DNA of 64,000 nt, taken from contig CM119378.1 in assembly GCA_051294905.1 (NCBI GenBank), positions 15,376,001 to 15,440,000 on the forward strand, given 5' to 3'. This document shows, piece after piece, positions 1 through 64,000 of this stretch. The notes below the pieces were generated by a model. That model made no database searches, was not told the DNA's origin, and saw nothing but the letters and a program-made list of their open reading frames with translations. Every line of letters starts with the position of its first letter. The first letter of the stretch is position 1. This DNA comes from Botryllus schlosseri. Taxonomy: Eukaryota. Made by a program: the position numbers and the translations under genes.

Positions 1-160
1 TAATATGCATATCAATCAATCAATCAATCAATCAATCAGGTTTATTAATATTTTCATCGTTTCAAAACATCACAAGACTGCGATACAATGAAAAGATAGG
101 AAGGTGTCGAAACAACTTGGAGTAGCCATTAAGATCAGACACCCACCTTAGCCTAGCCTT
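1..160 (-). mobile_element. 3' tail of LINE/SINE family with (TGAT)n microsatellite tail
   Basis: Reverse complement matches the 3' end of the LINE fragment at 630-1193 (GGTGGGTGTC..CTCCAAGT.GTTTCGAC..TTCATTGTATCGCA..AATAAACC). (AATC)n tail at about 11-37. Confidence 0.75.
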
Positions 161-629
161 AGCCTAGCCATAGTGACGTCACGAGTATCGGATCATTTTA
201 TCGTCTTTTATGCTCGGGAAATTGATACGGCTGGTATAATTTGACGCACTCGATATATTATACCCAGGGCAATTTTTTCGACCTAAAAACGGAAGATTTT
301 GACCTTAAAAATCAGAATTTTGACATTTTTTGATCATAGAAAAACTTAATTTTGGCCAAATTTTTACTTAACGTATGCAAATCAGGTGTTTTCCCACATG
401 ATGTTAGAATTGTACTACTTATCTTCATTTCTGGTTCGAACTGTCTGTCCTAACGAAGTAGTTTGGCATGGAAAAACTTTTTTGACTCAAAAACTGACAA
501 ATTTATTTATGCGAAATCTGGCCCTATGAAGAATTCCAGTAGACATCACGTCTTATGGTAGAATAAATAATTAAAATTTGTTGTAGTAGCCTACAAAGAA
601 AGGTACTGTCCTACATTCTCGGGTAGAAA

Positions 630-1193
630 GTGTCTGTCCTTACAAAGCAGCTTGCCAAGAATGGAACCTACAATCTCCATAATGGTCGTTGCCCCGAATA
701 TTTCAATGACTTCTTTACCTCTGAATCAAAAGCGCACAAGTACAACACACGCGCGTCAACGTCGTCCAAATATCATATGATCGACCGAAAAGATCATCGC
801 TCTATCAAATATGCCGGACCTAATGTGTGGAACAGTATCCCGCCGGCCATCCGGCAGTCGACGAGCATGTGCACATTCAAGTCGAAATACAAGCAATTAC
901 TACTAAATAAATACAGTCCATCCTCAAGATTACCGGACCACGACTGACCTATCGATCTCGCTTCCCATGACATGCCGCCCTATTTCTTGTCGCTTCCTTT
1001 TCCATACTATCTTCTTTACTTTCATTCAGTGTGCATGCCTCCTCTTTACATCGCCTAGGCCAAGGTGGGTGTCCGATTCCATAGACAACTCCTAGTCGCT
1101 TCGACATCTTCCTTTCATTTCATTGTATCGCATTTTTTGTGGTGTATTGAACTGATAAAATTGCTAATAAACCAATGATGATGATGATGATGA
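630..1193 (+). mobile_element. 5'-truncated LINE (L2/Crack/CR1-like) ORF2 C-terminus plus 3'UTR with (GAT)n tail
   Basis: Translation HKYNTRAS...SIKYAGPNVWNSIPPAIRQSTSMCTFKSKYKQLL fits the C-terminal motif of L2/CR1-group ORF2. It is followed by AATAAA and (GAT)n. Related copies occur at 4645-4970, 5150-5229, 35826-35915, 58745-58970 and 59160-59285. Confidence 0.8.
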
Positions 1194-1746
1194 GTACGCG
1201 GACGCATGTACTCCAAGATCATATAGAAGTGCCATTGCTGCAAAATCCAATTTTCATTTGCAGAGCCTCAGTGTAGTGGGTGCAGGGATTCTGCAGAGTG
1301 CAGACTGTTAATTGCGAAGTGGTAACTGTGTGCGTGTAAGTATCCGTCATATTATGTGCCAGAATATCCGTTCGTTCGGTCAGCCACCCACCGACTGAAG
1401 CGGCATACAAAATGTAATGCAGTATTTATCCTAACTATATAAGGATGGTATAGGAAGACTTGCAGCTAAAGTGCCTTACAAAACGGAGCTGTCTGAGTCA
1501 AAAATCATTTTTTACCTTACAGTCTGGCGTTGCCGTTGGTCTGTCATTCTGACCCACTGCGATTGATTTCGCAGTCACATTTCATTCCTGCATGGCAGCA
1601 GAATCTAGTACTGCAATATATCATTCGTATGTCATACCGTAGGCTATCGGGCTATGATATAGTTAAGGTCTAAGGTAAAAAAAATTTGTTTTAGAACTAC
1701 TATTTAGAGTTTGGGTTAGCAATCTGTAAGTTGCCAAGTTTAGACC

Positions 1747-2580
1747 ATGGACCCTGCTGAATGCCTGCTTGTTCTGGGAGATCAATCCAGGCCGTCCAAG
1801 ATTTCAAAGAAAGCCACACACGATTCATTAAAAAATGAATTTCAAAACCAATATCCGCATCAAATTCATGATGCAGTTCCAGTAGTGTTGCAGATCTGGG
1901 ACAATGATTGGAGTTATTGGGTAGACATACCGACCACTGATGATATTACATTGGTCTCTGGCAGCAAAGTAAGGATGATCCAGAGAAGTAATGTTGGTAA
2001 AAGATTGGGTAATTTGAGTCAAGATAGTTGTGCATTTTTTTGTTGTGATATGCAAGAGCGGTTCAGACCAGCTATTGCTCATTTCGAGGACATCGTTCTG
2101 GTATCAAAGAGGTTATTGGATGGTGCTTATGCACTCGATATACCTGTTCTTGTCACGGAGCAGTATCCAAAAGGATTACTAAAGACGGTTCCTGAATTGA
2201 ACATCACAAAAGCAAATGCTGTTATCGAAAAGACGGTATTCTCAATGATGGTGCCGGAGATGGAAAAAAAGCTAGAAGAACTGGGTAACCTGCAAAGTGT
2301 TGTACTTTTTGGTGTTGAGGCGCATGTATGTATTCAACAAACAGCATTGGACCTGCTTGCTAGAGGAATCGAAGTTCATGTAGTGGCTGATGCTACTTCA
2401 TCAAGATCTGATGTTGATAGGCACATCGCTTTCGAACGCTTGAGATCTCATGGAGCTATCATTACTACGGCAGAAACTGCCCTTCTGCAACTTGTGAAAG
2501 ATAAAAATCATCCAAAGTTCAAGGAAATACAAGGGTTGATCAAGGCAACTCCTCCACAGAATGGGCTGTCAAGCTTGTGA
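1747..2580 (+). CDS. ISOC1: Isochorismatase domain-containing protein 1 (single coding exon, 277 aa)
   Basis: FFCCDMQERFRPAI, VTEQYPKGL, VLFGVEAHVCIQQT, HVVADATSSRS and HPKFKEIQ match the family. The N-terminal extension VLQIWDNDWSYWVDIP resembles human ISOC1 VVQLFAEEWGQYVDLP, which favours ISOC1 over ISOC2. Confidence 0.95.
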   Translation: MDPAECLLVLGDQSRPSKISKKATHDSLKNEFQNQYPHQIHDAVPVVLQIWDNDWSYWVDIPTTDDITLVSGSKVRMIQRSNVGKRLGNLSQDSCAFFCCDMQERFRPAIAHFEDIVLVSKRLLDGAYALDIPVLVTEQYPKGLLKTVPELNITKANAVIEKTVFSMMVPEMEKKLEELGNLQSVVLFGVEAHVCIQQTALDLLARGIEVHVVADATSSRSDVDRHIAFERLRSHGAIITTAETALLQLVKDKNHPKFKEIQGLIKATPPQNGLSSL

Positions 2581-2741
2581 ACTAGCTATTCACCTGTTCC
2601 TTAACAAATTATGATTTATTATTGAAATTTGATCATGTCAGATTCTTCCTACTCGAGTAAAATAGATATGCAACATACTCTCAGTGTATTATAGAAAAGA
2701 AATATACTACAATTCCGTAATATTGATAGCATAATCACTAA

Positions 2742-3803
2742 TCAGGTATTTAGACTTTTGTTTGCGAGGAACCATGTAAGTGCAAACATAACACCGGAAG
2801 GCCTATCTAAACTTGTACAATCATTCAGGAAATCATGTATTTTAGTGACAGGAAGGTGGAATTCTTCTATCATTTCTCCTTCGGATTCCAGGCCACCCCC
2901 ATCCTGCACCTGTTGAGAAAAAAGTAGAAGTGCAAATAAGACACAAAAATGAATATAGCCTAAGCCACTAATGTTAACCCACCTTCATATCATTAGTGAC
3001 TTCGACATAATAAAGCGACTGCACACTTCCATGAGTACCAACTCCCGACCTATTTACAGAGTATGGTTATTGCTTATACTAAATCTGAATGTAAATCATC
3101 TGATCATCGGTGTCTCACCTAAATCTAGAGATGAGTTTGAATTCTTCAGGTGACACTTTATACCCCGTTTCTTCTAATACCTCCATTGATGCTATTTCCT
3201 CAGTTGTCTTTCCTGATTTGTCTATTATGCCAGCACAGAGCTCGTACAAGAAGCCACGTTGAGCAGATACATCTTTTGATATCTCAACCACTAAATATGC
3301 AGAACCCGTTGTATTTTATGACAATATGTTTGGAGAAAAGTTAGCCTACCTGTTTTTTGAGTCTTCAAATCATTTCGGTTCTCGTGTTGCTTGTGGCATT
3401 CATGCATGTAGACAGCTAAAATTGGTCTCCCCGAATAATTATAACAGAACAAGGTGCTTGAAGGTCAACATTGCCACCTTACCTGGCCGAAACTGTCTAA
3501 CCATTACAATGCAGTTGAGACTTGTGTTAAAAATCAGTATTGCCACACTGTTCAAGGAAAAACGATTGTTGAGAAAATCTATTATCAATGGGGTAAGACT
3601 TCAATACTTGCCTATCATGAACCCTGATGTAGTCCCATTTACGTTGTTTTCCACCCTAAAAGTATACCAGCCAGTTAACAGAGGTAACTATTTCGGGTAA
3701 ATAATTCAAAGAAAAATACCTTCTGAGTGAAGACTACTTGCATAGGTCTTACGAAGGCCGACTCCCCGAGTTTCCCTACTGAGTGGATCTCCACTTCATC
3801 CAT
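2742..3803 (-). CDS. NUDT14: Uridine diphosphate glucose pyrophosphatase / Nudix hydrolase 14, 7 exons, 221 aa
   Basis: Exons (minus): 3803-3720, 3655-3612, 3547-3483, 3415-3350, 3290-3119, 3049-2983, 2909-2742. Total 666 nt, all phases consistent, introns 59-73 bp, intron 2 is GC-AG. Translation MDEVEIHSVGKLGESAFVRP..KWDYIRVHDSVAILIFN..VRQFRPAVY..YELCAGIID..EEIASMEVLEETGY..RSGVG..GGGLESEGEMIE..WFL matches human NUDT14 along its length. Confidence 0.93.
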
Positions 3804-4187
3804 GTCTTTTCAAGAATTGCTTCGGATCAGAATATTGCCCAAAATCTATATGCCGTGGTCGTAGCTTGCAGCTATATGTGCGACGGAAGACCGTATTACA
3901 TGGACGTGGTGAAAGACGACCGTATGCTAATATTGCTAACTGAATATAAAAGTCATGCCCGCTTAAATTCGTTGATCAAACTTTATGGTCAAGCAATACC
4001 ATAGCAGTTAGCTACGTTGAAGATAATTATGGATGGATTGCTGAATTTAGGCGACTCAAATTTGCTGACGTACCATGGCGCGTGACAACCGCTTGGTAAA
4101 TCATATACCTCGTAGCGGCTAGAATGTGTGCGGTCGCATACAGCTCACGCATTCTGTGTTGCAGCTCGTCGTGATTCCTAGCAAATC
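3804..4187. promoter_or_regulatory. Probable bidirectional promoter / shared 5' region between NUDT14 (-) and the mutarotase (+)
   Basis: Divergent ATGs only 384 bp apart. No core motif was identified, so this rests on geometry alone. Confidence 0.55.
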
Positions 4188-7100
4188 ATGTCTAGCATAA
4201 AGCCAATCCGATATGGAGGAGTGATATACGTGAATGGAGATAAATTAGAAGAATACAAGAAATTGCATAGCGCCGTATGGCCAGATGTGCTGGATAGACT
4301 AACAAAAAGCAACATAAGAAATTTCACGATATATTACTGTAAACAGCTGGGTGTGCTCTTTTCTCATATGGAGTACATTGGAGAAGATGTCGAGAAGGAC
4401 ATGGCCGCGATAGCGGCGGACTCAAAAACAAAAGAGTGGTGGAAGGTGAGTTGTCAAAACCTAACCTCGTCAAACTACAGCAGGATTATGTCGCGAATCC
4501 GCAATTACGAGAATTCTATCTAATGGTCCTTGTCGCGTACGTGATAATGAGTTGTTGAGTTTGGGCTCTGCGGTATCGTGTTTGAGCGTCTTTCACTTGT
4601 CACATTTCACTCTGGTCGATATGATCAGCTCGGTAAGGTTCGGTTACTTAGCAATTTTCATCCGTTCCATACACCACAAAAATTGCGATACAATGAAAAG
4701 ATAGGAATGTATAGAAACGACTTGGAGTAGTCTTTGGAATCAGACACCCACCTTGACCTAGGCGATCTAAAGAGAAGGCAGGCACACTGAATGAAAAAGT
4801 AAAAGAAGTTACAAGAGAAAAAAGCAAGCGACAAAAATGGGGTGGCATGTCACGGAAGGCGAGATCGATAGGTCAGGTCGTGGTCCGGTAATCTTGAGGA
4901 CGGGATACTGTTCCACACGCCAGGTCCGGCATATTTGATAGAGCGATGATCTTTTCGGTCTGTGAAGATTTGTGTATCGGATCGATGACGTCTGCTGCAC
5001 TGCGTAGTGTAAGTGATGAAATTGCAAATTGATTCAGCGTTCAAGTCTTCGATGTTCGTATTTTACGCGTGAACATTGTATGCTCAAGAACCCCAAAGTT
5101 GAATTACGAACGAAAATGGTCAAAATGACATATCGGTGTAGGTTGTATCAGTATAAGTTTATTATTATTTTCATCATTTCAAAACACCGCAAGACTGTGA
5201 TACAATGAAAAGATAGGAAGTGTCGAAACCAGGGCTGCGGAGTCGGTAAATTTTACTACCAACTCCAACTCCGACTCCACATATTTTCAATGGACCGACT
5301 CCTGAGTCTTTAAATGTACCGACTCCGACTCCTGAGTCTTTAAACCTACCGACTCCGACAATATTACCAATTACCAATTATATACCACAGTGACGGTTAA
5401 ATGACTATCATATAACCATTAAACAAATGCAAACATATAATTAACGATGGCATGTAAAATTGTTTCATTGTGACACAGCTCGAATTATTCACTATGCATG
5501 AAAGATTGCCTTTCTAAATATCCTTCCTTTTTTCATATTTTATCAGTTTTTATAGAGAGAGAGAGGGATATTTATTGATTTGTCCAACCGTAAAGAAAAC
5601 AACATTGGCACATGAAACAACAATAGATGAACTTAACGGTATGGGACAGGGTGTGACCGATATGACGCTGTGTAGGGTCAACTGGTCTGATCACACCCTG
5701 CATTAACAAATACAAATATTGTGTCATAAATTTGGATGCATCTGGTTGGGATCAATCAATTCACTCAGCATAATAATAAAATACTAAAGAAACTACAAAT
5801 TTGGTGTGAGACAAGCGGATCACGGACTCTCCAATAACCTAATATGTAGGCTATGTATCATTCAAACACGACATGTAGCCCATCCTGTACAATTAAAATG
5901 TAGATAAAACAATCGAAGTGTTGATCTTATGTATGAGTCAGCAACTATTACAGAGATGCATCTTATTCTTTTCTCATTACACACTGTACTGCTGATTACA
6001 AGCGCGCACACTCTCACTACTAATATGCATTGGTCATAAACGAAATTTAGGAAGTAGTCAAATAGCATATGTCTAGTCTACATGCACTTAGTCAAGTAAT
6101 CAAGGATTAGGACTTTAAGTCTTTCTTAATCATTTGTTCGACCCAAGCAGCTAAGCTACACTGCAAATATTTTTAATTTTGTCAAGTGGGAAGGAGCGTT
6201 TGGTTATATTTACATCAATTTTACAACGAGACGATATATTTACTCTGTCACGATATCATGGTATAATTCCAAAAATTGCATCAATTTGTGACTGCATCGC
6301 GAAGATGCATATTGCTTCTTTCTTCCTCCATGCAACTGAATCGTAATTTGCAAACAATGTCCAATTTTATCTATGTCAGGGATGGCCAACCTTTTCGACC
6401 AAAGGGCAACATGAGATTTACGAACCATTGCGCGGGCAACTTGAATGTTGAAGACCTTTTTTTAGTGGTCCGATAGGAACGAACCGAATTATAGGTAGGC
6501 CTAACATTGAAAACAAGACTTATATAACTACGCTTTAAAATTGATAACAATTATGTCATGAAAAGTCCGTGTGCAACTGTACAGTGTGTAGTCGTGCCCT
6601 GGTCGCACGAAGCACGAAATATTTTCCAAGGCAATGAATGAATTCGATCAATACCCACGAGGTAATTCTCAAAATTAGTTATAACATCAGGTAAAATTGC
6701 ATGGCCAACCAAAATTTGATTAGCCTGACCGCGAGATTTGATGATTAATAAAACATCAGTTCCGACGCATTGGCGTAACCAGGGTCCAACCACATTTATC
6801 GCAGATCTTCATATATGACCATAAAGTAGAATATTTCGTGGCAGATTTATTTGACTTGGAATTTTTCTTGGCACTTCGCATGATATTTTGTCACTCGATT
6901 TCTTGCTTTTAGTATTGGAGCCCCTCCTGAAAAATATAAATACGCGTAATTTACAGAATTGAGACTATAACTATATTCGCAATTAGGAGATACGGTGTCG
7001 TCCAACATGCGACTTAGCTTGTGCGCTCGCAGCGAGATCGTCGGTGATGAAACATTTGCACAAAATGATAGATGCATGTTCACCGAAACCTTCGATATTG

Positions 7101-9248
7101 CTATGTCTAAACGCCGAATAATCCTGTCCTTGCCAAATGAGCTCAGTGGTATACAGAGGCGACGACCAATATATGCAAGTAACATATTTATCGATCGAAA
7201 TCATTCATTACCTTTGAAAAAATTATGTCGCGCCTCGCGCGACCACGACGTGGATGCACACTGCACAGTTGCACACAGAGTTTTCATGACATAATTGTTA
7301 TCAATTTTAAAGTGTAGTAATATAAGTATTGTTTCAACGTTACCTAATTCGGTTCGCTCCTATCGGACGACTGAAAAATGGTCATCAACATTCAAGTGGC
7401 CCGCGCAATACTTCGTAAATCTCATGTAGCCCTATGGCCGACAAGGTTGGCCACCCCTGATATAGATAAAATTGGACATTATTTGCAAATTACAATTCAG
7501 TTGCATAGAGGAAGAAAATAGCAATATGCATCTTCGCGATGCAGTCCAAAATTGATGCAATTTTTGGGATTATACCATGATACTGTGACAGAGTAAATAC
7601 ATCGTCTGGTTTTGTAAAATTTTTAAATTGATATAAATATAACGAGACGCTGCTTCCCACTTGACAAAATTAAAAATATTTGTGGTGTAGCTCAGCTGCT
7701 TGGGTCGAAGAAATGATTAAGAAAGACTGCATTTCCTAGTCCATCAATACTTGAGTAAGTGCATGTAGACTAGACATATGCTATTTCACTATTTCCTAAA
7801 TTTCGTTTTTGACCAATGTTTATTAGTAGTGAGAGTGTGTGTGCTTATAATCAGCAGGGTTGTAACCAAGTCACGAGGTTCCGAGTCACAAGTCAATGCA
7901 CTTTTATAGTTTTGACTCGAGTCAAGTCGGGTCATTTTCAATTCATCACCGAGTCAAGTCCGAGTCCAAGTCACGGTGTAGAGTGTCGAGTCCGAGTCAT
8001 AGTGTTTTGACTCGAGTCCGAGTCCAAGTCATTGTGTTGACTGATCAGTTCCGAGATAATGTCATGTGAAACCCACTTTTTACAACCCTGCTCGGTGATA
8101 TCGATAGCTTCACATTCATAATACACTAACTTTCCTCACTTTTAACACTTTTTGGTAGCATTTTCAAGTACCAGTACTGACGGACGATATAACAACAGTG
8201 TGAAAACTTTACTATTCTTCGAAATTACAATGAAATGCCTGTCTTGGCAGACCCAGTCTCGAGTCATATGACTTGGTCCGAGTCATGCGCAATGACTCGA
8301 GTTCAAGTCGAGTCAATACACAAATTGACTCGAGTCAAGTCATTTTTCATTTTTAAGAAAATGACTCGAGTCAAGTCGCGTCATCAAAAATCGCGACTCG
8401 AGTCATTACAACCCTGATAATCAGTATAGTGTGTAATGAGAAAATTAGTAAGTTAGATCTCTGTATTAGTTGCTGACTAATACACACGAGCTACAATTCG
8501 ATTGTTTTATCTACATTTTAATTATACAGGATTGGATATATGTCATGTTTGAATGATTCATATATATTAGGATATTAGAGACTCCATGTTATAAAATATG
8601 AAAAAAGGAAGGATATTTCGAAAGGCTTTCTTTCATGTTAATTGCATAATGAATAATTCGAGCTGTGCCACAATGGAACAATTTTCCATGCCTTCGTTAA
8701 TCATGTGTTTGCATATGTTTAATGGCTATATGATAGTCATTTAAACGTCAATGTGGCATATAATTTTCAAAGTAAATTGGTAATACTGTTGGAGTCGGAG
8801 TCGGTGTTCTCTTAAGAATATAGTCAGAGCCGGAGTCAAGTCGGTACGTTTAAAGACTCAGGAGTCGCAGTCGTATACGGAAAATGTGTGGAGTTGGAGT
8901 TGGCGGAAGGCGTGATCGATATGTTAGGTGGTAGTTTGATAATCCTGAAGGCTGACTAGTGTTCATTTAGAATAAATTGCTTGTATTTCAACTTGTATGC
9001 GGATATGTATTGACTCTACCGCTGACCTAGACCTGTCGGGTTCATTTTCCCTTCGCTCCTGGCCCAGTCACCACATTCAGTTTCTGACATCCGTTTCAAC
9101 ATTTTGACAGGTATGCGAACCCTGTCAAAAACCCCTTCAGTGGGAGGGGCCACCGCCTTCCGAAGGGGGATCTGGTGGCGGTAACGATTGGTGGACTCCT
9201 CTGGAAGAAGTTTTCCATGACGGCCATACTCCCAAATCATTCAACTGA
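4188..9248 (+). CDS. rhaM: L-rhamnose/L-fucose mutarotase-like protein (RhaM/DUF718 family), 2 exons, 131 aa
   Basis: Exon 1 is 4188-4445 (EEYKKLHSAVWP..NIRNFTIYY..EWWK, donor AAG|GTGAGT). Exon 2 is 9111-9248 (acceptor ttttgacag|, VCEPCQKPLQW..NDWWTPLEEVFHDGHTPKSFN*). The phase-0 intron is 4665 bp. Family residues Y..LH...WP and WW..LEEVFH are present. Confidence 0.9.
4645..4970 (-). mobile_element. LINE 3' fragment with internal deletion (same family as 630-1193)
   Basis: Reverse-strand translation DRKDHRSIKYAGPGVWNSIP/SSRLPDHD plus matching 3'UTR. Confidence 0.8.
5230..8903. mobile_element. About 3.7-kb foldback / inverted-duplication composite with a hAT-like left terminus (CAGGGCTGCGGAGTCGG)
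   Basis: 5240-5545 is mirrored by 8590-8903, 5825-6640 by 7260-7850 plus 8420-8590. Arms are diverged. It interrupts a LINE 3' fragment (5150-5229 left, 8904-8950 right). Confidence 0.75.
7855..8416 (+). mobile_element. hAT-type MITE, TIR CAGGGTTGTAA, GACTCGAGTC-rich subterminal repeats
   Basis: Perfect 8-bp TSD ATAATCAG (7847-7854 / 8417-8424). Same family at 13794-14319 and 40321-40896. Confidence 0.92.
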
Positions 9249-9604
9249 TGGTTACAAAAGCAGCGTCGTATTACACGCGTACTATACCTGATCTCATACA
9301 CTATCAACTCTGTATCGGATTATATCTCTTGCAGCCCAGCCCACTCTATATTTGCAACTTCCTATTATGTGGTTTCCTATCGTTGTTTTGTGGTCAGAGA
9401 ATGGTCTGAAATGTGGCATGCAGCATTCCAGCAATATTCGTGCTCGTATAAGTTGTGAATTAAACGAAGATGGATGTAAAATTTAAACTTCGGAATTTGC
9501 TAGTGGGTATATCCGCGAAAAAAGTCATCAAATATTCTACTTCGCAAGGCATTCTGAACCTCTCTGCCGCACCAGAAACGTCCACGCCATCAATATAGCC
9601 TACC

Positions 9605-9642
9605 CAGGGATTTCAAGAACTAGAATGTTCTAGAAATCCCTG
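9605..9642. mobile_element. 38-bp TIR-only hairpin relic (family C, CAGGGATTTCTAGAAC)
   Basis: CAGGGATTTCAAGAAC-TAGAAT-GTTCTAGAAATCCCTG with perfect 8-bp TSD AGCCTACC. Confidence 0.8.
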
Positions 9643-10028
9643 AGCCTACCAATTCTTTTTTACAGGATTCCATGCCCATTTGTGTTATCGATATGGTTAT
9701 AATTCCGTCAGCAACGACATCGCAGACAAAACAGCTTCGGCATGCCCTGAACTGCCGTCTAAATAAATTTGACTGACACTCATTAAAACCAGGCCAGCAT
9801 GCATAAATTTGTTCAATAAGTGTCGTTTCTGTGGAGCTAACTTTGACTCCGCATAGTTGAATTTCGTTTAATTTTGCATTGTGATGGAGTTGGTATTTGT
9901 GACGCAACCATGCTATCTGTCAAAACGAGACTGCAACTCAGGAGCAAGAGCAAGACAGCATTGTTGCGTCACAATGTCAAACTCCCTCAGCATGCAAAAT
10001 TCAAGGCTGATTTTGGGGGTGTTTCAGG

Positions 10029-10420
10029 TAGGGTTACCATACGTCCTCCATTAGGAGGATTTGTCCTCCGTTTTCGGGTTTTTGAAAATGTCCCCCGAGG
10101 ACGCCTAATTGTCCTCCTTTTTGGTGATTCGTCCTCCTTTACAGCTTTTAGAGCTAATATGATTGACAGAGTGTAGTGAGAATGGGCATAGATGACGCTA
10201 AATATGAAATTCGTGGTTCGACCAGCGGAGTCAAAGAATGAAAAATGTGGAAGAAAGACTGTATATTTCTGGAGCTGATCCGGAAAGTTTACCTTTTTTT
10301 AGTCAACCAGCCGCAAAGTCGGGAAAAATTTATCATTTTTTCCGAATTTTACCCCACAATCCTGAATCTGAAAATTTTGTCAGTGTCCTCCTTTGCCGGT
10401 TCCAAAATATGGTAACCCTA
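10029..10420 (+). mobile_element. hAT-type MITE, TIR TAGGGTTACCATA
   Basis: 8-bp TSD GTTTCAGG on both sides. Relative at 30126-30473. Confidence 0.9.
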
Positions 10421-10608
10421 GTTTCAGGGCCATGGGCAGAATAAAATTTATTCGTAATCAGTACAGCAGCAGCTTTCCTTTGACACCAGTTTTAACAAAT
10501 TTAGCGCTCGGCAAGCCGATCAAAAATGGTCGTTAAATTACCTTTGGCCCAATGGAAAGTATGACGTAACCCAAATGCAGTGAGCCGTTCAATCGCGCTG
10601 AGTAGGAC

Positions 10609-10979
10609 TATAGATAACTAACCTACGTAGGTTAGTTATCTATAGCAGGACACAATCGCAACCACGCAAGGACCATTGTTATGGTCATTGTGCTGCGTCA
10701 CTGCGATTGTTTAGAACAATGCCGATTTTCAGACTTTGAGGGGTATTTCGAGGGGGTTCCATTGCCCTGATCAGATTTTAATGTATATTATCAGAATCAA
10801 CGCGACTGTAGCTTTCAAATAAGATCAACTTTATTAAATTTGAGCGCTCGGGTCGAAATCTATGGGATTGGCAATTACGTTGCCGTTCCATGCTATGAAG
10901 CGACAACAAATCTTCGACTGTAGCATCACTCGACCGTGAATCACGTGATGCGCATCTATCCGTAGGTTAGTTATCTATA
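10609..10979. mobile_element. Family A element/relic: perfect 36-bp palindrome TATAGATAACTAACCTACGTAGGTTAGTTATCTATA (10609-10644) plus a further right TIR ending at 10979
   Basis: 7-bp flanks: GTAGGAC on the left, GCAGGAC after 10644 and GTAGTAC after 10979. Confidence 0.7.
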
Positions 10980-12584
10980 GTAGTACCGCGGTACTGTACA
11001 ACAAGTTACTAGTCTGCGCTCGAAATTATCGGACCACGATATCCCATATCTATATCTCCCACATACTAGGATATGCCACCTAATTTTCATGTTATTTTAT
11101 ATTCTGTTAGTTTTAAGCAAGTGGTTCATCATGACCATTTTACATGTTGGATTTAGGCTTACGTGTTCAAGGTCAAAGTGGGTTGTTTGATGTCGTCTTG
11201 GCTAATTCCTACCGATGGCAATCTTGTGATTATTATGAAATTATTGAGTAAGTAAGCCAAAAACGTCATTGCGAACGCTTCGCCCGCCTAGTTCGGCCAA
11301 GTCACGGTCGGATTACGCCTGGTCATGGAAACACGGCCGACATGTACAACGCATGCGTCATGGCCTTTCGGTCGTCCGTCGGCCGTGCATGGAAACGAAG
11401 TATATGATTCTACCTTCCAAAGAGCCATACATGTCAGTCAACTGTAAGTCACAATTCGTGATGTCATGGTAACACAAATTTGAACTCAGTACATGGAATT
11501 CGTCGTGTGCGCCATATTTACTCTTCAAAAACTCGTACTAATCATGCTGGTTCCCTTATTTGAGCAAATGAGCATGCGAAACTTGTGTTACATACATCTT
11601 TTGTAAGTTCTTGGTAATTGTATTACAATGAGAACCGTATGGCCAGGGGAGGCAGTGAGGCAGTGTTTCACCTGTCGTCGGGATTAGAGAAATAAAATTT
11701 TGAAACCTTCAATGAATTATTGGTATTTTCTATCGATATTCAAGAATGGCTACATTTTGAACATTTTTATTCATAAAGTCACGCCATTTGCGTATTTATT
11801 GTTCGAAAAAGCGCTAAAGGAGAGGTAGGCACAGGTGAGGCATGGACGGACCAAACCTCACCTGTGATAGCACAAATCCTCTTAAATATCTTAGAATATA
11901 TGATAACTGAAAATAATCGAATGCAATCGTTGCACTAATTCCGAAAATCTAAATATCGATCGACTTCCCAATTCTCAAAGTATTCGGCGGTAACATAACG
12001 TTGTACTATACACGCCTACATTTTAACGGCAGTGCTACTAAGCTACTTAGTAATCAAGAACGTGGATGGCTATATGGCGTTGTGTCTTTGTATGTAATAT
12101 GAATTTGTAATTGTGAGTGTCACTTTCATCGCAGTTCATTTTTCGCCGTAGATAGGGAAGACAATATGTATTTGAAAACAGCATTGTCATAGAGACGTCG
12201 CCATGTCTGCTATTCTTTTTGATCAACGTATCGTGCAAACCAAGATGTCGAGGCGGTCGCCGTCGCGATCGCAACTTAAATTTGATTATTTTGAAGAGTG
12301 GGGTCCGAGCCCCTGACCCTAAATACGTCACTGTCTTGACCTCTCAATGTGATGTTTATACTGCAATGAGAATAATTATTCTGACCGTGGTGAATAATTA
12401 TTATCAAGTTCCTGCATATTGATAAATTAAGTACAAAAATTAAACAGTTGACAAAAGAGCCATATCTTATACCCAAAAGAGCCATATATGGCTCGCAAGA
12501 CATAGGCTCCCGACCACTGGCCTATAGCATTCTAAATGATGCCAAACTCATTTAGGAATATCGATACGGCATATTGGTAATGTT

Positions 12585-15500
12585 TTATCCCACACGGGTC
12601 TGTCTACCAAAGATGCATTGAACGCGCGGATCTCCAATCAGAACAAATCCCGGATCACAAGAGAAGTAGCAGTAAGTGCCCACGCTTCCCGACCCTACGC
12701 GTACTCGCGCTCCATTATTTAGACCAGCAAGCTCCTCACAGCGACCTGTAAGTAGAGAAACTCCATAATGAGATTTACATCTGTATATATTTTCAGCAAA
12801 CATGACTAATCTTTCACAACTATTATAGCGCGCACTCCAGAAATGATTAGATTTCCTCACGTCCGCATATTGGTGGATCAGCAGACCATCCAGTGGAATT
12901 GTTGCACGTAATTACGGCGTCTCCAATTAGTCGCACCCCGTCCGGACAGAAGTAGGTACATACGACCCCGTCTCCACTGCTTATACACGATTTTCCTCCC
13001 CGTTGAGATCCCATTGGGATATTATTACAAGGATGTCCTTGCCGATTTTTAGACGGCAAAGTTGCATGTGTATTCTTCGGCTTTCCTGGGACTGTCAACA
13101 ACAGGTTGTACTCGATCAGTTACAATTTCAGGCTAATAGGGTTGCCATACGTTCGGACATGTCCGTAATTTCAGTGTTGAAACTGCGTCCGGGAGGAAAT
13201 GCTAAAATATGCTTAAATGTCCGGAATTTTTCAGACTTGAAAGGAGCTGAAAATTTTTTCGTGAATCAACATAAACAATAACTTTTTCTGTGGCAGATTT
13301 ATGCTACTTGAAATTTTTCTTCGCGCCATGCGCGATTTAGTGTCCCCTGCACTCGCAAAAAATACAATAAAAATATTTACAAAAATAACCTTCATTTGCG
13401 GAAATTAATCGCAATTATGAGAGACGATAAATATTCCTAGTGTCGATTAAGGCCGTTTTGATGCTTCAGTCAAAGACGTTGATTCTCAACCTGGGGATCA
13501 TTTGCCTTTTTTCTGGGGATGTTGAACGTAATCAGCTTCCAAAATAGGCCGTGAGCAAGTCTGGGCAAAGGTGCTGACCGGCTTAGGTCCCGTGCTGACC
13601 TTTTTCAGTACTCAACTCACCTCACAAAATTTCGAGGTGAGCTATGGAACATTTTCAAATTAGAATTGAAGTCGCGATCATAAAAGGTTCGAAACCACCG
13701 GATGTGCAACCTACTGGTGCGGACCGGCATTTCGGCTCATGAATATAGTTTTATACGTGTGACATGGACAAGACTTATCGATGTACAATTATCCAGGGTT
13801 GTAATGACTCGAGTCATTTTCTCAAAATCCAGCAATGACTCGACTCGAGTCAATCTGTGTAATGACTCGACTTGGACTCGAGTCATTGCGAATGACTCGG
13901 ACCAAGTCATATGATTCGAGACTCAGGCGGCCAAGACCGACATTTCATTGTAATTTCGAAGAATAGTACTCTAACCACACTATTGGTATTTCATCTATTT
14001 GTAGCGGTACGTGAAAATGCGACCAGAAAATGTTAAAAGGGAGAAAAATTAGTATATAAATGCGAACCGTTGGTTATCACCAAACAGTTTTAAAAAGTGG
14101 GTTAAACAAGACTTTAACTGGAAACTGAGCAGTCAATTTATTGGCTTGGACTCGAACTTGGGTCATAATACCATGACTCGGACTCGACCCTCTGCTCGCT
14201 GACTTGTACTCGGATGTGACTCGGTGGCAAATTGAAAATGACTCGACTTGACTCGAGTCACAACTATAAAGGTGAGATTGACTTGTGACTCGAAGCCTTG
14301 TGACTTGATTATAACCCTGCAATTATCGTCCCTGCATTATCGAAGTCATCACCTCCACCAGCTCTACCGCTATAACTCTAATCACGTGGGCGGAGAGAGG
14401 ATTATAATATTATATAATATATCTAAGAACCAATGGTAATAACAGATTTCATTCACGAAATTTAACAATTTTTCGCGCTCGGCACGAATAGTAACCAGAG
14501 GCAAGCCCCTAAGAAGTAGAGTTTATCACCCTATGGTGACCCCAGACCAGAAGTTTTTTTTGGGTGGAAGGGGGCTGACAAAGTGTTGTTTCGGTCCTGG
14601 TTACAATATGTAGGCCTAACAACCACAGAACTGTGCCGACCAAACAGTGTTTACAGCAGCCAGGGTGTCAAACATACGACCAACCAGATACTTTTATACG
14701 GGTCGTGAAGAAGTTTATTGCAGACCATATGTGAGAATGCCAACCATATAGCATTCACCAGAGATCAAATTAGAGATGACCCAATAACATGAGAGATAAT
14801 TCACGGCCTATGCCTAGAAATCCTCTCATCTTTACAATCGATAGGCAAAGCATTGATAGTGTGACATCAAATTGACAGACAATGTGTTTATACCTCATTT
14901 TAAAATCGACTAGCAAGCGCTAAAGAGTATCCGGATTTTGAACCACAAAAATAATGTAACCATAGGCTAAGGCTCACGGGCATCCTATATAATATCACCT
15001 GTGAATGAAATTATGGGCGATTCTGTAGTATTTCCTTCGACTGGAGCAGCTACACACGTCGGAGTGGGGCTGAAGAATGGCCTCAATCTTCTTTTGATTC
15101 TTCTACACGTACTTACGCTGTTGCCTTTCATGGCGTAACCTGTTTACGGCAGGTATACAAATGGAATTATAGATTCTTCGAATATATTATATAGACGTCA
15201 AATTATCATCCTTTTCATTTGGCAGCTACGACGTGTTGAGCTGCGTCACCATAGTTATAAAGATAGCGATCCTTCCAGGATCTATGAGTCACAATTAATT
15301 TGAATAACAAATGAGAATGGCATTTATTAGAATGACAAATAATAATTCAAGTTCAGGTCGGTCGGTTTTGTTTGACTGATAACTCGTTTGAATGACAGAT
15401 GATTCGAGTTCATGTGTAGGTCGGTTTCATTTAAGTGACAATGCCTATAATCGACATTCGAGCAGATGTATTCTCCTTCTAATTTTTCGGACGACTCAAG

Positions 15501-18500
15501 TATGTTTTGCCTACCTACACTACTTGATCATGTGGTTACGTATTTGGACTACTTACACTTCTACTTATAACAGTTTTTCAGTAAAACACGTTGAATTTTG
15601 TAAAGTAAGAAAGTAGTTTAGGATATGTAACCATCATCAGAGGTAGTCATTTACGAAGTATTTCTACTTCTATCTTCCAGCTTTCAGTTTCCGAGGCAAA
15701 ACTAGGCATTGAATACTTACTTTTTCAATTACTTAGAAGCCGTTACTTCCACGTCTATACTTGAGTACGAACGGTGACTACTCTGGCCAATGGCCACCTA
15801 TGTCCATCATTTTTATGAGTAATATCGTTCTAATGACTGGGCGAAATAGCTCATCGCTGTTTTATTCCTCCTACTACTCTCAACATCAACATCTTAATTA
15901 TTCTTAGCGGTTTCAAATGTTTCATCGTTCCACGGCACAAATGTTTTTTTGCATATCTGGACTTTATGTATAAAGTAGACGTAGCCTACTTAATGTTGCG
16001 CCTTTCCCGAAACAGCTATTTTGGGGTGTCTGAACTTGCGAGCAAAGCATAAACTCATGATGAATGAATAATTTTCCATCGTTTGGTGATTACAAATTTC
16101 TATATCTATACCTGTATAGTCTGATGGCCACAAATGAAGCAAAGGCTTGCTAAACCAATACTTATACAAATACGTACATATAGAACTCTGCACATTTGCA
16201 GTGTGCAGCAGTGTGCGATGTTCAGTGGATATTGTATATTATCATAGCCGGACTTGTACTACTGGATTTTCAAAATGCGCAACTAGAACTAGAACTAGAA
16301 TTATACTCACTATTTTAAACTCGCAACTATAGAGATACAACTACTCACTTTTCAAAATCCGCAACTAGAACGAGAACTAACGACCTTTGAAAATCCGCAA
16401 CTGTATCAACCACAGAACTATACCGGCGTTCCCAGACGCACACGTAATACATAGTAATGTAATAAATGTGTAGTGAGATGTGGAATGCGGTAGATTTTTG
16501 TTCTTGTGACTCAGTGAAAATTACGGGTTTCTCGAAAGCTTACATATGTGTGTAATTGAATAGTATATTCATATTAAAATGAACCCGAATATTTTCTGCT
16601 GACACTCGTCAGCGATAATCATCAGCAACTAGTAGAGAATAAATATGTGTGTAAGAATTCCCAGGTTATTAAAGGTTAAGAATCGCACTGAACTAGAGTT
16701 AATTCTAGAAATAGAACTACTCGTTTTTCAATATCCGAAGAGCTTCTTGTAGGCACAGAACTTCAATATACAATTGAATAATATATTCATATTGAAATGA
16801 ACCCGATTATTTTCGGGTGACACTCGCCAGCGGTATTCGTCAGCAACTAGTAGAGAATTGGAAAGAACGCTGTAGCCTATATCAACAATCGTATCTCGAA
16901 ATATGACGTCACCAGCATGAAATGAGGTCTGAAATAAAATAGCTGAAGAGCTTCTTGGAGGTACAGAACTTCAGTATACAATTAAATAGTATATTCATAT
17001 TGAAATGAACCCGAATATTTTCGGCTGACACTCGCTTGTATGTTCTTTCCAATTCTCTACTAGTTGCTGACGATTACCCCTGACGAGTGTCAGCCGAAAA
17101 TATTCGGGTTCATTTCAATATGAATATACTATTTAAAATAAAATAGCGCTCAATGTACTATTTTAAGACGGTACACGAATTCCTTTTGTTGACAAAGCTT
17201 GGGCTGATGTATTTTGATATGATTTTCAATATCCGCAACTAAAACAAGGACTATTACTAAAAAAACGTTAGTTAGTTGACTGTCAACAAACTATATGGAA
17301 AGTTTTTACATGTACTAGTATGATCAATTGATCATGGCATATCAATTCAACCTCTGATATGGAATATATCAAATGTTAGTTTGAGTATATTTTTAAAGTT
17401 CAGCTCGAGTGTCAATCGCGTCTCGAGGTCAAATTTAATCTGGCTTGCAGCGTTTGTCATAGAATGGCGCTTACTGCTAGAGACACGAACAGCTATTGCT
17501 TGCGAGGCAAGGTAATATATAGGGATACGATCCTGATGTCCAAACATGGAACACGAGTTTTGGGAACACAATAGAAATTGCGTATGATGCTGCTCGAAAC
17601 AACTTAATTTATATATGTCACTCAAACTATAGATAACTAACCTTCGTAGGTTAGTTATCTATACTACTACGTAGGTTAGTTATCTATACTACTACGTAGG
17701 TTAGTTATCTATACTCAAACGAATAGAACGACAATTTTAGATGCGTCACTTAAAAACTCTCGATTACGTCACTTGCAGTTGATCGCTCATTCAGGGAATA
17801 TCGCAATCCATTTGGAAGTATATAGCAGGCGCTACGAATCACCAAGTTGTATAGGATGGGATTGGAATTCTCTCTGCGTTATGCCTCAGCATGGACCGGC
17901 TCCGGGATCCACATTTTGCGGAGTAGCAACTGGAAGTTAAACTAGCCTATATGTAGCCGTCAGGTTGGCAATTTAGAGTTTTTAGAAAATCATATATGAG
18001 CCGCTGGAAATTTGTGACTCCAATGACCAGCACGTTACATATGATCGAGATTATTGGTTACGGTCATGAGCAGGACAGATCTTGACAAAATCAACAACAT
18101 CCATAACATGCATGCATACATACCGAATTCACAAATGAACTGACAACTCGATCCAATTTCTCCTAGAAAATTTGTGAATGTGCATTCCATCTCGCCGTGA
18201 ACAGGCGCGATTGGCTTCTTAACACATCGGTTCATTGGCCTACTGCGTCCTGATAATAATGTTACAAAACAATCAGTGCTTTTCCAAATGTACGTGACAA
18301 TGAACCAACCTATGTTGACATCCCCTTGACACCAATTTTTTTTCTTGTGACATTCTAATCCACTGCAGCAGCATCGACAAACCGAATTCGGTCGCCTTTT
18401 CCGACATTGCAATTTATTCTATAGTGATATGCGTAGGGTTATACACATGTCCATTACAGCCGCAACCCTAAACCCATAATTGGCAGGGGGGGGGAGCTCG

Positions 18501-20324
18501 AACTGACACAAAATTATTTCGTAAATCAAAATAATGTCGAATATTTTTCGGCAGAATTATCTGCCTAAATATCTTTCTTCAAGTCTCGCGCGATTTAGCG
18601 TCACCAGTTTTATGGATTTTAGCATCAGTGCCTAAAAAAACTAAAACTAATAACCACAAAAACACATAAGTTACCGAAATGAGTCTAACTGTATTCGCAA
18701 TTTTGAGAGAGAGGTATATTCTTGATGGTGCTTGAGGACGCAGGGATGCTTTAGTCTAGGGGTGTAAACCTGCTGGTCCGGGACAATCAGGCATACAGGC
18801 ATTTCGGCTCATGAGAGTCATGAATAGTATTGAAGATGTGGCATGAACATGATTAAGCTGTACAGTAGAGTTGATAAAAAATAACTCTTTTTTTCCGGAT
18901 TCCAGTAATTCACTGCTTGAATTGTCAGGTTACCCTACAAAGGGCTGCTCACCAAATTTGGTTCTATTCTAACTACTATAAGCCGCTAGAGACCCAATTA
19001 AAATTTTTAATTTATTATTATTATTTTCTGTCAACACCATGAAATTGTGGAGTTGTCTTCAAAAACGATGCAGAACAAATTTGACTCGATTCCAACCATA
19101 GAAGCGAAGTTATTAGTGCTTTTCATTCATAATTCTGGGAATACCCACCGCATGGCCTACTAAAAACTAGTAGACCATGCCCACCGTCAATGCTATTTTT
19201 GGAAATTCAGAACTTTCAACTGCACTTCTACAGATTGGAATTGAGTTAAATTTGATTTGCATCGTTTTTGAAGACAGCTCAACAATCTTATGAGGCTGAC
19301 AGAAAAATTAAAAAAAGATCAATTTTTCATAATATATTAAAAATTTAAATTGACTCTGCGGCGGCTTATATTCGTTAGAATTTAATTAAATTTGGTGTGC
19401 ACCGTTTTTTAGGGTAGCCTGACAATTTAATCAGTGAATCACTGGAATCTGGAAAAAGGTATTTTTGAACAACCCTACTCCATGCTTGCATGCTGACCTG
19501 AAGTTTGTCATTGTTGCAGGCTTGAGACTGTTTGCAACTTTTGGTGATCATTGATCTTCCTCGAAACCCACTGTGGTATCTTATTTCCGTTGCGCAAACC
19601 ATCTGCATGAAGAAATTAGGCTATCAACCCACGGTTGAGCGGAAAGTATTGTGCTGTATAACGCGGATGTGACCCAATATCTCGAACCGTAGGGCAGGCA
19701 TCGTTTCTCCACGACGTGATTGTTCGTCACAAGGCCAATTCTCCACGGGACAAAATTTGGGATGCTTTTGGGCGGTTCCGGGACCATGAGCAAAATAAAA
19801 TACATACGTTCAAAATCAACCCGCAGTAGCTTTCAGTTAATGCCGGGCTTATCAAATTGTGCAGTTGTGCACCCGTTCAGAAAGGGCTATAGGTGCCCTC
19901 ATTCTCTTTGAGCAGATGGAGATAGCCAGCGAGCTGTGCAAAGTGCTTGTGTCTGCGCACCTGGGAATGATACCATGATGCAACTAATACTTACTTCTTG
20001 ATCAGATTGGCAAGTTATTATTTCGCCTTTCTGTACGCATTCGTCAACGGAACGAGCGTTCGTGCATCTAAGACAGTCCAATCCTACACAGGCAAGATGC
20101 AGAGATTTATAAAAATGATGACACTGATTTTTATAATTAGATACAATCCATGTTTTAGCTATTTCTTATGTCTTGGCCGAACGTTGAACAGACCTCTGGG
20201 CGGCATCTATCATGGAATGATTTCTAAAAATAATTGAATTATTTCAAAGCTCACCGTCAACATCGCTGAACGTAAACAAAAATCCAACAAGAAACGTTAT
20301 TGTAGTTGTACAACACGGCCTCAT
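12585..20324 (-). CDS. Secreted LU (Ly6/uPAR three-finger) plus sushi/CCP protein, 8 exons, about 341 aa (signal peptide, LU, 2 complete and 1 truncated CCP)
   Basis: Exons (minus): 20324-20255, 20083-19995, 19602-19498, 18418-18310, 18249-18124, 15139-14999, 13085-12861, 12745-12585. Total 1026 nt, phases consistent. Motifs LDCLRC..ECVQKG..TC..ITKSCKQ..CRCCCSGLECH, then GSSCQFICEFGYAMKG and CTYFCPDG..WSADPPIC. The 3' end is uncertain. Confidence 0.82.
13794..14319 (-). mobile_element. hAT-type MITE, TIR CAGGGTTGTAA
   Basis: Perfect 8-bp TSD CAATTATC. Opposite orientation to the copy at 7855. Confidence 0.9.
16545..17135. repeat. Three direct copies of a 90-130 bp core spaced about 210 bp apart, followed by one inverted copy
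   Basis: Core ATAGTATATTCATATTGAAATGAACCCGAATATTTTC.GCTGACACTCG.CAGC at about 16560, 16780 and 16985. Reverse complement at 17041-17135. Confidence 0.8.
17628..17713. mobile_element. 86-bp family A hairpin relic with two extra 25-bp right-end duplications
   Basis: 36-bp palindrome plus 2x(CTACTAC-GTAGGTTAGTTATCTATA). Perfect 7-bp TSD CTCAAAC (17621-17627 / 17714-17720). Confidence 0.8.
18966..19381. mobile_element. Pogo/Tigger-like foldback MITE (long imperfect TIRs ATTCTAAC..TATAAGCCGC)
   Basis: About 170-bp imperfect inverted arms. The termini resemble pogo-type TATAAGCCGC ends. No clear TSD. Confidence 0.6.
19151..19179. mobile_element. 29-bp TIR-only hairpin relic (family B, CATGG..CCATG)
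   Basis: CATGGCCTACTAAAAACTAGTAGACCATG with perfect 7-bp TSD CCCACCG. Confidence 0.78.
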
Positions 20325-21421
20325 ATTTTCCACGACCTGCATCTTTTCCTCGCAATTTAGAAGTAAATAAATGGGCTTCTCGCAGTTGATGTCTTATGTG
20401 AGAGTCTACGTGACTCAGGGTGATCTCGAACGAATTGATTACTTCCGACTTGTGTCCAAATACGAGTCGAAGCTATTCGGTAGTGATTCAGAGATGAATA
20501 GGATTTCTACGCGAAGACATTCGCGGCGGAATCACGTGGTTGACCCGTGTGCGTACGATTGAACGTATGTCACGTGGCTTCATACCCTAATGTTGAGAGT
20601 AGCTAGTCTTCAATCCGTTGTGACATCACCTGCATAATAACTCCATTCCGTTTACAATTCAAAATTATCGACAAATTGTTTTGTAACATTTCATCGCGGA
20701 ACCAGGGAAGCTTTCGACGCAATTTAAACATAATGTCTCGTCGGATCATAGGTTTTGTGAAGTATGGCATAATTAGTTCCAGGATATCACAGTTTTGTCA
20801 TATTTTCTGCTGTCCATTGTAATGATAAGATCGAAGTAGAATATTCATGGACAATCAGTCACGCAGGTATTCATAAACACATGACATTAAGTGCTGAGAA
20901 TTCAATGTCAATTCTGTATACCTGGCATGTATCCAACGGCATATGCTTTAGAAACACTCAGCACCAACGCAGCGCAAAATTCACAAGAAGTGAAGATGTA
21001 GGTTTACAGTTCCGCGACACGTGGCGCTTTGCCTTGATTAATACTCCCAGAATAATTTGTCATTTATTTGGTGATAATTAGAATTCACAGTAATAATAAT
21101 TTTACTATAAGAATGTGCGATCGTGGATTTATCGTGAATAATATTTGATATCACTTGATTACTGTACTATGGTTGGACGAGTATTCATTTAAATTTAATA
21201 CAAACGCAAAATCGGCGATCCTTCTTAATATAACGTCAAACCGTTGCTGTAACGGGATATCAGACGAAAATGCAGGTTTAAATGCTATAGGCTACTGACG
21301 ATACCACAGGCAAAGCTATCTCGCCTTTTTCTTATCACACATGACTTTCATAAAATGAATGGTCGAGTGTTGTTGGATCTTGGGCTGTCGGTATTGGTGT
21401 CGGTTATTTAAGGATTCCATC
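20325..21421. promoter_or_regulatory. Shared divergent promoter region of the two LU-sushi paralogues
   Basis: ATGs at 20324 (-) and 21422 (+) are 1.1 kb apart with no TE recognised between them. Geometry only. Confidence 0.5.
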
Positions 21422-24400
21422 ATGAAGTTGGTCGTGTGCGTACTTGCCTTGTTGAGCGTCCTCGAAAAAGGTAAGTGGAACATGCTGCATTTCTCATCAT
21501 TTTGCGTGTTGTTGTTACTGTTGTTTGTTAAACAACAAATTTGGTGCCTATCACCTGATGATCTTTTGCACCACGGTCGTGAATCATGTTAATCACATAA
21601 AATGTAGTTACGCTAAATAATTCCATATTACTGTAAATCCTTTCAACAACAGGGCTTGCACTGAAATGCTGGACCTGTAATCGTGCTTTGACGAACGAAG
21701 AATGTCAGATTAAGGGTTCAATCGCCACTTGTAAGCCAAATCAAGTAAGTTTAAATATGGGAAACTTGAACATCATCGGGGATATTTTTATGCTATACCA
21801 TGAGGTCGATTACATTCCGGTGCCATTATTTATAGGAAATCTTTCTCTGAGAGCCTATTTTCCAATTTCAAAGGAAAATCGACAAGACAGGCAACGCGAT
21901 TGCATATCAGCTTGCAAAATGTAATTATATAATAGAATAAATGCAACTATGCAATAGCTAGAACTATGGTTCCGCAATCATGTCACGTGCTGTGTTGGCG
22001 AGTATACTTTTTTAAATAAATACTAAAACAATAACATATTACTTGCTTCTGTGACATAGTATCCGATAGTGAGCCACGGTATCACTGTTGAAGTTTGTAA
22101 ACATAATTTAACCGACAACATCGGGTGAAAAGAGGATACGAAATGGCAATAAATAGTTCTAAATCTCGATAAACCAGATAAACAAGATGGTTGCCGTAGG
22201 CAAGGAAACAAGTTTAGTACGTCATCCGTTTGTGGTGGCAATATATCTGACACCTCGGGTTGCAATATTATCCGTCGCAAAGCCCAACAACGCACTGGCA
22301 AAGCCTTCTGTTGTGGTCGGTAGTTTATTTTAAAGTCCGATCGTTTGATGCTAAACGCGATGATATTTCAGCATCCGTTCATCCTTTAAATTACTCTTAT
22401 TCACACCTTTGATGGATGTGAATGCTTTCACGATGTCACTTCTTTCACAGGCTTGCGTAAATCAAGAAACCACCAGCGTCGACGGATCGAGATATCAGAT
22501 TACGAAGCGCTGCCAGAATAAGCAATTCGAAGCGTGCCGTCTCAATGATCGAAGGGTATGAATCCTAGAAAGTTGTCTTTAACTGTACAGTGTACATGAT
22601 GATAATTTTTGGCGTCATTGTTACGCAGAACCCGGGAAATTTCCGAACGTTCTGCAAGCAATTTCCTAAGAATACTATCTGTTCATGCTGCTGCGACACG
22701 GACCGCTGCAATGGCCCGCAGGTTGAATGCAAAAATGGTGAGTGATGTCACGTTACCGTAACATGCTCTGTCGGGTCGGGAAACTATATGTGGATCGCGA
22801 GTCAAATATGGCTCATTTGATGATGGCGAATGCGATTAGAAGAATAGAAGTCAACAATTTTCAAGTGGAGCAATGGCATGACAATCTTTTGTATAAATTG
22901 TCAAGAGAAAACTTACATCCGTATAGACGGTCGTTGCACGTTATGTTACATATTTCATCGTGAAGTAGCCAAACTATAACTCGACCACCGGTGTAAGCTT
23001 GGTATACACGCTAAATCAATTGTTTTGGCAGGCGGACCAAATAGATATAACAACTCATTCGGTATTGGTAACGGCGATACGTAATAATCATATGACGAAC
23101 TGAAAGCAAATCGTGTTAAATGTCAGGATATGCATATTTTGGTGCTATTTTCAGAAGTGGTCACAGTAGTCAAGAAAGCTACTCAAGTAAAAATAGAAGT
23201 GGCGAAACTAAAATCTACTCAAGTACGAGTAGAAGTTGTCCTTTCAAAAGCATCCTAAAACTACTTCAGGTAGAAGTAGCGACGCTGAAATCTACTTGAG
23301 TAAGCAAGTAAATAAGTATAGTGAAAAGCAGTCGTAAATACACTCTTATGGGCAGTCAAAAGCCGGAAACTGAGCACTTCGAGCGGTACAGAGAGCTGGA
23401 TTCGTGCTGCTCAGTACAAAGTTTCCACAGATTAGAATTAGACCGCATAGTGGGATGCAAATAATAGTTTTGCTTTGGAGAAGCGGCTCTTAACTTTTGT
23501 TTACCCTTGTACAGTTCAATTTCAAATAATGTCATGGAATTGTACCCTCCGCCTTATTGTAAGGCCTGTAGTTCACGCGAAAAGCAATACGGAGTTGTAT
23601 CAAAAACGGCATTACCGATTTGCGCGGTGATTGTTACGTGAAACAACATAGCTCGTAAAATGCCATTTAATTTTACTTCGTAATTTTAAACAAAAGAACT
23701 CAGATTAATTAGAAGACCTCTCTGTAACGATACCGTGCATATATTTGATATATTTGATATAATTTGTCCATACAGTTTCAACGGTGGTTGACGCTCGACG
23801 GTCTAACGCTAAAAAGTCAAGTACTACTTTTCCCCTATTTGAACACTCGCTTTACGGCTAGAATGCTAGATTACGATTAGATATTCCTACTTTTTTTTCC
23901 GAGCCACATTGTCTGTGATGAAACATATCATATGGGTGACAATACAGTATGAAATTAACCTGCTATCTAAATGATACTGACCATCACTTCCGTGAAAATA
24001 TACTTGTTATTCAATTTATATTTTGCGCGGAGCACGACGAAAATTCTGAACTTTCCTTAACTTTTGTGATAGTTACATTATTGTCGGTACTCCCAGGAAA
24101 AAAAGACCCTAAATTTCTCCTTCTCATTCTCTCTCTCTCTTTCATTGAAAGAATATAATACTTCTACTTCACAAACTGTTGATAAGTATATAAGTAGCGA
24201 AAAATTAGGTCAACTTGAGTAAGTACTGGAAGTAGATCAAAACTACTTGTGTACTTAAAAAAGTAGAAGTACTTCGTTACTGACCACCTCTGGTTATTTT
24301 GGCCCTTCATTCAGTTATTTTGTATTTTGTTACACTATATACCTTGTTCGTATTACATTCCTTGTCTGGTCCACATTTAAACTACCACTTGTAGCATATA

Positions 24401-27400
24401 GTTTGATTTCAGCAGATCGGGCCATCCAAGCTACATAGATTGTACCGTAAAATCTGTCGCAGGCTCCCCATTACCCAAAATTATGATCTTCGCCTGTACG
24501 AATATACGGTACATGAATCGTCCAAAATATACAGACGTCAATAGCGAGAGTTACACGGATTTCATTCCGACACAAATCGCTGGTGCCGAGGGTGATAACG
24601 GAAATCTGCTGTAGATACAACGTGTATAAATCAACGAACATGGCATCAGATTTAAATTTCATTGATCCACTGTACTTGTGACCTGTGATAATCACTATTT
24701 TTTTTAACCAAAATCCTTAAATTCCAGTTGTGACTTGCCGACAACCCAACAAACCAGGAAACGGCCGCATACAATGCCAACAACCAATCACCTACGGAAG
24801 CACTTGTAATATCATATGCAACAGGGGCTTCCGACGGGTTGGCCCGAAAACTGTAACCTGCACTAATGGAACAAGTCAAGGATACTGGAGTCCACGCCAA
24901 TCGATCGCTTGTGTAACCGAGTCTAGACAGCCAACTCAACGACAACCGAGACGATGTCCAAAACTGATCGCGCCCGTCAACGGCGGCATGGTGTGCGAAA
25001 ATCAAGGCCGCTTTAAGAGTGAAAGCTCATACAATTACATGGGTACCATATGCGCATTTAAATGCGATATCGGATATTTCCGCAGCGGATCGGACACGGC
25101 TCAGTGTCTGGATGGAGGCAGATGGAGTGTGATGGTTCCCAAATGTCAAAAAGGTACGTGCAATTCTCCTCCTCAAGACGCTAACCGTATCGACAGCTGC
25201 TCCGACGGTAATTATTTCGGAACCATATGCGATATGAGCTGTCGTGCAGGTCACAGGCTCGTGGGCGCATCATCAGTTTCGTGTCAAGTTTTAAATGAGC
25301 TTGTCAGACAGGGGCAATGGTCGACGGAATTCCCTCGCTGTGTCAAGGCAGAATGCAGGCCCCGATTAACGAGACCCGTAAACGGCGCCATGTCATGTAC
25401 GCGAGGGAATACGCTTGGAAGCTTGTGTACCTTTTCGTGCAAAAAAGGATTCCAATTAACAGGCTTGGAAATGACCGTGAACGGCGCGGTCGAATGCGTC
25501 CAGACCGGAGACTCCGTCGTTTGGAATGGGGAAACCCCGCGATGCATGAGACTGCAATGCCCACGGCCTGACATGCCAGAAAACGGAAATGTAGTTTGCG
25601 GCGGAGATGGCCGCTTGGGTACCAAGTGCGTTTTCAGTTGCAATCCCGGGTTTGACTTGGTCGGGACTCCGAATGCAACAGTGCTAGGCGAATGCGTCCG
25701 TGCGGTTGGTGCCGGAGAGGTAACGGCTAAAATGACCGTTGAATCGATCGCGTGTGCTGAAGTACGCTGCCCGCCAGAACGAACGGCTCCGAAGAACGGA
25801 CAGGTGTACTGTTCAAGAGTGAATTTACAAGACAGCATATGCATCTTTTCGTGCAATGAAGGTTACGATATGGACGGTACCACGGATAGAATGGTTACAA
25901 ACATCTGCAACTACGCAGCCGACGGTGATGGAGTTGGAAGATGGAGCGCCGATCCTCCGACATGCGATACAAGGTTTTTTTGCGACGTGACACATGGTGA
26001 TCCTGAAAACGGAGCCGTGGATTGTTCAGACGGTTCTTTCTCGGGAAGTATTTGCACATTTACATGCGATGACGGATTTGAGCTTTACGGTGCGTCGGTT
26101 ATTACTTGTAGAGATAGAAAGTTCGATGGCGATGCCAAAGTGGAATGGACTGACGAAGCACCGGTATGCGTTGCTAGCACCTGTCCCGAGCTGTGGTACG
26201 ATCAAACGAGCATGATGGTTTCTTGCAATCGTGAAAAACAAGCTAACGGCTATCCAGTCGGGACTGACTGCACGTACCAATGTTCTGATTCAATATACTT
26301 CATTGATGCAACAGACGGATCGGCGAAAGCTATCACGTGCACCTCGAAAAATACATGGAATACACCATCGGCGCCGAGATGTATCTTAAAGAAATGTCCG
26401 CGACTGCCGAAGTTAGAAAACGGAAACGAGCCGATGTGTAGCAGAAGCAACTTCGTATCGTCGACCTGCGTGTTCAAATGCAACTCCAAGTACTCATTAT
26501 CTCACAACGAGGCAATCACCTGCGATTCTGGCGGACGAGGCGCCAAAGCCGGAAAATGGGATATTCAACCGCCAAAGTGTATACTGAACGAGTGTACGGA
26601 ACTTCCACCAACTCCCCGCAGGGGCGTTGTGAGCTGCTCCAACGGCGCTAAACTTGGCTCGATGTGTACGCTGCAATGCGACTCCGGCTACGCCCCTAGA
26701 ATTCCGGAAATCGACTGCCGAATGACGCAGCGCATGGTCGAAAGCAAAATGGTCGAAATGCCTTGGTTCGTGGATAGAGAGAACTTTTGCTGTTCCAAAT
26801 GCCTGTCCGAGTTATACATAACTTTGGCCGTGAATGCTCGGTACGAACGCGGTCTTCAGGACGTGGTCGACTTTGTCAAGATATTTCTCCCGCAACTTTC
26901 CCAGCGCAACAACCGCATTGTGTTCTCTGCGTTCTTATACAACTCCGTGGTCGACCAAGAGACGGTGATCGACCGATTCGAATTGAAGGAAAGCGACAAC
27001 CTGCCTGTTTTGTTGTCAATGCTCGTGGATTGGAGCGTGAAAAACGAGGGGAAAGGTAATATCTTGCTTGCTTTTTCCAAGTATTCGAGTAGATTTGCGT
27101 ACTTCTCGTACTTACCACAGTGGTTGTGTTTTAGGCCACTTCCACTTCTACTTTGGACAACTTTCTAGATTACTTTGGATTTATAAAGTAGAAAGTAGTT
27201 TTAGGACAAATTTGCATCACTTTCATGATCGAAATTATTATACGAACCGAGTGAAACCGTCCCGGTATCACGGTAACTAAATATATGGAAGAGTGCACCT
27301 ATATACGTGTGGCGCCATTTGTCATTATGTGTGACTCACGCAGATACATCTTACAATTTCCAGTAGCCATTTCCGATGAACTGGTGACAAAATGTGGCAC

Positions 27401-29497
27401 CCTAATAAAATCTAAGTTTTAAAACTATTATTTGAGTAGTTTTCGGACCTTTCATTTACTATTTCCACTAGAAATTGTTTTGACAGGTCTTGGATATCGC
27501 TACCTCTAATTGTAGAAATGTAGGAATGTAGAGTAGAAATGTACGGCGTTCCTTCAACTTCTACTTCGTAACAAACGCTTTGCTTTGACCACCTCTGAGT
27601 ATAGGCAAGTGGTAAAAGTGTTGGTGAAAACGATTTTGCGCTCTATAAGATTTCCCTGTCCTCTGACTTGAAACGAATAGTTTAAAGGGGTTCTAAATTG
27701 CATTCCCAAAATCGCGATGGCCGAAACTGTTGCTTACGTCACGCTAAATATTTTAAAACAGGAAACAACAAAGAGTGAACTTTACACAATCACTAAAATA
27801 TTCCGTTGGGCTGATATGATACCAATACATTTCAAATTTTGCCGGATGGTCGCAATCTGCTGGTCCTGGGTATCATCTGACTGCATTGATGATCTTGCCC
27901 GTCGCTCAGTCAGACTCTGCATTTGGGATTTCCAGATCGATGTGAATTTTCCGCAATAATAAAAGTTTCTTGCGTATAGAGACAGGCATCAACCCTGTTG
28001 ACAATCACTGTTTCACTCAATTGAGGTTGCATGTCTGAAAGATCGTATGCGCTAAGGCTGATATAACGTGTAATGAATAACATTGTCCGTTAATCTCGCG
28101 ATGCAGCGTAGCCTACACAAGTGACATAGATAACGTGAAATATAACCTATATATATAGGCTATATATAATATATCGATGGTATTGCTGCGGCATACCCTT
28201 TTGTTCCACCAAGTGCCGGACATTCAACCTTGTCCCGTCACGGGATTTAGGATCGCCACATAAATACGACTTGTTTACGAAAACATCTTACACTATGTTA
28301 CAATACATCGAGCACATATTTATGCATTGCATTTGACGTCTGTACACATCTTGAATTTAGAACCTAACGCCATGGGAGCCCTGCGGTACGCAAACTCGAA
28401 TTTTTTCGCTACCTTGAACCCGGGTGCTGTAAATTATTTGATAATTGCCGGTGACGAATCTCCCAAATACGACACTGGTGCACAGCTACAAAGCATGGAT
28501 GAGAGAGGGATCAATGTGAGTATTGAGTATAGTTATTAAATTAATTTTGTAGTGTTATAGTGTACTGTACACTGTACAATGTACACTATAGGCTACACTG
28601 TACGACTGTACGTGTACGTGTACATTGAGCTTACTCTCTGTTATTATGGAATTGATAATTTACATATTGGTGTTATAGTTAATATAATGTTAGAAATGTC
28701 AGAGTTTTGGAAAAGGGATGTACATTGTACAACCTGTTTGTCAAGAGGAAGATATTTTAATAACTTGGTGTGAGTGACCGCGGACCGCACACATGCTTTC
28801 TATGTAGTAGCCTAGTTGCAAAGCCCACCATCTAGTTAAGCATTGGTGACGGTATAGGGGCGATATATTGGACTTAAAGGAAATCGTGCAAAGCCCCAAA
28901 ATATTTTTCAGGTTATTGAATACATTTTGTCAACATATTTATGCGCAAAGTTAACGCTGCCACATTTTTAGCAATTTTAGTGATTATGGCCCGTTTCTCA
29001 GCTCACTTGAGCTTAGTTTAAAACCTACCAGACGAAGTTAAATTAGACATACAGCCAATGTGCGGGCCACCGCACACCATTCAAAATTGGCACTTCTTCA
29101 CGGGCAGCGCGGGTTGCACAGCCCTGTTACAGTGTGGAAATAAAGCTGAAGGCGAGTGAAAATTAATTAATATATTAGGTCCCACTGATCCAACTACCAG
29201 TTCCTAATCCTCCATTCATTTATGGAAAGAGACTGGCTGTTGTTTGTGTTACAACCCCGAAAGTGAGAGCTCTCCACGCTGTGCTGTATTCTGTCTTAAT
29301 ATTTGCATATAGGTTACCCGTCCGCTCATTTTCAGATAATTGCCGGCGTCACAAATGACTTTGCCAGAATAACATGGGGAAAGATTCTTGGAGACGATGG
29401 AACTGCAACCAATCTGAACGCGAATGAAATCATTAGCATAATGGATAACGCAGCTATTGACAGCGGATGTTCCACCCTATCCCCAGAATGCGCTTGA
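21422..29497 (+). CDS. Secreted LU plus 10x six-cysteine sushi/CCP plus degenerate VWA protein, 7 exons, 999 aa
   Basis: Exons: 21422-21470, 21653-21744, 22451-22555, 22629-22737, 24728-27055, 28361-28515, 29336-29497. Total 3000 nt, phases consistent. Signal peptide MKLVVCVLALLSVLEKG. LU domain LKCWTC..ICSCCCDTDRCN. Ten C-x-C-GS/TxC-xFxC-xGF-C-W-PxC modules. VWA-like tail (DFVKIFL..NAMGALRYA..YLIIAGDES..RGINIIAGV). No TM segment. Confidence 0.88.
23152..24292 (+). mobile_element. hAT-type non-autonomous element, TIR CAGA(A/G)GTGGTCA, AAGTAG-rich subterminal repeats
   Basis: TSD GCTATTTT/GTTATTTT (7/8). A partial relative ends at about 27597. Confidence 0.75.
27070..27597 (+). mobile_element. 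Partial copy of the 23152-24292 MITE family inside intron 5 of the LU-CCP-VWA gene
   Basis: CTACTT-rich repeats ending in GACCACCTCTG. The left TIR is not seen. Confidence 0.6.
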
Positions 29498-30125
29498 TGA
29501 ATGAATAATACCGACTACTGTGTTGGTATAGTGAATAGAGTACGAATTTCCGATTGATCCGTCTTTGTTCATTTCGATTACTATGAAATTGTCAAGAGTG
29601 AAAATAAGGTATCATGCAAATTTCTGCAGTCGACCAGACGACTAACAGATTATATAATGATTATCGATAATACGATCGATGAGCAATATCATAGATGGTT
29701 GTAATTCGTCAGAGCTTTACCCGATATTGAAATACTTACTGACATTGTTCTTTGGAGTGTTTGAAGCGAAACAGTGTGTGACAACGACTGAAAAGTTTTG
29801 GTACCGGTACATGTAACGAACTTTACACACAAGTGTACCTGACTGAAAGTCGTTCCTTGATCGTCGGTACACAACCGTACGCCCACTTACCGTCACTATA
29901 CACGTGCTGTGGGTCGTAAGACACAACTTTGTCACAATATCTACTGATAGCCATCGAAAATGAATTTTCTGCCTTAATCGCGTCGAGTGAGTTCTAAAGT
30001 TAAGAAAGGCGTTCGGGGAATTTTGTAAAGGGTTAAGAAGTGGTGACGATTGACCTTGATACCACAGATAAACATGGATTGGAGTGGTAACTTGCGTGAA
30101 TATATTTTATAGGGATGGTATAGTA

Positions 30126-30473
30126 TAGGGTTACTATACGTCCTCTTTTAAGAGGATTTGTCCTCTTTTTTGACTTTTTTGAAAGTGCCCTCGGAGGACA
30201 CCCTTTTGTCCTCTTTTTTGAGATTTTGTCCTCTTTTTTTATAATTTTGGTCATACTTATAGCAAAATCCGACTGAAATGCCGTAAAACAGCACCGAAGC
30301 GACGCTCCGGCGGGTATTTCGGGAGCTGAGCGGAAAAATGACCTTTTTTTTTAGTCAACCGACCACCAGGTGGGTAAAATTTACCATTGTTTGAGAATTT
30401 TCCTCCGGTTTTGCAAGTCTGCAAATTCTGAAAAATTGTCCTCTTTTTAGATTTCCAAAATATGGTAACCCTA
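30126..30473 (+). mobile_element. hAT-type MITE, TIR TAGGGTTAC(C/T)ATA
   Basis: Perfect 8-bp TSD GTATAGTA. TTTGTCCTC subterminal repeats as in 10029-10420. Confidence 0.88.
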
Positions 30474-31139
30474 GTATAGTAGCGTAGCAATACTCGACGC
30501 CGAATACATTGTCCGTCTGGCCTAGACCGTTGCGGCGTAAGCTTATATTCCCTTGCAAGTCCTCGTCGAAATTGTTGGCAAAGCGACGGAAGATATTGAT
30601 TTTCAGGGAATATTATATCATTTGATTGCCCCAGTTGATACATTTGGCGACGTTCAAAACGTCATTATATACTTTCAGCATGGTAGCATTATGTGGCTTG
30701 AGTCGTCGCTAGGTATATCGTGTCGCCTACATTAATATAGGCTCTCATTTCACTGAAATGTAGGGTTGGAATTAGCAATATGACGTCACGTGACGTCATG
30801 AGGTTCACGTTCGCGTTCACACAAAACCATTCAAAAAGGTTCGCGTTAACACGAACCTGAACATTTCAGAGGTTCACACCATCCCTAATATTTTAGCTAC
30901 AGTGCGAATGATGTGAGTTTCTGAGGAAAATGGTTGGTCCCAAAATGCTTTTCACACCTTCCCCTTGAATTTGAGACCGAATCATATTTAGAGCCCCTTC
31001 CGAAGTATGACTAAGAATAACCACGCATGGCGCATTGGTGGTAAAATTTATTGATTTCGATTTCGAAATGTTGTTATCTAGAGAGAAGCGGATATGTGTT
31101 AGTAAGGTTATGGCGTGCACTGTTCTCAGGAAGCACCAC

Positions 31140-31466
31140 CAACATAGCTTGACAATAACGAATTCAGGCTTGCCCCCTGTCCATTGAAGGATTTTGCGAA
31201 TATGACTCCCCAGCCGTCAGAGAGATATGATATTCTTTTTCGCCTGCACCATCGAGATGCTTTTGACGACGGTTGCGATACGGCCCCATGAGGTCATCTA
31301 GTCTGCGCCCCGGTTTTTTTCTCCTCCATGCTATCCGTGATTGCTGAGCGCCTAGGAGGATAGCTGCGGATACCAATTTTCGAGTCTTTGGTATGACCCG
31401 GCCGGGGATCGAACCCATGACCTACCGCTCTAGAAGCCGGACGCATAACCATTACACTATCTCACT
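31140..31466 (-). mobile_element. tRNA(Arg-like)-derived SINE with Meta/MESC-like central domain
   Basis: Minus strand reads A box GATAGTGTAATGGTT, B box GGTTCGATCCCC, then CGGGTCATACCAAAGAC..TGGTATCC..CTAGGCGCTCAGCA..GGATAG. A second copy is at 36019-36362. Confidence 0.75.
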
Positions 31467-31834
31467 CGGTGATCATGAATAATTGCACACGGTAAGAATT
31501 TGCAAATCTTAGGATGGTGAGAACGTTCGGCTAACTTTCGTGTTCGCATGAGAACCTCGATAATTCAGAAGTTCGCGTTCGCAAACGAACCTTGGTAGGT
31601 TCTATCCCGTGAATCATTTAGTGGATTGAAAACAGTTCCTATAATCTCGATATATGTGATCAAAATTCCATGAATATCTGCTTACTATATTACTCGCTGT
31701 GTCAGGGTGGCAGTAAAAAGAGGTGTGCATTTCAGTTTGGAATTTCTGGGATGTTTAGTTACCGAAACCTTTTAAAATGCATGTAACCCGAGATCGAGCT
31801 ATTGCGTCATCAATAGAATAAAAAATACTATACA

Positions 31835-32290
31835 ATACCATACATTGGGTTATAATTTTCATCTGAACAAGCTACACATACAATGTACAATGCGATAAGA
31901 CACAATGCAATGTAACGAACAGATAGGAGGATGTCGAACGACACGCATCAGTAGCGATCCTTTACTCAAACATCCACCTCGGCCTAACATAACATAACAT
32001 AACATAACATGGTTGGATTATATTTTTGATCTGAACAAGTCACACACAATGTACAATGCGATAAGACACAATGCGATGCCTAGATTGCCCGATATCACAG
32101 TTCTTTTTCGGTGTTGATCTTTTTGAAGCCGCGGCCCTTTCTACTAGTTCTTTCCATTCTTTGTGAGTGCTTTTTTTCTTCGGGTCTTTTTTTCTGGGCT
32201 TTTTTGTCGCCGTAAGAACGGCGACAGCGGGGGAAGAGGAGCCCAAATGAACCTCCGACGGGAATCGAACCGGGTCCGCCTATATAAGGA
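31835..32290 (-). mobile_element. Second tRNA-type SINE relic (B box GGTTCGATTCCC) with (ATGTT)n tail and duplicated 3' segment
   Basis: B box at about 32260-32272. (AACAT)n at about 31985-32010. The 3' segment ACAATGTACAATGCGATAAGACACAATGC occurs twice (about 31880 and 32046). Confidence 0.55.
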
Positions 32291-32524
32291 CCATAATTTA
32301 TCAATATCATGGTGAAATATATTATTAAAATGTATAATCAAGTCGCTGCAGTATTTGATTTTTACTGCGCATTTTATCAATATTTTATGAGGCATTCGCT
32401 GTTGAAACTTTCGTGGCCTCGTGGGTAACAGGTAATGTTGTCGCGGATCGGGGAACGTAGTTTGCCCACCTCTGATATAGTGTATTTTAACCTTTGCTAG
32501 GGTGCTAATTAAGTAGGCCTATAG

Positions 32525-34599
32525 CAGTGGTTCCCAACCTTTTCCCACCCACGTACTATCTCGAGGTTTTATTCAGTGCTCGCGTACCACCTACATAAGT
32601 TACGCGCCGAATGGGGTCAAAATGTTTCCACCGTATTGAGCTGCCGAAGGCAGCGAAACAGCGAATAAACTGTCCATTTTAAGGCGCAGTATATGATTCC
32701 TGTGGTGGATCCGTTTGAAATTCTTGTGGTCAAATATATTAAAACGGAAAGTGGTTAGGTAAGAACCCGGATGCTTTACGACCAGATCTCTTCCCCGTAG
32801 GCCGTCATTGGTGGCATTGCCGCAACCCACGACGACGACCTTACCACGACGACGACGCCTTCAAAAAAACTTCAGATCAGGGGTGGCCAACCTTTTCGGC
32901 CAATGGGCCACAGGAGATTTACGAACCATATAGCGCGGGCCACCACTTGAATGTTGATGACCATTTGTAGTTGTCCGATAGCAGTGAACCGGATTAGGTG
33001 ACGATGAAAACAAAATGACTTACTTGACTACCCATCAACAAAATCGATAGCAATTATGTCATGAAAACTCGGTGTGCAACTGTGCAACCATTTCGCACGA
33101 AGCGCGCACATATTTCAAAGTCAATGCATGAATTCGGTAAATGATATTGCTACTTGCATATATTGCGGGTCACGTCTGTATATACCGCTGGCCCCCTGGC
33201 TACGCCAATGCGTCGGAACCGATATTTTAATCATCAACATTCCAAATGTCGTAGTCATGTTAATCAAATTTTGGTTGGCCTTGCAAGTTCAAAATAATTG
33301 CCTGGGCAATTTATTTTTTGCAAATATAACTAATTTCGAGAGTTACCTCGCGGGCCACTCAAAACCTTCTCGCGGGCCGCAGGCTGGCAGCCCCTGCTCT
33401 AAATCAACGCCACCTAACTAATAACTCTCTTCGGTCGAAAAACACAGAATCTACTCGCGTACCACCTGAAAAACCTTCGCGTATTACCACCAGTGGTACG
33501 AGCAGGACCGTAACAGCCGCACCCCAAACCCCCCAATTGGGGAGGGGGGCGAGCTCGAAGGAGGCCCAAAATTATTTCGTGAATTAGCATAAATTATAGA
33601 GTATTTTTCGAAAATTTATGCAACTATTTCAAAATTATTTCGCGCCACGCGCGATTTCAAGTAGCCAAATATCTTGATTATTGAATACTCTTCCCCCAAG
33701 AAAAAATACGCAAGATTTTTAGAAATGGGCATATCGGCGTTGACCATTACCGCGCCACGATGCACCAAGGCATATAAAGTTTTAGGATTTGAAATCGTAT
33801 GATCTTTTAGGTTAGTACGTTTGGACGATTCTATATTTTTTTTTATTTAGCAGACAGGTCACGAAATAACATTGTGTAACGAAGTCATACCAACGGATCC
33901 GCCCACCCGAAGATGTTTAATTATTATTTACGGGCCCTACAGTTTCCATGACACCTCACTCAACTGTACTGGCAAATCTGATTACGTGAGCAGAGAGGAC
34001 AAGAAATTGATAGCAATATATATGCAATTCCCGATTTTATCATGAATTACCGAAAATTGTCGCGCTTCGCGCTGGCTTACTAAGCTGTATGCAGCTATTA
34101 TTTCGTGGCAGAAGCGAACAACATGATGGGGGTCTATGGGAGCCCAAGACTCAAGCCTATTTGGGGGGCCTGACGAAGTGCTCTTTCATTCCTGCCAACG
34201 GGTATACACCCGAAGATCTTTAATTATTATTGAGCGGTCCTACCTTTTCAAACACCACCTCACTCAGCTGTACTGGTAAATCAGATTAAATGAGCAGAGA
34301 GAGGATAAAAATTGATAGCAATATATATGCAATTTCCGATCATTTTGACCGATTCAATCATGAATTACAGAATTTCTCGCGCTTCGCGTGTTTTAGGCGA
34401 TAAAAGCTGACTCACTAAACGGACACCCAATGTAGACGATAAGTAGCGATAAACAGCGTATAGCGTGAGGGAGGTCTGGGGGCTTCGCCCCCCCCCCAGA
34501 AGTTAGGTTTATCACCCCATGGGGGGCCCAAGACCAACGTGTTGGGGGGGGAGGCTGACGAAGTGCTGTTACGGCCCTACCACAGTTTGGGAACAACTG
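32525..34599 (+). mobile_element. hAT MITE (CAGTGGTTCCCAA..TTGGGAACAACTG) carrying two nested TIR elements (32878-33396 and about 33503-34579)
   Basis: Outer TSD GCCTATAG/GACTATAG (7/8). Inner element 1 is CAGGGGTGGCCAAC..GCAGCCCCTG. Inner element 2 is CAGGACCGTAACAGC..GCTGTTACGGCCCT. Confidence 0.75.
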
Positions 34600-34614
34600 G
34601 ACTATAGCATATTA

Positions 34615-35476
34615 TGGGAAGGTGGGGCACATCGGGAACAAGGGCACAATGGTACATCATTGATATTTTAAAAACCCGACATCAAGAATAAACATACCTT
34701 CGATGATTTTTAGTGTCAAATCAGTTGTAATCCTGATGCTGTTTGTTTTCGCCTGTTTGAGAAAATGGCGAGTTTTTCTGTTTTGCTATAGGCTATGCTA
34801 CCTTTCGATTGTGTTTCGGTGGGTATTTCTTGTTTATTGTGTTTAAAATTTGCACACAGCTTAGTTATAACAGTTTTTAATCACGCTGTATGCTACTTTA
34901 GGGGCATGCTTGCGATTTTAAAATTGATTGGTGGTTTTGTTCTGAAGAAGCGGGTAGGGCACATCGAAACATATCGGGAGCACAATGAACCCATTGATAT
35001 CCTAATAATAAGGAATATTTATTTCAGGATCGTCCCCACGCCCCTTAATAATCATCCCGTGAAGTGTCACGCATTAAATGGAGTAAAGTTATTTCACCAC
35101 CCCCAGTCCATCGACAAGCCTGCAGAGATCTCCATGCAAGTTTTCTTGCTATTCCAAACACTTCGAAATATGAACATAAACTGGTCTTTGACACCTGCTC
35201 ATCGGTACTTTTCTTCAATTGTTCTCAGTGGTATCATATATTTTAATCCTGTCCCATTTCCCCACCGCTAGTCCCATTGTGCCTCGACTATGGGCATAAT
35301 GGGACAAAATGCACGTTTTTCAAGTGGTTATGCTTTCGTAATTATTTCGTGTTTTCGAATCTATTTTCTTTAAAAATATGCAATTTATGTACGTTCAGCG
35401 GCTCGTTAAAGTTCACTTGTATTTCTGAATTTATGGCGAAAAATATGTTTTGGGCCTATTGTGCCCCACCTTCCGC
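34615..35476. mobile_element. Tc1/pogo-like non-autonomous element, TIR (C/G)GGAAGGTGGGGCACA, TA TSD
   Basis: GGGAAGGTGGGGCACA at 34616 and TGTGCCCCACCTTCCGC ending 35476, flanked by TA. Confidence 0.7.
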
Positions 35477-36018
35477 TATGTGTCGATAATGAAATCTTGT
35501 GACCTGGGGCCAGTGGGGGTTGGATCGACATATTCCCGAGTCAGACTCCGAAGTCAGATCATGTTTCTTCTAAATAATATCCAGCTCGCTAGTTGCTAGT
35601 AGCCTACTCCACTAACTCCAGCCGTATATGAAAAGTACGAATCCTGCTCCGATCCGGCTCCGGCCAGAAACAAAAAAATCCGCCCACTTATCCACTGCGG
35701 CTTCGGCTCTATGCACGACACTACCCGCGGCGTCTGTCAAGTCCGGAAAGTCTTCTGCTACCCATTTGAAGTTGCTAAGTTGTGTACCCCATATTTTATA
35801 GCATGCATGATGATGCCATTTCAAAGTCTACTCCAAGTCGTTTCGATACCATCCAATGGATTCCTTGTATCGCAATCATGTGGCGTTTTGAAATGATAAA
35901 ATTATTCATAAACTCATACTGACCCTGCTGCTCATCTTAAACGATTTTCGTATGGTATTAACGTTTCAATCATTAGATCATGTTAACGAGTAAACCTTAC
36001 AGAAAAGTTCCTTTATAC

Positions 36019-36362
36019 CGACAAGATAGCGTATTGGTTAAGCGTCCGGCTTCTTGATCGGTAGGTCGTGGGTTCGATTCCCGGCCGGGTCAGACCAAAG
36101 ACCTGATTAGAAACACTGGTATCCATGGCTTCCCTGCTTGGCGCTCATGCATTACCGGGATAGCATGGAGGGGTGGTGCATGACTTAGAAAGCCGTAAAA
36201 GGCTATATCTGCACTTCCTTGTCCAGCGGCATATGCACATCATGCACTCATGGTATGCATATGCGCAGATCGTGTGTATGTGAATCATGAGTCGGTGTAT
36301 ATGCCGCAAAAACATCAAGGACAAAAATAAACTACGTCCTTTCCTGTCCTTTCCTTTCCTTT
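36019..36362 (+). mobile_element. tRNA(Arg-like)-derived SINE with Meta/MESC-like domain and (TTTCC)n tail
   Basis: Head and core are shared with 31140-31466 (GGTTCGATTCCCGGCCGGGTCAGACCAAAGAC..TGGTATCC..CTTGGCGCTCA.GCA..GGATAGCATGGAGG). The 3' half differs. Confidence 0.75.
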
Positions 36363-36550
36363 TCCGCTCTTCATATAGCCTACGACCTAGCAAATGCCCA
36401 CTGATTGCTGGGCAGCTTTCAGACAGCTTTTCCCACTCACGAATGTCTTAAAGTATACAGTTCATTTTTGGAGTCTGGACATCGAATTTTCAATCGCGAT
36501 TAGTCGTTGGGTGATTGGTGTAACTACTGCAATTGTAAGTGTATTATATC

Positions 36551-36581
36551 CAGGGATATCTAGAACTTCTAGAAATCCCTG
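36551..36581. mobile_element. 31-bp TIR-only hairpin relic (family C)
   Basis: CAGGGATATCTAGAAC-TTCTAGAAATCCCTG with perfect 8-bp TSD ATTATATC. Confidence 0.8.
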
Positions 36582-39487
36582 ATTATATCATTACTAATCT
36601 GCACCTATATGTCGAGAAAATTGCGAAGTTTTTTTTTATACAGTGCCTCAAACTAAAACTGTCAACAGTCTGCATTTCGCTGATCGCTGAAAAAATACGA
36701 ACGGACGATATATAATACCTCACCTCCAGATGTCCTATGTCGGTCATAATCCCTGCTTCCGAAAGGAGCCATTTTACAGCCGAGAGAGTGCGCTGGGGAG
36801 CCTTACGAAATTTGGCAATTACATGGATCGGTGCGCGAGGTCTTGTAGTCGGCTTTTGTTTGCGTAGTGTTTCGATGCGCTTTCACGCGCTGTTGCAGTC
36901 TCGCACATTCGAGGTGGTATTGAGCAGGACCGGAGGCGATAGATAGGTGTCGCGTTGCATCCGATTTCGGGATCGTTCCCCTCGTTACTTTTCGTATTTA
37001 CGGGCAGAAATGCTACAAGTAGGTTAATTGGAAGAAACACAGATTACGCCCACCTCGCCGTTCGAGTTGAAGCGAGGTGCACATTTCAGTGTTAGCGTCA
37101 GTCAGGTGAACTTGAGTTTACTTCTAAGACGAGCGCGATATTATTGGAAATGCTACCGAGGTCGTCCCATGTCTGCGGTCATTATCTGGGGTGCAGCGTG
37201 CGATGTCTAGCTTTTAATGCGATTCCCATAACTTTCGTGATCGTAAGTCGGAAACAAAACATTGGGATCGGCTTCTTCTTGAGAGCAATTCCAGGGCATA
37301 TATTGAGATGCATGTGAGATCGCGGTCCTGATAGTGTCAATCGCAGGTGCACGGGAATGACATATATTTGTTACCTATGTCTATAATAACGGTGCCTGCT
37401 GCAAGATAAATTTTCGCCCGACATGCGGAGTGTCGACGTTTTATTTCGCAGTTTTAACTTTGCGTCGGCTTACTTTGGTCTGGAAATAGCGAGTCTTTAA
37501 GCGTGGCAGTGCACATAACCCAAATACAATATCTTGAAGTGTCCATGACGCCAAATCAATTTGGAAATATTGAACTTCGCCGCTCTTAATCACCAGTTCT
37601 ATCGACGCCCGCACTAATCACATGCAATTAGATTGACAAGCGTCACGGAAACGGCTGTATTTGAACTTTTCAACTTTGGCCCGTCCTTCATCAATATCGC
37701 TTCGGGTTTGACATTTCTCTGCGCCCGAAGAGATTATTCCAATTCGTTATGCACCAGCGCCAGTTGACGCTTGCTCAGCTGTCAGTCAATAACGAGAAAC
37801 GAGAAGGAAACAATATTAAGTTGCTATTGACATCTTTGATGTACCGACTGAGTATTTCAGTTCGACAGCGAGTGTACCGAGGTGATGCTACGGTCGGTAT
37901 TAATTCTGTAGGTAGCGGGTAACTTGCGTCCGTGTAAATATGATGCGATTTACGATTCGTGTAATATGATAAGTACCATGTTGTGATTTTTATTTGCATT
38001 ATATATCCCTCGACGTGCTATACCATGTTTACTGTCGCTAAATAGCTATGTAGTAGTTAATCGCATGATAGTGTTGCGATATTATGTACTTTCCGGTATT
38101 TTACGGAATTATACGACCGCGCTAGCATCAAATTGTAAATCAAGCCTATCTTTCGTGACTGCTGATAGAAGATATTGGTAGGTATCTGTCCTTGTCACAT
38201 TTGTATAACTTGTAGCGCGTCGAGGATGTCGGAAATGCAGACACTGATTGTCGCGGTAAACCCATTCATTCCCGTGAGAGATATGCTGCTAGTCTGTATT
38301 TGTGTATTTATCGGAATTCCGTTGACTGCCGAATACATGCGCGTCTTATATCAGCTCTTTGGCTGTTGGCGAAAAGGAATTGAATTTCCATATCTATCAA
38401 TGGGTACCGGTATATCAAATTTTTATGTAGCACCCTCTTCTCGCCACGCCATGTCTAGCGCGGTTCCCAGGCGAGCGGTTCCGTTTTTAGCGCAATGAAT
38501 CGACACGCTCTTGGATTCCCCTGCCAAGATTGACTTGTTGGTTCTCTGCCCTACGTAATGATAGACGATATGAAACCAGTGTCAGTTTGATATTCTGTAC
38601 GAGTGCGCATCAAAATTCATTACATGTCCCGCGCCATCTGGCAGTTACAAACGAGGCAAATGATTTCAATCATGCAATATTTCCTTGAGAACTAGAAATA
38701 AGCGTCTAGTCGGCTAATTTCTCGCAGTTTGGCGCTGATGCGTGGAGAGATTTCTCGTCGTGCAGCCCAATCACGTATGTATTCAAGTACGTACTTCTGC
38801 CGTGGTGGAATCGCGGCGGATACATCCGTAATTGATGAAAAAAGGGGAATGAGGAGGCCTCCCGCGTTGTAGCGATATGCGTGATGGATCGGGCCGCGTG
38901 TCACTGCGATTGATTGATTGACGTGTTTTCCATTCGCGGACAAACGGTGAAACCGTCACGCAAATAAAAATCTCTTGATAATGAAGCGATGTCAAAGAAA
39001 TGTGAAGAGTCTAGCCTTCGGTCGAGAGCCCTCGACCGCTGCCAACAACCTTTTAACCCCGTCGCACCACATTGATCGGAGATGCGCGGAGTTGTTGTTT
39101 CGCGCTGCACCACTCGAAAATATATGTAGCTAGGGCCGTAAATCTATGTTTTATAACGACCTCGTCGCATTGCTACGTGCCGCTATCTCTCATTAACCAA
39201 ATTCGGGCGAAATCATCGCGAGATACTAATTGCTTAGCTGTGTAATTTTCGCGTTAAGTTATATCTTATAATGCACAAAAGCATCCAACGATATGCCGGC
39301 GCGGCGATGCTTTTATCTTGATCCCGATAGTACGCTGGTCGTAAACGCTGTATCTCTTTATTTATCAGGTGTTAATTTGAGAAGTAAAATTTGCGAGGTT
39401 TAACGCGTTTTAACGTGTCGAGATTTATATCCGTCCCTGTCGCGCTAAGCTGCCCACTACGGGAATGAGAAGGACCACGGCTTTCTA

Positions 39488-42400
39488 ATGCCTGAATGCT
39501 TGCTTCAAACTAAGGGTAGCGTCACGAGCCCTTTGAAGCGTCTGAGAAATTTGGAGATGCCAGGAGAAACCGCAAAGAGGAATTGCTTCTCTTCGGGAGC
39601 CCCGATGCAGCAGAGTGCCGACAGTCTGGGCAGGAAGATCAAAGCGGAGAGAGGCTGTGACGGTGACAGGCGGAACGCGTCGTCACTGCTTTACACGCTG
39701 GCTGCCGCAGCGGCATCGCGAGATTCGCCCCCTAATCTCGCTGTGAAACAGGAGAACAGATCGTCACCCAGGTGAGCCGCTGTTTTTTGATGCCGCGCGC
39801 TGCCCTTACTTGCATGTCTGTTATTGCTTCCGGTACTCGATGTCGGTGAATTTATGAACGAAGCTAATTGCGACTATTGCGTGCGTGATAACGCGTCTTT
39901 CATCGTGAGGTTTGGGTTGAAGTTGTGTTTGAACTTTGATGAAATGATTGAGATATATTTGAGAGGGGCTTTAACTAGGAATTTCGTTTATAAGCTTATA
40001 TTTTCAAAGCTATATTTCAACTCTCGTCGCGTGTGTTCATTTGGAAGAGTCCGTTGCCGAGATACACATTATATTTACGGAAGGTTGCATCCTTATTCGT
40101 ATTGCCAGTTATATATTGTAGTCCGAGTGATAGCATTCCGAAAATTCTATCAGGAGAATACACTGCTGGTGCAATTTTGAAATGCCAAGAGGCAAGAAAA
40201 CGGTTACCCGACATTTCAGCATGCAACACTGGACTGACTGGAGTATGTGACTATATAACCCAAAACTAACACTATCCCAACGTCCCAACCCGCACCCTAC
40301 TTCTAAACCACGGGCTCAACCAGGGTTGTAACCAAGTCGCAAGGCTCCGAGTCACAAGTAAATCTCAGTTTTATAGTTTTGACTCGAGTCAAGTCGAGTC
40401 ATTTTCAATTCACCACCGGGTCAAGTCCAAGTCCAAGTCACCGAGCAGAGGGTCGAGTCCGAGTCATGGTATTATGACTCGAGTCGAGTCCAAGCCATTG
40501 TGTTGACTGCCCAGTTTCCAGTTGAAGGCTTGTTAAATCCACTTTATATAACTCTGTTTGGTGATATCGAATGGTTCGCATTTATAATATTCTAATTTTC
40601 GTCATTTTTAGCAGTTTCTGGACGCATTTTCAAGTACCAGTACCAATAGACGAAATCCCAATAGTGTGATTACTTAACAATTCCTCGAAATTACAATGAA
40701 ACGTCGGTCTTGACCTTCTGAGTCTCGAGTCATATGACTTGGTTCGAGTCATGCGCAATGACTCCAGTCCAAGTCGAGTCAATACACAAGTCCGAGTCCG
40801 GGTCGAGTCATTTCCGTATTTTGAGAAAATGACTCGAGGCAAGTCGAGTCATCTGAAAAACGTGACTCGGATCGGACTCGAGTCATTACAACCCTGGGCT
40901 CAACTGTCGCATGCTATTTTGTTGCATGCTCATAAATGTCCAGATTGTTCACGGACTAAATGCAAAAAAACTAAAAAGCATCTGTTTTCTTATATTTGCC
41001 ATCACGAAAATGCATATGAACAATTCTCTTTTCAGCGCGTGTGACTCGATCGGGGACTGCCACGACGCGTCGGACCAGACCACGGACACCGCGTCTAGGG
41101 ACGACGCTCAATCGCACGCAAACGGTGCCGAACGGGACATGGATTCATACAACGCTTTCCAACAGAGGATGCAGCTTGGATCTGGCGGTGAAGATAAAAA
41201 CGGTGAGAAAATTTTACGGCTCTCGCACCTGAAAGTCACGTGACCCCGCTGACTTTATCGCAACCGTTGCGGTTGGGATTATGTCGAAGTATGCAAAATA
41301 AAGGGATAGTGCATGGGCGTTGCAGTCTGCATTCTACAACTTACCGTAAGTCAGACAAATACCACTTGAGTTTGCATTTCGATGCGGATTGTCTAAGTGT
41401 ATATGAGATAAAAAGTCGATGCAATGTTAGATATTCGACGTGAACGCGGTTCAACTCAGCGTCGAACAAAATGAAGTACAGATCTCGACTCTAAGTGGAA
41501 GGTTCTGACATGCATCGCGCATATAGATGCCGGCGTATAAACCGTCGCTTAATACCGGAGGCGCTATCGATAATAGAGACGGGTTGAGTGACCATCGTCA
41601 GGATTCGATTTCTTTATCGCCGCGCCAATCAAAGGCACCGCTCATCGCCTCGACCGATCGGATTTGTTATGCCTGACCCGCTTTGACCCATCGCGACCCG
41701 TGTTTGAGCTATCCATCAATCAAACGGCAAATTGCGATAGCGCGATAGTTTACGGAACGGCGTTTGTTAGCGGGAGATAAAGCAGGATAATTTATTACAC
41801 GCCAGCCGTCTACGTATCAAACCCTCGTCTGTCAATGACAATGTGTCGACAGTGCCTCGCGCGCGAGATACGGCACACGCGCTAAAAGGCATCCCAAACA
41901 AGGTGTCATGCGATCGCCGTTCTATCGCCGTGTTTGTGAAGATAACGATGCCGGGCTAAGACCTTTTCGAGTTCAATTTAGGGTCGAGCGAACACGATTT
42001 CTGACTTTTGGCGGTGTGTTTAACTGTTTACGCCTATATCTTTCCCCTGCGAGGCGTATTTTACATAGAACAGGCAACGGGTGTTTACACAATCGAAAGC
42101 AGGATATTTCGTAGTCGCCGGTGTTTTATGAGGGACCGCACGATAATTGACATCATTCTCTTGTAATTCGACGGATGTGAGGAGACGGTCTCGCGCTTCG
42201 AGGAAGTTACTGCTGATTTTATCTGTAATCTGCCTTATCAACGTGTGTAAAATATTTGTGTTGCAAATTCGAGAGTGTTTCTTTCCGCTCTATGGGGAGG
42301 AGACCGCAACTCGAAACCGATAAAATCTGTGGAATATGCAACAGAATAATCAAAAGCTACTCCTGCACTCATGTTGTTTTAATTCCGCCATATTGTGTAA

Positions 42401-45400
42401 TGGGGATGTCGTCAATATGTCATGTTACGCAGCGGTAATAGCTGAATCCGTGATTTTGCCAGGCGTATCCGAAATCATCGCGATTTATGAAAGATTTGTT
42501 TGCTCTGCGCACCAAAACACGCTTGAGAAGTTACCTGTCAGCAGTGATCAACGGAATTCCGAAAGAGGACCATTTCTCTAAAAAACAACACATTAATCCC
42601 CTCGGTATTTATTGGTCGGATCGGCGCGAATATTCTATACGCCGTGGCAGCTTAACAGCGTTTCTGTGAATGATGGCGTTGATTGCTGCGTTCAACGTGA
42701 CTAGCGTTTTATATGTGCTCGTCTCAGCGCGATTTAGCTACCGGGTGTTACTGGAATCTGAACCCGCCGTTTGATGCACTGATGATTTTTCAATTATGTT
42801 TTCGACGGGTGCTGTGTTGGTTGCGAGTGTAAATGTACACCACGACGACAAGCCGTATATCACACGGTGCGGACGTTTCAATTAAATACCGCGCGCTGGT
42901 TTTAGCTTGTGCTGCTCGAGCAAAAACTTCATTTAAGTGTCACGTCCCGAGTGTCGCGTTTCTTCTCCTCCTGTCAATGCGTGTCTGAAATGATAACCCA
43001 TCATCGTACCAGCAGTCTCGCGTGACTGCCCGTTCCATTCATTGATACGCCTATCATGTACTTGTGTACATGGGCTGGTAATACATGTCTGCGGATTGAG
43101 ATATATTCCGAATTCAGGAAGAAACCATTCTGTTTAATTGAATGGTTGACGCGTTTTGAATTATTGGCGATTTGCCGTTGACTGTAAGTGAACTGGATTG
43201 ACTCGCTGCGAACTCGATGCGACTGAGGTTAATTTCATCCAATTTTCTTATTAGAAGGTATATTTTTGTGGGAGGCCGTCACCACGCGATGCTGATATTT
43301 ATGGACACACTGAGTGATTTTTGTAGCTGACGGCTGACGATTGTATTTCCATGACTAGCCTCGTGACACAGTGTGAAATTTCCTATGCGGAGAGTACACA
43401 AACCGGTATAATCCGCGGGGCCATTACGGCTTCCATTTCAAAGGGCCGCAAATTCTTGATCGGTGCGTTTGGGTGCCTTTATATTCATAGCCTGTTGTGC
43501 CTTCGAGCCTTTAATCCCTCTATTTTGTTACGCAGCACGCACACTTTAAAACGAGCTAATCGCGACACTTGTCAATCATACTGAGACCGTCCGCCCGCTC
43601 AGGAATAATAAGGTTGGCTTTCCCGCTGAGAGACAAGCCAACGGAATCGGCCGAAAGTAGGATTCGCGCGATTGATTGATTGATTGACTGACCAAAATCC
43701 CGTGTTTACTTATAAAAACGTCCGGATTATGCCATGAATAGTGCTGCTTTTATCTGCGCCGTAGATGTGTGCTAGATTAAGACGTCGCTGGAAGGATTGC
43801 TGTGACGTGTGGCAATATCACAGTATTCAAGCTTTGCTGCGAGTCTTTTCTCAAAATACCAAGATTATTGCTGAAGTTTTGTGTTCTTCTCATCATACCG
43901 CCATGTCGCGTAATCTCTGCCAATGTGGTCAATAGACAGATTATAAGACTGTGTTTGGATCCTACAGCACGCCGAGTTTCAATTGTGACTTCGTGTTTTG
44001 CGATTGCATGATGATGACGACATAAAGATGTTATGTCATGATGCAATCTTTCTGGTCGTCCGCATTCGCCTTTAGGTAGATTCATATTTTTTTGCCAAAC
44101 CAGTGAAAATACGGTACGGACCAGGATGACCGCGAGGCCTTAGTACACAGTTGCCACCTTTACTGGTTCTTCGTATCGATGCCGGCCATTGTGGATATTT
44201 CTGGCGTATTACATACCTAACATTCGATGACAGCATTACGAGAATAGTATTCAGTTTTGAAAAGCTTCTAGCGATTCATATATCACTCCCTGGAAATATT
44301 GGCATAAGGGTTATGAGGGTCGGCCACCCGGTAACCTTGTCATTTCCGCTCGTTGAGCCGTTGACACAAGTCAATTTTTCACGGCCACGCGGATGTCATT
44401 CCCCAATCAAGTTATGTTTTCCGCTTCCTAGAGCGCGAAACGTGACTTGAAGTCTGTCACGAACTCGTAAAGTCATTTATTAAATACCGAAACATATTAA
44501 GTGATGTTTTGAAGCGATATTACATCACTGTCTTTCAGAAAGTTAATCACTATACAAAAGAGTTTTCGTGTGTCGGATAAGTCTTTTCCGGCGAATAGCA
44601 AAAACAAATAGTCGCGTTCTTTAATTCTTGTTTGACGGGAGAAAGAGTGAGCGGATATCTTCCCTGCGATGCTCTATCGAGTTGACGCCTGAAAGAAAGA
44701 ATACTGATTTGATATTGAAGTGGTGCCAGGGGTTGATTCGAGCGTGTTGTGACTAGAGCCAGACTGATATTGGATTTTTGGGCCGATACCGATCAAACCG
44801 ATATCTATCACCTTCACAGGTAACACCGATATTTCAATAAGGTGAAATCAGCCTCAAAAGGCCCATTTTCAAAACTTCAGGGCATTTATTTCAACAGCTT
44901 TATAGCCCTTGTCATACTTGAACATGAAATAAACTAGAAAGGCTGCATCTGGGCACCTTGAAAGTGTAAGATATATGAAATATAGCAATATTCGTTGTCT
45001 AACCTGGGCCTACGTTCCCTAAGTATCGTAAGCCCCAGTCTAGCGGTCAAGAATTATAGTTTTATGACTTGATACCATCATGTTGTGATGTCACGAAAAT
45101 TGCCGACATTTTTTCACCTACAATGGCCGATACCGATCATTCTTTCAAAGTCTAATATCGACTCGATATTATCGGCGAACCGATATTCGGTCGGGCTCTA
45201 GTTGTGACAGCCGTGTCCCCGTGTCAATGACAGTTTACGATTGTGCGCACTCCCACATTTCGAGATCGGAGTATTTTGCCCTTGCGATACACAACGTTGT
45301 ATGACTAGTGAGTGATCTTTCTTTTGGTCGTTTTAAGCCTGATTGGAGTACATGCTGAAGTTACAGTACGGCGGTGTCAATTAGCTATATGCTTTCGTTC

Positions 45401-48400
45401 GAACCACTTTATTCAATATCAGTATTGCCCGTTTTTATATCCATAACGAAGCCAGGATCAATCATGTTTTCATGGCTATCTGCTGGGAATAAAATATAGT
45501 CAATGTTTAGGTTGACCGCACGTCTATCTTTGTCGATGAAGTCTTCAGTTAATGTGTGAAATCTAACCTTCGTTACGTTGTTCCCATACTGAACTACGTG
45601 GGAAGCATTCGACAAACCCATCGATCAGATTTTGCGGAAATGCGAATCCGTTCTATCCGGAGCATCTGCGTTTGACCAGCAGATTTTCCGACCACGTTTC
45701 GAGTTACACCTCGCGGGCCATGACGCCGTCAATTTGACTTTGATCGAGCGGGGATGTCGCCTGTTTCGTGTTCTTGTATGTCCTTAGCCGTGTAACATGG
45801 TACACAGCAGGGTAGTATCGATTTGCTGTCGATTGTAAGGTGACCGACAACCGAGAGACCTGTGTTTGCCATTTCAAACCTTCAATCAAACCCTCTCTAA
45901 ACGAATCGGGGATTTGTCGCCCAGTACTCAGCCGAGATCGCACGCCCGATATTCCGATATCAAACTCGCGTGTTATCTTTGGCGCGGTACTCTCGTCAGC
46001 GTAGGTGCTCCATTTTAAAAATCCCGTCCGTGCCAGCATACGTCCCCGAAACCGGCATTGCGGTAACGCGATATTCGCCGCATCAATCTTGCTCGTACAG
46101 CCGTCGGCAAGACCGATGGCGCAACTGACAGCTGGCAGCGGGTGGAAGAGCTTGCCACGGAAATTGAAGCCGCTTGAAGGACGCGCCTGGTACCAATGTG
46201 ACAAGATTTATTGAAGTGCAATTCATCACGGCTTTGCGATTAGCTTGTTCGAATGGGCGGGACCTGTCGCAGAAGGAAACGGTTGGACGTAAATTTCCGT
46301 AATGCTCTTCCTACTCCGATCCTTCGGCATGCTATAAACCTGAAATAACATATGGTCATCACTACAAGATTGCCTTAGAAGATTGTTCTTAAGAAGATGG
46401 CGGTGCCCCTGGTACTGTTCTAGAATCGGACTCCGCGCCATTCAGGTTAATTGTTGTATCGGTGAGGATGCGTCACAGAAGCACAGGACAAATAACGTAT
46501 CGGCGTATCGGCGGAAAAGAGGTTGTGTTCAGGGCATGATATCTCGTCTTTCAAGTCTTCCGAGCTTCCATTTATTGTCTCCGTGGCGTGATGCTCCACA
46601 ATCGTGCCATTAATCATTCTTCCTTCCACGTACTCGACTCTATACATGTCATCCGACATTGTCTTACTGTTCAACAAATCTACTGATAATAATGTGTTTT
46701 CGAGTGTCTGCAAATCGTGTTGTGTGCATCGCGCATTCGCTGGCTGCGTGTCGAGATTTGGAGATTGCGCACCGTAATATTGTAGAAGACCTGTCACAAG
46801 GATAGCTTAGATCAGGATACGTTACAGTGTTTACAGATTGGCTGTAATCAGTGGTGTTTTTTCAATTGATATGATTATAGTAGTAATATCTTGCAAGCTT
46901 GATTGGCTGACACTCACTTAACCTGTGTTGGTGATGCTGATCCACATGAGCAATATCCCTATGTCGATATGGAAGGATGATTTAAGTTGAATTTAACTGA
47001 TGTCTGGGTCTTATTGAGTCCTCCGACAGACATGTACCAATTTAACCAGTGGAGATGATAACAGAAACGGTTTAATAGAAGTGAGCCTCACTCGCAACCC
47101 GTGGTAGCGGCTTGTCAGTTCCACCTTTCTGCGCGGACAGCGTGAGCAATCTCAGCGATTTATATTACATAATTTATCTGTGCATTCGCTAGAACGTATC
47201 GATATGTTTTAGTGTTGCCGAAGCAGAACAACCAGCTGCATTTAATGGAAGCGATGATGCAAAGACAGCGTCAGCTGTACGAGGAATATGGCCACAGCAA
47301 TTGGATGAAAATGCAGGTAACGAGCTCACATTCAGGAAATATAATGGGGTGATTGATATCGGATAAAATACTTGGACTTTGTTGACGTTGATGTAAAACG
47401 TGCGATTAGATCGGTAATACGTTGCGATGTCAATTTCTCCCGTCCATGTGCTATTTTCGTGTCGTGTCCGTCGTGTTTATAAGTGCTTGTCAAAAGCGGA
47501 CAGAAAGATTCGATTATTTTTAGCGGTGTTAATCACTGTCGTAAACAGTGTCAAATCTGAAACCCGCGTTTATCCGGCTAATCTAGCACGGCTCTCGCCA
47601 CAATTGCGGCGGTATCTTGATCTGAAATCGTAGCATAGTCGTGTTTATCGTACACTCGGAATAAAGTTCAGCGAGCATTAGTAATTGCTATTGTCTATCA
47701 GCAATTTTTTTATGCGAAGGTAATTGAAATATACGTATCTGTCTGCGGCCGTCCCTTGGCTGCTCCAAACACTCGCTGGGGCTCGGTCGGCATAACGAGG
47801 TTATTCGAGGAAATTGAATGAGCCGATGACAGATTGTCAGCAGTCGTGTGTCCTTTTGAACTTATCCGAGTTTGACACGAGGATTGACGAGTCCGTATTT
47901 TCTCCCGTTGCGTTTTGAGCATAAACACGCGTCCGGCAGAATTCTTCTATGCTTTTAAGCGCATTTTTCTTTGCATACAACAACAATAATGTCCAAACAC
48001 AATAATAAATGTGAAAGCATAGATTTCCGAATTTAATTTGTCTCGCATTGTGTTTACGCTTGCCCGACTGTTGATTACCGCGGCTTTTTATGAATTGCAA
48101 CGAAAATTTCAATTTGTAGCGTGACCACACTTAATCACGAATTTGCATCATCGCGTTGCCCCATTACTCCCGATAACGACATTTTGCCGCGGCAAATGAT
48201 GCGATTTCCTCTCGTTTTGAGTGTTTTTACGGTTTCAAACGCAGAGAAACGACAGCAATTGTCTCAGCAAGAGCAAAGCCAAGCGGTACCGATGGTGCGT
48301 TCAGAAGGACCAGGAAAGCGACGCGACGGAAGAGAGTCACGTGAATTCGTCGGCAGCGCACCTGGGCGCGTCGTCCGAACACCATCCGCCGGTGAACAGC

Positions 48401-51400
48401 AAGAAGAAAATGCAGCCGAAGCGTAGCAGCGCCGCCACGAACGGACCGATGCACGTAAGGCAATTGCTGTTGTATCCAAAACTGTGCTGGCAGTTATTTG
48501 GAAATCATTAGCGCAGCTCGTATTTCTGCGAATATACGCGTAGGCGAGGAATTTACGTTTGGATTTGAAATATGCGCGCGATATTGTTTGAAGATTTCAC
48601 CACACTCGCCAATTGTAATGCCAAGTTATTTTCATGTAGTACCTACCAATCTCACTTTCTATTCCATCAATTATTCAGAACGATCCATGCATCGCTCATT
48701 TGAATGACGGCCAGCAATCGCTTTCGCGACTTCGGACTTTTGAGGTTATTAAAACACTGGACGCGGTCCGTTTTCGATGTTGAATAACTTGCGTAGGCGT
48801 GATTTCGGGGCGCCAGAAATTGACTGTGGTCAAACGCGTCGGATTGACTTTGAATTGCTATGTAACAATAATGCTTCATGAATATTATCGATCGAAGAGT
48901 CAAGCAGTGCCTAACGGTGTAGCAATATTACTGGTTTGATATTTTCCATCTTATTGTGTCGATAATTTCAAAACATCGGACTAAAAACAGCTAACCTTTA
49001 ACACTGCCGCACGGCAGTATTATTCCGCCATAAACGTGTTCAAGTGCTAGCTGTTAGTTCCAGGCGTTGTTATTGCAAGCACGGCCTTATGGAGTGATGT
49101 ATTCGTGACTGGTGACAAGTGCTTGCGCGGTTCCAAAGCTAATTAATCCCTCTGTAATCACGCTCTGGCCGTGGATGTGCCGTCCTCTTTTCGATGTACT
49201 ACACGGCCTTGTCGAAATTCCGCGCCTGTCTCATTTCCATGTAAGCGAATGATTGATGCGATAAACAAGAGCTTTCTAAATGAGACATGTCACTTTCTAG
49301 CATGTCGCAGCGCTGGTGCTTTCACGATTATCGGCAATGTTCGTATGATGAATGTGCGGGTTTTGATTGTTTTTATGTTTTAATAATTTCGTTGGAAAGT
49401 ACATAAAGCGGCGGTTTTCAATTTCTAAATTGATACAATGCGATGAACGGCCCATTGTGGCATATGATTTTCTCCAAAAGACATTGCATATCTACACATC
49501 AGATCTTATTGGCTGGACCGTCTGTAAGGCATCGCCAACAATTTACCCTTGATACAACACACAGTCATTTTTATAATGCGGATCGTTATTCCGACTGCTC
49601 GAAGATAATCGACAACCGGTCGTCAAACTATATCCGTTTGATGTGGGTGTCGTTCCATTGAAGGTCGGACGTTTGTCTATAAAAAATTACAAAAAGTTCA
49701 TATCGCCACTCTCTACTGCGATAATCGCGATGACAGTCTTCATCTGCCGGAATCGTATATTTTCCCAGAGTGTCCTGTTTGTATAGCGGCCTTTCATCTG
49801 TCGTTTTGACGTGTTTGACAAGCGTTTCTCTCGTTCAGGATAAGCTTTACGGGACCGTTTTCACTGGTGCTAGCAAATTCCGTTGTCGGGACTGCGGGAA
49901 GTCGTTTACGACGCTACTCGACCTCACCGTCCACATGAGCAGAACGGGTCATTACCGAGATCAAAACGTTGCGGAAATGAAAGGTGCGCGTGCCTTATAT
50001 TTGCGATTTTGACCCCATACGCTGCAGCGTTTGCTAATCGACCGCAGGTAACGACGATGAGGCTAACGGCAAGTTTGCCAAACCGAAAAAGCGATCCATC
50101 ATGGAGTTAGACGAGAAAGAATCGGCGGAAAAGGTTCTGAAATGCCTCGGGTGCGGACATTCGTTCGACTCTCTCCAGGTACTGAATATCGCGCGTTTTT
50201 TTCTATTCGGATAATATTCTAATTTCTCTCCCATTCCAGGATCTTACGGTGCACATGATAAAAACCAAACACTACGAGGACGTACCCACTCTGCGACTTT
50301 ACAGTCAGAAACAAGACTATCCGGCCATGCCTTCGAGCAGCGGGCCGTCGCCGTCCGAGGATAAATCAAACTCAACCATAAACTCTCAATTGAGCTGTGC
50401 TAACAATCCGGCCTACCCTGTCCGTGACACTCTGCCAGAATCGGTACAAGTTTCGAGCGGTTATCACGACGCGGCGGCGCATGGTTTTATGAGCAACCCT
50501 GCGTTTTCAAGTTCTTTTACCGGCCACCCTAACTTCGCTAACATGTTGAACATGGCGGCTCTCAGACTTTTGGGTACGTTCCCACCGTACATGATGCAAA
50601 TGCCTTTTCCGAACGCGATGGCCGGTTACGATATGGCGTACGCCGCTGCCGCCGCTAGGATGTTTTTGTCCTCGCCTTGGCTTGGGCAGCTTCCTGGGAT
50701 GACTCCGGGAAGCGTGTTCCCGCCATTTTTGAATCCTGCCGCTATGCAGTCGGCAATGTTTAGTCAACCGGGCCAGCAATCTCCGTTTTCTTCCGATCAC
50801 AGCAACGTACCGCCGCATTCTTCATCCAGTTTATCTTCAAGGGGCGCGTATATACCCAGTCCGGATCGCGTGAACGCACAGAGCAGTCGAGAATGGGATG
50901 ATAGCGAAAGACCGCAGTATCTCCGTTGCGTACAGTGCGGGGATTCTTTCGACTCTTTCCAGAAAATGACGGATCACATGCGCGAGACCACGCACTTTCC
51001 AATCGCCATGACGCCACCCAATGAGGACGCGCGGCGTGTGTCACGTGGTTCCTCGAGCGTTGAGCCGGTTGCGCGTTCCTCGCCTCGCGACAATGCGTGC
51101 ATCGCATCCGCGTCTCCATTAGAACAACTCGCCAAGTTTGCCAACGGTAAATCTCTTTCCGACATGAAAGACGACTCGATGGTGCGTCATCGGCAAGATG
51201 CTAGTAACTCGCACCGGAATTCACATTGTTCCGGATCGCCCGGGTTCAGCAGCCCACGTTCCGCGCGAAAATCGCCTGTTGATATCTTGACCAACGATCG
51301 TTACATCCGACCGCCCACTCCACAGAAAGGCAACGAAGCCGGCCTCACCGGTTCCGATTTCATAAAATCTCTGGAATCCACGATACAAAGCGCGATAAGC

Positions 51401-54400
51401 CGCGTGAACCAGCCGTGCGCCTCGCCGCCTTCTGAGCAAAACCAAGTCAGCGCGCGGTCTAGGGAAGCTGTCTGCACTCAGAAATCGAAAAAGCAGTATC
51501 TGCTGCAGTCCGTCGCGCCACCAAACGCACGCGTTCACAGAAAATCGCTTCCGAACGATCCGATCTTGTCGCACGCGACCGCGGACGACCGCGATACGAG
51601 TGCGCAGGAAAGATCTGCGTCTGACGGAGAGGAATATTACCGCAGGTGTTTCGAGTCTAGAGACAGAAAAATAGATGAAACTGTGTCGTCCGCTTCGCCG
51701 CCGTTGGACCTCACTAATCGAGGCGTGTCCGACGCGTCCGTTGCGTGTGTAAATAACGGATCGCACCTAGACTCCGCCGTGAAACGTGCGCGACCGACGG
51801 ATGAAGGTTCGTGCCCGTCTAATGCGCGGAAGCGATGGGAGAAGAAGAAAATGAAAGCTTCCTCGCCTCCGTCGCCAAAAAAGTCGAGAAAAGATACCGT
51901 AGACACCCGTGACGCGTCTCCAGCTTCGGTGTTTTCGAATAGCGGATCCGACCCGATAGCGGAAATGCAGAAGATCGTCAATTCCACGGATGCTGCTACG
52001 GACCATAGGCTGAGCGACACTAAACAGCGGTCCAACGCGGCGGGACAGAAGAGGAAAACGGGCACGCCTCCGAACGGTGTTGGTGACGGGAAGTTTTACA
52101 GACCCAACTCTGTTCTGTCCGACTTGGTGCGACACGACGACGACGAACGCGCCTCAAACATCAACCCGTTGATGCAGATGGAGCATCTCGTGAATCTTAA
52201 GTTAGGTTCCGGGAGCTCTCTAGAATCGTCGAATTTAGACAGGAAGGTAAACATCGCCAAAACGTATCTGCCAGCTCAATCCGACTCTGGTTACCAGTCG
52301 GCGAACGGAGCCAGTCCGATGTCGGCGTTGCTGAATCTTTTTCAAGGCACAGCCGGCCTGCGTAGCTTCTCCGGTCCCGACGCAACGTGGAAGGATCCCG
52401 AGAAACGCATCGGCATCACGCAACATAATCACGACAAGCCGTCGAACTCGCCGGACCCCCACTGTCGCTCGCAAGCGAGCCGGCTCGACGAGAAAATGGC
52501 TGAAATATTCAGCAGCATGATCGCTAAGGAGCGCTCCGCGCGTGGAAACGACGGGAAGTCCCGTGACGCGTCGCAATCGCTTTCTGTTCCGCAGCGAATT
52601 CAACTGCAGGCGTTCTTCGCGTATCACTACGGCAAGGAGGAGCGGATACGGGACGAGGATTTGAAGTCGCTATCGGGCGAGTGCGGGATATCGGTCGGCG
52701 GTATAAAGGTGAGAGGCAGTTCACAGCGGGCCCGGTTTTCGGTTTGACGGATTATGACAGGTTGTCGTTTCGCGTTCGCGTAATAGGCCACTCGAACAGG
52801 ACCTGACCCTTTGGGATTGTAATAGGGAAATGTAGAGCTTATCTGATGGCATTTCGGTCACTCCGCCACTTCGAGCGGCTCTTGAACTTTCTTTGGCATC
52901 CGCAACCAAACGAGTATGCTGAATTCGTAGACGGATTGCCGCGCGTCGGGTACCCATACACATACAAGTGTAATTCAAAGTCGGGCGTGTATTTTACCCT
53001 GTTGCTAGATATTGCAAGCGTCCAAAGTTCTCGAAATACCCAGTCTGTGTTATTTTGCGTAAGCTGCATTCTCGCTGCCCTTCGGTTGTTGGAATTCTCA
53101 CAACTTTGTTTGATTCATTGCAAATTCCAACTGTTGACTATAGTGGCTATGAACTGGTCGGGTAGGGCAAAGCGTGTACCTTTTGCTCATTGCAGCATTT
53201 GTGTTTTGTTTGTTGGGATATTTGATTGCCTCCTTTTTTTAAATCCCCAGACGGCGTCCATTAAAGCATTGTAACCTATAATAGACCTTTTCATTACGGG
53301 CCTATTTATTGTGCTTGTTGATGATCGTGTGTGTGCTACCGTTAAGTGCAATAACCTTTCAATATATCTGAATGGAAGTACGTAGTGAATAGAAATTGCG
53401 AATGGAGCAACGTTCGGACAAACGCTACTTGAGTTGGGGATCTGGAAGTCACTTGTTTTCAAACCGACGCCTGTACGATTTTGAATATTTAGTGTCAACA
53501 CAAGTTGATCTTATCGATTGGGTCGCTTTGTCGGAAAATTCAATCCAAGATGAGAGGTAATTATCAGGTCAAGTGCGGCGCGCACTCACAGACTCTACTA
53601 AAATCATTCCTTTTCATCTAGCGGCGTTCCGTACCGAAACACGATGGACCTTGTAAAATTTTAACGCGCGCTAAAACGTCGATAGTTACTATTAGTTGGA
53701 GACTGTAAAATATCGGGCAAATGTGATTGGAGGTCGGAGATTAGGCTTTGCGCGAACGCTGAAATCACGAATCGTGATTTTTTCACGAAATTATAGTACC
53801 TTTACCGAAATATAACCGACGCAAGTCATTATTATGCCTGTCCCTTCCCCTTTGTTACTTGTCGTCCCGGGTATCATCCGTCATGTAGAACACGCCGTCG
53901 TAATGAAAGCGCGCGTCATAAAGTCCCCCTTTGAAGGCGCGGAGCGCGGTTGCTGAGGATTAGCAGTCGACAAGTCCTAGGCGACTTCCTATGCGTTGCG
54001 CGTACCCATGAGCGATATTAATCTCCATCCACAGCAGTTTCCTCACGACTTGATAAGAGCTCGTGATTGATGAGATTTAATAACGCGAATCGTACATCAC
54101 ACTGGAAATCAGGCGCTGACATTTTCGCTCTATTGATTGTTGCACGGCCTATGTCGGGTTTTATGGCATACGGCGTTTGATTGACTACGTCACCGCGCCA
54201 CCTGGTTGGCCTTTTTGCTTTCGCCGTTTGGAAGCGTTAATAATAATCAGCGCTGTGTTTGCCAGTTACCATGTAACGGCACCATTTCCTAAACTACTAA
54301 CGGGACATCAATCAAGGAATCTGACAACCGTAGCTGCCGGCATTTGGATATCAAATGACTAAAAAGAGCTTTGCTATTATCCGCCATCTGTATCGAATAT

Positions 54401-56168
54401 ATCTAATGCCGAAATTGATTTTCGGTAAAATTGCGTCGGCGCGGGCCGACATCAATCAAACGCCGATGAATCGCGTCATCAAAGCGCTTATAACAAATTT
54501 GACGGGCCGCGCAATAAATCTCTCGTCCTAATAAATTTCGGTGCTGCTTTTTCAAGCCCGCGGTTATGTGTGTAGGCTCGTGAAAGTGTGGTGAATTTAT
54601 GTCGCAAAACTTAACGACGACAAATGTCGTTTGGCGGCCTGTCGCGCAAAGTACTGTTTTTATCGCCGTGCGCTATATTTCGGCATCGTGTCGCCCCCAA
54701 ATCAACTGTTTGTCGGCGCAAATTGACGACTTTCTAAGCATCGACTTACTGATACTGGCAATGTAGTCGTTGCCGGGATATTCTAGAAAATTGCTCTGTC
54801 ACGCAGCAGCTAGAACCAAGTTGTCGTTACAGCGACATCTCGGATACTTATTAATACGGTAATATTACAGTGATTACGCGGCGTGATGAATATTAAACTC
54901 GGCTGTATTGATACCGTCATTAATTTTACATGTCATTTATTGCCCGCTAAATTCCGAATAATTATATCCTGTATCCGGCTGCGAGAAAAGGTTTACCGTT
55001 GCGCAGAAAAAATGTCGCCGTCCTTAAACGGTGGTCTATGCACAATGTGCAATTGCACATAGATATATTCTGTACTGACCACAGTCAATCAGAGCTCCTT
55101 GCGCCCGGGAAGAACGGCTCCTATTTCGATTGTATGCATAGCGGAGATTTGGGATTGTGACCTATGGAACTTATCGATTTCGTCGAGCTGAAGGTTACAA
55201 ACAAAATGTCTGCGTCGACCCAAAGTTACTTCGTGTCCCCAAAACAGACCATATTTGGTACACGCACGGAAGTGGCGGAAGTCGGTGTTCGTTGCGTGTT
55301 AAATAGAGCATATGTTAACATGCAGATTTAAACAAATTGACCGATTGAGACCACACCAGGGTCATCATAGCGAACTATCGAATTATTTTCATTACCACAG
55401 TGTTATCGGATCTGCTCCATACAAACATATTGCGTTCTCACCGGTTATTTAAAAATATTTTAAGATCCTTTTTCAAAACAACGCTACCAGAAATACAGTC
55501 GTTCGGTACGATATTTCAACACAGCGGTGTAGGTAGAGCAAAGGCAATTGATGGGTAGAGATTAGTTATAAAATCGTAACTTTAATACTAGTTTTAGTGT
55601 ATATTGCATACGTCTAGGTTTTCTGAATGCCCCGGTTACGCGGTAGGCTTGTTATTCCTGCCGCGCGCGCCTGTAAGTAAATCGCGTCATGTTCCTTTGC
55701 AGCGTTGGATTCAAGACACCAACGGCGCGCTCGCGGAAAAGAAAAAGTCCGATTTCGTGCTGCTGTCGGAATCCGGTTGCAGCCCGGCGTTCTCCTGCAC
55801 GGCCTGCGCGTCCAAGTCGGGCCAGCGACTGTCTGCCAGGGATTTCCTGCACCATCTATCAATTCATATGCGTAAGTAATCGGAGTGGATGTAAATTTCC
55901 TTCCTGAGACAAGCGATTATTGACATTATTGCTCGCAGACTGTGCGGGTTTCGCATGCCGCTTATGAGTCATTATGCGATCGCACTTTGAGATGCAAATT
56001 AAATGCAAAACGCGCCATTTCTGTCGGTCCGCGCCCGTAACTCGTGACTCCGTTTCAGGTGACATCAGGGCCGAGTGCTATGACAGCGCTGTCGCGTCTG
56101 GTCGAAACACCGATGAAGGTGGATACAAGCCTGAAATGAAGTTCAAAGGAGAAGTACATTTCAAGTAA
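39488..56168 (+). CDS. TSHZ: Teashirt homolog (zinc-finger homeobox transcription factor), 9 exons, about 1262 aa
   Basis: Exons: 39488-39771, 41036-41202, 47213-47316, 48245-48454, 49839-49983, 50048-50178, 50240-52708, 55703-55871, 56059-56168. Total 3789 nt, phases consistent. Teashirt fingers LYGTVFTGASKFRCRDC..LTVHMSRTGHYRD, KVLKCLGCGHSFDSLQDLTVHMIKTKHY and YLRCVQC..HMRETTHF. CtBP motif PLDLT, atypical homeodomain and a C-terminal finger. Exons 5-8 are high confidence; exons 1-4 and 9 rest on splice and phase logic. Confidence 0.88.
40160..40935. mobile_element. Helentron/HINE-like relic interrupted by the 40321-40896 MITE
   Basis: CCGACATTTCAGCATGCAACAC..CCCAA/CCCTA-rich tract..TGTCGCATGCT. 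Related sequence at 61160-61330. Confidence 0.4.
40321..40896 (+). mobile_element. hAT-type MITE, TIR CAGGGTTGTAA (teashirt intron 1)
   Basis: Perfect 8-bp TSD GGCTCAAC. Confidence 0.92.
44754..45200 (+). mobile_element. hAT-type MITE, TIR TAGAGCC, CCGATA subterminal repeats (teashirt intron 2)
   Basis: Perfect 8-bp TSD GTTGTGAC. Confidence 0.88.
54064..54460. promoter_or_regulatory. Candidate intronic enhancer with three PBX/HOX-type TGATTGAT sites
   Basis: TGATTGAT at 54064-54071. ATCAATCA at 54307-54314 and 54451-54458, both inside an identical GACATCAATCAA. Confidence 0.5.
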
Positions 56169-58744
56169 GGACGAATAACTGAAATGTCAACGTTACTTAC
56201 CATCAAATTCGTAGCTCGATACGAAGACCGTTTTCTCTCCTCTCATGACCAACAATGTTTACGTCCATGTCTTCAAGCAATTTGACATGAGCGGCGTTGA
56301 GATCGCTTGTCCGCATGTTCGAAAGTAGTTCTGAATTGCGGCGCTCCATTAAATTGTATAACGGTGCCGAGTCATTTCTAGGACGACTGTGACGTTCTCT
56401 GTGTTTGAGCGCATTAGCAGCGTATCTACCGCCTGTGTTTTGATGACGTGTCACCTGCAGCACGATTCTGTGTTATAAAATCGGCCCGGAGAACGGACTT
56501 CCTCGGTAGAAAGACTCCAACACTCGTTTTCAAACGAGTCTAAACCTTGTGAATAATCTCTGTCGCTTCATAAACCACAGGAGCTGGTATTGAGGATAAT
56601 AATGCATTAAAGTAATGGAGTAAGTAATGTAAGTAAAGTTAAGTAATGCAATGAAAGTAACTGAGTGTAAAGTTTACGTTGCAGTAACAATCCATATCCG
56701 ATTGTGTGGTAAAATATCGATATTCCTGTTTCGGGACTGACATTGGCACATCACGACCACGCATTGTAAATTATTATTTAATAATAAAATTATGTTAAGG
56801 TGCTGTTAACAGCGTTGGTCTTTTGCACCACAAGCCAATAAATTCCATCAACAACACTATCTAACTTGCTAGTTCAGTATAGGATATTGTAAATAAATGG
56901 CGGAAAGATGCGTATTAGCCAGATTCCCACTATGCCGTAGCGCGCAATTCAGGCCATTACCACTCTATGCTACCAAATTTTGCTTTCACGCCCATTCCAA
57001 TGCGTTAAAAATAGTCAAATACACCAGTCCACGTGGAGATCTGTCTTAGCACTCCCGGCGTTGTAGTGTGATTTTATTAAGTGTATACCACCCACCATTT
57101 AGCGTCTTCTTCGAGTGGTACTCAATACAGAAACCACCCCACCCTTGGGACATATCTCCATAAGAATTGATGCATATTTGAGTCGTTTCTGCCGATTGGA
57201 ATGGGCGTGAAAACAAAATTTGACATCACAAAGTGCAATTAACCCGATTCGAACGGTAAATTTTGGCGGAAATCGGCGAATGCACAATTTTCGTTACAGT
57301 GCGTCCTGGCGGCAGAGGCCTCACGCTATTTCAAGCTATATATTTATGGTGCGAGTCCTACGGATCGAATATATTATTCTTTAATCAATCATGCCGTTGA
57401 CTGTTGAATCGCTTTACACAAACCCTTGCGTTTTCGGAAGAAAACAGCTTTTCAACGCCTGTTCGGCGCTCGCGCATGATCAAACACCACGATATGTTTT
57501 GTCACCGCTAACATATCGCACAGGCGCGCCGGTGCGTCATAAATTTCACCATGTAGGACGCCCTTCGGTTTGATTTTCCGTTCCCTGTAACGAATCGGTC
57601 GATGACATCCGTCGACAGTCGATACCGACGTTTGGACATTGGTAATCGAATATGAAACGTGCATTGTCGCGGAGCTAGCGGTACTTCTGTGGCCATTATT
57701 ACCGATAATGGATGTAAAACATTCGAAGAAATTAGTCGTCCATTATTCAAATTCGAATCGCTATCTTCACGTTAATGCGACCGACTATAATTGGCCGCGC
57801 GAATTGAGCACTAATCAGCCCTCGTGAACTGCCTCATTAATCCTGTCGCGCGACTTCGGAATGAAATTTCGTTCGCGGTCAACGATACGCGCAATCCGGC
57901 CTGTCAAGATTTTCTCGCCGTTAAAATGCTGGTTTATTTTCTCGCCGGCGGAGCGCACATTTTAAAATGGGGGTTGCGTGAATCAGCCGGCGCCCGCCTG
58001 TGTTGGATATGTCAGAATCGATTTCGAGATGTCGATAAAATGAAATCTTAAACACCGAAACGGAATTTGAATCATCGCCCGTCTGTATATAGGCGTGTGA
58101 GAAAAGCGGCTCCCGTCTTGACACGGCGTTTTTATTCGCGGATTTAATTCCTCGGCGGTTAGCTCCTATATCTGACAAGCCTTTCGCGCCGGTATCTGTG
58201 TTTTCCATCACGGGATCTTCCGCAACATCAAGGTGTCTTCCTGCGCCCGCATCCATTTCGGGCGATGGACGGCTCTCACGAATTAGATGGAATCGCTTTT
58301 GTTTTGGTTGATTTGTATGAATTTTTCACGCCGGTCGGAAATCGTGTTTGCAATTAATAATTTAAAAAACCGACCGTGCTGCGAGACGCCTTTTATTTTA
58401 TGGGGATTGGGGATTAAAGAGTCACAAACGCGGCGGCCGTACAGATAGGATGTTTACCTCGCCCGCAATCAACGTGCCTAATCTCAGCGTTGGCTTGGGA
58501 AATTTAAAATAAAAGCGTTCGTTTGTTTGACGTGAGAGAGATTGGATGGGAGTGATTGGATGGGAATGCGGCGCGCTATCTACGGTAGATGCACGCCGGC
58601 TCTCAGCTCGGTTCAGTTTATTAATGATTTAATCGTTTCAAAACTCCTCATGATTGCGATAAAATGAAAATATAGAGGAAGGAATCAAACGACTTGTAAT
58701 TTTTTTATTCAGAGACCCACCTTGGCCTAAATTCCGAGAACATG

Positions 58745-59285
58745 TAAATAGGAGTCATGTAGAGTGCACTGAATCAAAAGTAGCATAAGATGGCATAAAA
58801 AGGACACGCGATGAAAATGAAGTAGCGTGTGTCGGTGGACGAAGCCGATGTAACATCTTAGTCGGGAAATTTCGGGCGCTGTCATTCAGTAGAATCTGCT
58901 TGTATTTTGATTCGAATGTGGACATGCTCGATCGGCGGAATGCTGTTCCACAGTCGCAGTCCGGCATTCTTGATAGCGACGCATCATTCCTACCCGCCTA
59001 TGTATTCCGTCTAGTGTTTTGTGAATATCTACGCCGATTCTAGGACTTCTTAAAACGTTTGTGGTTCAACCACATGTATTTTTATATTCTCTTTGGTTGC
59101 TTTATATTCAGTGTGTACTGTATAATATACATGCGCAATTGTGCATGTCTCTTATTTACATCTTCTAGGCCAAAATGGGTGCCTGATTAAAAAATTGCTC
59201 CAAGTCGTTTCGACTCCTTCCCAGCTATTTATTGTATTGCAGTCTTGTGGTGTAATGAATTGACTAAATTAATAATAAAACTGAT
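58745..59285. mobile_element. Degenerate LINE 3' fragments (minus about 58745-58970; plus-strand tail about 59160-59285)
   Basis: Minus translation RRSSMSTFESKYKQILLN matches the 630-947 LINE. The tail motif CTCCAAGTCGTTTCGAC..TTGTATTGCAGTCTTGTGG is present. Confidence 0.65.
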
Positions 59286-62200
59286 GCTGCGTAATCGTTC
59301 GTCATAAACTGAACCAGCACACTTCGACGTGAGACGTATCAGTTAATTCCAGATAAAGGCCTGTTTATTTATAATGTCGCACAACCGACCATTAGTCCAT
59401 CAAACCGACTATTTGCGATCGATTCGGATTGACACATCCGATATCATTCATACCTGGCGAAGGCTTGATTGTCGTCTCGTGCTTTTTGACCGCTAATTCG
59501 CGTTGCGACGATGCTAACCAGCCGCGGCATATTAAAAACGACCAATCTTAATGACAGGTCTTTAAAGTCGGATCGTTCCGCGACCGGCGAGGCCCGGTTT
59601 TCGTTAACAGCCCACGTTGCCGGATCGCGTGTCAGAGCGACGGAGTCTCCGGATCCGGACGCGGTTGCTGGGCAACCTCGCGGCCGCGTTGACGTGATTG
59701 AAGAGAGCCCGATCAAAGCACCCGGATGAGTTATTATGCCGGAACCCGGTAACCGGGTTATAAAAGTGAGTCGTCTTTCTTTGTTTTATCCGATTGAAAG
59801 CGCGGGTTGTGCTTGTGTCCACGGCTGCTCACCGCCGGATTTACGGGGTCAAGTTATTGCCAACGTGGAGGTAAAGTTTAACAATCGGCGCTGTTTCGAT
59901 CCATCCATCACACGAGTGGGAATGGGCGGATGGTGCCTCGTTCTCGCGTTTCCTGCGTTTCTAAATTGGTGGTTTCGGTGCGGCGTGGGACGCCATCGAT
60001 CAATCCACCTGACAAACTCTTGCGATAAACGTCGACTGTTTAGCGTGGATGGCTGGATTTATACTATAATCTGCATCGCAAGTCCAAAAGAATTTTTATA
60101 TAGTTTCAATAGTTTCTTCCAAAGATGAGACATTTCTGTCAATAGTGATCGACCCTCGCAGTCGCCACAAAGCACTAATAAATAGTTTTAGCCCCGTAAA
60201 TAGGACACTAATTTGAATAACGCGTAACTGGTAACATTTTCTTGTTGCCGCTAAAATGATGCATATTTGAATTATACAAGTTATGACCAGGGCAACTTTT
60301 GTTTCAATAAAATCGCGAGAAAGTTGCACTTAATTTAAACAAAAGATGCTGTAAAAAGTTGCATTTAATGTTTTCGTTGAATTTTTAGTGCGTGAGATGC
60401 TTGGTTCCTGCATAGCTCTCAAATTTGTTACTTTGCCATTTTACTGACGGTCTGGCGACTAGCGAGACCGCCAAAAATTACATTCTTATCAGCGCCTTAA
60501 TGCCCCCTCCGATATTGCCCGATATTGATCAGTCCTAGAGTCATGGGTATGACGACATTTTCAGTCCATATTCGATGTACTGATTCTAATTAACACGGGA
60601 GCCGCAGGAGAACCGGAAGGCGTTTCAGTTCCCAGATTTCAGATCTAGCGTATACCAATATTCGTACATCCATATGCTCGTGTATACGTCATTCGGTACC
60701 TTTTAGATTTCAGAAAACGTAAGCAAGGGTCATGGGGTGCTACGCGTTAAATTCGGATGCGATAGATGTGCGTAAATTTTAAGTATTCCATTTATACAAG
60801 TTTTCTACCGTGTCTTTGCGTATTCCGCGCGTGTTTTGAACGTGACAAGGCGGATTGTGACGATATTCCTTCTGCGAATTCGACGCGAGATGTGCGTTCG
60901 GGGTTCAGACAAAACACGGCCCGAATAAACTTATGTTAGATATTTTCATGTTGAAGGCCGTCATTGTGGCATACATGTGATAGGTCATTCGCTCCGCGGT
61001 GGAATGTAAAAGTGGATGTATGGCAAGCTCCAAATAAACTTGCCATGATACAGAGGGGAATTCTTCCCAACTATGTGACATCTGCGCTGGATGTTCGACT
61101 TTGAATTTCCCGACACTTGCTGTTCACGGTGATTGATAACGTCGTATTCAAAATGGTCGTCCGACATTTGAGCATGCGACACAATGAAAAACGACACTTT
61201 TCCATGCCACACTTTAGCGCGTGACCCCAAAATTAACCCTTATCATGACCCCAACCCTAACCTCAACTGTGACCCTCATGCTCAAGTGTCACATGCCCAA
61301 ATGTGAGTTGCTATTGTGTCGCATGCTGAATTGCTGATACGCCCGCGGACCATAACGGTGTTCTCACCAATTTTCTCTTTGCTTCCAGACAGTACTAAAG
61401 CGTTCCTATCGGAGGTCTTATTCTGTGCCGGTTATAGCTCAAGAAATCAGACTTGTAACTTATGCACGGAGAACAATACGTTATTATTACGTTCAACACG
61501 GCCATCATTATTGGCGAGGTACTGGACAACACTGTGCTGGTAGAAATAAAGTTGACTGTCGCGGGACGAGGCTACACCTGGAGACTTCTGTCTCACGATA
61601 TAGTCGCGTTCTATATGTTCTTGCCTTATTTATTTTACCCTGGTCTTCCTTCGATGATTATTCTCGTGGTGTTCTTTACATGTTTCATATGACGTTTGAA
61701 ATACATGTTAGTTTTTATCGGTAATCCTTGTGACTGTCGCGTATCAGAACACGAAATCGTGCGTAGTGGCTATAGTGGTAATTTTAGTGTCAGGATGCAT
61801 GTTGTGTAAGGAAGGTACACCTCGCTTGCGGCAGGGCGTGTTATATGACTTCAGAGTCTGGAGTGTGAATTTCACGGCAGCAAGGGCCCATTTTCCATTA
61901 ATCGCGGTCCGCGCCTGTCCCGAATGTCTTGTATCCGTGAGATATTCTTATCGAGAGTCTGTTGGCAATCTAATCACCGTCTCGCCAGCATATGATTTCA
62001 CTCCTTCATTATTAGCGTCGCGTTTTGCCGATGCCGTTGTCGGAAATAGACAGATAAGAGTTTGGGTGCGAAAGGTAACCCTGCGACAGTTGAAATTCTT
62101 CGAATTCTTTCATTGTCAACTTTACTGTTGAAATGGCTTGTTCAAGTGTTCATCCGTCGTAATGCGTACAGTGAATTAGCATGGAAATCACTTTGCGATT

Positions 62201-62963
62201 CGATATGACTGAGGCGTACACGCTTCAAATGACTCTTTATAGACGCGAGGGAATTATCGTGTTAGAGAAATTCTCGTTGATTCCGCTCGGTAACACGATT
62301 AGCTCTTTTATCTTCTATTTAATCGGACAAGGAACTATGTATATCTGATAGTTGTGCCATTTGCAATAACAAGACTGCTCGGGACGTATCTCAGTGTGGC
62401 GACCTTGTAATTATCCGAAGTCTGTAAATACCAGACGCCGTGGAAAATATGTGCCTAATTCGACCTAAATGTAATTTATTTTCGTTTGATATCACGATGA
62501 AAAATTTTGCTACATAACGACGAGGGATCTTTGAACTACACGCTCATAAATCATAGCCATATGCGGCTCAGATTATGTTCAAGATAGCGTCACCGCCAGG
62601 TGGTAATCACAAAGGCTGTGAGATGTCATTTGGGGAGATATTTAGATTGCTGTCAATCTAGTCTCGGTAGTTAGAAGGAGAAACGGACGGACGCTTGATA
62701 AACACTGTTCCGAATGGGGCAAATTGGAAGAGGTGAAATCGTAGCTGGCTATTACGCTATATTTATACCATGCATCAATACATTTCACTTTAATACCGTT
62801 GACATCTATTGATGTCAATCAGTGGTGTTGAAGTAGTCGTGGATTTGCGCTTAAACTAGTATTACTGTCAAGAATTTGAGTACCAGACAATTCACAATGT
62901 CGTGTAGATTTGAGTCCCGGGCCACGCGCATGCCGTCGTAAGCCGGCTGGCCAAATATTTGAG

Positions 62964-63850
62964 GGCGTTTGAAAGGTTAAGCTGATTCGAAGAATGAGCT
63001 AGGTAAACGTAAGCGGATTAATGCAATATGCGTTTCCATCATAATACAACAGGATCTAGTGGCTTTTGATGACTTCATTGATTATTCAAAGGCCCGGTAC
63101 ATTTGAGTGCTAATAGGCTACCACACAAAGTCTGTAACAGGCATGAAATGTCTCTGGATTGGAAGTCTACAATGAACCTGGCCGAGACGGTTCCTCCATA
63201 ACAAATTGCAGAGTAACATGTTCAAATGCATGGGGCGATGGACGATCGTGGATAGCTTCCAGCACGCTACTTTAGTGTTTCATACCAGGCATGGCACGAT
63301 TACTGCACCAATGTAATCGATTACGATTACTTCTGAAATGCATGATTACGATTACAGTAAAATCTTGCTGTAGTGTAGTCCAATACGATTACAGAGAATA
63401 GTATAGTCATCGGCGTTTGAAAGGTTAGGCTGATTCGAAGAATGAGCTAGGTAAACGTAAGCGGATTAATGCAATATGCGTTTCCATCATCATAATACAA
63501 CAGGATCTAGTGGCTTTTGATGACTTCATTGATTATTCAAAGGCCCGGTACATTTGAGTGCTAATAGGCTACCACACAAAGTCTGTAACAGGCATGAAAT
63601 GTCTCTGGAAGTCTACAATGAACCTGGCCGAGACGGTTCCTCCATAACAAATTGCAGAGTAACATGTTCAAATGCATGGGGCGATGGACGATCGTGGATA
63701 GCTTCCACCACGCTACTTTAGTGTTTCATACCAGGCATGGCACGATTACTGCACCAATGTAATCGATTACGATTACTTCTGAAACGCACGATTACGATTA
63801 CAGTAAAATCTGGCTGTAGTCGAATACGATTACATGGAATAGTATAGTCG
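62964..63850 (+). repeat. Recent head-to-tail tandem duplication, about 448 bp plus about 439 bp
   Basis: Units start GGCGTTTGAAAGGTTA at 62964 and 63412 and are nearly identical. Each ends within the left end of a GATTAC-rich MITE (CAGGCATGGCACGATTAC at 63286 and 63732). Confidence 0.92.
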
Positions 63851-64000
63851 TGATCATTCACGAATCGATTGCATTTATTGCTTCATTTAATGTAATCCAA
63901 GCCCTCAGCGGATATTCGAAGACAATACGGTTGAGTTAAGGATGCATCATGAGATGATTTTTTTTTCTTAAATAGTCGCGTCATTTGCTTGTTGCGTGAC

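What the first reader, a model, noticed from the sequence alone, without database searches (positions are those of the whole stretch)
9597..9650. Micro-hairpins with 7-8 bp TSDs that look like P-element-type excision footprints (family C, site 1)
Seen: a 38-bp insert of 16 nt TIR + 6 nt filler (TAGAAT, resembling the adjacent TAGAA) + 16 nt TIR, ends CA..TG, with perfect 8-bp TSD AGCCTACC. Five such tiny hairpins from three unrelated TIR families occur in 27 kb (9605, 10609, 17628, 19151, 36551), each keeping 12-19 nt per end. Established: Drosophila P transposase leaves 17-nt 3' overhangs at the donor site, and end-joining repair typically retains about 16 nt of each TIR between the TSDs. P-superfamily TSDs are 7-8 bp. 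hAT and Tc1 excision does not leave TIR stubs of this size. Inference: these record past activity of several P-superfamily families and show that the staggered-cut mechanism operated in this lineage. They are too short for routine repeat annotation.
Basis: partly seen in the sequence, partly recalled or inferred. Interest (0 to 1): 0.75.

Follow-up and report, generated by a model that had tools for sequence, protein, structure and literature searches.

The report
Transposon-end stubs: likely excision scars
A 38-bp mini-palindrome boxed in by an exact 8-bp repeat is most likely the scar left when a cut-and-paste jumping gene left this sea-squirt chromosome, keeping about 16 bases of each end as the fruit-fly P element does. 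The process is known, and whether this family is a true P element is unproven.

Summary
At 9605-9642 two 16-nt inverted arms (15/16 complementary) flank a 6-nt filler. Perfect 8-bp direct repeats (AGCCTACC) box them in. The other four hairpins exist too, and I found a solo end (10961-10979) as well. Hairpin plus target-site duplication (TSD) of 7 bp or more: 4 in the window, 0 in 10 shuffles.

Best reading (about 0.55): these are excision scars. The transposase cut about 16-19 nt inside each element end, and end-joining sealed the two stubs, which is how the Drosophila P element behaves.

Support within the window:
- Inserts cluster at 29-38 bp.
- Junctions differ between copies: filler, extra partial ends, and a solo stub joined through microhomology.
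- Seven intact hAT-like MITEs have no stubs, while families A, B and C have six stubs and no long copy (Fisher p = 0.0006).
- Family A sits in targets that resemble the GTANTAC consensus of the P-superfamily element Galileo.

P-superfamily membership of family C, the family in this finding, is not shown. Its CAGGG ends and 8-bp TSD fit hAT equally well, and no transposase could be reached.

The site-1 hairpin is also present in a second individual. No clean empty allele was seen.

This scan has already reported the same class of scar elsewhere in this genome. Interest is moderate.

The parts
9597..9604 (.). Site 1, left copy of the 8-bp target-site duplication AGCCTACC
   Evidence: family D6, 100% identical, spacing 46
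9605..9620 (+). Site 1, left 16-nt end stub of family C (CAGGGATTTCAAGAAC). The next base T may be position 17.
9621..9626 (.). Site 1, 6-nt filler TAGAAT. It imitates the neighbouring CTAGAA(A)T of the right arm (templated-insertion type).
   Evidence: what the sequence shows directly
9627..9642 (-). Site 1, right 16-nt end stub of family C (consensus CAGGGATTTCTAGAAC on the minus strand)
9643..9650 (.). Site 1, right copy of the 8-bp TSD AGCCTACC
36543..36589 (.). Site 5, second family C stub pair. TSD ATTATATC (36543-36550 and 36582-36589) around a 31-bp insert of 16 + 15 nt with no filler.
10602..10651 (.). Site 2, family A. A 36-bp perfect palindrome (18+18, 10609-10644) between GTAGGAC and GCAGGAC, inserted in a very high-copy repeat.
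10961..10986 (-). Solo 19-nt right end of family A (10961-10979) followed by GTAGTAC (10980-10986). Its inner edge overlaps the host repeat by up to 8 nt (CGTAGGTT).
   Evidence: (loose ends behind 10968)
17621..17720 (.). Site 3, family A. TSD CTCAAAC (17621-17627 and 17714-17720), an 18+18 core (17628-17663), then two extra 25-nt copies of the right end (17664-17713).
19144..19186 (.). Site 4, family B. TSD CCCACCG around a 29-bp insert (19151-19179) with CATGG ends. It can be read as 12 + 17 nt.

Best explanation
Each micro-hairpin marks a place where a cut-and-paste DNA transposon once sat and then excised.

Shown:
- A target duplication of 7-8 bp survives on both sides.
- Between the two copies lie only the outermost 15-19 nt of the element's two inverted ends, joined head to head. 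The junction carries no filler, a short templated filler, or extra partial end copies.

Inferred:
- The transposase cut the 5' strand about 16-19 nt inside each end. The donor flanks therefore kept long 3' overhangs made of terminal-repeat sequence, as Drosophila P transposase does with its 17-nt stagger.
- End joining then sealed the two overhangs.

For family C (site 1 and site 5) the four retained ends are 16(17), 16, 16(17) and 15 nt. None exceeds 17. That fits an overhang of fixed length trimmed by 0-2 nt, with a 6-nt polymerase-templated filler at site 1.

For family A the self-complementary TACGTA at positions 16-21 lets two identical overhangs of 19-22 nt anneal. This gives the same 36-bp palindrome at independent sites.

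The stubs cannot move again under such a cut, because a 30-38-bp element would be cleaved through its middle. They are inert fossils.

The statement 'it works like P' is what the evidence supports. The statement 'family C is a P-superfamily element' remains open.
For: 1. The structures are real and not chance.
2. The same end sequences recur at unlinked sites with different TSDs: C at 9605 and 36551; A at 10609, 10961 and 17628. They are therefore insertions of mobile-element ends, not local palindromes.
3. Insert sizes of 29, 31, 36, 36 (core) and 38 bp sit at the bottom of a 22-82 bp detection range. P = 0.0017 for all five being 38 bp or less under a uniform null.
4. Junctions differ between copies of one family. 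C: 16+6+16 versus 16+15. A: a plain 18+18, an 18+18 with two extra 25-nt right ends, and a solo stub whose inner edge shares up to 8 nt with the host repeat. Three contigs of other copies of that repeat run on past 10968 with different sequence. Contigs from elsewhere in the genome show further junction variants of family A: a 3-nt central deletion and a repeated left end (tables 4 and 5c). This looks like a repair spectrum, not like copies of one element.
5. Family-specific contrast. Four hAT-like MITE families have 7 intact copies of 348-778 bp with 8-bp TSDs and no stub. Families A, B and C have 6 stubs and no long copy. Fisher p = 0.0006. A generic deletion process would not spare the far more abundant MITEs.
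6. The 7-mers next to family A ends (GTAGTAC 6/6, GTAGGAC 5/6, CTACTAC 5/6) match the GTANTAC TSD consensus of Galileo, a P-superfamily element. Only 0.4% of window 7-mers reach 5/6 (consensus from PMC4168063).
7. Established knowledge. P transposase cuts 17 nt inside the inverted repeat, and donor breaks are repaired by NHEJ or HR (PMC7776569). P-superfamily TSDs are 7-8 bp (PMC3698922).
8. The site-1 hairpin with both TSD copies lies on a 1078-nt contig of a second individual, about 3% diverged, with only 1 gap over 909 nt (table 8). It is a stable inherited feature.
Against: - No element longer than a stub with these ends is in the window. No transposase could be linked to them.
- Family C has the CAGGG terminus and 8-bp TSD typical of hAT, and shares CAGGG with intact hAT-like MITEs here.
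- Both family A hairpins have the same 36-bp core, which a mobile micro-element would also give.
- The two family C inserts differ by one 7-nt indel plus two substitutions, so common descent is not excluded.
- Summed contig depth hints that family A hairpin sequence may be present in hundreds of copies. That is many for scars.
- No clean empty or occupied allele was seen. The alternative form at site 1 is a 145-bp replacement.
- The sample is 5-6 events in one window.
Confidence: 0.55

Rival explanations
1. Extreme internal-deletion derivatives made by abortive gap repair. After excision of any cut-and-paste element (hAT for family C), the break is repaired from the sister chromatid. Synthesis stalls after a few nucleotides on each side and the nascent strands are joined. 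Nearly the whole element is lost, without any special cleavage chemistry.
For: - Family C has hAT-type ends and an 8-bp TSD.
- Both family A and family C ends contain self-complementary motifs (TACGTA; TTCTAGAA) at which nascent strands could anneal.
- The extra 25-nt right-end copies at site 3 look like repeated rounds of copying from a template.
- Internal deletion by gap repair is established for P and Ac/Ds (PMC1562414; own knowledge).
Against: - It predicts a broad spread of retained lengths. All inserts here are 29-38 bp, and the family C junctions do not use the TTCTAGAA microhomology.
- It should act on the much more abundant hAT-like MITE families too, yet these show no stubs.
Confidence: 0.2
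2. Mobile micro-elements. The hairpins are themselves minimal transposons made of two terminal repeats, moved in trans by a transposase that needs only the 16-19-bp end. Each copy with its TSD would then be an insertion, not a scar.
For: - TSDs are perfect.
- The family A core is identical at two sites.
- There may be a high copy number of family A hairpin sequence.
- No long elements are nearby.
- First-reader notes elsewhere in this genome describe 22- and 28-bp 'TIR-only' palindromes with 8-bp TSDs (unchecked leads).
Against: - Junctions differ within families, and there is a solo stub and a multi-end array.
- P and hAT elements need subterminal binding sites well inside the ends (10-bp transposase sites inside the 31-bp repeats: PMC7776569; hAT: own knowledge).
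- Under a 17-19-nt staggered cut, a 30-38-bp element would fall apart into single strands (inference).
Confidence: 0.17
3. Chance palindromes or locally templated insertions unrelated to transposons.
For: Short palindromes are common in AT-rich eukaryotic DNA. There are 239 raw hairpin hits in the window.
Against: No shuffle produced a hairpin with a TSD of 7 bp or more. The same 16-19-nt ends recur at unlinked loci with different TSDs. Unrelated hairpins with the same outer 11 nt have no TSD.
Confidence: 0.03

Closest known systems
Drosophila P-element excision footprints (17-nt staggered donor cleavage followed by end joining)
   Same: Both TSD copies are intact, with about 15-17 nt of each inverted end joined head to head. 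Short templated filler is sometimes present. TSD is 8 bp and the ends are CA...TG. The 17-nt cut and NHEJ repair are from PMC7776569.
   Different: The host is an ascidian. These are natural, inherited scars, not induced revertants. Family C starts CAGGG rather than CATG. No THAP/P-type transposase has been linked to it. Family A seems to need an overhang of 18-22 nt rather than 17.
Galileo / 1360 branch of the P superfamily (7-bp TSD, palindromic GTANTAC target)
   Same: Families A and B make 7-bp TSDs. Family A targets (GTAGTAC, GTAGGAC, CTACTAC) fit GTANTAC.
   Different: Family C, the subject of this finding, makes 8-bp TSDs with no such motif (AGCCTACC, ATTATATC). Galileo has very long inverted repeats, and nothing is known here beyond 19-25 nt.
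hAT superfamily elements and their MITEs
   Same: 8-bp TSD and a (C/T)AGGG terminus. Seven intact hAT-like MITEs with these features lie in the same window.
   Different: hAT excision makes hairpins on the flanking DNA and removes the whole element end, so its footprints alter the TSD junction and hold no 16-nt end stubs (own knowledge of Hermes and Ac). The intact hAT-like families here have 10-13-nt repeats and no stubs.
Internally deleted non-autonomous derivatives (Ds, KP-type P elements, P-MITEs of Anopheles)
   Same: Both ends and the TSD are kept and the interior is lost. P-MITEs are described in PMC1562414.
   Different: Those derivatives are 200 bp to kilobases long and keep the subterminal binding sites. 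The inserts here are 29-38 bp and keep only the outermost 15-19 nt.

Membership tests
P-superfamily excision footprint | Both copies of a 7-8-bp target-site duplication retained around the remnant | tested here: met
   Perfect 8-bp AGCCTACC at 9597-9604 and 9643-9650. Site 5 has a perfect 8-bp TSD.
P-superfamily excision footprint | No more than about 17 nt of each terminal repeat retained, joined head to head, with or without short filler | tested here: met
   Family C retains 16(17)+16 with a 6-nt filler, and 16(17)+15. All five inserts are 29-38 bp. Family A needs 18-22 nt, slightly over 17.
P-superfamily excision footprint | Longer elements with the same termini exist and encode a THAP-domain P-type transposase | not testable with these tools
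   - No long copy in the window.
- No THAP or transposase frame in the window.
- This species is absent from the protein collection; the best hit is 58% identical.
- Public DNA collections hold no copy.
P-superfamily excision footprint | The same site is occupied by a full element, or empty with one target copy, in other haplotypes or species | tested here: inconclusive
   From:
- The hairpin is present in a second individual.
- The alternative form skips 9554-9700 with 39 unrelated letters between.
- A contig about 10% diverged stops aligning exactly at 9604/9605, and what follows was not shown.
P-superfamily excision footprint | P-type target-site motif (GT...AC palindromic pattern) | tested here: not met
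   The family C TSDs AGCCTACC and ATTATATC show no such pattern. It is met only for family A.
hAT superfamily | 8-bp TSD and terminal YARNG | tested here: met
   CAGGG terminus and 8-bp TSD. These features are shared with seven intact MITEs in the window.
hAT superfamily | Excision removes the complete end (flank-hairpin mechanism), leaving footprints without terminal-repeat stubs | tested here: not met
   16-nt stubs of both ends are present. The intact hAT-like families in the window have no stubs.
Mobile MITE / micro-transposon | Many copies of uniform length and identical internal junction, each with its own TSD | tested here: inconclusive
   The family C copies differ (38 versus 31 bp). 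The family A cores are identical, but one has extra end copies and one is a solo end. Genome-wide copies could not be listed.

The most novel reading that the evidence does not exclude
Family C is a hAT-like transposon lineage by its CAGGG terminus and 8-bp TSD, and by sitting beside conventional hAT MITEs. Yet its transposase would cut about 17 nt inside the ends as P transposase does. The long-stagger donor cleavage, so far known only for P, would then either occur outside the P superfamily, or P-type enzymes in ascidians would have acquired hAT-like termini. Natural scars would then let the cleavage offset of each family (16-17 for C, 18-22 for A) be read straight from a genome.
Probability: 0.12. 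Interest if true: 0.75.

Novelty: new member of a known kind. Interest (0 to 1): 0.45.

Why it matters
If the reading holds, these stubs are permanent, countable fossils of excision events. They record where elements once sat, and they outnumber the surviving elements. They also report the cleavage offset of the transposase without biochemistry.

That would extend the P-type staggered cut, so far shown for Drosophila P, to several transposon families of a chordate relative. It would also give a simple genomic assay for the trait.

Routine repeat annotation misses such 30-38-bp remnants. They may matter for counting past transposon activity and for interpreting small palindromic indels in sea-squirt genomes.

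The value of this particular site is limited, because the same class was already reported elsewhere in this genome by this scan.

Tried and rejected
1. Longer copies of the three end sequences in the window: none.
2. A transposase in the window: none.
   - The three ORFs of 200 aa or more are a sushi-repeat exon, a teashirt-like zinc-finger gene and an isochorismatase-like gene.
   - None of the 76 frames of 90 aa or more looks like a transposase.
   - A THAP-motif regex found nothing.
3. Reaching this species' proteins or allelic contigs through the protein collection failed. There was no exact record, and the best relative was only 58% identical.
4. A scan of public metagenome contigs for family C hairpins returned 27 unrelated, mostly bacterial hairpins without TSDs. 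They served only as a negative control and were not pursued further. Some come from human-gut metagenome assemblies, and I read only the matched stretch.
5. Viral and prokaryote genome collections hold no family A end.
6. Reads were available only as Logan contigs, so there was no per-read evidence.
   - The alternative form at site 1 could not be aligned to the reference segment, so it is not a clean empty site.
   - A copy-number estimate for family C from bin depths (order of tens of copies) is too rough to rely on.
7. Rfam found no RNA family in the window. The hairpins are too short for microRNA precursors, so that reading is rejected.
8. Kimbacher et al. 2009 on Ciona P elements is not held, so ascidian P termini could not be compared.
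9. The idea that the 7-mer after the solo stub is a third copy of the site-2 TSD is rejected in favour of a shared target preference.

Full report
**What is there.**
Site 1 reads, left to right:
- an 8-bp direct repeat AGCCTACC (9597-9604);
- a 16-nt arm starting CAGGG (9605-9620);
- six bases TAGAAT (9621-9626);
- the inverted copy of the arm (9627-9642);
- AGCCTACC again (9643-9650).

The arms pair at 15 of 16 positions. As single-stranded DNA the stretch folds at -13.2 kcal/mol, z = -6.8 against shuffles.

A second insert of the same end family lies at 36551-36581. It has 16 + 15 nt with no filler and sits between perfect ATTATATC repeats.

Family A (ends TATAGATAAC...) appears three times:
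- as a perfect 18+18 palindrome at 10609-10644, between GTAGGAC and GCAGGAC;
- as an 18+18 core plus two additional 25-nt right-end copies at 17628-17713, between CTCAAAC repeats;
- as a solo 19-nt right end at 10961-10979, followed by GTAGTAC.

Family B (CATGG...) is a 29-bp insert at 19151-19179 between CCCACCG repeats.

**Is it more than chance?**
Short hairpins (arms of at least 11 nt, span of at most 82 bp) carrying a perfect flanking repeat of at least 7 bp number four in the window and none in ten dinucleotide-preserving shuffles. A second scan with different settings gave none in 20 block shuffles.

A scan of public metagenome contigs for hairpins with the same outer 11 nt returned 27 unrelated, mostly bacterial hairpins. 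None has a flanking repeat longer than 4 bp. The flanking repeat is therefore not a property of such hairpins.

The same 16-19-nt ends recur at unlinked places with different flanking repeats. That marks them as ends of mobile elements that inserted with a 7-8-bp target duplication.

**Surroundings.**
This is consistent with protein hits to Styela and Ciona.
- Site 1 lies in single-copy DNA, with flank depth about 12-25 in the source sample. It sits between a gene block ending near 9248 and a very high-copy repeat that starts near 9940.
- That repeat carries site 2 and the solo stub. It is itself interrupted by a 392-bp MITE with TAGGG ends and the 8-bp duplication GTTTCAGG (10030-10421). Contigs of other copies skip this MITE, so they act as paralogous empty sites.
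- The window holds seven intact MITEs of 348-778 bp with (C/T)AG(G/A)G ends and perfect 8-bp duplications. They belong to four hAT-like families.
- No RNA family and no transposase frame is present.

**Mechanism.**
Three in-window results point to a stereotyped, family-specific process rather than generic deletion.

1. Insert size. The five inserts are 29, 31, 36, 36 (core) and 38 bp, at the bottom of a 22-82-bp detection range. P = 0.0017 under a uniform null. For family C the four retained ends are 16(17), 16, 16(17) and 15 nt. None exceeds 17, and the junctions do not use the internal self-complementary TTCTAGAA.

2. Junction diversity. Junctions vary within a family.
   - Site 1 has a filler that imitates the neighbouring CTAGAA(A)T.
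   - Site 3 has extra partial end copies.
   - The inner edge of the solo stub coincides with up to 8 nt of the host repeat. Three contigs of other copies of that repeat continue past 10968 with different sequence, which indicates a microhomology junction.
   - Contigs from elsewhere in the genome show further family A variants (tables 4 and 5c).

   This looks like the product spectrum of end joining.

3. Family contrast. The hAT-like MITE families have seven intact copies and no stub. Families A, B and C have six stubs and no long copy (Fisher p = 0.0006).

The only characterised transposase whose donor cut leaves this much of each end is that of the Drosophila P element. It cleaves the 5' strand 17 nt inside the inverted repeat, and the donor break is repaired by NHEJ or homologous repair (PMC7776569).

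For family A, positions 16-21 of the end (TACGTA) are self-complementary. Two identical overhangs of 19-22 nt would therefore anneal and give the same 36-bp palindrome at independent sites. This is inference. It means the identical family A cores do not argue against scars.

**Membership.**
P-superfamily elements make 7- or 8-bp duplications (PMC3698922). Galileo, a member with 7-bp duplications, prefers GTAGTAC / GTANTAC (PMC4168063).

The 7-mers beside family A ends match that consensus at 6/6, 5/6 and 5/6 specified positions. Only 0.4% of window 7-mers reach 5/6. This is real, if small-sample, evidence that family A is P-like.

For family C there is none. Its duplications show no such motif. 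Its CAGGG terminus and 8-bp duplication are the same features as those of the hAT-like MITEs next door.

The family B and C ends agree at 9 of their first 13 nt, including CTAG at positions 10-13 (p about 0.001). This hints that C belongs with the 7-bp families, but it is weak.

hAT excision, as known from Hermes and Ac (own knowledge), removes the whole end and cannot leave 16-nt stubs. If family C is hAT by descent, it does not behave like one.

I could not reach a transposase:
- the species is absent from the protein collection;
- it is absent from the searchable DNA collections;
- the paper on Ciona P elements is not held.

**Reads.**
Only assembled contigs of public runs were available.
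- A 1078-nt contig from a second individual of the same species, about 3% diverged, spans 9111-10019 with a single gap. The hairpin and both duplications are therefore inherited and not private to the assembly.
- The source sample and a marine metagenome also hold a form in which 9554-9700 is replaced by about 39 unrelated letters. I could not align these to the reference. It is a structural variant, not a clean empty site.
- One contig, about 10% diverged, stops matching exactly at 9604/9605, the boundary between duplication and hairpin. What follows was not shown, so this stays a lead.

**Rivals.**
- Abortive gap repair (0.20) explains stubs for any superfamily. But it predicts a broad length spread and should also hit the abundant MITEs.
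- A mobile micro-element (0.17) explains the perfect duplications and a possibly high copy number of the family A palindrome. It fits the heterogeneous junctions, the solo stub and the known need for subterminal binding sites poorly. Under a long staggered cut such an element could not be excised as a duplex.
- Chance is excluded (0.03).

**Standing.**
Earlier notes of this scan on other DNA of the same genome describe the same class of scar. Two follow-ups reached the same reading for the 7-bp families. I treated these as leads only.

What this window adds:
- a contrast between stub-leaving families and intact hAT-like MITEs;
- the Galileo-like target of family A;
- the caveat that the 8-bp family C cannot yet be called P.

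The kind of scar is known from Drosophila. Here it is a natural, multi-family record in a sea squirt, so I file it as a new member of a known kind, with moderate interest.

Noticed in passing
window 10030-10421: A 392-bp MITE with TAGGGTTACCATA ends and a perfect 8-bp duplication GTTTCAGG, inserted into a high-copy repeat. Contigs of other repeat copies skip it (joints 10018 to 10421/10451). Summed depth indicates thousands of copies. A second copy lies at 30126-30473.
   Followed up: partly
window 9940-10029 and 10422-10968: A very high-copy dispersed repeat, with summed contig depth 10^4 or more against about 12 for single-copy DNA. It hosts the MITE, the site-2 hairpin and the solo stub. 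It contains an internal 63-bp inverted repeat at 10650-10712. Its class is unknown.
   Followed up: partly
window 11324-11395: A 56-bp element with 10-nt inverted ends CACGGCCGAC and a perfect 8-bp duplication CATGGAAA, lying in repeated DNA. It is longer than the other stubs and its interior is not palindromic. It may be a further end family or a small MITE.
   Followed up: no
window 7855-8416, 13794-14319, 40321-40896: Three copies (526-576 bp) of a hAT-like MITE family with CAGGGTTGTAA ends and perfect 8-bp duplications. Their interiors are made of many GACTCGAGTCA-type inverted motifs. An extra right end at 8080-8090 suggests two adjacent or nested copies.
   Followed up: no
window 30110-30887: A 778-bp element with TAGGGATGGT ends and the duplication ATATTTTA. 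It carries the 348-bp TAGGGTTAC MITE nested 16 bp from its left end.
   Followed up: no
window 9554-9700: The source sample and a marine metagenome hold an alternative form in which about 145 bp, including the site-1 hairpin, are replaced by about 39 unrelated letters. This is a heterozygous structural variant of unknown origin.
   Followed up: partly
window 17019-17099: An 81-bp inverted repeat whose complementarity continues into the flanks (GAACCCGAATAT... / ...ATATTCGGGTTC). It looks like a small foldback-type element with arms longer than 25 nt and no evident target duplication.
   Followed up: no
window 50249-52747: An intronless 832-aa frame with a zinc finger matching human Teashirt homolog 3 (E = 2e-5 against PDB 2dmi). 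It is a host developmental gene, not a transposase.
   Followed up: partly
window 1747-2580: A 277-aa single-exon frame with an isochorismatase-family domain (Pfam E = 1e-30). This exact product is not on record in the gene collection.
   Followed up: no

What the first reader, a model, noticed from the sequence alone, without database searches (positions are those of the whole stretch)
12585..29497. Head-to-head paralogue pair encoding secreted LU + sushi (+VWA) proteins: candidate complement-regulator or decoy module
Seen: two divergently transcribed genes whose first four exons share phases (1-0-0-1) and near-identical sizes (70/89/105/109 vs 49/92/105/109 nt). Both encode signal peptide + LU domain, followed by about 2.5 or 10 CCP modules; one ends in a VWA domain. 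Established: LU is the CD59 fold, CCP arrays define CD46/CD55/factor H, and CCP-VWA is the non-catalytic half of factor B/C2. I do not recognise an LU-CCP-VWA fusion from vertebrates. Inference: a lineage-specific secreted immune, adhesion or gamete-recognition pair, possibly a protease-less factor-B mimic with a co-expressed short partner.
Basis: partly seen in the sequence, partly recalled or inferred. Interest (0 to 1): 0.7.

Follow-up and report, generated by a model that had tools for sequence, protein, structure and literature searches.

The report
Ascidian LU-sushi-VWA gene pair
The two back-to-back genes are real members of a large, sea-squirt-specific family of secreted proteins (a Ly6/uPAR head, a rod of sushi modules and usually a von Willebrand A tail); one is conserved and expressed, the other looks like a decaying copy, and nothing ties either to complement control.

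Summary
The + strand gene (21422-29497, 7 exons, 999 aa) encodes a signal peptide, one LU domain, ten six-cysteine sushi modules and a C-terminal VWA domain. The - strand gene (20324-12585, 8 exons, 343 aa) encodes a signal peptide, LU and three sushi modules.

Transcript contigs from three studies show the long gene's exon joints, including LU exon 4 joined to the sushi exon. The long gene is the orthologue of Styela clava XP_039254673 (44% identity, same 7 exons, all 78 cysteines kept). Its orthologue group has lost the metal-binding MIDAS motif of the VWA domain.

The short gene had no transcript in four runs. Its last sushi module is frameshifted and has lost a conserved cysteine. It also lacks the fourth sushi module and the VWA exons found in its positional counterpart in Styela, so it is probably a truncated relic.

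The family has at least 30 LU-bearing loci in this genome and occurs in Styela, Clavelina and Ciona under automatic names such as "P-/E-selectin-like". Ci-sushi, a Ciona metamorphosis gene, probably belongs to it.

The complement-decoy and factor-B-mimic readings are not supported.

The parts
21422..21470 (+). Long gene exon 1: start codon and signal peptide. The 5'UTR reaches at least back to 21374.
   Evidence: Model. Contigs in X1 and X6 start at 21374 and 21382 and join to exon 2. This is the only hydrophobic segment in the protein.
21653..21744 (+). Long gene exon 2: first third of the LU domain (LKCWTC... motif).
   Evidence: Joints to exons 1 and 3 are seen in contigs of X1 and X6. LU profile match.
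22451..22555 (+). Long gene exon 3: middle of the LU domain.
   Evidence: Joints 21744>22451 and 22555>22629 are seen in X1, X6 and X9.
22629..22737 (+). Long gene exon 4: end of the LU domain (CSCCCDTDRCN motif) and the linker.
   Evidence: A loose end after 22737 in X1, X6 and X9 reads the start of exon 5.
24728..27055 (+). Long gene exon 5: ten six-cysteine sushi/CCP modules and the first half of the VWA domain.
   Evidence: Pfam Sushi E=7.8e-51. Ten modules by cysteine pattern and iterated search. 56-58% identical to the transcript-derived proteins P0001 and P0002.
28361..28515 (+). Long gene exon 6: middle of the VWA domain.
   Evidence: Model. VWA profile scores 86 bits over residues 804-998. 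The exon is conserved in the Styela orthologue.
29336..29497 (+). Long gene exon 7: end of the VWA domain, a C-terminal cysteine pair and the stop codon.
   Evidence: Model; alignment. No hydrophobic tail.
20325..21421 (.). 1.1-kb region between the two divergent start codons. It could be a shared promoter region, but only the long side shows transcripts.
   Evidence: Coordinates. Depth is zero on the short side in four runs.
20255..20324 (-). Short gene exon 1: start codon and a weakly hydrophobic N-terminus (no 19-residue Kyte-Doolittle window above 1.6), taken as a signal peptide by analogy with the family.
   Evidence: Model; hydrophobicity scan. No RNA coverage.
19995..20083 (-). Short gene exon 2: LU part 1.
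   Evidence: LU profile scores 78.8 bits over residues 23-120.
19498..19602 (-). Short gene exon 3: LU part 2.
   Evidence: 53% identical to the matching exon of the Styela divergent neighbour.
18310..18418 (-). Short gene exon 4: LU part 3 (SVCRCCCSGLECH motif).
18124..18249 (-). Short gene exon 5: first half of CCP1.
   Evidence: The module is split at the same position as in the Styela neighbour.
14999..15139 (-). Short gene exon 6: second half of CCP1 and a linker.
12861..13091 (-). Short gene exon 7: linker and CCP2 (six cysteines intact).
12548..12745 (-). Short gene exon 8: CCP3. It is disabled by a one-base frameshift after the third canonical cysteine, so the stop falls at 12585-12587. 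The shifted frame still reads W-DKTL-P-I-C. A family-conserved cysteine is Arg.
   Evidence: this is the only W..P.C motif in the 12.6 kb downstream, about 10 codons after the cysteine. NGARVR here against NGNRVC in Styela.
12100..12530 (.). High-copy dispersed repeat of about 430 bp, lying just 3' of the short gene where the Styela counterpart has its CCP4 and VWA exons.
   Evidence: 3452 first-look candidates, with copies of 77-81% identity on many chromosomes; no CCP or VWA exon downstream.

Best explanation
What it is (shown). The window holds a head-to-head pair from an ascidian-specific, much-expanded family of secreted mosaic proteins. Family members have a signal peptide, one Ly6/uPAR (LU, three-finger) domain, a rod of 1 to about 25 six-cysteine ('selectin-type') sushi modules, and usually a C-terminal VWA domain of the collagen-VI/matrilin kind.

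The long gene is a conserved, spliced and expressed member. It is the orthologue of Styela clava XP_039254673. Its orthologue group kept the VWA fold but lost the MIDAS metal site.

The short gene is the positional counterpart of the gene that lies divergent to that orthologue in Styela, which there encodes LU, four CCP modules and a MIDAS-bearing VWA domain. In this genome it has lost CCP4 and the VWA exons, carries a frameshift and a lost cysteine in CCP3, and shows no transcripts. It is most likely a decaying relic, or at best a truncated LU-CCP2 protein.

How the long protein most likely works (inferred, about 35-40%). It is a soluble extracellular adaptor or ligand. The LU head, the best-conserved domain and nearest to LYPD1 and LYPD6, binds a cell-surface receptor. 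The ten-module sushi rod acts as a rigid spacer and secondary binding surface. The metal-independent VWA tail docks the protein to matrix or to another family member. The result would be a matrix-tethered cell-cell communication signal, as proposed for the probable Ciona family member Ci-sushi in metamorphic apoptosis and tail regression.
For: Gene models are. Transcript contigs from three studies join long exons 1-4, and LU exon 4 reads on into the sushi exon.

Orthologue evidence:
- Full-length intronless transcript contigs from two related species encode the same LU-CCP10-VWA protein, 55-56% identical over the full length.
- Styela P0020 is 44% identical end to end and has the same 7-exon structure.
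- All 78 cysteines of the mature long protein are conserved in the four orthologues. Identity is 50-66% in LU, 47-59% in the CCP array and 34-47% in VWA.

Domain evidence:
- The LU family profile hits solved LYPD1 (E=3.8e-8) and LYPD6/6B.
- The AF2 model of the LU domain (pLDDT 81) matches LYPD6, LYPD6B, the TGF-beta receptor II ectodomain, GPIHBP1 and uPAR.
- The AF2 model of the VWA domain (pLDDT 87) matches collagen VI alpha-3 N2, integrin I domains and vWF A domains.
- MIDAS (DxSxS...T...D) is kept in most family members but lost in the long protein, P0001, P0002 and P0020.
- The long protein has no transmembrane segment and no hydrophobic C-terminus.

Family evidence:
- About 21 representative clusters have LU-CCPn-VWA and about 10 have LU-CCPn only.
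- All named carriers come from Styela, Clavelina or Ciona.
- This genome has at least 30 loci with LU exons of the family.
- A paralogue at C8:1.84 Mb has the same LU-exon, big-CCP-exon and VWA layout.

Short gene evidence:
- Zero depth on exons 1-5 in four runs.
- A frameshift in CCP3 and a lost cysteine.
- No further CCP or VWA exon downstream, and a high-copy repeat at the 3' end.
- The divergent neighbour in Styela is collinear with it: 36% identity over 337 aa, the same intron phases, the same split of CCP1, and it continues into CCP4 and a MIDAS-bearing VWA domain.

Ci-sushi evidence: the published qPCR primers encode QACEANEA and SVCRCCC. SVCRCCC is an exact LU motif in 34 of the fetched family proteins; QACEANEA is found in none of them and only resembles the consensus K-Q-x-x-A-C-x-N-N. 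Its role in tail regression is reported in PMC4389792, PMC8495957 and PMC13225635.
Against: - No binding partner, localisation or phenotype is known for this gene, so the mechanism rests on analogy.
- I could not fetch the Ci-sushi protein. Its membership rests on two primer-encoded motifs only; it is not P0023, P0037, P0039 or P0046.
- The tissues of the expressing runs are coded and unknown.
- Silence of the short gene rests on four runs, three of them assembled contigs, which show presence and not absence. The fourth was sampled at 6% and barely shows the long gene either.
- The frameshift could be an assembly error or an allele, and it could not be checked against reads.
- Orthology of the short gene with the Styela neighbour is positional and structural. 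LU identity of 44% is no higher than to some other family members.
- Family expansion and clustering would also fit an immune role.
Confidence: 0.6

Rival explanations
1. Complement regulator or decoy. The sushi array would bind C3b or C4b like CD46, CD55 or factor H. The CCP-VWA part would act as a protease-less factor B mimic, and the LU domain would act like CD59.
For: - Long sushi arrays are typical of complement regulators.
- The family is expanded (at least 30 loci) and clustered, as immune families often are.
- In Botrylloides, an unverified 'multiple Sushi and VWA' gene marks phagocytic blood cells (PMC12212465).
Against: - MIDAS is lost throughout the long orthologue group. From general knowledge, not tested here, factor B binds C3b through its MIDAS.
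- The family's VWA domain is nearest collagen VI, PTMP1, integrin I domains and vWF A domains. Factor B and C2 are not among the 60 listed of 83 sequence matches or the 50 listed structure matches.
- There is no protease domain.
- The sushi modules have six cysteines, as in selectins, not the four of complement regulators (the four/six distinction is from general knowledge).
- The LU profile matches LYPD1 and LYPD6, not CD59, and there is no GPI signal.
- The supposed partner is silent and broken.
Confidence: 0.12
2. Self/non-self or gamete-recognition molecule. A polymorphic secreted family member would be used for allorecognition or sperm-egg specificity.
For: - The family is lineage-specific, expanded and clustered.
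- Several differences separate the assembly from the RNA contigs in the LU exons. Three of the six listed single-base differences change an amino acid (V4I, N70H, R108L).
Against: - The long gene has a clear one-to-one orthologue in Styela, with all cysteines and the exon structure kept. That is unlike fast-turnover recognition loci.
- About 2% nucleotide difference is ordinary for ascidians (general knowledge).
- No gonad or tunic-vessel expression data are at hand.
Confidence: 0.06
3. The short gene is a working short partner. In this reading it is a secreted LU-CCP2(-3) protein expressed in a stage or tissue not sampled, acting with or against the long protein from a shared bidirectional promoter.
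For: - All eight exons keep open frames and GT-AG sites, and CCP1 and CCP2 are intact.
- LU-CCPn proteins without a VWA domain exist elsewhere in the family.
- The head-to-head arrangement is conserved in Styela.
Against: - Zero depth in four runs, three of which hold long-gene transcript contigs.
- CCP3 is frameshifted and missing a conserved cysteine.
- The Styela counterpart carries CCP4 and a VWA domain that are missing here.
- There is no 19-residue hydrophobic window above 1.6 at its N-terminus.
Confidence: 0.2

Closest known systems
Predicted ascidian 'P-selectin-like' / 'E-selectin-like' proteins, e.g. Styela clava XP_039254673 (P0020), XP_039254735; Ciona intestinalis XP_002125765 and XP_009861089; Clavelina lepadiformis XP_076816380
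   Same: They share the LU-CCPn-VWA architecture, the LU motifs (CWTC..., SVCRCCC..CN) and six-cysteine sushi modules. P0020 is collinear with the long protein at 44% identity, has the same 7 exons and has the same divergent neighbour.
   Different: These are automatic annotations only, and the names are misleading because the proteins have no lectin, EGF or transmembrane part. Most members keep MIDAS; the long orthologue group does not.
Ci-sushi (Ciona KH.C11.274, ci0100139289; Chambon et al. 2007, as cited in PMC4389792, PMC8495957 and PMC13225635)
   Same: It is a secreted sushi-domain 'cell-cell communication' protein of an ascidian. Its qPCR primers encode QACEANEA and SVCRCCC, the latter an exact LU motif of this family.
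   Different: The sequence was not fetched, so its architecture and its relation to the long gene are unverified. It is a paralogue at best, and its role (JNK-dependent apoptosis and tail regression) may not carry over.
LYPD1, LYPD6 and LYPD6B (vertebrate LU-domain proteins)
   Same: They are the best sequence-profile and structure matches of the LU domain.
   Different: They are single-domain and, from general knowledge, GPI-anchored. Here the LU domain heads a 999-aa soluble mosaic protein with no GPI signal.
Complement factor B / C2
   Same: CCP modules are followed by a VWA domain.
   Different: Factor B and C2 have three four-cysteine CCPs, a MIDAS-dependent VWA domain and a serine protease. 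Here there are ten six-cysteine CCPs, no MIDAS and no protease, and the VWA domain is nearest collagen VI.
SVEP1 and selectins
   Same: They are extracellular mosaics with CCP arrays. SVEP1 also has a VWA domain, and selectins have six-cysteine CCPs.
   Different: The long protein has no EGF, pentraxin, HYR, C-type lectin or transmembrane part, and it has an N-terminal LU domain instead.

Membership tests
Ly6/uPAR (LU, three-finger) domain superfamily | A disulphide-rich module of about 90 aa with an N-terminal LxCxxC motif and a C-terminal CCxxxxCN motif, recognisable by profile against known LU domains. | tested here: met
   Both window proteins have the motifs. The family profile A2 scores 73.6 bits on the long protein and 78.8 bits on the short protein. 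The same profile hits solved LYPD1 at E=3.8e-8 and LYPD6/6B. Seven relatives match Pfam Toxin_TOLIP.
Ly6/uPAR (LU, three-finger) domain superfamily | Three-finger beta fold. | tested here: met
   The AF2 model of the orthologue's LU domain (P0002:17-120, pLDDT 81) has LYPD6, LYPD6B, TGF-beta receptor II, GPIHBP1, PSCA and uPAR as its top Foldseek matches. The orthologue was modelled, not the window protein itself (65% identity).
Sushi / CCP module | Repeated modules of about 60 aa that match PF00084. | tested here: met
   Exon 5: E=7.8e-51 in 9 stretches. Ten modules of six cysteines each.
VWA domain | Rossmann-like alpha/beta VWA fold. | tested here: met
   Profile A3 scores 86 bits on long residues 804-998. 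The AF2 model of the orthologue's VWA domain (pLDDT 87) matches collagen VI alpha-3 N2 and integrin I domains at E of about 1e-8.
VWA domain | MIDAS metal site (DxSxS ... T ... D). | tested here: not met
   The long protein, P0001, P0002 and P0020 lack the two serines and the threonine. Most other family members keep DSSSS, GSGT and TDG.
Complement factor B / C2 | Three CCPs, a MIDAS-bearing VWA domain and a C-terminal serine protease. | tested here: not met
   There is no protease domain, there are ten CCPs and MIDAS is absent. The nearest solved VWA domains are collagen VI, PTMP1, integrins and vWF.
CD59 | A single GPI-anchored LU domain that blocks C8/C9. | tested here: not met
   The protein has 999 aa with no hydrophobic C-terminus. 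CD59 is not among the profile hits at E up to 1. C8/C9 binding is not testable here.
Selectins | C-type lectin, EGF, CCP modules, transmembrane segment. | tested here: not met
   Pfam finds only Sushi, plus VWA in the orthologues. There is no transmembrane segment. Only the six-cysteine CCP type is shared.
Regulators of complement activation (CD46, CD55, factor H) | Binding and decay or cofactor activity on C3b/C4b. | not testable with these tools
The CCP type and the flanking domains differ.
Ascidian LU-CCPn-VWA family (unnamed; 'P-/E-selectin-like' in databases) | Signal peptide, LU domain with the family motifs, six-cysteine CCP array and C-terminal VWA domain, with LU encoded by phase 1-0-0-1 exons. 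| tested here: met
   Architecture scan of 49 relatives. The long protein is collinear with Styela P0020 at 44% identity, has the same 7 exons, and has a conserved divergent neighbour with the same phases.

The most novel reading that the evidence does not exclude
The head-to-head pair has been kept since before this genome's lineage and Styela's split. It may encode two parts of one extracellular machine: a MIDAS-less ten-CCP member and a MIDAS-bearing four-CCP member that associate through their VWA tails. On this reading, the whole LU-CCP-VWA family, Ci-sushi included, would be a tunicate-specific ligand system in which matrix-tethered LU heads instruct neighbouring cells (apoptosis at metamorphosis, perhaps haemocyte behaviour). 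This genome would then be a natural knockout of the partner.
Probability: 0.1. Interest if true: 0.7.

Novelty: new variant of a known kind. Interest (0 to 1): 0.45.

Why it matters
All three modules are well known. Their combination (an LU head, a selectin-type sushi rod and a VWA tail) appears confined to ascidians. It is present in dozens of copies per genome and is hidden in databases under misleading names such as selectin, CR1, SVEP1 and matrilin.

Recognising it as one family does three things. It corrects those names. It gives a structural frame for Ci-sushi, one of the few genes reported to be required for metamorphic tail regression. It also offers a testable idea: LU domains as matrix-tethered ligands.

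For this locus, the practical result is that the long gene is a sound, conserved and expressed gene, while its neighbour should probably be annotated as a pseudogene or truncated copy. The complement-decoy idea should not be carried into annotation.

Tried and rejected
- Pfam on the full orthologues gives no LU hit at E up to 0.1. The LU call therefore needed the family profile and a fold model.
- phmmer of the long-group VWA domain against the PDB found nothing significant. Only the fold search recognised it.
- A search for further CCP or VWA exons across the window, using seven family proteins as queries, found none outside the two genes.
- I tried to tie Ci-sushi (KH.C11.274) to a fetched Ciona protein. 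Chambon 2007 is not held. The supplements lack the identifiers. A region search with the P0023 LU domain gave only 5 hits. No fetched protein contains QACEANEA. The link therefore stays at the level of primer-encoded motifs.
- Literature searches for the LU + sushi + VWA combination in tunicates found no description.
- The spliced window proteins could not be sent to the large searches, to Pfam or to the structure tools, because they have no single reference. Orthologues (P0002, P0001, P0020) and single-exon references were used instead. The window proteins were analysed only in local scripts.
- Recent inverted duplication as the origin of the pair is rejected. The two proteins are about 25% identical, and the same pair exists in Styela.
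- dN/dS was not attempted. The orthologues are 44-58% identical, so synonymous sites are presumably saturated.

Full report
**Observation**

I rebuilt both genes from the sequence.

The + strand gene has seven GT-AG exons: 21422-21470, 21653-21744, 22451-22555, 22629-22737, 24728-27055, 28361-28515 and 29336-29497. It encodes 999 residues.

The - strand gene has eight GT-AG exons: 20324-20255, 20083-19995, 19602-19498, 18418-18310, 18249-18124, 15139-14999, 13091-12861 and 12745-12585. It encodes 343 residues.

The start codons lie 1.1 kb apart on opposite strands.

**Domains**

Pfam finds Sushi in exon 5 at E=7.8e-51. The cysteine pattern gives ten modules of six cysteines each. From general knowledge, six-cysteine CCPs are the selectin type. 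That probably explains the automatic 'selectin-like' names.

Pfam did not recognise the N-terminal domain in the full orthologues. I therefore took the LU region of orthologue P0002 through the 1.84-billion representative library, aligned 52 related domains (A2) and tested the resulting profile:
- It hits solved LYPD1 at E=3.8e-8, and LYPD6/6B.
- It scores 73.6 bits on the long window protein and 78.8 bits on the short one.
- An AlphaFold model (pLDDT 81) matches LYPD6, LYPD6B, the TGF-beta receptor II ectodomain, GPIHBP1, PSCA and uPAR.

So the LU call is right, but the nearest relatives are the LYPD proteins, not CD59.

The C-terminal 190 residues match a family VWA profile at 86 bits. The orthologue's model (pLDDT 87) matches collagen VI alpha-3 N2, integrin I domains and vWF A domains.

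The long protein has one hydrophobic segment, at the N-terminus, and no transmembrane segment or GPI-type tail. It is therefore secreted and soluble.

**Transcripts**

One call of read laying was allowed, on 18100-24099, with runs from four studies.
- Contigs in X1 (1430 nt) and X6 (2878 nt) join long exons 1-2, 2-3 and 3-4 exactly at the predicted sites.
- In X1, X6 and X9 the sequence running on after 22737 is the start of exon 5 at 24728.
- LU and sushi exons are therefore spliced together in this species.
- Independently, 3.1-kb intronless contigs from two related species encode full LU-CCP10-VWA proteins that are 55-56% identical over the full length.
- Short-gene exons 1-5 have zero depth in all four runs, including X6, where the long transcript has depth 84.

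**The family**

Of 49 proteins related through the LU domain, about 21 representatives have LU-CCP(1-25)-VWA and about 10 have LU-CCPn only. Every named carrier of the combination is an ascidian: Styela clava, Clavelina lepadiformis, Ciona intestinalis or C. savignyi. Their automatic names include 'P-selectin-like', 'E-selectin-like', 'CR1-like', 'SVEP1-like' and 'matrilin-2'. The only named non-tunicate hit is a sea-cucumber protein with four LU domains and no CCP or VWA.

This genome (495.5 Mb; the window is C8:15,376,001-15,440,000) has at least 30 loci with LU exons of this type. Several paralogues have a large CCP exon, and the one at C8:1.84 Mb has the same LU-exon, big-exon and VWA layout.

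**The long gene's orthologue group**

Styela XP_039254673 (P0020) is collinear with the long protein at 44% identity. It has the same seven exons, 57/93/102/108/2316/153/159 nt.

All 78 cysteines of the mature long protein are conserved in the four orthologues. LU is the best-conserved part (50-66%) and VWA the least (34-47%).

In this group the MIDAS residues are gone. Most other family members keep DSSSS, GSGT and TDG. The MIDAS-bearing VWA domain of paralogue P0008 is nearest by sequence to collagen VI, mussel PTMP1, integrin I domains and vWF. Factor B and C2 are not among the 60 matches listed.

**The short gene**

As the assembly reads, its third sushi module stops after the third canonical cysteine. 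A frame shifted by one base reads on as ...VDRPVWDKTLPICR. That is the missing W-x4-P-x-C end of a sushi module, and it is the only such motif in the 12.6 kb downstream.

A cysteine conserved in the family's six-cysteine modules is arginine here (NGARVR, against NGNRVC in Styela). No further CCP or VWA exon exists downstream. A repeat of about 430 bp, with thousands of copies in the genome, occupies 12100-12530.

In Styela, the gene lying divergent to P0020 (595 aa; Sushi and VWA by Pfam) is collinear with the short gene. It shows 36% identity over 337 residues, the same intron phases and the same split of CCP1. It then continues into a fourth sushi module and a MIDAS-bearing VWA domain.

The head-to-head pair is therefore old. 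The copy in this genome has lost its 3' end and is damaged.

Caveats:
- The frameshift could be an assembly error or an allele.
- LU identity to the Styela neighbour (44%) is no higher than to some other family members, so the orthology is positional and structural.
- Contigs show presence and not absence.

**Function**

Nothing here measures function. I found one probable functional study of a family member. Ci-sushi (KH.C11.274, ci0100139289, annotated 'P-selectin-like') is reported to be a JNK target needed for the apoptotic wave and tail regression at Ciona metamorphosis (PMC4389792, PMC8495957 and PMC13225635, all citing Chambon et al. 2007).

Its published qPCR primers translate to QACEANEA and SVCRCCC. 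SVCRCCC is an exact LU motif in 34 of the fetched family proteins. QACEANEA is found in none of them and only resembles the consensus K-Q-x-x-A-C-x-N-N. I could not fetch the protein itself, so its membership is probable, not shown.

On this basis, my best guess (about 35-40%) is that the long protein is a secreted, matrix-docking cell-cell communication factor. The supporting points are the strong conservation of the LU head, its LYPD-like nature, the rod of sushi modules and the metal-free collagen-VI-like tail.

**Rivals**

- The complement-regulator / factor-B-mimic reading keeps about 0.12. CCP arrays and family expansion fit it. The lost MIDAS, the VWA type, the CCP type, the LU type and the silent, broken 'partner' count against it.
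- Recognition roles (allorecognition or gamete recognition) keep about 0.06.
- A working short partner in an unsampled tissue or stage keeps about 0.2.

**Novelty and score**

I found no paper describing the LU-sushi-VWA combination. The proteins are already in public databases as predictions, and the modules are ordinary. I rate the finding a new variant of a known kind of extracellular mosaic protein, with interest 0.45.

Noticed in passing
window 12100-12530: A dispersed repeat of about 430 bp with 3452 first-look candidates in the genome. Copies of 77-81% identity lie on many chromosomes. It abuts the 3' end of the short gene.
   Followed up: partly
window 18900-19480 (intron 3 of the short gene): A palindromic element whose two arms mirror each other around about 19200. 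Parts of it appear in contigs of all four runs, at depth 300-630 in X6, with loose ends leading into unrelated sequence. It is a high-copy, transcribed MITE-like repeat and not part of the gene.
   Followed up: no
window 23100-23299, and similar 'tacttctac / agtagaag'-rich stretches at 24130-24290 and 27070-27600 (long-gene introns 4 and 5): A repeat with very high summed contig depth in X6 (about 3500). Related short stretches recur in both long-gene introns and at about 15540-15780.
   Followed up: no
window 16540-17150: Three copies of a unit of about 100 bp ('tatattcatattgaaatgaacccga...tgacactcg...'), the last two forming an inverted pair. This is probably a foldback element in intron 5 of the short gene.
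   Followed up: no
window 13790-14290: A cluster of short 'gactcgagtca'-type palindromic repeats, probably MITE-like, in intron 6 of the short gene.
   Followed up: no
window 17625-17712: A tandem repeat of a unit of about 24 bp (ctacgtaggttagttatctatacta) in intron 5 of the short gene.
   Followed up: no
window 21431, 22517-22519, 22552-22555, 22664, 22697, 22705: Differences between the assembly and the RNA contigs in the long gene's signal peptide and LU exons. Three change an amino acid (V4I, N70H, R108L). A two-base variant sits at the end of exon 3.
   Followed up: partly
L021 (Styela clava OZ123517.1:7475452-7503795): The Styela orthologue of the long gene has a divergent LU-CCP4-VWA neighbour 4.1 kb upstream and an actin gene downstream. 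Clavelina also has adjacent family members (CAK8697519/20 and CAK8682038-41).
   Followed up: partly
PMC8495957 and protein P0046: The Ciona 'matrilin-2' XP_009862474 is really an LU-CCP-VWA family member. A Ciona 'matrilin-2' gene (KH.L132.4) is listed among metamorphosis genes expressed at the tail tip. Whether the two are the same gene was not checked.
   Followed up: no
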